DNA of 64,000 nt from Ruditapes philippinarum (lineage: Eukaryota). Positions 1 to 64,000 of this stretch are shown here, piece after piece. Position 1 is the first letter of the stretch. Each line of letters opens with the position of its first letter. Made by a program: the position numbers and the translations under genes. The notes under the pieces are model-generated. The model worked only from the letters and a program-made list of their open reading frames with translations, was not told the DNA's origin and did no database searches. The stretch is taken from the NCBI RefSeq assembly GCF_026571515.1, contig NW_026852589.1, positions 1-64,000 on the forward strand, in the 5' to 3' direction.

Positions 1-2229
1 TTCCTTTTTCACCAGAAAAAATTTTCTTCAAGGTATTAGAAAAGATAGCTAACTTGATAGGAATCTAATTCAAGATAAGCACCCTAAAACAGAATTCAAA
101 CATTTATGCCCACACTTTCCGTAGTATAATCAATCTACAGCATGTACAGATAATATAACACAAAGGAAATGAATATATGGATACGAATAATCCATAAGCT
201 CCACTCTTAAATAGGAGCGAAAGGCACAACCTTAACAATTACATTTGAGCAACAGTATTGATAAAAAAGACTTGAAACGTGATCACGACTAAAAAATAAG
301 TAAGAGAATGGCTAGCAAGAGCAAAATAACCTAAATATAGGTAGTTAAACAACCTATCAAATTCAATAACACAAATTTAAATTAATCCGATTAGAAGTCT
401 AAAAAATAAACCGTTGACCAACGAGATAAGCTGATATAACCATAGGTCAACTTGATTCAAATAAAAACTATATCACTCACAAGAATTAGTCGATTTTAAC
501 AGGTGTATTAAAATACGCTACATTGTATGTTTTCTTGTCTAGGTATTTAACTTTACAGCTCGTTTAAAAGTAGGATACGAAGTTATATGTAATTTTTTTT
601 TAAACAAGCTCTGCAATGTAAATAACTATAGTTATGAACAAGAAAAACGTATTTAGCTGCTAATTCAAATTTGACATCACAGTTTGAATTATTCATATTT
701 TAATATTTGAAACCGGTTACAAAAATTGAAACAAGATAATTTTTATCATTGATATTAAAAAATAAATAAATTTTCAACATAAAATAATTTTTATTTAACT
801 AAGTATTCCAGGATGTAGCAATAAAAATTATATATAAGTATATACATTTCGAATATTAAGTTTATAAAATGTTTGCATATATCCGCATTGCTTGCTTAAA
901 AATACTCACACGTTCATGTACTATTTTATGGTGTTAATCTTTAAGTGTTATATTTTATATTATTTGCTTACACAATTTTTCATTGTTACAGTTGTTAAAA
1001 AGCGTTTGATGAAAAACAAACTGCTTTAATGACGTAGTACATTCTAAGATTACTTTAGAAAAAGAAACTTATTTACTTTGACAATAGAAAGTCTTCATTT
1101 TTCTCTAAAAAAAAAAACGTCCGTTATCTTATGGTATAACTTGTGTTATATGATTTAGTCAAACGTATTACTATTTTATTGTTGTCTATAAGGTCTTTTA
1201 TGTTCATTGATAAATACGTTTTACATTTCTAACATGTACGGAACGAAGAACGGAAACAATTAAAGCACTCTGCATTATCAAGTCTGATATCGGCTATGAT
1301 CTATAATGCATCACATAAATCTTTGTCATTTTAAAGTGCAAGTATTTAATTTTCCTCAACATGATAATAACGAACATGTCTTTGTTTTGAGGCTTTAAAG
1401 ATTGATTTAAGCTTTAACTTTATTTTTTGTGTCTTACTTGGTTAGCATTTTGTGTCTATATCACTAGAGCTTGCATTGACGAAGTACATGTAAAGAAAGA
1501 TCGCAATATTATTGCTTAAACCTCTTTCAATTGACTTAAAATAGCAATTGAAGATTTAGATATAGATGTGAAAGGGAATTTAATTTTTGATTTTTTTACG
1601 TAGATATAACATTAATCCCAATCTTAAATGCATTTAAAACGTGACAGTATATATTGTGTTTAATAAGGAATTTAAAGTGTTTTCATTTAAATTAAAACTA
1701 TTTATAATAATATTTAACTAAGCATGTTACTATAAAAATATTTGTCATTCAATGCGTCCGATGAATTATTTTAGGAAGTAACATTCCATTTAAATTTAAA
1801 AATTATTACGGGAAGTAGAAAACATAATGATATATTTACATCATATCAATTTAAAAATATTATATAATTATCGGGAACTTTTCCCAAGTTTTTATGAAAT
1901 TGGCAAACGTTTGATTACAGTAACAAATTATTTTTCCAATCATTGGAAAATTATTACCTTCTTTGTGGATTTTTGTTTCAAACCTACTTTGCGGATTTTT
2001 GTTTAAAAAATGTAAGTTACCATTTTCGTTCAGAACCCTGAACAAAGCTATCATTAGCATTTTGAATAATTTCCTTTCTCTGCATACAATATATCACTTC
2101 ATTTAATACACTGTTTTAACTTACCTTTGAGTTTAGTAATTGTACAAAACATCAAAATACGATTTTGAAGGTATTGTGTCATGGTAAGTTATAGTTTTAG
2201 TCGTTGATTATTTTATATCCCTGAACATA

Positions 2230-2520
2230 GTGCAATATTTGAGCACATTTAACCCATTTGTCCTAATGACAATCTCTACAAACATCATCCTGTGATAAAC
2301 GTTTTTGCTGTCAATTGATAATTGCTTTGCTACGTGTATAATGAAGTAAATATCACATGTATGGCCCTTTATGGCTCCCCACTGATGCAGTTTCTTATCA
2401 CATGAATGTTTTGTTCAATATTTTTATGTTGTTACTTCAGTTTATGAAGGCTCTAATGAGACAAGCTATTATTGAATCATTTAAGTGTAAAACATTATTT
2501 TGCTTGTGTCATTTGAAAGG
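2230..2520. promoter_or_regulatory. Conserved non-coding element (candidate enhancer)
   Basis: High identity to 24520-24835. GCTGTCAATTGATAATTG, TTTATGG and TTTATGA (TALE/Hox-like sites) are retained. Confidence 0.4.
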
Positions 2521-3361
2521 AAATTGTTGCATTACATGAATTTGTAATTTGCAATTCAAGTTCTTAGCAAATGGCCGGCTACAAATCGCAGCAAAATCGC
2601 ATACAACTATAGGCAATATTTATGTAGAAAACATAATATAACAATTAAGAACCGTGTCAAATGATGAAAACTTATTTCCCCTTTTGCCAGTCTATATAAT
2701 GAGAAAGAATACAATTCGACACTACCTCCTATAATTTTCTCCACGAAAGAAGTCTACATTATGTTGACAAAATGCTTTACCGAATCTTAGTTACAATTTT
2801 AACACAGATGAATAATGCTAGTAAAAGCTTTTAAATTACGAAACATTACCGAGTTATTGCATTCCCTATTGGTTCCTCATTCGCTTTTTACGAGTTTTCA
2901 CTCAAATGATTATTTAATTCAAACAAAATGTCCACGACATAAAAACAACGGTATTATCTCGTTATAAAAAGTTTTGTATTTGGAATTTTTATATTCTTTT
3001 CGTCATAACAAAGTATACATGTACAGACTGGTAATTTGTAACAGCTTTCATAAAGTATTAATTTGTTGCATTCGATGGTTTTTTATTCTTAACTGTGTTA
3101 TACCGTCTAAAGACGCACTGCCGATTTAATGTGACTTTATTTGTATTGCGTATTGTGCTTTGTATTGCGTGTTGTGAATCTTTAGTTTATTACAGTACGT
3201 AACTGGCATTTAATTAAATTGTTCCAGATGATCAAATCAATATATTGAATACTATTAAAGGTGTATTTCTTATTATTTGTATACGCTTCCTGTAAAGTAG
3301 GCATATATGTTTATTTAAAGAGTTTAAATTATTATACTTGTCTTCAATGACCGATGTAAAT

Positions 3362-5113
3362 CACGGTGATAGGGCGATTACCACAACTTTTCCGCGCAAC
3401 GTCAAAATATCTTACTTCTGTCCAAGACACCGTATATTTCTGTCAAACAAAATGGACAGCAAGCCTGTAACCAAGACGAAAACAACAGGTAATTTGCTCA
3501 AAACAATGTAAAATCATCATTTTTTTTTCTTTTTCATCAAATGTGCCATTGAATTTGATACTCATTTATCTTTACTACATGCAAAATGCTTCATTAATTA
3601 AGTCAGGATAGTGAAAACATTTAGGGCATACTGAAAAAAATCTTGCTTTGATTACGAAATATAACGTATTTCTAGTCCATTCAGTTCATATAACTGGTCA
3701 AAATACAATATAAAAATGTATATTATTGTCATATGAACAAGTTACAATACATTAATAACCCGTTTTTCGTATATTTGGTATGATTTTTATGATTCCACGT
3801 GTGTATTTTAAGGCACCGCACAACTTTATCAATCATTAGAATAAGGCACCACATTAATCCTCCTCAAAATCACCGCGTTTTTCTTGTTTTTTAGCACCGT
3901 TTGTTTTTGATAATACTGTTTGCTTTCAGAAAAAGAAGACGTTCAAACCTATGTCGGAGCAAGCCAAAGCAACGTGCGAAATTGGCAAAACTGAAGATAC
4001 TGCAGCAACTAGTGAGCGCCCAACTAAGTCTTCTGATATCAGCAGTACGCCAATGGATCAGCGGCTCCCTGTATTTCACACGATATGCTTAACGCACCAC
4101 ATACGAAAAAGAATATGAAGTCAAACTTTCGCAAAAGATTGTTTTAAAAAAGCACATTGGAGACCATGACTGAAGTGATTATGAAAGTATTGCCCGGGTT
4201 CCTGCAAAAACTACACAATGAAAATTTGTGTTATGATTTTTGCAGTTTTATCAAATAAGTATACAATAAGAAATTCCCATTAACAAATATTTCATTCCTT
4301 TTGTTTCTCGATGTTGTTAGATGGTAAAGTCTGACAAGAACTTCGATCTTTCCATGAGGGGTTTATCAGTTTGAATAAATTCGTAAAGGAAAAGACATCC
4401 TGATCTATATATAGATACCATTGCACTTATCAAACTGGTAGTATTAACACAGATAAGACCTTCAGAAATAATTTTCCATAACATAACGTATGATAACAGC
4501 AATATAACATAACAGCAAGTAAACAATCTTTCATCAAATAAAACATACTTGTAAGAAGATTGTATAATTTAAAAGAAGACGGAGCCAGTATTTATCGGTC
4601 TAACGGAAAAAGAATGCGGTGTTTGAATTCAGTGTTGTACGGTGATCCAATATTCAGGTCAGTAGGCCTTTTTTCAACATATATTCCCTGAAATTTACGA
4701 AAGAAACACACATTTTTGTATGGAACTTGAACTTAGGGTTATTTATAATAAATATACGAGCTCGTTAGGTCATAGAACAAAGACATCGTCGTTATAACTC
4801 ACGTTTTTGTGACAAGAACGAGTCATCTTGAGGTACACACGATCGTTTGTAAACACTATTTTTTTCGAAGTATGTGTTTTTGTGTGAATTGTATTGTGCC
4901 AGATTAAGAATAAATTGTCTCAAAAATTCGATGGAATACTTAAACAATTGGAATAATCTTGCAATGTCCAGCAGTAAGATATTTTGTAGGCTATTACCTG
5001 GAATTTGTTTATCCCGCCATTAATATTTTGTCCAGAAATATACGGTGTCTCGGTCAGAAGGATGATATTTTGACGTTGCACGGAAAAGTTGTGGTAATCG
5101 CCCTATCACCGTG
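3362..5113 (+). mobile_element. Non-autonomous, internally deleted DNA transposon with CAC...GTG ends and a 5-bp TSD (Transib/RAG-like end signature)
   Basis: 81-bp TIRs at 3362-3442 and 5033-5113 with 5 mismatches, starting CACGGTGATAGGGCGATTACCACAAC. TAAAT flanks both sides (3357-3361, 5114-5118). The paralogous site at about 26820 is empty (CCGATG-GGAAT-GTTTAAGAAT). Confidence 0.93.
3452..4657 (+). pseudogene. Decayed, spliced coding remnant of the transposon's protein
   Basis: Putative exon 1 at 3452-3488 (MDSKPVTKTKTT, then G|GTAATT donor). Acceptor TTTCAG at 3929. From 4166 the frame reads MTEVIMKVLPGFLQKLHNENLCYDFCSFIK*VYNKKFPLTNISFLLFLDVVRW*SLTRTS. Near 4540-4657 it reads NILVRRLYNLKEDGASIYRSNGKRMRCLNSVLYGDPIF. 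In-frame stops and frameshifts are present. Confidence 0.6.
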
Positions 5114-8100
5114 TAAATGTTTAAGAATATATTCATGTAATGATTGAATATTTTAATTACGTGATTTACAATATGATAATATTCACAAGTGACATTTAAA
5201 TGATTGCTGCTTAAATGGAATTTATTACATTTCATCAGCTTAAACAACATCGCAAAAACATGCATTTGTAATTTAAGTTGTTTTTATAGCTTTGAATCTA
5301 CTATCATTATTGTTTTTATTTTCCTGGTATCCCCTATTGTTTTAATTGCATTACACGATTTAACTTGCAAAATCTTTCAAATATGAAATCAACACAAATA
5401 TACAACCTAAATGACACTTTGATGTGTCCTTACATCTAACGATGCTAGCGTAATTTCTGTATATTTCTTTTTAACATTACATGTTTAACACTTCTATTTT
5501 TTATTTTTTTTTTACTTTTTCTTTGCAGAAAAAAACTACAGTAAAATAAGAAAAAAAGTTGTAATAAATAATCAAAAATATATTTTTTTAACAAAAAAAA
5601 AATGCAAATGTAAAAAGCTTCTTTTAAATCATTAGAAAATCAAGAGAAATTTTTGTATTGCTAAAAAAAGCAATCAAATTTAAGAGCTGGCAGGAAAGAA
5701 TTATTATTAGTATAGCAGAGATAATTTAATGACACGAAATCTAAAGGGTAAACACATTGATTCGTTACACTTAGTTGCAAAAGATCGTCTAACTTGCTTT
5801 CAAAAACGTTATTTTTTTAAAATATTGGCGACATTTCTTTATGTCTACAAAATTGTTGTTTATTAGATCTAACAGAGGTAATTTCTAAAGATTTTACATG
5901 AACTTTTGTTGATTGTTTCCAACAACGAAACTATTGCAGAATGACGAAACTGTGCGCAACTGTTAGCTGTCTTGTGTGAAGGTCAGGTGTCTGTAATCAA
6001 CAGCGATTCCTTCTCAAGCGAAAGGTAAATTGACGGTGAGGTACAGTGAAGGCCCTTAGAAAGTCTTCTGTAGATATAATTTATTAAATGACATTCACAA
6101 GAGCTTGATAATGATCTTGTCATCGCTTTCTCAGCATTAACAATATCAAACTGTTAATGTTTTGTAAGTAGCATAACCTTTAAAGCATATATATTAACAC
6201 ATGTCCTTAGCCTCAAAATGTGCCCGCTGTAGACAGAAGTCATTTAATATACATGTACATATTCCATACATTTAAATCTTCTCCTGTGAAACTACTTATT
6301 TCGTATCATTCAGATAAGTTTGTATTTTTAATTTTTTTAATTGAACAAAAATTTGCGCAAATTATCCGAGGGTGCGTTTCTATTCAATTTAATCAGATCG
6401 ACAATTATTTTGATTTGTCCTTCTCATCGCTTTGGCAAATTAAGGACTTCAAGAAACTAACTAAATCAAATTTTATTTAGTATGTCTGGAAACGTTGTAT
6501 TTAAACTATTTGTCCGTTAAAACACTCCCCGGCAACTGGGCTATATAATTTTTCTTTAGATTTCATCATTGCATACATTAAACAGTTTATCTTACATAAT
6601 TGATTTTAATTTACAAAAATGTACATACCTTCCCCATCATGAAATATTAGGTGTTTTCAAAGATGAGACTTAAAATGAAATAAAATTAGGTTTTAGTTTG
6701 TTAGTTTATTCCTTTAAATGTTTTACCGCTAATGCAGAGATTTTGTTTACTTTTTTGGTACTTTCATTTATTCAATCCAAGATGTCCTTGCAGACTTGAT
6801 ACAAGTTTTACTGATCAAATATTAAAATTCCTCCCTATGGTTTTCTGACATCCCAGTTAATCCATTTTTAAATTGTTAATGCAACATGTCCCGACTAAAT
6901 ACAATTTATCAAGGATAATTTTACAGGATGAAGAAACAACTCGTAAAATGTCCACTTTGATGCCCTTATCATTACATAGGTTAACAATATAGGCAAATAT
7001 ATATTATCCATTAATTAATATAACGTGGATCGAAACACAATGCTATCTGATTTGTACGAGGGGGCAAAGCGTGTATGTTTTAAGATTAAGCAAATGACAA
7101 CATAAATACGCTCATATTTCACAATGCTTAAGTACTTGTGTTCTGTTTGATATTTTGACAATATAATAGTCAAATATTTTAACAGTCATCGACTATAAAT
7201 ATTTCACTGTACATTTTATATGTTTACCATTTTTCCTAGGAATGGTCATTCAACAATTTCTACAACAATTAATTATATTAACTGTAGTATTCTGAAGCAC
7301 AATTTAATTATATACAATGCATGGCTTGCTAAACATGTCTCTTATTGAACATGGACGGAAAATAAGTTCAACAGTATTTAAACATTCTCGTGTGAAACTA
7401 AAAGTGTTGTATGCAGTTACTTCTAATTTATCATTAAAATATTTCAGGAATCTATCTATGCGTGCTTCTTTGTTTACAAGCTTGGCATTTCGTCTTATTT
7501 AATTTGATATTCCACAGAGTTTTAATAATTGTAGAAATGTAGCATATAATTCAATTTACCCACCAATATATTTATTTAATTAAATTGCTCTGGCACTCGA
7601 TAGGTTAACCTGATACGGGATTTCAGAAAAAAGCAAAAGATAATTTCGTTAAGTGTACCTAGCAACTGTTAAACCTCTTTTTATTAACATATTACTGAAA
7701 AAGGTGTAGGAATTTTTGAAGTTTCTTTTGTATTTGTTTCCATTTCAACCAAATGACACATTTCAAAGCAGGTTACATTGTTCGTCAAATCCAACATGAT
7801 AAGCTGAACCCAAAGCATGTACTTAATTTGATAAGCCTAAACAACATCCAGTAAATGTTGTATATTTCAAATTGACGATTTACTCTATATCTAGTTAAAC
7901 AAAATGTAACTTAACGTTGGAAACCTTTGCTAGTCTAAGATAATATATCCAATCTAACACTTTAATTGTGTTTACAAAAAAGCTACATGGACTTTTGAAG
8001 AAATAACAATGTACAAATATTTAGGTCTGATAGAATAATTGATTCCTATAAGTCATTGTAAACAGCGTTCATTGCGATTTCATCAACGCTTTGCTTAATT

Positions 8101-11045
8101 AGTTTTCAGTCGAATTATTTCTAAAAATAAATCCGTTTTGTGTACTTTATACGTTAGTACGCCGAACACTTAAAGTACTTCATGTACGAAAAGGTTTGTT
8201 GAAAGTACATCGAACCGTTTTATATCGAATCAACCTCAATTTACTAAACAATTTGGATTTCAGAGGGAAAAACAGCTATGTTAAATGATGCGAATATTCT
8301 TAAGCAATCTAACTTCTCAGTTATTTCTCACTGACAAACACATTTAAATATGTTTCATTTATTGTTGTTAATGGTTACAGTTTAATGGTTTTATTAATTG
8401 TTTTCTTACGTTTTTTTTTCATTTTTGTTAACTGTTGATTGCTTATTATTTTCATACTAAGTCTATATGTAAGTTATGTAAGTATATGATTCTACAAGAT
8501 AGTTGTCTAAAGAGGATTTGTTTGTAACAACTATGAAAGATAGCAACTGTTTTGTGTTTTGGTTGTTGTTTCTTTTTCTAACTGTCCGTGACATAAAAAA
8601 AACGTCACCGGTAAAAAACCGTTTCTATGCGACATCTGTTACAACGGTATAAAGTGACATTTCTGTATATCATTTCTTCTGTACCAGATGAAAAGGAAGA
8701 AAGTGTCTTCGTTCAACTTGTTTCAAGCTTAAATTGTCTCAATATTCAAATACATACGTCTGTCTGATCAAGATTGACGCAATTTCAAACACATATATTT
8801 CATATATAATGCTTGTTTAAAGACAATTTACATTCTTTGATGATTGATTTCCTAACTCTGTAACATATTTTTAAACAATGCCAGCATTTTAAATGATACA
8901 GTTATAAGTTATTGTCGAACATTGGAAAATGTTATCGCTGACAATTTAATATATTTAATAACTTTTCTAAGATTTTAAATCAATGTCACTTATCAATGTA
9001 TATGTTAGAGAAAAGAACTTTAGAACGATTATGACGAGATACCGATAAATCAGTCAATCTTTTGAAATATTTTGTCATAATTTCAGTTCAACTTGACAAT
9101 AAAATGGAGCAAAATGTTTGTTTAAATTTTTTTCTAGACTACAATATATTGGGAAAAACAATAATAAACTCAAATATTGTCTACATTTTGCATACAATTT
9201 ATTGAATTGTAGTATTTTTTTTTGTAAATTAAGTATTTTTGAAAGCGGAAAAAATCAGTCCGCTAAATATTGTCAACATTTTATGCACAGTATAAAGACG
9301 TTGAAGCATTGCTTATAACTAGACCTCTTTCGAAAGAAAAAGGTTTATATGTTACCAGACTGTATTTAATTGGATTTAAGGGACAAATTGCATGTTAAAA
9401 GCACCTGCAATGTTACGATAAACTTAATACTTCCTAGGTGTAAAAATGTCATTTTATTTGATTTGATAACCCAATAAAACATGCTTCGCAATATGCTTCT
9501 CTAAACGAAAATACATGCAATTGTCTTGTAAGATTATTTTGCTTTTAAATTAGTAAAGTCTTGAACACACATATAGTTTATTTTCCATTTTCGTTGCTCA
9601 ATTATTTCTTTGTAAAGCTACCTTGAAAACAAAATAGGTGCTGAGAGGTAAGATTATTTTATCGTTTTATATAGTTGACTGTCTCTCTCTGATATAAGTA
9701 CACACAAGTGACACAAGTTTAGCAGTCTTGCCGATCGTGTCTGTTGTTTACCAACAAACCTCTTATTTCTTCTGTCATATAAGTTTTGGATTATTGCATA
9801 AATGAAGCAGATAAATAAATGAAATATGTATTTTATCTAATAAATTAATTGTTTTCCGTTCACGGTTGTCATGAAAATGGGTACCCAAAATTGTAACAGG
9901 ATTGTCGATTATATCAACCAATAAATAAATGTTAGGATATTTTTGATAAAGTTACAACAAATGTTTTACTGATTAATGACTTGCATACCATTTGTTTTTC
10001 TGAGTATTATCAAATGACATTTTTTTCATATATCAATATTTCTGTTAATTTTTTTCTATGTGTGAAATGTGATATATTTTTAACTTTAGAATTGATGTCA
10101 AGTAGGTGATTTGATGTGTTGATATATTGATTCTAGCTCTTTGTTCATAAATTTCAATGACATAATCGTTAACATATCTCCAACCAAATAAAAACAAGGT
10201 TAAACCTTTATTACCACATCTAATAAACATAAGTACATTTTTGTTAAATGGCAAATAACGTGCCTATGTGTTGGGTGATATTACAATGAAATGTGTTATG
10301 CCGAATTGAACACAGTTTGTTCATTGATTTCAGGAATTAAACAGACTGTGTTCAGTAATGCGACCAATCTTATTTCTTAGTGACAAATAAATTTAAATGT
10401 TAACATTTAGGTGAATGATTATGATATGAAAACTTAAATGCTGCCTTCTTAAAAACAATATAACTTTTAACTTATTTGATTATATAACAATATTTATGTG
10501 TCATGTAAACGTTTGTTTAGAAATTTACATCACAAATTGGATTATCTCAATCATTACTTCTATGGTGAGTATGAAGATTCCATTCTATGTTTTTATTCAG
10601 GTAACTTCGAAAATCAAGAGAGTCTTTATATTCAACATTTTTTTTAATTAATTTCAATTAATAAATGAATAATCTTTAGACAACGACATACTTGTTCATT
10701 TCAAAGTAGGGAAATTTTAAAGACATCCATCAAAAAGTTGAATGTAGTAAACTCAAATGAAGCGCATTATAGCTCCAGTTAAAAATATAAACATTTTTAA
10801 ACAAAAATGAAAGACCTCAATGTTTGTTTATGTCACGAGCAACTCAGAAGCAGCTCCCTATTTCATAAAAAAATGACGAAAATGGATTCCAAAATCGAAA
10901 TATATATACCTTATATATTCAAAGATTTTATTTAAATACATAACCACCACATATCAACGACTTTCTACATTTTCATTGCCACACATGTCATTGACATTAC
11001 TTTAGACTGAAATTTATTCTGTATTCTGATATGTTATCCATTAGC

Positions 11046-11340
11046 ATTTCCTTCACGCCTTGATGTGTAATGTTCACTATTTTAGAAAGGACTTTACTTT
11101 AACCAGCCGCAATCATACATAGTGTTTCCATATTTAAAACACACACATGTTGCATTTACAGTCGTTGAGCAGAATACTTTATATGAATTTGCAACAATAA
11201 TCAATATGCTTCATGACCTAGTCTTGTGCAATTAACTTCACCTTAATCTCTCTGTCAAACCGGCTGTCTTGACAACTTACCAGAAGGTCATTATGTCCTA
11301 AATGAATCGTCAAGATTGTCTGATTAATACTTACTATATA
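11046..11340. promoter_or_regulatory. Conserved non-coding element (candidate enhancer)
   Basis: High identity to 39896-40180. An 8-nt indel (GACAACTT) argues against coding across that point. TGACCT, AGGTCA and CTGTCA motifs are kept in both copies. Confidence 0.45.
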
Positions 11341-13493
11341 AGAATGCAAGTGGAAATGGCATTATTTTTCTTTCGTGTACTCAACTATATTCAACAAAAA
11401 TGCAAGACAATTTGTATTTATTAATAAATGATGTCTAAATCAGTACTGAGTTTTTGTTCATTAGAATTCGGATTAATTTATCTTTTACATATATGTAACT
11501 GCTTGTTTATTGTTGTTTTTTTTCCAATTGATCAAAACACTAAAAATGAAAATGTGTATCCCTGTTTATAGGATAAAGAGTGTTAAAGAAAACAAATCGA
11601 TACCACCTTCTTTTATGGTCTCAGCGAACAAAAATTAAGAGTTTAAATTATCACGCGAATTCATCTTTTTCTAAGTCATTAATTTTGAATCGTATGAATA
11701 CTGAGGCTGAAGGTATTTTAAATTAAAATGCAGTATATTCCCTTATGGATTTCTCATTTGCGTTTCACGTTTACACGTATGATAGTTCAATTTAGACACT
11801 TATCATACAAATTAAGGTTTTATTGAACGACAGGCGATGAAAAAGTGTTATTTTTCAGGACAAATAGAATTATATTTAAGATATTTATGAGCCCGCATTA
11901 GTGTTAACCACATGAAATTGTTACTTGTAAACGTTTAAATTAAGAAAGCAATACCTTGACACGATGATTTTAATGTACGATAGTGCTTAAATATGTAAAG
12001 AAAACAGTTTCAATTTAACATTATCGAGAGTTTAGTATAACTACATCACATTGAATCAAGTGTTTAACTGGCAAAAATTGAACAAATTAATAAGCCTCAA
12101 AAGATTTTAAAATACTTGTTGGCATATTAACTTCATTATATGTTTAAGAGAATAACACAGAGAAATACAGTACAAAATTATAGATTAATTTTTTAATCGA
12201 TGTCTTTTTTTCATGAACCAAATAATCAGCTTATTAAAACATATTCAACTGTACTAGAACGAATTAAAATTTATTTCAAGATATCCTTGTAAAGTAAACG
12301 AATGTAAAAACATTACAGTTATTTCTGAAATTAACAAAATAAGGAAATAGAAAGGCTATAGATGTTTTTTAAACAGGGAAGAAAAACTACTCTGGTACAA
12401 TACGATTTTACCTACAATTAGCATGTCATATATATAAAAAGGAGAACAGAAGTCTTTTGATAAACTTAAAGAAATATATGTATCTTACTAAAAATGCATG
12501 TGTCTTCAACATTGCTCTCACAACAATTTCTGGATAGGATATTCATAGGCATTATAAGCTGTCTGCCTAATCCCAAAATTTACTTTGTAAATTTTATCAT
12601 AATTATGTACAAATGTATTTATTTTGAAGAAATATATCCAAACCGACAAAACCTATGGAAAACAATATGGGAAAAGGGTGATCCATCGGAAGTAATAATC
12701 ACATCAAAATTACCTGACAATTTAAGACTCGATTTCATTGTGTCTGTTCACGAGGGACAATGACAAAATGAAAAAAGGCAACATCACTCACGTCCCTAGC
12801 ACTGGCATAAGCGGTACTCAATTTTCAACGCATAAAATTACTGCAATTGATGATCCCAAAGGACCATAAAAATAAAAACACTGACGTGAAATGCGGAGCA
12901 ACTTTTTACAGCTGCATCATATCACTTCGTTCCTGCTGCTGTGAAGTAAAACAATCTGGAAAATTGTTATCCCTTCAAAGTATTAAAACAGACTAGGTTT
13001 CATTGAGATTGTACACAAGGGACAATGCAAAAACAGCAACATCCCTCAGGCCCACTAGCACATAGTTCGTATTTATAAATATCAGTTCATTTTAGTCTGA
13101 TGCAAGTTGCTACCAGGGGCTTTAAATATTTATTTGTAATCTTTTTCTCTAAAACGGTAATACCTTAAGCGTCGATGTTGTGTAAGAAGCATTACCTTTT
13201 AGTCCTTAAAAACAGTTGTATATCAACAAATGTCCTTAGCGTCAAAATTGACACTTAGGCGAAGTTGTTTTGTCGAAACATTTTACACATTTAAATCTTC
13301 TCGTGTCAGTCGACTTTTTCAAGTAGATTATCTTATTTGTAACATTTTTTCGAAGAGTTGTAAATGAAAGTAAAACGCAGAAAAAAAGACTTAGTTCAAG
13401 TCATAAATAATTAATTCATTAAGATTTGAAATTCGCGCTGGATTTTTTTTGTTGATATTTCCCTGTCACAGAGCTACGTACATGTTTTCTGTC

Positions 13494-13629
13494 NNNNNNN
13501 NNNNNNNNNNNNNNNNNNNNNNNNNNNNNNNNNNNNNNNNNNNNNNNNNNNNNNNNNNNNNNNNNNNNNNNNNNNNNNNNNNNNNNNNNNNNNNNNNNNN
13601 NNNNNNNNNNNNNNNNNNNNNNNNNNNNN
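13494..13629. other. Assembly gap (136 N)
   Basis: Run of N characters. Confidence 1.
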
Positions 13630-16024
13630 GTTGTTGTGGTTTTGGTTCGTTGAATTTATCTGTAACCCTGCAGTCATTAAATTTATCTGCTAATATAACA
13701 TTAATCATTAAATGCTTTGTCATATTGTTGATCTTTACATACATATTTTTATTATTATATATTTTCCCTAAAGGTTTTTTCTCAGTTGTGCCATGAAAAA
13801 AATATATAAAAATACAATAAAAGGTTGAAATGAATGAAATCAGGTTAACGTTTGTTTAGTTTATTCATTAAATCGTTCTCCACATTTTGTAAAATAAAAT
13901 AATAGTATATGAAAAATTATAAATGTTGAAATAAAATTGATGTAAACAATATTGACAAAATCAGGGGCCGTTTAATATATATTCGCAAGACAAAAATAAA
14001 CGAATAAAGATAAATACATATTTAAAATGATAAAACAATCCGGAATTTGAAATACTAGTGATTGTTAGTAAAATTCATTTTTATTTCTTAAACGTAGAAA
14101 TTGCCTTCGATGCATAGGTCACATGACGCATGAGATTTTGTCAAGTACAAATTTGGTTCAAGTTTTATTGTTAATGCATGCTTCTCTGAATTATTCAACG
14201 TTGATTACATCAGGTGAATGATAAATATCGAATGTATCAATTAAACTTGATATAAATTTTTCTTCAGACATAATCTTCAATTCCATCAATATTACTGAGA
14301 TGAAACCGGAATTTTGTACATTTACATTATTTTCCAAGACTCAATTACCAATAATTTGACAGGCCCAGTTTATGGTTACAAAATATAGGCCAATCATTTC
14401 TAAACCAAGCAATCAATAACTTTCTCGTCATTGTTATTTATCTAATATCCTTACTGCATTGTATGATTTTTATTGCTTCAACGATATTTAAAATACATTA
14501 TTGGGATATACTTTAAGGATTTTTTTCCAGTTTACTAGTAGTTTTGCGTATAAGGTTACTGCAAAATTGAAACATAAGAATATGGTATAATGTCATTGAC
14601 TGATGTCTCAGTAATAGTATATTATAATGATATATGTTGTGAATGTAATGTAGAAAGGAACATGTTTTGTCTTCTTTCAACAAGCAGCATTCTATATTTC
14701 AAATATTGTTAACATAATGCATTTGCACTTATATCACATTTTCGGCTGATTAGTCGCCTAAATGAACTTCTTAATCTACACAAGCAAACTAAAAAATCTA
14801 CAAAATGGTCGAAACAATTAACGAACTCACAGATTAAAATGCATTGTGAAAAGTTGTTCTCCGTTTAACCAGTTTACTAGAAATAGCGTTTAAGGGTGAC
14901 GTGATAGACAGCAGAAAAAGCTCAATGATTAAATTCATCTTTGCTGTGTTTCTACAAAATACTAAAATAAGACATTTTTACATAACAATCACAGATTCAG
15001 TTTATGGCCTGATACTGTACTCGGATAGAAAAGGAAACTGTTATTCTTGACGTGTATTTTTGTGACTTACTTCTTTTGTGCACTTTCCCGCCGTTCTTTA
15101 GATTTTGGTTCAGCTCCAGTTGTCCTCATATACATTACAGATTGTAATCAGCTTTAAAAAAGAACTGTTCATAAGTTAGCCCGCTACACTACCTATTCAA
15201 ACCCTTGTATTGTGAAGAACAATTGAATTCTTAAAGACATCGTTTTCGAGTCAAATTAACTTGTTAAAGATGTTACATAGTAAACATTGACTAGATATAT
15301 ATTTGAGAATTCTTAAATGTTTTCATGTGAAACTATAACCTGCTATTTAATGTTTTTTTATAACATTATCAAATTATTTTGTTTATTTCTATCCAACACA
15401 TTTTGAAATCAATCTGAAGGTGCTTCCCTATTTACCAGTGTAGGCTTTCGTCTTATTTTAGTTGATATTCCACAGGGTTTAAATAAATGTAGAAACGTAG
15501 CAAATAATTCAATTTTGCATTTGATTAACTTTCTCCGGTTTTCTTTAGTTAAACATTAAACGTGATTTCTGATGAAAAAGGAAAAAACCTGTATTGAGTA
15601 ACTGTAAAATATATTCTAATTAACATTTTTCTGTAAATGAAGTTTAGTTTTTTTGTATATCCAAACAAATAAATTATATGTTTTGAAAAATGCATCAAGA
15701 GTGTCAATCATATATACTCCGCAAAAATGTGTTTTTCTCTGCAACTGGATGACTGATTTATCAGGTATTTTACACCGGTATGTAGCTTTGATACCGTTTG
15801 CCTGAGTGTGTGTTTTACTTTCTTTTTTTTCTCATAAAAAAAAATAAACAGTGTTAAAAATCCGATAAGCAACAAACAGACCGATATTCCTTCAATTCTA
15901 ACAAATTAACTAACAAATTAAAAGGGGGATAAGTAACGCTACTTTTTGTAAGCGGAGAATATTTCAGTTGCCGATTTTCTTAACAGGTGGGTATTGCGCA
16001 ACTTCCTTTCGCTAAGGTAAAGAG

Positions 16025-16420
16025 GATGTTCAAGTTTTATACAGTATTCATTTTCATCGAGTGGTATTGAAACAAATATTTCACGAGTGGTGGTAGCCTC
16101 ATGTGAAAGATGATAATGTTTATACCACCGGATGAAAATAAATCCTGTATGTATTGAAAAGAACTTGATTTTTTGTTTGTGTTTAATAAATACATTTTCT
16201 CTTTTTGGCCTTACCTTACAATTCTTAAGAAGTCTTCTTTAATTGTGTGTATTGGCTGAGTTAAGAAGAAAGTAGTCCGGCAAGTTACCAGTGAAAATAC
16301 AGAAAATAAGTTTCACTGCATTGAAACATTCTTTTTACAGGGAAAATACGGACAATGAAAATACGCATTTTATTTCATCAATATTTCTCCATTTTTTATG
16401 TATAAGTATATAATTAATCG
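16025..16420. mobile_element. Short non-autonomous element with an internal palindrome, present only in copy 1
   Basis: TTTTCATCGAGTGGTAT...ATACCACCGGATGAAAA forms an imperfect inverted repeat (about 16051-16138). Copy 2 joins GCTAAGGTA directly to ATTATTAAAG at about 42610-42630. Confidence 0.65.
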
Positions 16421-16569
16421 CGTTATTAAAGAATATAAAAAAATATAAAACATGTTTCATCGAATTATTCAAGAACCGTTTAATCAGGCTTTAAACAATT
16501 TAAACTTCAGACTGGACTGTATAATGTTTGCATCGGTGCTTGACTAATAATTAAATTTTGTCAAATTCA

Positions 16570-16670
16570 AATGACGTCATCTTATAGCGCCTTTATGAAT
16601 GCATTACATATATAGGATGACGTCATCACGCTGCGTACGAATTGGCGCAGATTTTTCTTATATACATTGC
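16570..16670 (+). promoter_or_regulatory. Candidate CRE/CRE/CCAAT/TATA-like promoter or enhancer
   Basis: Two perfect TGACGTCA sites (16572, 16618), then ATTGGCGCAG (inverted CCAAT), then TTATATAC. The paralog at 42784-42880 keeps TGACGT twice, ATTGGCGCAG and TATATAAA with similar spacing. Confidence 0.45.
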
Positions 16671-18754
16671 ACCAACTGGTGTAGGAAGAAAGATTTGGCG
16701 TTAATGTTTGTTAGATTCATTTTGCCGATATGAAACGAAAATATAATAAGAACGCGTTTTTATTGCTTCCTTGAAAAAAGACTTTATTAATTTCTTTATC
16801 CAAAGGAGAAAAAGAGCCGCATAGAAATGTAATCTGACAGTTTAACAATCTTGTAATTGTATATCTAGTCATCTAACTCTTTATTTGTGTTTCTCAAGTT
16901 ATATAATTATCTCTATGCGTAAACCTTTTTCGGTTGCCGACCACTAAATACCCTATATCCACCTGACGTAAACACCTTAATTATTAGTCTAAATCTTCGA
17001 TGAAAGTTACATTTCTATATCAAGAAGTTTAAAGACAAAAATCAGTTGTTTTTTTTTTAATTTTTTAAAATTACTTTGAACAGTCTTATATTGAATAAAT
17101 GTTAATTTAATAAACATTATTGAATTCAGAGTAAAGATGCTAATTATGTTCAGTGATTTAAATAGGTAAAAGCAATCTTAATTTTCAATGACAGGCGAAT
17201 TCGAATGTTGTTATTTCATATAAATGAATAAAGTTAACTTATTTTTAGAATGAAGGTACATTTTCCGATAAGTGAAAAAAACGTGAACACGTCAAACGTT
17301 AAATTTGTTTTTTTTTCAATTATTGATCTGGTAAAAGTACATTTGACTGTCTTATATCCAAATAACCTCATTTTTATAAACCTTATTGATAAACAGATTT
17401 TATTCAGTGATGTGGATATGCTTAAGCAATATTTGATTTTTTTTTCTTATTCTTCCTCTTTTCTTCTTGATGATAACACTTCTTCTCATTTAACAGAAAT
17501 GAAAGATCTTTATTTCTGTAAAAAACACCACTTTCCGGTTGTTCTGTGTTGCTGGATCGTGTAGGGGGTGCATTTACTGAATATCACCTTTCCTTGTTTA
17601 ACTACATTTTCATATTTCACATATGTATTGTTTATTTGTATGCAATAGAACCTTTTCATATGTTATCATTTATATCTCTCAGGAATACTTCTATATTTAC
17701 ATGATAAAAGTTTGTTATTACAAAGAATGATACTCTTAACAACTGAATCACATTTCCTGAACTGAACTGATATGACATCAGCATTAAAAGATTGAAAACG
17801 ATACTTTGAAAATAACGTCATATTTCCAACCTGCTGTGAAATGATGGTTATTTGCAAACTGATGTAAGTTTGATACTCTCAGTTGTTGAAATGATATGAA
17901 CAACATTTCACATTTAAATCGTTGTGCAATTAGAATATAGCACAGGTCAGAAACATAAACTTTCATTGTATAAAGTTTGTATATTCGAACACCCCTCATG
18001 TAAGTGATAATTTCATTTGTCATTATTTATAAAACTATAAATAAATTTTCTTCTTATTTTTTATTAACATATCTCTATAATGAGAAACAGAACATTTATA
18101 AAATAAATTTAAGTGTGGTTATTAAAACTAACCATACAGCATTGCTGTTAGTACGCATATATATACGTAAGCGTGGGTAAGCGTGACTGAATATCATCAT
18201 CATTTTTACAGTAAGTCAAGCAAGCAATACATATAACTTTATCCCAAATTATACATTTATAATGATTTATTTGTATGCATGAACATCACGATACTACTTT
18301 GTTCACATTTTTTCTACTTTTATGACTAAGTTTGAGTGCAGCGCTAGTCACACAAGGTAACATTAATATCTTCAATATTACATTTTTTTAAGGTTAACAA
18401 TACCGCGTTTTCATACACATAAAGATGAAGGCAGCCTTAATTCGGTCAGCTTAGTGAAACTACAGGCTAGGACATTTCATTAAAACAAAGAAATAACAAT
18501 ATAATTATTGTGTAAAAGACACATTGGACTACATAGAAGAGAACAATATTGAATAACCTCATCAAAAACATGCAGAAACAGTAGTCAAGCTAAGATTCAT
18601 CATTTTTTGCCATTATTGCGTTTGACTTTTGTCTGTACTGCTGTAATGTGTTACTTAATAGTATGTGGTTTTTTGCCGAAAAGCTACTCTAAGCCAGGGT
18701 GAAAAGGACGTTTGAAACTGATTCGTTTTTCAAGATATCTTTCCTTGCCACAAA

Positions 18755-18920
18755 AATGTCACCAGTAGCAGACAAATCCGTTTTTATCCGTCATCAGTTA
18801 TTATGATATAAAAAGACATTTCTGGATAACAGTTCTTCATTATCGGATTATGAAGAAGAGAATGTCTTCCTACAACATTTTTATAAACATTTTATGAAGC
18901 TTATATTGTCACAATATGAT
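18755..18920. promoter_or_regulatory. Highly conserved non-coding element (candidate enhancer)
   Basis: About 7 differences in 165 bp against 47920-48085, while the flanks are much more diverged. An older paralog lies at 8590-8745. A 1-nt indel and an in-frame TGA argue against coding. Confidence 0.5.
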
Positions 18921-20794
18921 GGAATTTAAATAGATACTTTCATCTGTATACATAAGTCCAGCTTAACCCACTTTCAAAAACTATACAAACTAAAAAGGCG
19001 TATACATGCTTGTTGTAACTGTAAAAACTTTGATAAGATTATTACGAAATCTAGACTAGCATGCTATACAAATTGAGTGTATCAAAGTATTCTTGAAACT
19101 ATTAACTCCAAACCGCTACTGGAATGAAGTTTTTTTTGATGTTGACATTTTCTAGCACCTCATAAACAAAGTGTCTGTTGAAAGAAATTGGAATGTTTGT
19201 AGAAACTTTAAGTTCCTAACTTAAAATCGACATTTAATTTGCTCTCATTACCAAATCAAACAGGATTTGCATATTTGGTTATTGTATTTGAAAGAAAACA
19301 AATTGTCGTTCAGGATTTAAGTATTGTATTTTCAATGGTTTCGTTTTCTTGTTTTAATCCGTGTGTTTAGTTCAATAGGGATAGTATCAAATTTGCAGGT
19401 CAGGCATCGACAATTCAATCTTAAAGAAGGTAAAATGTATCAGAGTTAAATAATTTCGGACATTGAGTCTAATTGTCAGTGTCTTTCACCGCTTATTCAG
19501 AAATTGGAAATAGTCGCAGGAAGCAATAACTGGTTACGTATCAAGGTTTGCCGGTTGGATTGACTTACCGCTGAGATATATTGAACATAAAATTGCCTTA
19601 ACACCGACACAATAATGGTATACCATCGGGACTTGATTTAAATTATACGGCATTTATAATTTGTTTATTTTTTTATCTTTTTTTTAAATTCCGTTAAGTA
19701 GGCATATTTTTTTATTTTAACAATCAGTCCTTGCATTTTATTTAAGGTACAAGCAAGACAGTTCGTGTTAGTTATTTTCTTTTTACTCCACGAAGTTTAA
19801 ACGATTGTGTAAATAAACCAAATCAATAAATAAGTAATACTTAAGCAATACGAGAATAATAATAAAAAATAATTACAATAGTAAAATGGACTGCTGATAA
19901 TATCGACGCTAAAAGAGCTTTTAAACTAATAAATTTTACGAACTTCCAGTCGCGGTGGTATGTGGCTAGTTATATCTACATTTGCTCTTTGCGTCACTGC
20001 TTTGATTATATACTTGTTTTTGTTCTTGTTATAACATACTTTAATACATTTATTTTATTATTATAAAGATTGAGTTACCAAATGTTATCAACAAAACAAA
20101 TTTATTTATTAGCAAATTTAGTGTCAATTCGTTTGGTTAAAGTACATTGCACTTAGTTATGCTGCATTAAACACAATTTTGTTCAACATACCGATGCCAC
20201 AGGAATTTAACAGATTATCTGCTCGGTGAATGACATTTATTAGCAAGGTTAACGTTTGAAAAAAGTGGCATTATGATGATTTTGATCTCTGTTAAATTGA
20301 GCCGAATTAACTTTTAATTTCAAAAGATTCTCTATTACCTTGAAATTATTATCCATCATTTACAATATAGTATGGCAATGCTATTTCTTCTTTAATATAT
20401 AAGAATCTTTATTTTATATAAAATGAATAAACGCAATTTTCGGGAAGCTATAAATAATCGATGCATTCACGTTTAAAATCTCAAAACGCATAAACACAAT
20501 TTTAAAATAATGTTTCTGAAATTTGAAACAAAATGCCGTTTGTTCATTAACATCCGTTTTTTTTATTTTGTTTGTTTGTTTTATGTCGCTGAATCAAAAA
20601 TTTACGTTGTAAGTTATTTTATAAAATATTGGACAGAAAAGAAAAACACATCTGATAGGAATTCATCAACATAGGAGTTGAAACCTACCAATAGATTAAT
20701 TGACATCCTTTCTGGTGAAGAAAGTGTTCGTGTTCGGTAGATGAAACAATTTAAAACCTTTTAAAAAAATAATGCATTTTTTATAGCAATCATA

Positions 20795-21015
20795 TTGAAA
20801 CGGGTGATGCAATTCCGTACTATATTTGTAATTGCCAAACAACTGTCACTTAAATTGTATGCCTTTCATCAAAGATAAGATTAATGCAAGGCGGCAAACG
20901 TAAATATAGTGATAATATAGTATGTGTATTGTTGAGACATTCATAAATTTTAATGAATACGTAATGAAGCTCTTAATGCATGGCGGAGTTTTTATGGAAG
21001 ACAACTGACAAAATA
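20795..21015. promoter_or_regulatory. Conserved non-coding element (candidate enhancer)
   Basis: High identity to 50455-50675. ATCAAAG (TCF-like), CTGTCA, TTTATGG and TAAT motifs are retained. Confidence 0.45.
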
Positions 21016-21199
21016 ATGATACAATGTTGTTTTTAATTAAAATTAGCATGTTCAATGTCATATTCATGAAAAATGAACAGAGATGTTATATGATCATCTT
21101 TTATTACAAAAAAACAGCAGAAGCATACTCTGTGGTAAATAAATAAATCAATTGATAAAAGTTAACTTTATCGCATAAATTATGGCACAGGAGTATAAC

Positions 21200-21320
21200 A
21201 CAGGCAGGTAGTTAGGTAGTTAGGATGGTAGGCAGGCAGGTAGACAGGCAGAGGCAGACAGGCAGGCAGGTTGGCAGGTAGGTAAAAGTAAAGTAAGTAA
21301 GTGAGTGAGCGAGTGTGTAT
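21200..21320 (+). repeat. Degenerate (GGCA/GGTA)n and (GTGA)n microsatellite
   Basis: caggcaggtagttaggtag...ggcaggcagg...gtgagtgagc. Copy 2 has a (GTGC)n tract at the equivalent position (about 50935-50985). Confidence 0.85.
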
Positions 21321-21794
21321 TAAAGTCGTTTTTCATCTCTTTTTATTCGTGATTTCGCTCTTGGTCACGTATCAATTATTATTTCTATTTATTTATTTTT
21401 AATAACATTTAGTTTATGTTCCAATATTATTTTTTGTATTATCTGGAGGTCACCATATCAATTTATGTTCTATTTTTAAACAGTATTTTGCGGCCAAGCT
21501 TTAATTTAATTTATTTATTATTCTAACCCTATCGGAGATTTATCGTTATGTTATATACACATTTGATCGTATTTTGCAATAAATATTCTGTATTTCGCTT
21601 GAAAAATGTAAAGTGTATTAAAATGAAAACACACAATGAAAACAGCCGTTAAAGAACGTGCGCTTCTAGCAAAACGTTTAAATTGCAAACTCCGAAACGT
21701 AAACAGATTTTAACCACCAAGCATATAGTCCAGCTTTATTTTTTCTTGGCGTGTTAGAATGGAAATATATATTTATTCGTCGTGCAATATATAG

Positions 21795-22230
21795 CGGGTA
21801 TCGAATGAGTGTCAGTTTAATTCTGAATTTCTTGAATGAGTTGCATAAAATTATAACATACGAGCCTCTGATAAGCATATTATTATTTTATATATTCGGT
21901 TATGAACTTTCACGAATTTTACTTTCTCATTATCATATACCTATAATAAAGACCACTTAATGTTAAAAATAATCATTTTTTTATTGTGGCGTCTAAAGTA
22001 TAACGCTAACACTTCGCGCGTCTTAACGTTATGTTTGTATAACGCAAATGACGTCAATTCAAAATATATTTGCAATACCATTGTTACGGAGTTGCAAAAA
22101 CGACACGGATATTTGATAAATAGAGGATATTGAATGAGTGTATGTTTAATACTGAATTTATTGAACGAGTTGAATAAAATTATATTATGCGAGCCCCTGG
22201 CGATTTTTTGTTACGTTTTATTTGAGTTTA
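21795..22230 (+). mobile_element. MITE-like fragments at the end of duplication copy 1
   Basis: About 75-bp direct repeat GAATGAGTGT..TTTAAT.CTGAATTT.TTGAA.GAGTTG.ATAAAATTATA...CGAGCC.CTG at 21803-21870 and 22132-22200. A related ATAGAGGATAT occurs at 51758, the end of copy 2. Confidence 0.55.
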
Positions 22231-25200
22231 CACAACGTGAGGAGGTGCTATCTTCCTTTTCAACAGGACCGATGCAGTTAATTGCTAACAAGCAACTTTC
22301 AGCTAACAGGTTTCAATTCTGAAATAATTCGTACATTGTATTGTATTAAAATAATTGATGTCATTTGAGAACATTTACTAACATACGCACTGTGCATAAA
22401 ACTTCGTGTTTAAGGACGGAACTAATTATATTTGAGAGTAAAAGATATACATCGCTTTTGGAATGCTTCCTCGTTAATGACGTCCGATGTGCATTATTTT
22501 CAGTAATAAATACTAGTATATATACCAAACACAATAATAATTGCCGTCATTGCAAAATAAATGTAACAAACTAATCCTTAGATAAAAATATCAGAAATGA
22601 AGTAAAAATTAATTACTTTTTAGTCGTCTTTATAAAACAATGATTATGTTATGTATGGTTTTACCAACGACTTTTGTTTTTTGCAGAAAAAATTCGATGT
22701 CGGTTTTATTTTATCATTGTCCCACACGCTTAACTACACAATTACTTTTTTTATACCGTTTTGCTTTCATTTAATTAGATCGTTAATGTTCTCATCTAGT
22801 TTCGTATGAGTTTCCTAGTAATTGAATTGTTAATTATCTGCTATAATATTAACGGACTCTCCCATTCCTCTCAACGTCCGTGTTCCCCTTTCTGCCCGTG
22901 GCTTACCAATTATTCTGTGTGGTAGTTTATTGCAAGGGGATAATGTTTTGTAAGTGCTGCTGTTCCATGTTAATAATTTATATCATATTTCCGAAGAAGT
23001 TGGGTGTAAAAATAAAGCTCGATGTACTTAATTGCATGATTGCATTGTTGATATGTATAATTGCATGTATCCTTTTGTAAATAAACAATGGAATGTGTTC
23101 TTAAAATTTGTATTTTCAATCGATTGATCATAAATACGAATACACATAAACATATATTCATGTATATTTTAAACTTTAGTATTTATCATTCGGCAGATTA
23201 TATTGAAAAATCATTACAAAAAGTACACTAAAAGAAGAAGTTGTTTGTTTACTTAATAAACAATAGTGTGTGTGTTTTTAAATTGTATTTGTATTCAAGG
23301 GATGAATTATATAACACAAAGCACTATTTGATGCACTTAATACAAGCAAAAACTTAAAATTATGAAGTGTTTTTTTCTGACAATCAAATAATCAAATATC
23401 AATCCAGTAGAGAAATTAGATAATCTATTAGGTTATGTGTAACTTGACAAATTCTATGGAAATCTAAGTCACCATTAAAAGCAAACATTCTGTTTCATCA
23501 GCTATATCTAATCCATTGACTTATTTTTATTTAACATTCTCATTTAATTATTTTCCTTTTTTTCTTTTAGATTTACTGTTTGATACATTGCAATAAGATA
23601 AAATGCAGACACGTTCCTTATTTTAAATGTATCGCCTTCCGTATGTTAACATGTTTTGATTAAAAAATAAACAAACTTAATTAAGTGTTAGAAGTCACAG
23701 CATCAGTGGATATTTGCAGGTCTTTAAGAAGAGATAATGTATTTTCAGCTACAACAAAAACGGAAATACACAAATAACACTTTCTTAAGACGACAATGTT
23801 CTAGTTACTTTTATCACCTGTATCATACGTATAATGTTTTGTCGGATCTGACTAATACGACCAATACAATTTCGATGCACTTGAGCCTTAAAACGTAAAT
23901 CTCGGACGGTCTGTCATTGAAACTTGTATGGCATAAATGTTCAACATCTTATATAATAAGCCAATTAGCATTATTGTTGTTCAATATGTAATGAAAACTG
24001 ATTCTTTAAGCGACAATTTGTTCAATACAAGATTTGCCAGTATGTCCTTGTCTGAGTTCGGCCAAGTCATCATTTTCTCTTTAGATTTTCTATTTGCCTT
24101 ACACCTATCTATATTTTGAGTACAACATTATTCATTCTTTGTTTTTGCTTTCTTAGCTTATTTGTGTGGTAAGAAGAAAACTCGATGATATATTTAAAAT
24201 TATAGATTTTAACTAAATGTTTGTACAAGCATTTGTACCATGTGCTCATTTCTCATTAAATAAGGAAACAATTATTTAAAGTTGTTAGGCGTTGCAAAAT
24301 ATTTGCCAATCGTTAATGCATCGTAATATAAGAATGTTTAAGGTGAATATATACAAGTTACCATTATTGTTTAGATCCATGAACAAAGCTATTATTAGCA
24401 ATTTGATTGCACTTTGCATATATCATTTGTTTACTTACCTTTGATAACAACTTATAGAAATACTATTTTGAAGATATTTGTTCGTGGTAAGTTATAGCTA
24501 AGATGTTGATTCTCTTTTTATATCCTTGAACTAAGTGCAATATGTGAACACATTATCACCAATGTTTTTATGCCCATTGGTCCTAATGACACATCATCTT
24601 GTGATAAAAGTCTTTGCTGTCAATTGATAATTGCTTTGCTACTTGTATAATTAAGTAAATATCACATTTATGGCTCTTTATGGCTCCCCTGTGATGCAGT
24701 TTCTCTGAAATATTGTTATCAATGAATGTTTTGTCCAAGATTTCAATGTCGTTACTTCAGTTTATGAAGGCCGTAATGAGACAGACTATTATGGAAACAT
24801 TTCAGTGTGAGACATTATTTTGCTTTTTGCCATTTAAATTAAAATATGAATTTGCAATAGTTATTTCTTCCAAACACTTACTTACATAAAGACGCACAAG
24901 GTTTATGGATTAAAGATCGATACGGACTGGAAAACAAATCAGATAAAGTTTCTGCGGAAGTAAAGTTGCGAACCAAAGTATTCTGCAATATATTACACAA
25001 AGATGTGCTTAAGTATTTTGCACTGAAGTTAAATTAACGTTTTTCTTGACAAAATATTCCACATTCAGTGCTCTCTTCTTCAGTTGGTTAATTTTTCACA
25101 TGTTCTCAATACACGATAACAACATAATTGAACATATGTATTCCCCTTCAACACAGTATAGACTATTTATGTTTGAGGCTTGATATGTCTTAAATCCTTA

Positions 25201-25914
25201 TCCATTATGTCTTTCCTCGGGGTAACTAACCTGCAAGTAAATCTTGGTAAGTCCAAATTAATCTTTGTTTACTTATTGAATAAATGAAGACTTTATATGC
25301 AATTTCTTAAGGATAATTCCTAAAGAAAGAAAAATCCTGACATGTCCACCTAGTGATTATATAGTTCAAACGTTCTTATTTATTCATGTTCAAGATAAAA
25401 CATTTCACCACGGCATGTTGTTGTTTATAATATCTTTACAATAAAAAGTAGTTAACTGTTTCAGGAAACAAAATAGTTTAACGAAGTTGGTTGAATGTCA
25501 TTATTCTGATAATGAGCATAATAATATGCAAACACTTAATTTTGTAAATAGAATATAAGCCAAAACCACTCTTGCTGGTGAGCTAGCTATTCAACAACAG
25601 GGTTTATGTGCCATAAAACGTTACAATATTATTGGAATTAACCATGAACAAAAAGTGACTAATTCTTAACATTTGAAATTAATTATGCAAACCACAACGA
25701 GAGCAAATTTGGAGAGTGTATATTTATTATATATACAATTTAAAACAAAAATCTTTGTAGCTTATATGATTATTTATAAAACATTTTCTTCTTTTCCAAC
25801 AAAAGACAAAAACGCTGTAGCCATTTAAATTCTTACAACTTTTGTCTTTAATACACTGTTTTTACGCCAATCTTGCACCTATTGAATAACACGAGATTAC
25901 ATGTAAAATGTTTT

Positions 25915-26212
25915 GATTTTTTTTTTTTGTTGTTTTTTATTGGGGGGGGGGGGGGCTTACGTCACATCGACACAGTATAGCTCACATCGCGACGTTTCAG
26001 CTTTACTGTTGGAGGAAGACCTCAGGTGCCTTTTCGTTTATTATTTCAGGCACGAACGGTACCTGAGTAGAACCACCGAAGTTCTGCAAGCTAGCTGGAT
26101 AGCTTCCTGACATGAAAGAATAATAAAGTCCCTGTCGGGATTCGAACCCACAGCGGTGAGGGGCAAGTGGTTTGAAGTCAACGACCTTTACCACTCGGCC
26201 ACCAACGCCCCA
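25915..26212 (-). mobile_element. Full-length tRNA-derived SINE (bivalve SINE2-type, possibly V-domain related)
   Basis: The minus strand reads GGGGCGTTGGTGGCCGAGTGG (A box) ... GGTTCGAATCCC (B box), then a core CGGTGGTTCTACTCAGGTACC...GGCACCTGAGGTCTTCCTCC and an A-rich tail. TSD AAAATGTTTT at 25905-25914 and 26213-26222. Confidence 0.92.
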
Positions 26213-26901
26213 AAAATGTTTTTAGATCTTATATAAAATTGACATGTAAATTACTTTTATCAGCAAATCTGATTATTTGTATATTGGTTATACAAATAGC
26301 AGAACATAGATGAATAATGATACTAAAAGCTTTTAAATTACGAAACATAATAAAGAAATTTCATTTCCTATAGATTCGTTATTCGCTTTTCCCGAGTTTT
26401 CACACAAATGATTATTTAATTTAGACAAAATAAAAAGTCGACGACATAAAAAAACAACGGTATTATCTGCGATAAAAAGTTTTGTATTTGAAATGTTTAT
26501 GTCCTGTTTGTTTTAACATCGTATACATGTACAAACTGGTTATATGTAACAACTTTCATAAATTATTAATTTGATTCAGTCTATGGTTTTAATGTATAAC
26601 TGTGTTATGCCATCTAAATACCCATTGCCGATTTAACGTGACTTTCGTTTTATTGTGTATTGTGAAATTTTAGTTTATTACAAACGTTACTGGCAATTTG
26701 TTAAATTGTTCCTGATTATCATATCAAGATATTCTATAATATTAAAGTTGCATTTCAAATTAATTGTTTGAGCTTCCTGTAAAGTATATATGTTTATTTA
26801 TTATACTTGTCTTCAAAAACCGATGGGAATGTTTAAGAATATATTCATCTAATTATTGAAATATTTTAATTATGTGATTTGCAATATGATAATATGCATA
26901 T

Positions 26902-29801
26902 CGATGGCTCAGCGCAATACTTGTCTAACTGCTATTTTTGAAAATGTTCAGGAGAGACAAAAAACTGATTTTATTCAAAAATACTTATATTAGAAAATAT
27001 TTTTTTGCTATGTTAACATTAATTATAATAAGAAATAATGCCATTTATATAATTTTTTATTAAAGTATTACAAATTGTGTATTTTAGAGTTAGACCTCTA
27101 TTGCGCTGAAATTCTAAGCGCAATACAAGACTAACTTGAGTTAGACTCAAATTCCCTCTTGCAATTTGGTAAAAGTGGTACAAATATTTGAGTTAGACCT
27201 GTTTTATGTTAAATCTTCATATATAAATTTGAACAAAATTGTTTTGTTAATTTAAACATTGTTTAAAATATTTTGCAAGTCTGTAGAAGAACTTTACAAA
27301 GACTAAATCCTTTAATATTTTTCTATTAATATATCATGCTAGCTGTTTTTAGATGAAAGTACACTTCTATAATTCTTCTTTTTCAATTTGTTTGAGATTC
27401 AGATTTACTTAAGATCTTTTGCAGATTATCTGTGCAATAAATTTGAATTCTAACCAAATGCAAACAGTTTTGATTCATATAGTGTTATGAACAGTAGTCA
27501 TGAACAATGATGACTGACAATCCAGGTATACATTATGATATCATCAAAGTTTGAAAACAGGGATTAATGTACATTTTCTATAACTCACATTTGTACAAAG
27601 AAGAAACATTTTATTTTCTCAATGCACACCATTACCACCAATGGTGCTTAAATGCTGTGAGTCCGATATTACTGTTATGCGCTAAATCTTAATGAATTTA
27701 ATGTATGTGGTCCTCTGTTCTGATGATATAATCATTTATAAATATCAAATATTTTCAAAAATGACAGCCGCTGTTAGACCATGCTTTTATTACATATTTT
27801 GTATTTACTTTCTCAACTGTTTAGAGTATATTTTGAAAGTGAAATGTGCAAATTTTATGACATGTTTTGCTGAAAACTGTGCATATCTCAAGAAAAGTGT
27901 TTCATTTTATATATCAAAGTCATTTTACCTCTAAATTTTGACCGAATAACAAGAGGTTGTCAAACATATTTTAGAGAAAAAAGTAGTGCAGTACAACCCA
28001 CTATCAGGGATTCATAGAACAAAGTATTGTTAGCACATGATATAATTCAGAATCATTTTTGTAAAGTTAGATGTGCTTTAAACACTTGCAACCACTTGCT
28101 CATTAAGATATGAAAAGGCGCACACCGTGCACACCTTAGATTAGCACTAAACAATTAGAATGGATAAATGTTTGAATTTTCTCATTGACACTGATACTAT
28201 ACCAAAAGCAGTTGATAGTCATTACAATTTTAATTTCATTAAATGAGAGTCATTACATTTTTAATTTCATTAAATTTGATAGGTAAAATTAATGGCTTTT
28301 AGATCTAAAAAGAAACATTTTTATCAACTTATAGCTGTTTCTGCCACATAAGTCTAAGAGTTTTTGACAATTGCACTCGAGCTGTGTGATGTTATAATTT
28401 TAGAATACAAGAACTGAAAAGGTCATTATAATTTATAAGTGTGCATATTTTAATTTTTTCTGCACATATCACATTGGACAGAAAGATATTGTATCAATAA
28501 TATAAGTATTGTGAAGAGTGTGATTTGCACATGTTGACACTATGTTGTTTTTGTATTGTTTGAGTTGATAGTGTAAAGTTTATATTTCTAACACGACCCG
28601 CATTTTTCCCTATTGAACATAGAAGAACCGATTTCAAGTATGTGTTATAATGCTATAAAATTACTGTTTGACGTTCTATATTTAGACGTGTGACGTTATC
28701 ATTATACACGTGACGTAACCACTAAAAATGTGACGCACTGACAATAAGACCGTAAACAAATCAGGCGCAATTTAACTAAATATCAGGTACGTGTTACGCC
28801 CTCATGATATAATTCCTCGCATCCGAACTTCAAACAGTGATGTTAATGAGCAATAAAATCACAGTTTGGGATATATTATTTCTTAAATAACTTTACTTGA
28901 TTAAAGAGAGTGATACAGAAGTAGATACATAATCTAAAAATAAAAAGCCAAGAACGCCCTCAAACCTGAAATTGTTCATTGTGTTACAGGCTAAGTTTGA
29001 TTTGGCAGTGAAACAATGTACAGTCTACCCCCTTACATCATCTTAAGCAGAACAGATTATATAAATATGAACAAAGTGTAAAATTAAGAATTAGGAAATC
29101 TCAGCATATGATTAAACAAAGGTCAAACTAAAAAAAAAGAGAATTTTTAGAGGGGGATCAGAGGTTATGAATCCACTAGTGTAACACACGTTATTTTCCA
29201 TTTTAAATGTGTGCATGAGAAACTATAATACACTGGCTTTTACTAAATTGTACAAAAATGATAGTTTCAGCTACACTTTATGTTATCAAATAATACAGTA
29301 TGAGTATGATGTAATGACTTCAAAGACAAAATAAATGTTTAATTGTGACACTAAATTATTATTAATTTTTTTCAAGATTTTTCGTTTACAGTTACTTGTA
29401 CATGATATGCAATTGGCTAATATTTTGCGATTAATACAAATGCAAATAATTTCTAGTGTTTTCATGAATTCTCACATTCTTTATAACACATTTCAATGGG
29501 ATATGCATATTATTCTGTACCTGGAAATGAAACATTCAAGGTCTAACTCAAGCATTTTTGGGAAAGTTGATATATTAGACATCACAATAAGAGACCAACT
29601 CAAGTTAGACCTATATTGCACTGACAAAATTGAACTACCTGAGATAGACATTTATTTTAAATGTAAATAAAAAGGCAAAAAAAAGCATAAATTACCCTAA
29701 AATTTTCACAGAATGTGTATTTGACCTTATATTATCAAAATATGTAAAAAGGTGATTTTTGGTAAAAATGTCACTTAGACCAGTATTGCGCTGAGCCATC
29801 G
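26902..29801. mobile_element. 2.9-kb non-autonomous TIR transposon with an ATAT (Sola1-like AWWT) or TA target duplication
   Basis: TIRs CGATGGCTCAGCGCAATACT(T/G)GTCTAA at both ends, flanked by ATAT. Empty paralogous site at about 5180 (AATATTC-ACAA-GTGACAT). Subterminal GTTAGACC..TATTGC(G/A)CTGA repeats near 27088, 27115-27148, 29540 and 29604. Confidence 0.9.
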
Positions 29802-30132
29802 ATATGTGACATAAACATGTCTGATGTTTCACAATGATTGTTGTTTACATGAAATTTATTACATTTCATTCGCATAAACATAATCACAACAAAAATGCAT
29901 TTGTAATTTAAGTTGTTTTCTTAGCTTTCAATTTATTATCCCTGATTTTCCCTATTAATTTTAATTGCATTACAAGTCTTTCAAATATGAAAGTGTATTT
30001 TTTGATCAACACAAATATACAACCTTAATGACACTGTGTTGCATCCTCATACCTAACGATACTATCGAAATTTGTGTATAATCTTTCGTGTCATGCAGAT
30101 ATACATTACATGTTTTATACGTCGATATTCAA

Positions 30133-31917
30133 TTTTTATACCCCCGCCACAAAATGTGTGTATAATGGATCGCTTTTGTCGCGTCGGTCCGTTCATCCGT
30201 CACAATTATCATGTCCACTCTATAAATCCTATACCAATTGAAGGATTTTCTTCAAACTTGGCTTACATGTTCACCACAACAAGGGGATGTGCAGAACCTA
30301 TGTTGCCAATGAGTCAGCTTGGTCAAATATCGAACAACAATCAAATATTAGACATTTTGTCGTGACCGCTCTGTAAGTCCTACACAAATTGAAAGATTTT
30401 CTTCAATCTTGGCTCAAACCCCTTTTGCCGGGTTTAGGTCAAGGTCCCAATTGAAGGTCAAATATTGACTTATAAAATATTCTTAAATTTTAATATGTAT
30501 TTGAAACTTTCTGAAACTAAAAAAGGTATTTGCTTGAAGCTTAAAATACAAATGAAATGTCACAATTAAGATGTGTAGGTCAATTTTATAACTCACTATT
30601 GGAATATGACAAAATTATGCCCCCTTTGTAAGTCTTCAAATTTACATACAATCGCATATTAGACAATATGTCGTGTCCTCTCTATAAATCCTGTACTAAT
30701 GGAAGATTTTTCTTCAAACTTGACTCAAATGTTCAACTCAACAAGGTTATGTGCAAATCCCATGTTACCTTTGTGCCGGCTAAAGGTCAAGGTCACACTT
30801 GAATGTCAAAACTTGACTTAGAAAATGTTCTTAAATTTTAACTTGTACTTGAATATTTCTGAAACTAGCACAGGTTTTTGCTTGAAACTTAAAAAAATAT
30901 ATGAGGTGTCACAAGTACGATATGCAGGTCAAGTTTCATAACTCTGTATTGCATTTTGACAAAGTTATGCCCCTTTTTATGTCTTTAAATTTACATACAA
31001 TCAATACTACATGTACTAGACAATGCGTCGTGTCCGTTCTATTACTTCTATACTGTCTAATGGAAGGACTTTCTTCAAACTCGACTCATATGTTCAGCCC
31101 CAACTGGGCAATATGCAGAACCCATCTTACCCTTGTAAGCTTTAGGTCAAGGCCACACTTGAAGGTCAAAAAAATGTTCTGAAATTTTAACATGTACTTG
31201 AATATTTCTAAATCTAGAACAGATAATAATTTGAAACTTCAGATATATACGAAGTATCGCAAGTAAGATATTCAGGTGAAGTTTCATAACTAAAAAAAGT
31301 TGGTTTTTTTGGGGGGTGGGGGATAACTTTGTATTGTATTTTTACAAAGTTTATTCAATTTTTCTGTCTTTAAATTTATTTACCATAATATTTCATTTCT
31401 TAAACCAGGACAGATATTTTATTGAAACTTAAAATATAATATGAATCGTTACAAGCAAGCAAAGATGACGAAAAGTCTACAATTCCATTGAATAATACAC
31501 TAGTTATGCCCATTTTAGGCTTAGAAAATGTTCGGATATAACCATTAATACTTAAATGTTTCTGAAACTAGAACAGATATTCACTTGAAACTTTATAAAA
31601 TATAAAGGGTCACAAGTAAGCTCAGTATGCAAAGTGTTTCCACTCTTAATTACATGTTGACATAATTATGCTATTTTCTGAACTTCACTGCTTTTGTTTG
31701 TGAAAATTAAAGGTTATTTGTAGCTGTTTCGAACATGATTTGACAATAGATATTTATACTATTACCTGTACAATTAGTCTTTTTTTCACCAGAGATAATT
31801 TCTTTTTATATATATGTATGTGTGCAACTAAAGTTATTCCCTTAACCACCTTTCCAAGTCGTCTTCTGTCAAGGTCATTGGTGGGGGTATGAATCGCATT
31901 CACCGATAGTTTTAGTT
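30133..31917 (+). mobile_element. Non-autonomous Helentron (HINE/DINE-1-like) with an internal tandem-repeat array
   Basis: Starts TTTTTATACCCCCGCC with a nearby GTCC microrepeat. Sub-TIR GGGGGTAT at 31883, 3' hairpin ATCG-CATTCAC-CGAT, ends TAGTT. Internal repeats TTCTTCAAACTTG..GGTCAAGGTC at about 30250, 30400, 30710 and 31070. Inserted in a T-run that is uninterrupted in copy 1 (about 5497-5520). Confidence 0.88.
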
Positions 31918-33449
31918 TACTTTTTCTTTGCAGAAAAAAAAACTTCTTTAAAATAAGAAAACAAAATTGTAATAAATAATCAATAATATATTTTTTTGAA
32001 AAAGAATAAAAATACATATGTAAAAGCTACTTTTGAATCATGCTAAAAGCAAAGAAGTTATTGTATTGCCCCTCCCCCCCAAAAAACACAAAAAAAAAAC
32101 AATTAAATTTAAGAGCTGGCGTGATAGCATTATTATGAGTATAGCACAGATAACTTAATAAGACGAATACAAAAGAGTAAACACACTGATTCGTAACACT
32201 TAGTTGTAAAAAATCTTCTTACTTGTTTTCAATAAAATGTGATGTTTTTCAGTATTGGTAACATTTCTTCAATTCAACAACATTGTTGTTTAATAGATGA
32301 ACTTTTATTGTTATTAAACCAGTGTAGTTAAAGTGCTTAACTGATACATGACAAAATCATTTAAAGTGCATCTATTTTATATACAGGTCTTGATAGTACT
32401 CTTATAATTTTTTTAATTTAATTCTAATTAAAAAGTACTATGGAGTATAAATCACAAATTAGATATTTACTTTTTTAAATTATGTTGATATTGTTTACAA
32501 TAATTGGCAATAAAAATATGGATATATTTCCAATGCAAGTCTTGAAGCATTAATATGTAATATTTTCTTAAATGATAACAAAGGTAATCATCGAACTTTT
32601 GATGATTCGTTTCCAAACAATGAAACTTATTACAGAATGAACAATGTATGTACGGGAAATGTTATCTGTCTTGTGTGAGGGCTAAGTTTTTCAAAAAATC
32701 AACAGCGAAATTCCTTCTCATATGAAAGGTGAATTGAAATCAAATTTTAACGGGAAAGGCCCCTGAGAAGGTCTTCTGCAGATATAATTTATTAAATGAT
32801 TTTAAGTCTGATGCAAAAATTCACAAGAGCTTTTGAATAAATCTTCTTGACATCGCTTTCTCAGAAATCAACAATATCAAAGTGTTGTTGTTTTTGTAAA
32901 AGAAGCAATACCTTTTTAAAGCATCTCTATTAAAAACATGCCCTTAATTTTAAAAATGTGCCATTTTTAGAAGCTTTTTAGTATCTTTACATTTTTTCAT
33001 ACTTTTAAATTTTTCTCCTGTGAATTACTTATTTCTTATCATTCTTAATTATTTTTTGATTGAACAATAATTTGCGCAATATATCCGAGGGTGCGTTTCT
33101 ATTCAATTTTATTAGATCGACAATTATTAAACTGTTTTGATTTGTCCTTCCCATTGCTTTGGCAAATAAACAACTTCTAGAGTTAAATTAACTAAGTAAA
33201 ATTGTATTAAGTGTGTCTGCAAACGTTGTATTTCAACTTCGAATTTGTAAACTATTCCCGGCAAAGGAGATATATGATTTTTCTTTACATCATTGCACTC
33301 GTTAAAACGTTTATTTTACCTATTCAATTTTAATCAATGTACATGTCTTTATGCTTATAAAAAATATTATGTGTATTCAAAGATGATACTTAAAATTAAA
33401 TGAAATTAATTTTTTTGTCAGTTTATTCCTAAATAACTTTTTAACTCCC

Positions 33450-36400
33450 AATGCAGGAAATTTTTTTTACTGTTTTGGGTTTTGGAAATTTAAAAAAATT
33501 CCCCAAAAAAAATTTTAACTGATCAAGTTTTTTAAAACCCCCAGGGTTTTACTGGCTTTGAGTCCTTTAAAAAATACAATTTGTTAATCGCAAACATTCC
33601 CGACTAAATAAAATTTTATCAAGGAAAATTTTTTTAAAAGGATGAAGAAAAAAAACCCTCAAAATGGCCCCCCTTAGATCCCCTTTATCATTACATAGGT
33701 TTAAAAAATTAAAGGGGCAAATATATATTTTTCCAAAAAATTAAAAATATACGGATCAAAACACGAGGTTTATTTGTTTTTTAACAAAGGGAACCCAAGG
33801 GCGTATATTTTTAAGAGAAGCGAATGACAGCAAAAATTTTAAGCTAAATATCACCAATGTTTAAAAAATACTCGGGGTTCTTTTTGGATATTATAACAAT
33901 ATAGTCAAATTTTTTAAACAGTCTTTTTTGACTATAATATTACATTTGAAAAAATTTTATATTTTTAAACCAGTTTTCCAAAGAAGAGCATGTAGTTTTT
34001 CTACCCCAAAAAAAAAATTTAGTATTTTCCCGTTGTTTTTCAAAATATAAAAAGGCTTTGGTTTTCCAAAACATTTAAACTTTTTTTAACATTGAAAAAA
34101 TACTTTTCAAAAAGTATTTTAACTTTTCTCTTTAAAAAACGAAACTCATTTTTCAGTTATTTATAATATCATTAAAATTTTTTAATCCCATCTTCGTGCT
34201 TCTTATTTTTTGTCGGCATTTGTTTTTTTTGATATTCCTTGGGGTTTAAAAAGTAAATTTTTTTGCAAAAAAAATTTTTAAACAAACCAAGACTTTATTT
34301 TAAATTTTTCCGGGTTTTTTTAATTTTAATTTTAAACCTTTTAATTTCGTTAAGTCCACTTAGTTAGTATAAAACATCTTTTAATCAAAATATTACTGAA
34401 AAAGGTGTAGTTTTTTAGGGTTTTTTTGTATTTCTTTCCATTTTATTCATGTGAAAAGTTTTAAATCAGATTAAATATTTGGAAAAATCTAGCATGATAG
34501 GCACAACTTCTGTCCACATACGGCGTGTAATGAACACAAAGCATGAACTTTATTCAATAAGCTCAAACAACTTCCGACCAATGTTGTATACTGTAAATTG
34601 ACATTTTGCTCTATATCTAGTTAAACAAAATGTTATTGAACGTTGGAAACCTTTGCTGGTCTAAGGTGATATATCCAATCTAAGACTTCAATTGTGTTTT
34701 CAAAAAGCCACGTAGACTTTGAAAGAAATGACAAATATTTAGGTCTGATAAAATTATTGATTCCTATAAGTTGTTGTTGGCAAATAAATTTTTATTAACT
34801 ATTTGCTTAATTAGTTTTCAGTCGAATCATTCTAAAGAAAATCCATTTTTTGTTTTTAAATTTCGCGTTTGTATTTGTTTTATCCCCTTTAAAATTTTAA
34901 AAACCAGCCAAAATTTTTCCCCTTTAAAAATTTTTTCTTGGGGCCTTTAACCGTTTTTGGAATTTAAATTCTTATTTTAATTTTTAAAAACATTTAAAAT
35001 TTAATTTTTTAAATTTAAGGGGGCATTTTTTTGTCCAAAAAGGCCCAAAAGCCTGAACTTTTCCAAAATTTAAAAAGCTAAAAAAAACTTCCCGTAAATT
35101 CCCCTTTCTTTTAAAAATTTGAAAAAACCTTTAGGGTATGTGGCCGCTTTTTAAATTGCTTTTGGGGCCCCTTTAAAAAATTTTGTTTTTTCAAGGTTTT
35201 TAACCTCCTTTTTTTTTCCCCTTTTAAAATTATTTTATTTTAGTTTTTCCCCCGGTATTGTTTTTCGTTTAAAAAAGGGACAGGTTTTTTTTTACTTGGG
35301 GACAAATTTTTCCGGCTTTTTTCATGGAAATTTGGCCACTTTAAAAATTTTTAAATTTAAAAAAAAACTCCATTAATTTAACCCGAAAAAAAATGGGGGA
35401 ACCAAAAAAATCTGCGGATTTTTCCCAAAATTTTTTCAAAAATTGGGGGCCCAAATTCAATTTTTTAAAATTTTTTTTAAATTTTTTCTTAAGCCGAAAT
35501 TTTCTTGAAAGGGGGTGGACCGTAAAATTTTTTCCCCTTTAAAATTTTGTCCTGAAACAAGGGGGTTAAAAAACCCCAAAAACCCGGCAAATCATAAATT
35601 TTTTATTTAAAAAATTTTTGGACTTTCCTTTTGGGGGTTTTGCTTTCTCTATTTTTCCGGGCCAAAGTTGTATATTGTAAAATTTACATTTTTTCTCTAT
35701 ATCTAGTTAAACAAAATGTTATTGAACGTTGGAAACCTTTGCTGGTCTAAGGTGATATATCCAATCTAAGACTTCAATTGTGTTTTCAAAAAGCCACGTG
35801 GACTTTGAAAGAAATGACAAATATTTAGGTCTGATAAAATTATTGATTCCTATAAGTTGTTGTTGGCAAATTAATTTTATTAACTATTTGCTTAATTAGT
35901 TTTCAGTCGAATTGTTTCTAAAAAAATCCATTTTTCGTTCTTAATACTCGTGTAAGCCGAACATTTACTTTATGTACGAAAAGTTTGTTGAAAGTAAAAC
36001 AGACTGTTTTATATCGAATTAAACTCAATTTACTAAACAATTTGGATTTCAGAGGGAAACACAGCTTATGTTCAGTGATGCAAATATTCTTAAGCAATCT
36101 TATTTATCACCTATTTGTCACTGATATTTTAATATTTTTCATTTTTGTTAATGGTTACAGTTTTATGTCATTATTTCTCAGTTACAAACACGTTTTAACG
36201 TTTGTGTTTTTTCTTTGTTTTTTTTTCTATTCTGGTTTATGGTTTAACTTACAGTTAAATGATGTTATTTTCCGATTTTTTAAATTTTAAAATTTAAAAT
36301 CTTGGGTTTACATGTTTTTCAGCAATTTATAACTTTATTTTTTCAAATTTTTCGCCCAAAGTTTATTTTTTTTGGGGCATTTGGGGGGAAATTTTCTCTT

Positions 36401-36780
36401 TTAAACAAACTTAACTTTTCCCCAAAAATACTTATTGGGAAATTTCCATTTTTTAAAAAAATAAAAATGGGTCTCCCTTTTTTTAAAAAAAAGCTATATA
36501 AAGTTTTACCATCTTTTTTAGGCCCCGGTTTGGGAATATGAAAAAAATAACATTACAAAGACAACCTTCTTTACTTAATTTTTGTGTGACTGAACAGGGA
36601 AAATTTAACATAAAATTTTGAGTTTTAATTTTTACATATTAAAAAATTTTGGGAAAAAAAGGGGGGATCCCCTTTTTGCATGGAAAAACCACATAATTTT
36701 GAAAAAATGCCAACCATTTTCAAACAATACGAATTTTTAGGATTACAAAAATCCAACATTTTCCAACATATGAATAATTT
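33450..36780. other. Low-quality, homopolymer-inflated sequence with a local duplication (probable assembly artefact)
   Basis: Stretches at 33450-34400, 34860-35665 and 36250-36780 are made of A/T/C/G runs. The first still traces copy 1 (6750-7740). Segment 34583-34850 is repeated almost exactly at 35668-35935. Confidence 0.8.
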
Positions 36781-39700
36781 AATTAATGACAATTGTTTCA
36801 TGCCAATTAGATGGTTTCAAAAAGCTTTCAGCTTTCTACTCAATCTTTTTTCTCTCTTGGTGTTATTATATTGCGTATATATGTTTGATTTCAATGATAT
36901 ATTATTAAACTATTCAATACGAATCAGAAGATTTATAGAATTACATAAAGCGGCCTTCAATTTTACTAAAGGCAAAGTCTGTTACTACATATAATTGTTA
37001 AATCAAAAGAATTCAGGTGGAGAAAAAAGATTGTCGAGAAAACCCATCGATAGCTCTTTGATATAGCACATAATTTTATCCATCAGGAAATAGATAATAT
37101 CTTAAGAGCTGAATGCCGCTTTAAAATATTGCAATTAAAATTAAATCAAATTATATAAGAAAAAATAACGCGACAGAATATTCTCCTAAAACAATAAAAC
37201 AATTAAAAATATTTAAGAATAAAAAAGAAACGATAAAAAGAGCTATTACGTTAACTGTTAAAAACATAAAATGTGGTAATTATTTGCTATCGGCAGCAAA
37301 TAAATGTCCTAAAAAAAGAACAGTAAACTATAACTTTTAATTTAAACATGGCTTACATATTACCTTAGCTTGATTTGTTTATGAAATTACGAATATGTTA
37401 GATTCATTTTTTGGATAGGCTATAATGACAATGTAAAGAGAACAATACGTTACGTATTGCATAAAGGTACTAAAAACAGCAATATGTAGTAAGACACATA
37501 ATTTCAAAATGATAACATGCCGTCCAGTTGAATTTAGGTTAGAATGCAGCAACCTAGTAAACTTTGTATTTGATTACGAGATATTATAGCAATGTGTGTA
37601 AAAGTTTTTTCTAATTATCTATAAAAATGTTTATATGGTGTTAAAGTATCAAAACTATATATTGACATAATAGAGCTGTTTTCTTATCTTTACTCTTTCA
37701 GAAGGTATAAAAAAGCTATGATGTTTTTTTTTTAATTCGAGTAGAATTTGTATTTTTTTACTAATAACTGCATAATTATAATGCATAGAGTATGCGACAA
37801 ATTACCTGATTTCTAGACAAACCTAATCATTTTCTTCTACAAAAATACATGTACCTATTGTATTAGCAAAATTCATTAAGTATTCAACAAATTCGATTAG
37901 AGTACAAATCAAATGCAATTTAATCAATTAAATTTTAACCTTATATTAAATGATTGTATTAATCGGTATATATAACAGTCTTCTATCTACAAATTACATG
38001 TAATTCGGGAGTTGAATTATCTCAAAATTTAACTTTGCAGTAGCCAAAATAGTTTAGGTAATTCAAAAATATCATTGTAGGGTTTTAGTATTTCTTATTA
38101 TGGATCAATTGCCTGTTAAAAGCTTTTACAAGGTTCCGAAATTAAAAATGACGTGTTATTTGATTTTTTTACCTTATCAAACATGCTTTGCATATTGATT
38201 GGTTTTATAAATGAAAAACATGAAATTGTCTGTAAAATGCTTCTGCTTTAATGAAGTCTTACATTTAAAAATAGTTTATTTTCAAGTTTCGTCGCTCAAT
38301 ATTTTAAGTGTTAAGCTCCCTAGGTGCTGTGAGGTAAGATTATTGTTTGCTTTATTTAGTTGAATATCTCTCTCTGATCTGTACAAACAAGTTACAAAAG
38401 TTTAACAGTCCTCCCGAAGGCGTCCGTTCATTTACCATCAAGACATTTATTTTTCTCTTCTCTCAATACAGTTTCGATTTATTGTAGAAATGAAGCAACT
38501 AACTTAATCAAATATGTACTTTATCTAATGAATTAAATGTTCTCCGTTCACGGTAGTTTTACTAAATTAGGAACTTCATCAAAAACGAATAATATTGCGT
38601 TTATCCTGTAATGTAATGGATTGTAATAGTTGTAATACTTGTTTTTTCTTGTGTTTAATTCCATTGCAAACACATCTCGGTATTTCATAGAAATGTGTAT
38701 GAAAAATGGTAACTGGAGTGTCGGTTTTATCGACACTTAAATAGATTTAAAGATAATTTTGATACATTAAGTACACTTCCAATCACGGTGGTATCCAGTT
38801 AATAACAACTAAATTTACTTGCATCACTACGTTAATTTACCATTTGTTTTTCTTAGTATGACAAAACGACATTATTTTCAAAAATTATATCAATATTCCT
38901 GTTATTTTTTTCTATGTGTGTAACTTGATATTTGAAGTAATGTCAAGTAGGTGACTTGATATGTTGATTTATTGATTCTAGCCGTTTGTTCTTAAATATC
39001 AATTATCTCATCGTTTACTTATCTCCAACCAAACTATTTAGTATAAAAATTGTATTACTACATATTATAAATAAAAGTACTTTTTTCTTGTTGGCAAACT
39101 ACGTGCCAATTTGTTGGATGAAAGTACATTCAATTGTATTATGCCGAATTTAACACAGTTTGTTCAACAGTAACTAAACAGATTACGCTCAGTAATGCGA
39201 CCAATCTTATTGCTTAGTGACAAATCAATTTTAATGTTTACATTTAGGTGAATGGTTATATTATGACAAATAAAATGCTTCTTTCTGAATGACAATACAA
39301 CTTTTAACTTATTGGATTAAAGGAGAATATTAATGTGTCATTTCGAAAATTACACATCACAATCATTACTTCTATGATGTTTATGAAGATTCCATTATAT
39401 GTTTTCATTCAAGTAACTTCGAAAATCAAGAGAGTCATTCTTATACACGTTTAGTCAGGTAAAGTTGATATTCAACAATATTTGAATTAATTTCAATTAA
39501 TGAATTAATTAGCTATATCCAATGACATACTTGTTCATTTCAAACTAGGGTAGTTTTAAGGCATTCATCAAAACGTTGTTTGTAGTAAAATCAAATGAAC
39601 CGTTTTAAAGCTCAAATTAAAAATACATTTTAAACAAAACGAAGGACCTCAATGTGATTTTGTCAGAAACAATAATATCCCCGTACGCAGGAACAACTCC

Positions 39701-42700
39701 CTAATTGAAAAAAGCCAAAGTGACAAAAATGGATTCCAAAAACAAAATATTCATACCTTATGTATTCAAATATGTTTTATATATAACCACCGAATATCAA
39801 AACGATTTTCTACATTTTCATTGCCAAAAATGTCACTGACTTTTTTTTTGAAACTGAAATTAATTTGTGTTTTGATTATCAATTATCAATCAGCCTTTCC
39901 TTCACGCTTTGATATGTAATGTTCACTATTTTAGAAAGGACTTTCCTTTAACCAGCCGCGATCATACCTAGTATTTCCATATTTAAAACACACACATGCT
40001 GCATTTACAGTCGTTGAGTAGAATACTATATATGAATTTGCAACAATAATCAATTTGCTTCATGACCTAGTCTTTTGCAATTTATTTCTCCTTAATATGT
40101 CTGTCAAACCGGCTGTCTTACCAGAAGGTCAGTATGTCCTTAAGGAATTGTCAAGATTTTCTAATTAGTACTTACTATGTAAGACAAATGGCATTACTTT
40201 TAGTTTTAATTTGATTACAAGTTAACACGTTGAATCAAGTGTTCAACTGGCAATAATTGAACACGGTTATTAGCCTCACAAGGTTTTAAAATACCTGTTG
40301 GCATATTAACTTCATTATATGTTTAAGAGAATAACACATAATAAAAATGCAAAATTCAAAATTATAGATTATGTTTATAATTGATGTCGTTTTCATGTAC
40401 CAAATTAAAACATTTTCAACAGTACTCGAACGATTTAAGCTTTATTTTAAGATATCCCCTGTAAAGTAAACACTTATCTTGTAAAAAAACAACAACATAA
40501 TAGTAAATTCTGAAATAAACAAATGCTATGCAATGCTATAAATGTTCTTAAAAAAACAGGTAAGAAAACACTATTTTGATTTACATACATTTATCATATA
40601 AAATATTTAACAAGGAGAAAATAACTCCTTTTTTATAAACTTAAGACATTAAAAGCTGTCTGTCTCATCCCAAAATGTTGTTTTTTTGTCGATTCTATCA
40701 TAATTATGTAAAAATGTATTTATTTTGAAGAAATATGTCTGAACCAACAACCTATGGAAAACAATATTGGAAACGGGTGATCCATCGGAAGCAATAATCA
40801 CACCAAAGTTACCTGACAATTTAAGACTCGATTTCATTTTATCTGTACATGAGGGACAATAAAAAAGAGCAACATCACTTACGTCCCCTTGTACTGGCAT
40901 AAGCGGTACTCATTTTTCAACACATAGATTAACTGCAAATGGTGATCCCAAAAGACCATTAAAAATAAAAACACTAACATGAACTACGGAGCAACCTTTG
41001 ACAGCTGCCACATGGCACTTGGTTTCTGCCTTTATAAAGTATAAAAATCTGGAAAAGTGTGTACATTCAGATTATTTTCCAAGAATTAAATACCAATAAA
41101 TTGACAGACCCACCAGTTTATTGTTACAAAATATGGGCAAATCATTTCTTAACCATGTAATCAATAATAACTTTCTCGCCATAGTCATTTAGCTAATATT
41201 CTAACTGCATTGTATGATTTATGTTGCTTTTAACTGCACAGTTGAACCATTGAAGCATGATATTATGTAATTGAATTATGTTTCAGTAACAGTATATTAT
41301 AATGACACATGTTGTGAACGTAATGTATTCAGGAACATGTTATTCTGTTTTTAAAGGTGGCAGCTTTCTATATTTCAAATATACATACATTATGTTAACA
41401 TAATGCAGTTGCACTTATATCACATTTTCGGTTGATTTATTGCATAAATAACTTCTCCGTCTACACTAGCAAACTACAAATTTCTGCTAAATGGGCAAAA
41501 CAATTAAAGACCTCACATATTAAATTGTATTGTGAAAGGGTTTTCTCCGTTTAACCAGTTTACAAGTAAGGGTGCTGCTTGAAACGAGTGTACGTTTTAG
41601 GGTTACCTGATAAACAGCAAAAATAAACACTTTTATCTCTCAATGATTTAATTACCTGTGCCATGTTTCTTGAAAATACTTAAATTAGACATTATTACAT
41701 AACAATCACATATTCAATTTATGGCCTGAAACTGTACTCGGCTATAAATTGAAATTATTATGCCAATGCTTTGAAGTTTGCTTTTGTAATAGCATGACTT
41801 ACTTCAACGTTTTTTAAAATTTGTTTAAGCTCCATTTGTCCTCCAATGATTTAAGATATAGTCGAAAGTAATTAAATGTTCTCGTGTGAAACTGAAACCT
41901 GCTATTTACTGTTATTTCGTTTATTTCTATCAAAACACATTTTGAAATCAATCCGGACGTGCTTTCCTATTTACCAATGTAGGATTTCGTCTTATTTAAT
42001 TTATTATTTCACAGAGTTTAATGTAGAAACGTTACAAATAATTCAATTTAAACCCCAATTTATTCATTTGATTATCTTTCTCCGGTTTTCTAAGGTTTAA
42101 CATTATACGGGATTTCTGAAAAAATGCATTTAGTAAATTTAAAATATCTTTTTAACAACATTTTACTTAAACAGAAGTTTGGTTTTCCTGTATACATCCA
42201 AAAATTTAAATTTTATGTTTTGTTTTGAAAAATGCATCAAGAAAGTCAAAATATATATTATACTTGTAGAATTTCTGACCACAAAAATGTGATTTTCCCT
42301 GCATCGGTATCACTGTGTTGCGTTTTAGAAATAATATCGGCCTCTTTTTGTGTTTATCGGCTATTTTACACGGCTTTGGAGCTTTGATACCGTTTGCCTG
42401 AGTGTGTGTTTTTTTGTTGTTGATGGTTTTCTCTTGTTCGCATCAAAACGACAAAACCGATGTTAAATAGCCGCATTAAATAGCACCACTCAGACATTTT
42501 GTCGTTTCTAACAAATTAAAAGGGAGATAGTTAACACTACTTTTTTAAGCGGAGATTGCTTCAGCTGCCAATGTTCTTAACATGCTGGTATTTCGCAACC
42601 TACTGTCGCTAAGGTATCAGATTATTAAAGAAAATAAAAAATAGAAAAAATGTATTATCGAATTTTTCTAAAATCAGTAAATCAAGCTTTAAACAATTTA

Positions 42701-42783
42701 AACGCTAGTGTCAGGCTGGATAATTTAGTGTTTGTATCGGTGCTCTACAATTAATTGTCCAACCCTACTCATGTCGGTTTCAC

Positions 42784-42885
42784 ATGACGTAATCCAAGCG
42801 CCTTTATGAGTGAGATTCATACTTAAGATGACGTCGTTACGCTGCGTGTGAATTGGCGCAGATTTTTTGTTATATAAATTGCACT
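42784..42885 (+). promoter_or_regulatory. Paralog of the CRE/CCAAT/TATA-like element
   Basis: ATGACGTAA ... ATGACGTCG ... AATTGGCGCAG ... TATATAAA. Confidence 0.4.
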
Positions 42886-43469
42886 AATTAATATTGTAAA
42901 TAAACCTTTGGCGTTAATGTATGTAAGATTCATTTTGCAACATATCAAAAGAAAACATAATAAGACCGCGTTGTTATTGTTGCCTTAAAGGGCTTTATAA
43001 ATTATTTTATCCGAGAGAGAAAAAAACCGCATATAAATGTATTCCCTAACCAGTGTTTTGGCAGTATTACTTCGTTTTCTTTTCTTGTTGATTATACTCG
43101 TAGTGATAGAATCAGGAGGAGTGTTAGAATAAACTTTGCTAACCGTAGCTTGTCCTATATATTCAATCTTTTCCCTGTATATCTACCAATCTTACTCATA
43201 ATTGGTGTTTTTTCAATAAATGCATTTTAAAAGACATTTAAACAAGTTATGTCAGATGAGATATTTAACTTAAATGTTGCTTTTACTTCTCGTAGAAAAT
43301 GGCGAATGTTCATTAACAATCTAGCATGCCGCTGTGATACAGTAAGAACAAAGAAATCATGCACTGAAACGCACCGATGTCATAAAAGTTACACAGCGAG
43401 ATAGTTACTAACTTAATATGGTTGGCGACGACTAAATACCCTTCATCCACTGAAAGTTGTGAACACCTT

Positions 43470-45270
43470 ATATACAAGTACCAATGTTGATGCAATGCAG
43501 CAATTGAGAAGTTCCACGCACAAAATGCGCTCATTACAGATACCTTACCAAATCATTCTTACACATAGGTCACTTCTTATTTACATTTAGTACTACTGTA
43601 CATTATTCCCGATGTTTTGTAAATCATTAAAATTTGCAAAACTATACTTATCGTATGCACTGTCCATGAGAGAGGGGCCAGATATTAAATTTTAAAAATA
43701 TGCTTTCACTGAGGCCTAGCTGGTAATGAAACTTATTCCAATACAAAAAAGAGAGTTACAAGATTTGTAACGTGACATGACAGTAGTGCAGCATTGTTCT
43801 GTTTGTGTCACTACTGTAGTCAGTAATATTATATGATAAAAAATATCAAAGCATGTACCTTTTCTTTTTCACCTATAATGCTACTCATTTCTACAAATAT
43901 CAACACCTTATCATGGTAAGAAATATAGAAATCCATATGTAAATAAGCCAAAACAAAAACTTCCATCGACTATTAAATGTCTGTTACATGTTTCCCGGCA
44001 AATGGTATATCATGATATAACAAGAAAAGCATTGATGTAAAGCATCAAAGGGCGTCCAAACAAGAAATGCAGCAAGTGACGATGAGCTAAGTGGCATCTG
44101 ATAACCACATTTTCTTATATTCATATTTTCAATGGTCAATTGTATATCATAGACGCGTGGGCAAATGGCATAGTTTATCATGAACTTAGTAGGTTTGCTA
44201 GCGATTAGAATATTAAATGTATTCTCTTTGGAACATACAATACAGTAATCAAAATAAACAAAGTCTGTTGTTTGTTATTATTATACTTGTAAAAAATTAA
44301 CAAACAGTATGTAAAAGTAGTAACAAAAGGAACTAATATAGTAATATTTCATACATATTTTTCATGTCAAATTAAAAAAAAAGTTTCTTTTAATACATGG
44401 GACTTAAGATACAGTAGTTATAGTTTAAGTCCCAGATACATAATGAAAGTAGAACAGACACTGGAATGAAAAATTTGGGATGAACTTCAAAAACAACAAC
44501 AAAAAAAAAAAAAAACAATTTCACGATTTTTTTTGTTTGTTAAACACGTAAACAAAAATAATGGTACATTAAAAATCATGAACTAATTTGCATGGCATGC
44601 TGATATGGTGAGACATTATTTATCAATACAATGGAAGACTGTCACCTGAATTTTAGACAGCTTTGGGGAAAGCTATTGTTAATTTTATTATTGGGAGACC
44701 AATCTATCAAAAATTCGGGAAATCGGGGTCGATTTAATTATCCACGGTAAGAAAAAGGTCAGAAGTACAATCAGTGGAACTATTAATTTACCGGAAAGTA
44801 CCTACGGATAAGATAATGCTATGATACAACAATTCGTAAAACTTTCATACTTATTTTTTTCGATAAATTTATAAATTTATTGTTGAATATGTTTGCATTT
44901 CATTTCCTGCAAACTTCTCCACTTCGTTTTTTAAGACCATAGCGCGTTATTCAATACCATAGCGCGACACGAATGACCGTTACGTTTAGTTTCAGGCGCG
45001 CTCAACTAAAACTTATTCTATATTTATAGATTTTTGTGAAATTTATTCCCATTCTTATTCATTAATATGACATGCTACGAATCATCGAAGGGGAACCAAA
45101 ATATGACTTTACATAATAGAAATCGGAAACAATTCTTCTTTCCGAATTTATTTTTAAATGTAAATCGAAGCGATTAATTGATAAAAATATGGTCCATGGA
45201 CAAAGAAACACAAATAGCTCCGCATCTTTGGGCACGGAGCATTTACCACGTCCAACTACTCAGTCCAAAC
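43470..45270. mobile_element. About 1.8-kb insertion specific to copy 2, probably TE-derived
   Basis: Copy 1 runs AACACCTTA...CTAAATCTTCGATGAAAGT contiguously (16971-17007), whereas copy 2 splits these at 43462 and 45273. Short inverted ends TGTCCATG (43661) and CATGGACA (45195) lie inside. Confidence 0.5.
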
Positions 45271-46420
45271 CACTAAATCTTCGATGAAAGTATATTTTCT
45301 ATATAAAAAATAAAAGACAAAATTCAGGTTTGGTAAAAGTACTTTCAAAAGTCTTATATTGAATAAATCTAAATTTTGTAAACATTGTGTATTCAGAGTG
45401 TATTCAGATTAAAGAAACAAATTATGTTAAATGATTTAAATAGGTTAAAGTAACCTTATTTTTTTCAGTGACAGACACATACATTGATAAATGAAAGTTA
45501 TTTTCGGACTGATGGTACTTTTTCGGAAACGGAAAAACGCGAGCCAATCAAACGTTAAATTTGCTTTTTTAGAATATTGGTCTTGTAAAAGTACATTGGA
45601 GTGTCTATTTTCGAATTAACCTTATTTGTATTAGCATTATTGATTAACAGCTTATGTTCAATGATGCTAATATGCTTAAGCAATATTCTTACACATTTTT
45701 TGTCTTCCTCTTATTCCCCTTCTTTTTTTCTTAATGATAATTCTTCTTCTCATTTTACAGGAAGAAAAGATCTTTATTTCTGTAGAAACACTACTTGCCT
45801 GTAGTTCTGTATTGCTGGATCGCTCAGGGGCGCATTCATTGAATGCCACCTTTCCTTGATGATCTTGTTTTTCATATTTCATACTTGTTTTGTTTGTTTT
45901 TTTTTGTTGTTGTTGTTTGTATGCAATGGAACCTTGTCATATGTTATCAATTATATCTCTCAAGAATACTGAGTCTTCTACTTTTACATGATAGAGTTTG
46001 CTATATCAAAAGATGATACTCTTTACTACTGCATCACATTTCTTGAACTGAACTGACATTACATTAGCATTAAAGAATTGAAAACGGTACTTTGAAAATA
46101 TTGCAATATTTTCAACCTGGTGTTTGATGGATGCTATTTATAAACTGATTTGATCTCTGTGAACCACATTTAATATTTTAAGCGTTGTGCAATCAACATA
46201 GAGCACAGATCAAAATTAAAGTTTCATTGCAAAAATGTTTGTATATTCGTACACTCCTTAGTTATATGATTTTTTGATTTGTCCCTTTTTATAAAAAATA
46301 TAAAAATATGATTGAATATCGAAATAGAACATTTACAAAAGAAATTCAAGTATTGTTATTAAAACTAACCGTATAGCATTGCTGTTAATACATTTATATA
46401 CGTTATATACGTTTCGAGTA

Positions 46421-47202
46421 TAGTCTGATGTTATTGGCCTGTCAATTATGAATACATTATAGCACTTATTTTTAATATTCGACTCCACTTCGGTTCTGTC
46501 CATATAGTTTACGAGAATTAATATGGAGTATTTATAACTGATGTTTGGTCAACTAACATTAGCGTTATGTACAATGTATATGTTCTCCTCACATCCGCAA
46601 TAGCACAGTCGATTAGGTGATTACCTCATATATGAGAGGTCAATGGTTCGATCCCTACTTCTGTCATTGCTTTTTTTAGACATTTTCATTTGTTATTCTT
46701 ATGTATATTTTAATGAAGATGACCAAGTGCTTGCAAAGTTGTCTACACGGATATAAGAAAATTTAGATCACTGATTTGTCTCGTTTTGTATTGTATTTTC
46801 GGCACTGAAATGACATTTATTGATTTTACACCAAATGAACTTTAAATATTAATTCTTAAACTATGTTATTTAAAAAAGGAATTGTCTATACCAAAATAAA
46901 TGCAAGACATATTATAAAACAAAAAAGACAACATTAAACATCATAGCTTTAAAAATGTTGAAAATAGTTATAAATAAAGAAAAATATGGACATACGCCAA
47001 CATGTAGGACTTTTAGAAATTATAAAGCTGCAGCTTACCCAATGTTTAACGGTTAGTGTAATTCTTTGCTGAAAATTTGTATTTAATCACATCTTACTAC
47101 TCACATCTCACGAAATTTACCGAATATTTATCAAAGATTAATATATTGTGTGCATTGACCGTATAATCAGTATGCAATTGACAGGTTAATAAAATCGAAC
47201 AA
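46421..47202. mobile_element. TA-flanked MITE carrying a tRNA-like segment
   Basis: Imperfect TIRs TAGTCTGATGTTATTGGCCTGTCAATT and TTGTTCGATTTTATTAACCTGTCAATT (reverse complement), with TA on each side. Absent from copy 1 (about 18175). Internal TAGCACAGTCGATTAG ... GAGGTCAATGGTTCGATCCC at 46601-46655. Confidence 0.7.
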
Positions 47203-48089
47203 TAAGCGTGAATGAATATCATCTTAATTTTTATAGTAAGTCAAGCAAGCAATGCATAACACTTCCGTTTTTGCAGTACGGTTATAGTGATTTAGTTTTT
47301 TACATGGTAATCGCGATACTACTTTGGTTACATTTTTCTACTTGAATGACTTAGTATTTGCGCTACTCGCATCATGAAACAAGCATCTACCTCGATCTAA
47401 AACAATTCTTTAAACGTTATAATTATGTGAAGTAACATTTTTGTTTCGTTTTTAAGATATGAAGTGCCTATTTTATTACCAAATATTGAAACAACTGATA
47501 CTATATAAATATATTACATACATATCTTAAATATTACATTTTTTTTAATTTAACAATATTGAGTTCTCACACAATAAAAAATAAACAAGCCTTACTTCTG
47601 TCAGCTTAGTGAAACTACTAAACATTTCATTAAAACATATATTATAACGATGTAATACTTGTGTAAAAGATAAGGCAGTTGTTTAATATTGCACTGCATA
47701 GACGAGAGAAAATATGGTATAACCTCATCAAATTATACATGCAGAACAGAAGTCAATTAGTTAAAACAATGATTCATCCTTTATTTTCCATTATTCTTAT
47801 TTGACGTCGGTAGGAACTGCTCCAATGCGTTACATTCTGCCGAAAAGCTACCTTAAGCGAGTGTTGTGAGAAGGAAGTTTGAAAATGATTCTTTGTTAGA
47901 TGTTTGTACTTTCCATGAGAATGTCACCAGTAGCAGACAAATCCGTTTTTATCCGTCATCAGTTATTATGATATAAAACTGACATTTCTGGATAACAGTT
48001 CTTCTTTATCGGATTATGAAGAAGAGAATGTCTTCCTACACCATTTTTATAAACATTTTATGTAGCTTACATTGTCAAAATATGATTAA

Positions 48090-48738
48090 AGTTACATTAA
48101 ATAAATTTCATAAAAAAAGAAATAGCGACATTTCATTATAATAAATTAGGTTTCATATCGACTCCAGATCTTATTTTGGTGTCCAGACAACCAAAATGAG
48201 TTTAATGAGCATACAAATGTGCAACCTCATTGTGGCGAATTCTGTAGTACAATTTCTGTTTGCATGAGAAACTCCGCCTTCGGATCATCCGTACATAAAT
48301 ATTAAATCAACAAACATGACTATAAGTAGCCGTCCTAATTTAACAGTATATTTCCGCATTATAACGGATATTTTCATACTAATTTAATCTTTTTTATGAG
48401 ATGATTATTTTTTTCTGAACCACAGGCCTCGTGCACCGTGAAGCTTAAACGGTAAAAAGTGTGTTTGCACAAGAAAATCTTATATTTGCTGTGTTCCGGA
48501 TAGCAACTATAACACCGTGACGTAGCGCATACACGAGCTGATTATAGTCTTCATTTGCATGTTAAAATTCGTATACGAACTTTAGTGTTACCCTGGGGTT
48601 TTCCATTTAAAATCCTAATTTATGAACAATATTTGATGAGATTCACAACGATTCTGTTAAAATGGTTAATGAAACTGTAGAATGCTTGGTTTTTAGGCCG
48701 ACAGCAAAAATATTTTAACATATTTTTTTAGTGTAGCT
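48090..48738. mobile_element. Kolobok-like non-autonomous DNA transposon (TTAA TSD, AG termini)
   Basis: TTAA|AGTTACATTAAATAAAT ... ATTTTTTTAGTGTAGCT|TTAA. Empty site in copy 1 at about 18920. Confidence 0.8.
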
Positions 48739-48857
48739 TTAATTCCAAATAGATTCTTCCATCTGTATACATAAGTCAAGCTTTACTCACTTATAAAGAA
48801 ATGAATTAAATGTAAATAAAATTATAGTTTTTCTGTTATACATTCAATATTTAGTCT

Positions 48858-48983
48858 CCTCAGGTGACCATAAATAATGTACAAAAGGGCAACAGAGGTA
48901 TTCCTCAACAAGTTAAGCTGAAACATCGCTAAATGACCTATACTGTGTCAGTGTGTCGAAAACCCAATCAAACAAACAAACAA
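48858..48983 (+). mobile_element. 5'-truncated copy of the same SINE family
   Basis: CTCAGGTG..AAATAATGTACAAAAGGGCAACAGAGGTATTCCTCAACAAGTTAAGCTGAAACATCGC..ATGACCTATACTGTGTC with a (CAAA)n tail matches the 3' half of the SINE at 25915-26212. Confidence 0.85.
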
Positions 48984-51900
48984 TGTTTGTTCTCATTCAT
49001 TTTAAGATTAATTCTTAAACTCTGATATATATTCAGAATCTGTAAATATATTTAATACTATAAAAATGAGACAAAATGATCGTTTGATGATTTTTGATAT
49101 AAATAATACCTTTTTGAGATTCCTATCAATATATAAATAAGTAAACAAAAACTGTGATAAGAAATTATGAGTAAGTAGAGAGACTTGCTATTTAAATTAA
49201 GTGCATGAAAGTATTTTAATGTATATAAAATTTTTAAAACTAACGACAATCCGCTACAGGAATGTAGTTTAACATCTGCCTTAATCAAGTATTGCATTTT
49301 AATGGTTTTTTTATGATTTCAATAGGATTATTTTGCTTAACAAAATTTATCGTGAAATTATATTAATTGTGAGATAAAGTCTTTTGAAAGTTGCCTTTTC
49401 TTTAGTTTGTTTCCATAACAACAATTTTGTACTCGTATATTTTACGAACTTCCAGTGTAGGTGGTATGTGGCTTGTAATAACTTTTTTCCAGATATTGTA
49501 ATTATCTTAATTTGTTTTAATTTTGCTTTAATTGTACACATTTTGTTCGTATTGTAGCATACTTAATATATTTATTTGATTTTTAAGTTTATTTTTCATA
49601 TGTATCAATTTAATATTGTCTATTGTTTTTGAATTAAGTGATTGGTTTTATGTTACAGTAGTGGTTTTAAATTTTAATTAGCCTATCAAAGTTCACCAAA
49701 GACACAAATTGGGTTACCGAATGTAATAAACATAAATTCAGTTTCTGAATAGCAAATGAAGTGCAAATTCGTTTGGTAAAAGTACATTGAACTATGTTAT
49801 GCCGAATTAAACGCAATTTGTTTAACATATCGATATCATAGGATATTAACAGATTACGTTTAGTGAAGCGAATGTTATCAGTTCGGTAAATGATATTTAT
49901 GAGCCAGGTCAACGTTTGAAAAAAGTGACATTATGATCATTTTTTTTCTCTGTTACTTTGAGCCGAACAATCTTTTAATTTCAAAGATTCTATATTATCT
50001 TTATATTTTAAACAGAAAAAGTATCCATCCTTATAATATGGTATGACAATGCTATTTCATTTTCTATTTGTAAGTATCTTGGTGTTGTATAAAAGGAATA
50101 CAAGCAAAAGTCGGGAAGATATAATTAATCCTTGCATTCCCGTTAAAACATCTAAAGACGCGTGAATAAAAATTTAGAAAATAAAGTTTCTACAATTTGA
50201 AACAAAATGTCGTTCATTTATTAACATCCGGCAATTTGCCAATTTGTGTGTTTGTTTAATATGCTTAATCAAAAATTTATCTTATAAGTTATTTTATAAA
50301 ACATTGGACAATAAAGAGAAACACATCTTATTAAAGCACTTGAAACCTAGCAAAAGAGTAATTGACATAGTTTCTTTGGAAACAAAATGTTTGTTTACGA
50401 TAGCTGAAACAATTTCAAATACAAAAATGCATATAGCAATCATATTCTGTATTGAAGAAACGGATGATGTAATTCCGTATTTATATATTTGTAATTGCCA
50501 AACAGCTGTCACATAAATTGTACGCCTTTCATCAAAGATAAGATTAATGCAAGGCGGCAAACGTAAACATAGCGATAATAAAGTATGTGTATTGTTTAGA
50601 CATTCATAAAATTTAATGAATATGTAATGAAGCTCTTAATGCGTGGCGGAGTCTTTATGGAAGACAACTGACAAAAAAAAATGTTAAAATATTCTTATTT
50701 AGAATAAGAGGACATGCTCCATATCATATACATAAAAATGAATAGAGATGGCATCGTTAACCAAAGTGTATTGCATATACAGATAGAAGATAACAAACAA
50801 TAAAGTCGGTAAAATGTTATTTCCACTTCCGTCATCTTTTATAACAAAAAAAAACACCAACAAAAAACAAAACAAAAAAAAAACACCAACAAAAAAAGAG
50901 AAAAAGAAATGACATCGTTTTACTAAAAAGTCAGTAAGTGCATGAGTGCGTGCGTGCGTGCATGTTTGCGTAAGTGAATGAGTATAAAAGTTTTTTGTTT
51001 TTTTTTCAACACGTTCTATTACATGACCTTTAGATATCTAATAGCTTATTCTTGATTTCGCTCTTGGTCACGTATCAATTATTGTTTCTGTCTTTCTTTT
51101 TTCATTACATTTAGTTTATGTTCCTTAGTCATTTTTATTATCTTGAGGTCATGATATACATTTATTTTCTATATTTAATTACTATTTTCCAATCGAGATA
51201 TATTTCTCAAAAATGCACTCGCTGTTCGTATTCGATTAATTGACCTCGCAATTTTGCTTGATCACAAACAAATTTCGTTCAATTTTGTTCTGTAAATTAT
51301 CAAGAAAATCGTCTTCCTTAGAAAATAAATCAAAACACCAATATTTTAAATTCAGTCATTAATTAAAGGTGTTGTTTATGGGACGTCACAATGTAGCGCC
51401 AAACAGATTGTGCATAAACAGTCAAAACTAAAACGCTATTTCAATGTCGCAAACTAATTAAATTTCACATTTACGAGTATTTCACTATAAAAACTATATG
51501 TCGTAAATTAAATAAAAACACACACTTTTTCAACGTTGTCCAAAATTCATTTAGTCTCAATATGTTTCTGCAAACTGTTGACTTAACGACAGCTTTTGTT
51601 TTCAAACGACTGGAACAGCCGTTAAAGGACGTTTGTTACTGAAAGTTTCTGGAAACTCTGAGGCGAAACCAAATTTAACCACCAAGCAAATAGTCCAGCT
51701 ATATATTTTTCCTTGATGTGTTAGAATGGAAAAAGATATTAATTTTTCGTGCATTTTATAGAGGATATAGTTTTATACTGAATATTATTTTATTCAACGA
51801 TTGTTACTGATTCGCAAAAGCGATATGGGTATTGATAAAGTATAATAATGCACGTTTTTCTCTTGTGTTTTTTTTTTCAAATGCTTCCGGCCTTTGTGAT

Positions 51901-52548
51901 TATATTCCTACGCATTTGGACTTAAACCGTGCATTATTCAACAACAGTGCACTCAGAATTATTATCCAGTTTCTAATTAACCTAATCTATAATTCTAAAT
52001 GAACATTCTTTTACTAGGTAGGTATGAATGTATTACACTTAGAACGTATTAAGTAGCTTAAGTGTAATCAAATTAAGTATAGGATAGCCATTGAGTTTGT
52101 ATCCTATTTAAATAATTAAAATAAAACTTATACTTTTGTCTTAAGATATATATGAGATACATAGATAAAGTTATAAAAATAAAACGATTAAGAAGAAAAA
52201 GAGATAACATCCTAGAATTTAAACTTTTGCTACATGACATTGTACTGGATAAAACAGAAAAAAGAGATTCTGAAAATATTTCGATTTAAATAAAGCCAGT
52301 TCTGTTCAAGAACGAAATTGGATTGATGTTTGATTATTATATCGGCGCAAAGACAGATTGACTGTTGATAGCATATTTGTTTTATTTCTTGGGGGATTTT
52401 TTTTATTTCTTCTTAAATGGAAAGTGACATGCAATTTGCCTGAAATACACACTTTTTTACATTGATCAAAATGAATGAAAAAAAAAGAAAATTAAACATT
52501 CTACTCCTTAAAGAATATTACATGTATATGGACATTGAACCTCTCCAA

Positions 52549-52550
52549 AT

Positions 52551-52590
<40 letters not shown>
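52549..52590 (+). repeat. (TTTA)n microsatellite
   Basis: About 10 TTTA units. Confidence 0.9.
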
Positions 52591-55500
52591 GGCGACTTAA
52601 TGTGTTGATCTTAACACTTTTTGAATAACGAAATTACAAACCAGGTATTTTCGGCGGGGATAATCTAAAAAATATATTGAGGTAAAAAATGATTCATTAT
52701 TCGTTTTTTTTTTTAATTCCATTTGAAACATTTCACAAATATTAAATTTCAAATGAATAGTCAATATTATGAACCCTATGAATTTGTTTCTCTTCAACAA
52801 CAAAAATATTGATTTAAGATTTAAAAATACTTCAAGCCAGGGCCATTTCCGAGGATGAGTTCATTTTCTTGTATTTCACTGGTGTTACTGCTTGTAAAGG
52901 AAGTGTGATGTATTCAAAATAATCTTTCTTGTTTTGCTCTATAATTTCAAATAAGATGTGTTTATTTTCAATATATCATTCTTGTTTATTTATTAAATAT
53001 TTCGGTTTGTTGAATTTATTTATTTTACTATATTCTTCATAATGTAAAGATTTCATTTACATTTTGCACTATTCATTTTTGGAATCAAATTAGTTTCAAT
53101 ATGAATAGTGTGTGACAAAATAAAGCATACTTAATAAATAAAGTACTTTTTAAGAGGTTAAACGCAAATAGGTTTCGTAAAAGTACATTAAACAATATCA
53201 CACCAAATTAACCACAATTTGTTCAACATGACCCGTTCCAGAAAAAAGAAACAGCTATTGTTCAATGATGCAAAACATTTTAAGCAATCCAATTTGTATG
53301 TTAATGCACGAAGTAAAGGTCAGCAATTTCTCCGTGTCAATGACAGGAGTATTTACTAAATAAATGATATTGTTCAAATCAAACTACGTCGAAACGTCAT
53401 AAAAGTGGCGCAAAATTAACGGTATATTATTGAGAAACAAAAAAAAGCATAGAAACGATAGTGAATTGCTCTATGGTACTGTACAGCCGACCGATTTAAA
53501 GCAGTGTTACGTAAAACAAACATCAATTGTTTATTACAAATTGATACAGTGTTCTTATATATTATGTTAAAGATACAAAGAAAAAAAGGCGATTTATTGT
53601 TAACATATATTGCCCGCTTTAAAATGCTTGGATAATAAAAACTTCTGCGTTTTCGTCTGTTTATTTAGGGTGTGTTGGCATGAACAAAAGTGAATCGGAC
53701 AACTCTTTTAGCCTTGAACGAAATATCACATACGCAAGGTCCATATACATGACATTAACCTGATCATCATACATGTTCAATAATTGTATGATTTTTTTCG
53801 ATATATATATTGTTTTATTTCTTGTTTTTTTTTCTGTTCTTAATGGCCAAGCACCTTTAAACACAACGTTAAAATAAATTTAAAAAACACTTAAAGTGGC
53901 AGCAGCATTAGTTAAATATCATTTTGTCTCTGTTACACATCATTTATTAAGTGAACATTGAACATTAAGAACCTTTATTTCCCTTGCAATTTACATATTT
54001 GATTATAAGTATTACTTTCATTCGTAACTTGTGTGATAAAAAGGATTTTGATTACATCAATTTACATTTTTGAGTAGCGATCTTATTAAAATTTTGTTTT
54101 TAAGTTGTTTTGAATGCTATCAGTCTAGTAATTTCTTATACTGGTTTTACTTTGTTGTTTTCTGGCATATAATATAACTTTATTGAATTCTTCGAAAAAT
54201 AAGAACAACTTTGTTCAAAGTAATTATAACATTAGACATTTAATTAGAATTTTCTCTTCAAATACCTTTTTTTCTTTGGTAGCAAATCTGTATATATCAA
54301 ATATTTATAAATGAAAACTTATTTCTTTAAAGACCTCTCTTCCCTATATGTATGTATATGTATGTTGTTCCACGAAAATGTTTTTATTATTTTTATCAAT
54401 GATGTCAATATATGATGATGTGTATTTTTATTTACTGTTCTTAATGTCTTTTAGATATTGTACAACGTCGTTGAATATTTTTTGGACGTAACAATAAGCG
54501 TTTAATCAAATTTTTCAAGTTTCAAGTTTATACGAATTTTAGAAATGACGGTATTCAAATCTTTTACTTTTGATTCTGCGTAACTCTGATCATGTGAATG
54601 TTAGCAGTTTTAGATGAATTTAACATTTATAGATTTCATCCTAGTGACTCTAAAACCGATTGGATTGAAATATTACAGGATTGATTGGTACATCAAGTAT
54701 TTGTGCGTGTTACAAGGTGTTTCAAGTTGAATGATTGTTGACTAAGTTTTTGCTCTTAAATAAAGAAAGCGCTATGGCTTGTGGATGAGTTTTGTGGCTC
54801 CTCCTACAAAGTTGCTACAAAATGCTACATAGTAGCCGAAACGAACTGGACATAACCTGGTCAATCATAAATAAACACAACTGGCTTTTGACTATCATCA
54901 GGCGACACATTATATCAATGATGGCTGTTGTTGTATTTCGACCTACAGCTATGGAATAAATATCATTTGTTTAGTTCCATACGCAAATTAATTATAAGAC
55001 TTTGATAATGACTTCGTCCTTTTCTTATTCATTTCTATCCTTGTCATATCATAGCTTTTGAATTAAATGACCCTCTTAATATAACATTTCAATATCGATT
55101 TATCTGCACAACTGACAATGGTGTATTTCACAGCAATGGAATAATATTAATAAGTAATTATGCCATTAAAGCTTATATTTATAAATAAAAAAGGTCTATT
55201 TTAATGTATTCTTTTTATTCAGCTGTCAAGCAGTCAACTTACTAAACGAGTTTTTATAAATTTATTTTTCATTTTCATCGACGGTCGAAGACAAATGTCT
55301 ATAGGCTGACATTTTGTAAACAAGCATTTAAAGACATTGCATCCATAGTATCACTAAATGTAATTCATACGTCAAGAGGAAGCATTTGAAAATATTTTCC
55401 AGTGTAGTTCAGTAGTGGAGGTATACAATAAATTGCTATGTCGCTTAAATTTAATTACAAATACATGTTAAAATGTTCTATTGAAATATGTTAACATTTT

Positions 55501-55734
55501 AGATCTATCGTGAGAAAGACGATGTGGTTACCTTTTGAAAGCGACTTTAGTTTTTCGTCGAATCTATTAAGTACAAAAACGCATTTAAAACTTTTTTTTA
55601 ATCGCTATACATACGACTTTTGGCAAACTACTAGTGTCGTATAACACTAGAAGAGAGCACTTGAAATAAGATTCAGCTATTTTTATTGAGTATACCAGCT
55701 TTGCTTAGCTTCACCACAGACTTAGATAAAATAT

Positions 55735-56300
55735 TGGCGATCCGTGCAAAATAATACAGCTTCCTTTAAAAATGTATCAATTAATAATTTATTGCAAGCA
55801 ATTTAATTGTAAAATAATAAAATTATTTTTGCAATCTCTTCTATCTTATTCATGAGTCCTTGCAAAAAAACAAAAACTGTAACAGCTGCCACATTGACTT
55901 TATTGTTGATTTATTACAATGTCAATGTATGTAAATCGGTAAATGTGGACAATTCTAGACTAGTAAGATGTATCTGTTGTTGAGACAAGCAATAACACTG
56001 AATGCATTCGTAATGAGGATGTTGTTTATATGTCAAGGAACAAAACTGACAACACTATGATGACATTTTGTTATTATAAAGATTGGCATGGCAGGCATAT
56101 AATATAGTCGTGGCAAACATATAAAATAATACATGATATCTGGCTAGTAAATATAATAACACAATCGCGAATACAGAATCTAACAGAGCATGAATACAAT
56201 GAATATAAGGAAGAGGAAAATGAAAAGAGAGAAGAAAACTCAATCAAACATATGTAATTTGCAACTGCTTTATTCACTATAATCATTGGACATTGTCAAG
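55735..56300 (+). repeat. Left arm of a diverged inverted repeat
   Basis: Reverse complement of 60215-60810, e.g. GACTAGTAAGATGTATCTGTTGTT vs AACAACAGATACATCTTACTAGTC, and GCAATTTAATTGTAAAATAATAAAA vs TTTTATTATTTTACAATTAAATTGC. Confidence 0.9.
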
Positions 56301-56871
56301 AAAAAATATCTACATTATTTTGCAATTCTGTACTGATTGCACCGAGACTATTTCCCGTTCTTTAATAAAATAAAATATTTTCTATTTGCGAAAGCTAATT
56401 TAAAAACAAATTTCTAAAATAAAACTTTATAGGAATGTAAATAAGGTTTTCTTTAAATGGGTACCATTTCTCGAAATTGTTTTTACTTCTTAAACAATTT
56501 ATCAAATAAGAAAATAATAGAGAACTTGTTAATAATGTTACCAGTAGTATCACGGCTTCAACATATTTTTGTACAAAACATATTGTTTGCATTTCTTATT
56601 TCTTATCATCATTTATTAATTGACAGCGAAGTGTGTATGCAATGCAGAGAAAAGAATGAGCAGAAAACTAAAAAAAAAATCTTCAAGTGTGCTTAAAAAA
56701 TAATTTTCGACAATTCTGAGAATAATCAACTTTAACTAAAAGCAAATTTCACTATTCAAATTTCCTGATTAATTGAAGGATTTTGCCAGCGTCGTCTATG
56801 GACTTTTCATGTGAAAAACCTATCTAGCTAGCTAACACAGTGTCAGTTGTTCTACTAAGGTGCTAATGTGT

Positions 56872-56990
56872 GCAGGAAATTATGTACAGAGGGACACCAG
56901 AGAGACACAAGAGGTCTTCCTCCACAAGGAAATCTGCTTAGTCGTCATGTGGTCTATACTGTGTTGGTTAACGTTGACCCCGCCACCACT
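56872..56990 (+). mobile_element. Old, degraded SINE 3' fragment
   Basis: GAAATTATGTACAGAGGGACACC..GAGGTCTTCCTCCAC...GTCGTCATGTGGTCTATACTGTGTTGG matches the SINE tail. Confidence 0.7.
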
Positions 56991-59900
56991 CCGCATACAC
57001 AAACATACACAGAAAAAGAATATGTAAATGAACAATTTAAAAATGATATAACTATGTTGAGATGACTTACTCAAATGTTAAAATAATGGTATTTACAATT
57101 CAGTAAATATATAAATGAGTGTATTTCTTATTTAGAAGCACAGCATAAACACCTTAAATAGACTAATTATCTGAATATCTATCATACAACTGTAAACAAC
57201 TTTATAATAATGTTAGACAACTTAATGGTAAAATGAATTAACAGTTAATCGTTTTGTCTAAACATCTGTTTGCAAGTTAAAATGACACGTTATCAATTTG
57301 GTAATATCCTTATAATCTCAACTTACGTGGTGTTGTAGAAACTGCAATCATGTATGAGAAATATCAATAGAGACAATCAAAAGATAACTAAAACGTGAAA
57401 GAACCAATGTGTTGCTCCTAATCATAATATAATCAACAGGACATTTTTTCATTTGTTTTACGACGATTATAAATTATTTGTGAATTCTGGAGCATTTGTG
57501 TTTTTAATTTTGCTCATATCTCAATGCTTATCGCTCGCTTGGGAAATAAAATGAACTGAGTTTAAAGAATGAACAAGTTGGTGTGAAAACTTATTCGATA
57601 GTTTTTGTATTTTTATTGTCTTGTTTGACAAAAGAAGTTCTTCACAACTTTAATGTCATAAAAGTATCGTCATTCTGTAAAATCAGTATGTTGTTAATAT
57701 TCTAATTTCTTCATAAATGCTTTTTACGACCGAATTTGATGAAACCGTTATTTCGTTATTGAACTTATTTCATGTCTTATTCTAAGAAATTCATATTTTA
57801 AAGTTTAGTTATAATTGTGCCACATCCCCCTTTTCCTCTACCATACAATTTTGTTTAAAAGCAAGCGTGTATAATATTAAACAATTTTAATGTAAAATTT
57901 GTTGAGGCATGCTCTCCTTACATTTTTTCAGAAAAAAATCAACAGCAAACAGTTGATTTTATTTATCACAGTACTGTTTTTAAACAAAATGGCACCCTCT
58001 GAGTTGTTAGCAAAAAAGGGAGAGAGGAATATGCATTGGTGAGGTGAGTGTATTTATTGTGTAATATATCACTTAACCGACCTTCTCTGTTAACACTAAG
58101 GGAAATCTCCGATAGTGTCAGCATTTAAAATTTCACATTTACCACATTTACGCATCGGAAAGTAAGTATTATTCGCTTCTGTTTACTATCCTTAAATATT
58201 TATCAAAATTCAAAATTTAATATTGCGCTTGAAAAATATATCGAAAATATAATAAAAATAAAGAAAGAAAGAACAAAGAAAAAAATATCAACGTATTCAA
58301 AATTTGTTATTCTTAAATTGTTTCTGCAAACGGTAAATTTAACGAATGTTACGAATGTTTACTTTTTTGTTCATCCGACTGAAAAATCCTTTGAAGAACT
58401 TTCTTATTAGAAACTTTGAGGCGAACAGAGATTTAACTATCATAACTATAGCCGAGCTATATATTTTTCTTGACGTGTTAGCTAACTTAAAGAATGAAAG
58501 GAGATCTTGATTTCAAGTGCTACTTGTTATAATATAGCACGGTATTGAGTTCAGATGCGCAGTAAAATAATCACGAAGGCCGTCGACCGTACTAAAATGT
58601 AAGGTGAGCATGCATTACCAAACTTTACATAAAAATTGTTTAATGTTATATACATTTTGTTCTTACTCAAGATCGGAGGGTAGAGGATCAGCGGGCCACA
58701 TTTTAAACAAAATGTTTAAAATATTGATTGCATAGAATAATAAAAAGGTTAAAACAGTTTCAATCACAGCCAATCGTTGACAGCTTGTTAGGAAGAAACT
58801 GATCATAGTATTAAAATATTGGTATTGATTTTACATAATGGCGAAAATTTTTATATTAAAGTTGTGAAGCACTTATTTTTGTAAACAACAGAATAAAACT
58901 GTAAAAAGATGTTGAACTAGTTTTGACAACCACTTGTTCATACTTTAAACATAGTTTATATTATTTCCCATGAGAGCTTTAAACATTGAGATATACACAA
59001 ATACTTTAGAATTCATTAATAATTCATGATCGTCGTAAAACAAATGAAAATTAATGTCCTGTTTAGTTGATTATGTTATAATTAGGAGCAGTATATTGTT
59101 ATTTTCACATTTATTCATCTTTTTATTGTCTCCATTGGTAATTCTCATACATGATTGCTTTTTTTTAATTACCCATTGATAACCTGTTATTTTAACTTGC
59201 AATTAATTTTTTAGACAAAATGAGCCTTGTTTATTCTTTTTGCCATTGGGTATTCTAACATATAAAGTTGTTTACAGATATGATAGATATAAGGATAATT
59301 TATATACTTAAAGTATAAATGCTTTGCATGAAAATTATAATTGCCCACATTAATGACATGATTAACCTGTTAGAATTGTTATTGCTAGGGCATTTGACCT
59401 AGATTTTTCAACAGTAACAATAATTATCATTTATTTTCCGGAATGTTTGATAAAGCAGGAAACTGCATCTAATGATCTGAAATGCTAAGTTAATTATTTG
59501 CAAAATTGATGTGCGAAAAGAAAATTTAAAGCATGCTAAAATCATATTTATATTTTCTTACTTTCTGTCTGCACAGTGTACATATTTCAGTGTCAACTTG
59601 GGTTGCAATCATTCCTTCTTGATCTTGTTTATAATATTTTATAAAGGAGGTAACTGGTAAACAATTTTTTTTGCAAGGGGAGTGTGCAGCGGTTTTACTA
59701 TCGGTATCAATATTTACAAATTTCTCTGTTATGTTCTTATTTGATAAAATGTTTGTGAAGCAGATTCAATTCAGTATGCAAAAAACAACAACAACAAAAA
59801 CAACTCGGCCATTGAATATTATGGTAACTTTTCTTTCACTGCTGGTTCGGTAATCATGCTGAATAAGCAGACAGATACTTGAGGAGAAATTGTAATTTAC

Positions 59901-60214
59901 TGCTATTGATTAAAATATTTTACTCAAAGATAAGCATAGTACATCTTTAAACAATATTAGTTTCTATAGATTGTAACACACTGATTCCATATAATGAGTT
60001 ATAAAAGGCTAAGTAGGATTTTGAAACTTATAATCAGGAGTTTAAAAAAAGCTTATTTAGTAAGAAATACATTCCATATTAAGAACGTTACAATTTGCTA
60101 ATGTAGAGTGTTAAAACTATTATTTTTATATTGAATAAATAAGTAGTTCATTTAGTTTACCAACCAATTAGTTCTGAATGTTGACAGAAGTAAATTGAAA
60201 ATTATAAGATATGT

Positions 60215-60810
60215 TACCTGTCTAAATGACATTAATGAAATAAAGATATTCCTTTGCTATCAATACATACTTTAAACCAAAACAAACGACGTTTAAACAG
60301 AAAAAGAACAAATGTTGTTTGAGTTTTCATCTCTCCCTATTCACTTTCTTCTACTTAATATTCATAGTGTTATGCTCTGTTAACTTCAGAAACGGCTTTA
60401 AATGCGATTATGTTATTTTTTTACTGGCCAGATATCTATTTTTGCATATGTTTTCCACGACTAAATTATGTGCCTGCTATGTCAATCTTTATAACAACAA
60501 TATGTCATCATATTGTTGTCTGTTGCGTTCTATGAGCACCCACGACATATTAATAACCTCATTAATCTGTATTCATTAAATGTTATTGCATGTCTTAACA
60601 ACAGATACATCTTACTAGTCTATCATTGTTCAAATTTACATTTATATTGTAATGAACATACAAACAATGCGACAACTGTAAAAGTGGAAGCATTTATAAG
60701 ACAGAGAAGTTTGCATCATTAATTTTATTATTTTACAATTAAATTGCTACCAATATATGTAACACTGTTCCATTTTTAAAAGCGTATATATTAGATTGCA
60801 CGTGATATTC
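60215..60810 (-). repeat. Right arm of the diverged inverted repeat
   Basis: See 55735-56300. The spacer between arms is about 3.9 kb. Confidence 0.9.
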
Positions 60811-63800
60811 TATATTACAATGATCTAACAAACAGCTGAAATGTAATGTGACTTAATTGAAAATCACTTTAATTGTTATTACTCGCGATTGTAAATATAC
60901 AATTGGATCCGTTTTACCTTTGTCATGATGATCTAACTAATTCTTGTTCAAATGACAATATTAAAACAGCCTTGGATTAAATTCGGATTATGTAGGTTGA
61001 AGCATCAGGTTTTGTTTTATCATATGTTATTGCATCAAATACATGCCAAATATACAAATGATGAGTATATAATAAATAGCCAAAGGTACGACAACAAAAT
61101 CTACCAACATAAGAGTTAGTTCTTCCGAGCAATGGATAACTTGCCGTCTTCCCAATTAATAACGTTAACAAGACTGGATATTTGAAATAAAATGTTTCAA
61201 TTTCGTTTATGTCTATTTAATACTGATTCTATATCATTCGAAATGTCTCTGGTATATAAGTATTGCCATGCTGTAATCATTCATCCTAATTTATTAATTC
61301 AAATGAAATCTTCATGCATTCATAAACTTAATATATTACTTTACTCTGGTTTTGAATCTGCAAAAATGTCATTCATTTATTATTTGATATTAAGGCAATA
61401 TTGTTTGACTAATATAAATTCTCTTATTCCGAACTTTAAAATATAATTTATGAAAAGAAAAATATCACAACCATCATAGATGTCATGACTAAGATACTTA
61501 AGATTGTGATATAAAATGTTGAAACATACATTGACATCGCACATGAATTTTCTCCTATAATCAAATCAGAAAAACATATAATATTGTCATCAAGAAAACA
61601 GACTGAGTATTGACGGTATGATCATAGAATCATTCACCTTAATGTTAACGTTCAAACTTATTTGTGTAAGAAATAAGAATAATAGCATTACCAGAATAAT
61701 CTGTTAAATATCTGTGGCATCAGTATCTTGAACAAATTGTTTTTAATTCGGCTTAATCGAGTTAGATGTACTTTTACAAAACAAATTTGTGTGCTTATTA
61801 CATGTTTTTTTTTAATTTGGTTAAGCTTTTGTTTTAAAAGATACGGTAATTGAAATGTAAAGAACATTAAATTACATACATATACCAATAGAATTACCAG
61901 GAATATTGATATATGAAAATGAAATATAATACAAAGTGTATAGTTAACGCAGTAATCTGAGTAATTTATCAGAAACAAAGTTAGCTGTTAAATTCATTGT
62001 CACTAAAAGTTAAAAAAATATAAATAAAAAAAAAATATAAAGCTAAGTCCGTAATTCTGATGAAACAAAAAAAAACACAAAAATATAACATATACTGATA
62101 ACATTAAAACGTGTTGTGTTGAAAGACCTTGCAGGATAAGTTTGCTTACATACGGCGTGACATTTAAAACAGGTCACAGAACAATTATAAACACTGCTGT
62201 GATATAATTAATAATAAACCAAGAAACAATGGTTTTATTGAACGAGTCCATGGACACCAATGGTATTTGAAATCTACCTTCGATCGGGTTATTTGCAGTT
62301 GTTGTAAATTATAGGTAAACTAATTTTTAAAAGCGAAATCAATATAGAACAAAAAGATGCTGGCGGAAACAGACCTGGTGTACAATATTTTAAAGCGCCG
62401 TGCAACATTTAAACATGAATGTTTTGCTTACAACAAACTCAGTTTTGTTCTTAAAAACACTAACTGTAAAAATTACGGAAGTAATTTGTTATTAAATTAA
62501 AAGTGAATAAACTGCTTCCGATTGATTGCCCTCTGAATAATTCCACAACTGTTTCAATGACAGGCAAATTTGATTCTCATCTTTTTCTACAGTACACATG
62601 ACGATATTTCTAAAAGTCGGTTATTTTATTCTATTTGATCAGATTACATGTACAAAACTTAGTACAAAAACACATTTAAACTTGGAAAGAACATAGAATT
62701 ATACTACTTCTAACGTTGTACCATTCCGATGCAACTCTATACTTTTTCTAGAAAATGAAGGCATAAATTAAAATTATTTTATATCCATTTCGAAACGAAC
62801 TGATACATTATTTCATTTAAACACATTTATATGTTTTAAAAATATATCAATCGAAAATAAACAGCTTTTTGATTTGACATTTCATGCAATATAAAATGTT
62901 GCTAGATGATATGTACAATTAAAAGGTTCTTTGCAAACGTACAGTAATTAAAACGATACAATAATATACCTTATCATATTTCACCATACGCACTTTAATA
63001 TTTTTCTTGCTGTTACGCTTTGGTTCTGTAAGCAACTACACTACACTACCATTCACTGTACAAAAAACCTATTTTACATTTCATGCTTGGCTACGCAACA
63101 CTTATCCCACTACATTAAATGACAAAAATTCATACAATGCTTCACAACACAAAACCTGCACTACACATAAGTGTGCTTTATTGTACAGTCCCGTGATTTT
63201 GTTACCTTACACATGTTTTTCTTGTCTATATATTAAGTGTTTAATTGTGTATGCTACTTGCATAGCTTGTGCTATCATGTGTAATGGTCTTCAAAGTTAT
63301 GCAAATTTATGATGCTCTTTGCTTACACTTAAATTATTCGCATCTTATATCAACTGATATTTCTAATTTCTGTTCAACAATAACAACAGGTATTAGAACG
63401 TCCGCTCCTTAGCTTAGTTTGTCTATGTTTAGACCAGTGTCTGGCTGGTTGCCTCGTCAATGATCATTTGTAACATATTGTCTTTTCTATATAATTTCAT
63501 TTACTTACTATTGGTTTATTTAATGACGTGATTAACACCTTGATATTTTTTATCTTCCACAGCAACAATAACACCAGGCAACAGTTATTTCATTGCAAAA
63601 CAAATGAATATTCATGTTGCTGTCACTTCTACTTCTTTCTTATCCATCTTACATCATATTTATTGTAAATTTTAACGAGGCGCTAGAGACATCTGCTAAG
63701 GCTTCAGTTTTAATCAATGAATACGAAATATATGTAAGTGTCTTGTGAATATAAAAACAACATAGAACCATAAAAAAGAAGCTGTCTATTGAGACATGGT

Positions 63801-64000
63801 TTTGTTGTTTTAAATGAAGAAAATTATTTTTAATCAAGTCGGCACGTCACAAGTTAATTAGGCGATATTTTTTTATTGCAGTTATGCAGTTCGTGCCACA
63901 TCAGATAAAAATATATGATACAGTTACATGCTTTGAATACAAAAAGGACATGCCATTATATAATCAATTCTGCTGGATGTCCGTAACAAAATAGTAAAAA

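Follow-up and report, generated by a model that had tools for sequence, protein, structure and literature searches.

CAC termini combined with a 5-bp target site duplication (TSD) form the published signature of Transib and RAG-like (RAGL) transposons (PMC1131882, PMC7204232). Elements of the P superfamily make duplications of 7-9 bp (PMC3698922), and PMC7776569 states that the way in which P transposase produces its staggered cut of 17 nt is unknown. Lambda-type exonucleases accompany transposases in KolobokE elements, in which a PD-(D/E)xK lambda-type exonuclease is encoded downstream of a DxxH-type DDE transposase, zinc fingers flank the core and TTAA is duplicated (PMC9587614). ISL2EU elements of the PHIS superfamily also have such an enzyme, YqaJ, in an ORF separate from a PIF/Harbinger-type transposase with a THAP domain, together with AT duplications and GG ends; its role is stated to be unknown (PMC4482050). 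Here we describe a decayed transposon copy of 1,752 bp (~1.75 kb), found within the 64,000-nt stretch of DNA that was analysed (the window). We read it as a probable non-autonomous member of a lineage of P-element type, shortened by internal deletion; the transposase of this lineage is predicted to hold a lambda-type exonuclease within its catalytic domain. In contrast to KolobokE, the exonuclease is nested, the ends are CAC and the duplication is TAAAT.

The element is bounded by 81-nt terminal inverted repeats (TIRs) at 3362..3442 (plus strand) and 5033..5113 (minus strand), which were delimited by inverted-repeat pairing and by other copies of the element. Both start with CACGGTG and are complementary at 76 of 81 positions (94%), with mismatches at positions 34, 51, 53, 60 and 63, which confirms an earlier note that described symmetric TIRs. 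Four further CACGGTG sites in the window all lack TIR context. An 18-nt motif (TIR positions 42-59) has an extra subterminal copy at 4969..4986 (minus strand, 17/18 identical to the left copy), which is a candidate transposase-binding site. P elements likewise have a repeated subterminal motif; their TIRs are 31 nt long. Outside the TIRs, TAAAT is read on the plus strand at 3357..3361 and 5114..5118; the chance that two random places of the window share a 5-mer is 0.0023. The flanks match a duplicated segment at ~26.3-26.9 kb that carries one pentamer, GGAAT, where the element sits (26826..26830, plus strand, placed by flank match). This empty paralogous site supports a target of one pentamer, as the same note had proposed for TAAAT, even though GGAAT and TAAAT disagree at 2 of 5 bases. 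Where joints between contigs lack the element, one pentamer is likewise kept, but these joints are probably the same ~26-kb paralogue and hence give no independent support.

The 5-bp length derives from one insertion, and a longer reading of the same site has to be weighed. The 7-mer TGTAAAT is present twice, in the left flank (which ends TG-TAAAT) and at the right end, where it shares two bases with the end of the TIR; filled and empty sites fit a 5- or 7-bp reading equally, and duplications of 7 bp are made by Galileo and 1360 (PMC3698922). The element could then be an ordinary P-superfamily copy whose right end is two bases shorter than its left. Such a reading requires asymmetric ends, and other copies argue for symmetric CAC...GTG ends, because their flanks break at 3362 and 5114. 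Loose ends at 3362 were found in 14 contigs of sequencing run X6 with differing flanks (flank agreement 0.47), and at 5114 in five contigs of run X14 (0.55). Since left ends mapped on the right could give loose ends, only one X6 contig is unambiguous: it has right-end-specific sequence (4922-5113), its match ends exactly at 5113, and a different flank lies beyond. We consider the 7-bp reading very improbable. Together, these contigs demonstrate that copies of the element are present at many other insertion sites.

A putative first coding exon (3452..3507, plus strand; 18 codons plus 2 nt, phase 2) starts 10 nt inside the left TIR, with a phase that fits the downstream acceptor. It would be followed by a GT-AG intron at 3508..3929 (plus strand), whose acceptor was placed by homology and whose donor is putative; a closer GT at 3489 is A in nearly all other copies. 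The acceptor at 3929 has the same place and phase in two related loci, L001 and L002. A decayed second exon (3930..4347, plus strand) was recognized by homology to the relatives P0004/P0003 (80-83% identity) and P0011/P0010 (43-46% over 4073-4345) and to the family HMM (E 1.2e-15). It contains a basic N-terminal stretch, a linker and a helical segment just before the predicted helix-turn-helix (HTH) of the transposase, and is broken up by frameshifts as well as three in-frame stops (4145, 4256 and 4325). The spliced, decayed ORF proposed earlier is decayed as described, and its splicing has partial support: the acceptor is shared with L001 and L002, but none of the contig matches listed contains a splice joint. 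Run X23 bears the label RNA-Seq, but we did not take it as a sign of expression, as its pattern fits Hi-C: 66% of placed reads run on into unlike sequence, loose ends cluster at GATC, and both strands and the intron are equally covered.

Transposase homology stops at 4346..4348, an internal deletion junction that P0003 keeps, whereas P0004 continues past it into the transposase. The earlier reading of the copy as derived by internal deletion from a CAC/5-bp-TSD family, one other than ordinary Transib or RAG-like elements, is upheld. P elements likewise have internally deleted derivatives that retain 5' exons. The 3' half (4349..5032) contains no transposase remnant detectable with the family HMM (best E 0.04) or with a C-terminal HMM. 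Both peptides singled out earlier are present in the sequence, and the second (4542-4688, plus strand) lies outside the transposase as far as tested, with no match among 154 family proteins at E<=0.05 and no usable match in an Atlas search. Pfam searches of the element's own reading frames gave 0/8 and 0/7 matches. On the minus strand, splice-like sites (acceptor-like at 4688, donor-like near 4549) allow us to guess at a possible exon of a second, convergent gene at 4549..4687, with an ATG at 5020 and two stops; the search found no homologue of it, a result of little weight.

On sequence homology, the first peptide is a true transposase remnant, and protein matches uphold its suspected likeness to uncharacterised mollusc proteins. 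A chain of matches leads from the remnant to P0003/P0004 (88% and 86%), then to P0010, P0011 and P0012 (58, 58 and 50%; P0012 is from Mytilus coruscus), and also reaches P0013/P0014, which carry YqaJ. P0004 matched a 38-sequence family profile with probability 99.7 and E 7e-26; globin-like Atlas matches of its residues 85-185 were rejected, all being under 0.9. A quick tree places the closest relatives within the family, beside the full-length P0022 (SH-aLRT 94), which is 38% identical to P0011. These closest relatives (P0010, P0011, P0012 and P0017) stop before D2, the second acidic residue of the DDE triad, and the D2 and E of the subfamily are taken from P0022. Family proteins measure ~1,200-1,700 aa, with named members from mussel, snail, annelid and amphioxus, among them P0016 (Batillaria), P0023 (Owenia) and P0037 (Branchiostoma), and form 3431 clusters at E<=1e-3 or 673 at E<=1e-30. 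Because the gathering profile included the exonuclease, the top 150 family matches are biased to exonuclease carriers.

What connects the TIRs with an intact transposase is a single remnant of ~90 codons. Ends and remnant might differ in owner: a non-autonomous Transib/RAG-like element could have acquired the 5' part of an unrelated P-type/exonuclease transposase gene. The published Transib/RAGL signature at the ends would fit such a capture, as would a 3' half without a transposase match and the lack of a full-length copy among the contigs searched. However, what remains is exactly the start of the gene, immediately inward of the left TIR, with an intron acceptor shared with L001 and L002, as expected for a deletion derivative; the longer relative P0004 has the same intron end and runs on into transposase. 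Inside the element there is no second TIR, just the one 18-nt motif copy. The ends themselves also depart from the RAG pattern. No recombination-signal nonamer was found (4/9 at spacer 12, 3/9 at spacer 23), and the best score, 6/9 at spacer 11, is reached by 14% of shuffles. TIR positions 8-10 read ATA, in contrast to AAA in protostome RAGL elements (PMC7204232). At this single insertion the target is all AT, whereas Transib and RAG prefer GC-rich sites (PMC1131882). We found no RAG1 or Transib match by Pfam or sequence, RAG1 Pfam domains being absent from 58 long family proteins, and detected no RAG2-like gene. The lack of a nonamer at 12/23 spacing and of recognizable RAG1/Transib motifs, already remarked on from the sequence, holds. 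We regard capture as improbable. Chapaev/CMC elements, compared by description and by Pfam, make 2-4-bp duplications against 5 bp at this insertion, and no CMC Pfam match was obtained.

To characterize the enzyme, we used a predicted model of the relative P0031, rather than of the window copy, for all structural comparisons (pLDDT 83.8, pTM 0.77). The best Foldseek matches were P transposase structures 6p5a and 6pe2 (E 6e-6 and 1e-5). Alignment with Drosophila P transposase gave Z 28.5 and rmsd 3.0 over 377/442 residues at 12% identity; the aligned range of the model, 97-1132 (P residues 136-569), indicates that both sides of a large insert assemble into one P-like core. The HTH, split RNase H and helical insertion domain of P type are all present in the model. 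HzTransib (Z 11.7, rmsd 4.6), RAG1 (Z 10.7) and BbRAGL (Z 9.8) were far more distant, with rmsd of 4.6-4.9 (PDB 6pqx, 6b40), as was the hAT transposase Hermes (Z 8.6). The resemblance of the ends to the V(D)J heptamer therefore leads nowhere in terms of RAG kinship: beyond CAC ends and a 5-bp duplication, the likeness is that of a distant common DDE fold.

The predicted DDE triad (D220, D759, E1090) is found in 35/38 sequences at positions that fit strand or helix ends in the model, and a DxxH motif lies between D2 and E in 38/38. Fold, triad with DxxH, introns and similarity to PF21787, the N-terminal part of the P-type RNase H, all recall Drosophila P and THAP9 (PMC7776569, PMC3698922). The PF21787 match covers its second half only and falls only downstream of YqaJ (2/28 and 16/30 proteins); it stands at a recurrent place in 18/58 proteins, and 2/58 pass the curated cut-off. 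The D1-D2 spacing is 494-579 aa in the family, in contrast to 73 in Drosophila P (D230/D303; PMC7776569), owing to an insert of ~450 aa, a helical stalk plus the lambda-type exonuclease. No THAP, P GTP-binding-domain (GBD) or P RNase-H-C Pfam domain was detected in the 58 long proteins, many of which are single-exon calls that possibly lack the first exon, which bears on the THAP result; the window's 5' exons likewise gave no THAP. The helical domain aligns structurally with P and has conserved D973, Q975, F984 and D1015, with no Pfam GBD match. These residues presumably resemble the P motif.

These features leave some room for a family outside P, either a DxxH superfamily of its own or a divergent lineage akin to Kolobok, with P merely its nearest solved structure. 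No Kolobok, MuDR-family or Dada structure was among the structural matches listed, and searching the PDB by sequence profile brought up exonucleases and no transposase. The missing THAP match, the 5-bp duplication, the 12% identity, the few Pfam P matches above cut-off and the lambda-type exonuclease of KolobokE (PMC9587614) would all suit this view. Against it stand the P alignment (Z 28.5 over 377/442 residues, compared with Z 8.6 for Hermes) and the recurrence of PF21787 at the same place. Moreover, in KolobokE the exonuclease follows the transposase and Kolobok duplications are TTAA; two KolobokE cores in the supplement of PMC9587614 lack an insert following D1, and none of four family peptide motifs occurs in its four supplement files. 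We judge a non-P origin unlikely, and a P-element-type enzyme remains our reading.

In the model, the lambda-exonuclease (YqaJ) domain occupies approximately residues 397-609 of P0031, on its helical stalk between D1 and D2. It aligned with LHK-Exo with Z 15.7 and rmsd 2.5 over 172/195 residues; LHK-Exo and lambda exonuclease followed P transposase in Foldseek (E 3e-5 to 1e-3), and exonuclease matches in the PDB profile search had E 4e-4 to 4e-3. YqaJ was matched in 21/28 proteins (E<=0.05) and 19/30 (E<=0.5). A PD-(D/E)xK site of R416, D512, E532 and K534 is kept in 36/38 sequences, which we take to be the exonuclease site, including its phosphate-binding arginine. Both putative active sites, DDE and exonuclease, thus appear conserved.

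The copy would have been moved in trans by a full-length partner, by cut-and-paste, with the DDE site cutting and joining 3' ends at a 5-bp stagger. The role we prefer for the exonuclease, with a confidence a little short of even, is that it resects the 5' strands of the donor-site break, which would favour homologous gap repair and copying of the element back from the sister chromatid. As a weaker candidate, it may act like TnsA and trim or cut the non-transferred strand at the ends of the transposon, which would leave a long 3' extension similar to that of P; other roles seem unlikely. TnsA itself has a PD-(D/E)xK fold. The parallel with Tn7-type TnsA-TnsB would be one of working only, a second nuclease partnering a DDE enzyme, where cleavage of the non-transferred strand falls to TnsA, which also extends the RNase H sheet (PMC13598128). 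That system is bacterial, with an unrelated DDE clade and an endonuclease acting outside the ends, in contrast to the core-inserted lambda-exonuclease motifs here.

More broadly, and with appreciable doubt, the family may represent a widespread undescribed animal lineage, possibly of superfamily rank, of two-nuclease, THAP-less P-type DDE enzymes with a working lambda exonuclease grafted into the core. It would have reached the Transib/RAG end signature independently, its exonuclease would process the non-transferred strand or donor break in cis as a eukaryotic TnsAB counterpart, and many elements now classed as non-autonomous Transib by their ends alone might belong to it. Among the literature listings covered, none described a P-type transposase with a nested exonuclease; Repbase, Dfam, Kojima's 2020 review or the remaining 21/33 supplement files of the bivalve transposable-element survey PMC10294476 may already have a name for the family. 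On their own, CAC ends and a 5-bp TSD are likely insufficient to identify a RAG relative, and should a P-fold enzyme produce this signature too, assignments of non-coding elements to the RAG lineage from their ends need rechecking, especially in molluscs. A natural P-type enzyme with its own predicted 5'-strand nuclease would allow second-strand processing and donor-site repair to be tested cleanly with two mutants. The nested, conserved exonuclease would also be a good substrate for asking what transposon-carried lambda-type exonucleases do, and the window provides candidate ends and a stagger length for assaying such an enzyme.

Searches for a complete partner recovered no full-length copy with these ends from the contigs searched, and no relative among viral contigs by protein search or by a 23-nt TIR pattern. 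Metagenome and genome contigs yielded four short loci (L001-L004), and a further search added two more stretches of the same two genomes; none of these matches the element by blastn or contains CACGGTG. In L003, D1, exonuclease, D2 and E share one stretch of DNA that has no intron and a single frameshift, which indicates that the nesting is continuous in genomic DNA. Although L003 and L004 lie in bacterial metagenome-assembled genomes, we read them as host contamination, not bacterial elements.

The element spans 3362-5113 (1,752 bp). As the earlier note had described, it is bounded by symmetric terminal inverted repeats (TIRs) of 81 nt, both starting with CACGGTG. The two arms are complementary at 76 of 81 positions. 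TAAAT adjoins the element at its left and right ends, a shared 5-mer with a chance probability of 0.0023, and the empty paralogous site in the window's tandem duplicate holds a single pentamer, GGAAT. These observations uphold a 5-bp target site duplication for one insertion, with a different pentamer at the paralogue. Other copies were seen through public contigs, and the duplication length comes from the single insertion in the window. Among the public sequencing runs, 14 X6 contigs with unlike flanks lost the match at 3362 and 5 X14 contigs lost it at 5114, while a single X6 contig with right-end-specific sequence matched up to 5113 and diverged beyond. These breaks speak against a 7-bp duplication with a shortened right end, a disfavoured reading that is conceivable because TG-TAAAT closes the left flank. 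Four X8 and two X14 contigs matched through TAAAT (window 3357) before diverging and may represent another insertion at a similar pentamer, that is, a target preference.

The absence of an RSS-type nonamer next to the CACGGTG ends was borne out, and AAA at TIR positions 8-10 was also absent. One 18-nt motif of the TIR recurs at 4969-4986, and this additional copy is a candidate binding site. Most matched public records were less than 95% alike to the element, which therefore belongs to a multi-copy family and is one of its aged copies. Several internal deletion joints occurred among the matched contigs. Summed contig depth in X8 and X14 was several-fold higher over the TIR (window 3328-3459) than over most of the interior, which may point to numerous shorter relatives made of the ends alone (MITE-like).

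Searching with the frame at 4148-4324, its stop read as X, matched two proteins (2 of 9 candidates). The relative P0003 and its cluster continue along the window sequence across a junction near 4346, and thus the same deletion is present in other copies; P0004, unlike the window, continues past this junction. A search with residues 85-185 of P0004 gave 33 candidates, of which 5 were longer proteins; YqaJ is present in two of these, and one bears the name Mytilus coruscus. When the five were combined into a profile, its search reached 3431 clusters at E<=1e-3, of which 673 passed E<=1e-30, and 45 of the best 150 matches were at least 1,200 aa long. Four of 20 representatives were named, namely Batillaria (snail), Owenia (annelid, twice) and Branchiostoma. 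The element's similarity is confined to the family N-terminus (family HMM E 1.2e-15), and its closest relatives nest within the family, adjoining full-length P0022 (quick tree, 45 rows; SH-aLRT 94). An internal-deletion derivative is therefore likely, and the copy itself cannot make transposase. The proposed spliced reading frame held in part: the acceptor at 3929 agrees in position and phase with the related loci L001 and L002, and we infer a first exon at 3452-3507 whose phase fits it. In P0003 and P0005-P0009 the second-exon frame crosses the deletion junction uninterrupted and stops a short way beyond it. These copies could, speculatively, encode a truncated N-terminal peptide akin to KP, a repressor of P elements.

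In order to characterize the full-length transposase, we used an alignment of 38 long members for an AlphaFold2 model of P0031 (pLDDT 83.8, pTM 0.77). Foldseek placed Drosophila P transposase on top (E 6e-6), then LHK-Exo and lambda exonuclease, with lower matches to RAG1 (1e-2), HzTransib (3e-2) and Hermes (5e-2). In VIA comparisons, P transposase reached Z 28.5 (rmsd 3.0, 377 of 442 residues, model range 97-1132) and the exonucleases Z 14-15.7 at about residues 397-609; HzTransib scored 11.7, RAG1 10.7, BbRAGL 9.8 and Hermes 8.6. P transposase thus stands far above HzTransib and RAG1, consistent with the earlier note's remark that the protein remnant shows no recognisable Transib/RAG1 motif. 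In the model, the first core strand contains D220, D759 comes after a strand and E1090 is part of a helix, a predicted placement as in the RNase H triad. About 450 residues separate D220 from the next core strands: three long helices precede the exonuclease, and one helix returns after it. Structures of four-helix bundles match over 244-695 (~120 residues aligned), suggesting that the predicted helices build a stalk that carries the exonuclease at its end.

Across the 38 members, 35 keep the triad, all 38 have DxxH and 36 retain the exonuclease residues. D1 and D2 are 494-579 aa apart, against 73 for P transposase in the excerpt cited (PMC7776569). Pfam YqaJ matched 21/28 (threshold 0.05) and 19/30 (threshold 0.5) long proteins. 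The P-type RNase H model PF21787 matched by its second half only, downstream of YqaJ, in 2/28 (0.05) and 16/30 (0.5), and exceeded its curated cut-off in 2 of 58, a set in which THAP, RAG1 and P GTP-binding-domain models found no match. Nesting of the exonuclease is visible on continuous DNA at L003, with one frameshift, which rules out a gene-prediction artefact. L003:1-4165 and L004:1-1167 are animal transposase genes on short contigs of two bacterial symbiont MAGs; we rejected them as bacterial elements and read them as host contamination.

We consider it likely that the element is an internally deleted P-type element, with a family transposase carrying a predicted nested lambda-type exonuclease, and by analogy it presumably works like a P element. 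Since its family has no detectable THAP and it shows 5 bp instead of the 7-9 bp of P elements (PMC3698922, in part), we filed it in the P-type lineage and not as a canonical P member. It carries the end signature of Transib and RAG-like transposons, but its transposase and missing nonamer separate it from them. Architecture, ends or duplication set it apart from KolobokE and ISL2EU, as far as the extracts cited describe these (PMC9587614; PMC4482050). No description of a P-type transposase with a nested exonuclease was found in the literature, a search with Repbase and Dfam outside its scope; that a Repbase name already exists is a real if lesser possibility. For this family, the window contributes a candidate for the end sequence and one for the stagger length.

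Following the P mechanism as outlined in part of PMC7776569, a full-length partner would move the element in trans by cut-and-paste, cutting the target with a 5-bp stagger. Family members are 25-43% identical to P0031 and conserve both putative active sites, so both are probably in use. Free double-stranded ends are the substrate of lambda-type exonucleases, and for this reason we favour, at somewhat under even chances, a role in which the exonuclease would resect the donor-site break and promote homologous gap repair. According to the portions cited, this exonuclease type also occurs in ISL2EU (PMC4482050) and KolobokE (PMC9587614), of different transposase clades, which suggests that its task lies outside the chemistry of excision. 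As a close second, held more tentatively, the exonuclease would trim or cut the non-transferred strand, because P ends have 17-nt 3' extensions of unknown production mechanism (PMC7776569) and TnsA handles this strand for Tn7-type elements (PMC13598128), both as stated in excerpts.

The 3' half (4349-5032), including the earlier note's second peptide, had no relative in Pfam, homologue or atlas searches. Judging from sequence, exons of another, convergent gene may lie there on the minus strand (4549-5020), with an ATG just inside the right TIR and donor-like (near 4998) and acceptor-like (4688) sites of matching phase.

Across the wider window, an old tandem segmental duplication relates about 2,000-21,800 to 24,350-51,800, mostly at 68-84% identity, and many insertions are found in one copy only. 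Its short conserved frames (e.g. 11086-11232, 12470-12760 and 18807-18926) have the appearance of exons belonging to a duplicated host gene, and Pfam gave nothing useful on them. A large old inverted duplication pairs 55743-57926 with 58594-60802 (about 70-77% identity), short tandem-like repeats cluster at 30202-31671, and 13495-13630 is a run of 136 N. Over window 3262-5213, X23, although labelled RNA-Seq, has the properties of a Hi-C library cut at GATC: its loose ends are heaped at that site, and 66% of its reads continue into unrelated sequence.
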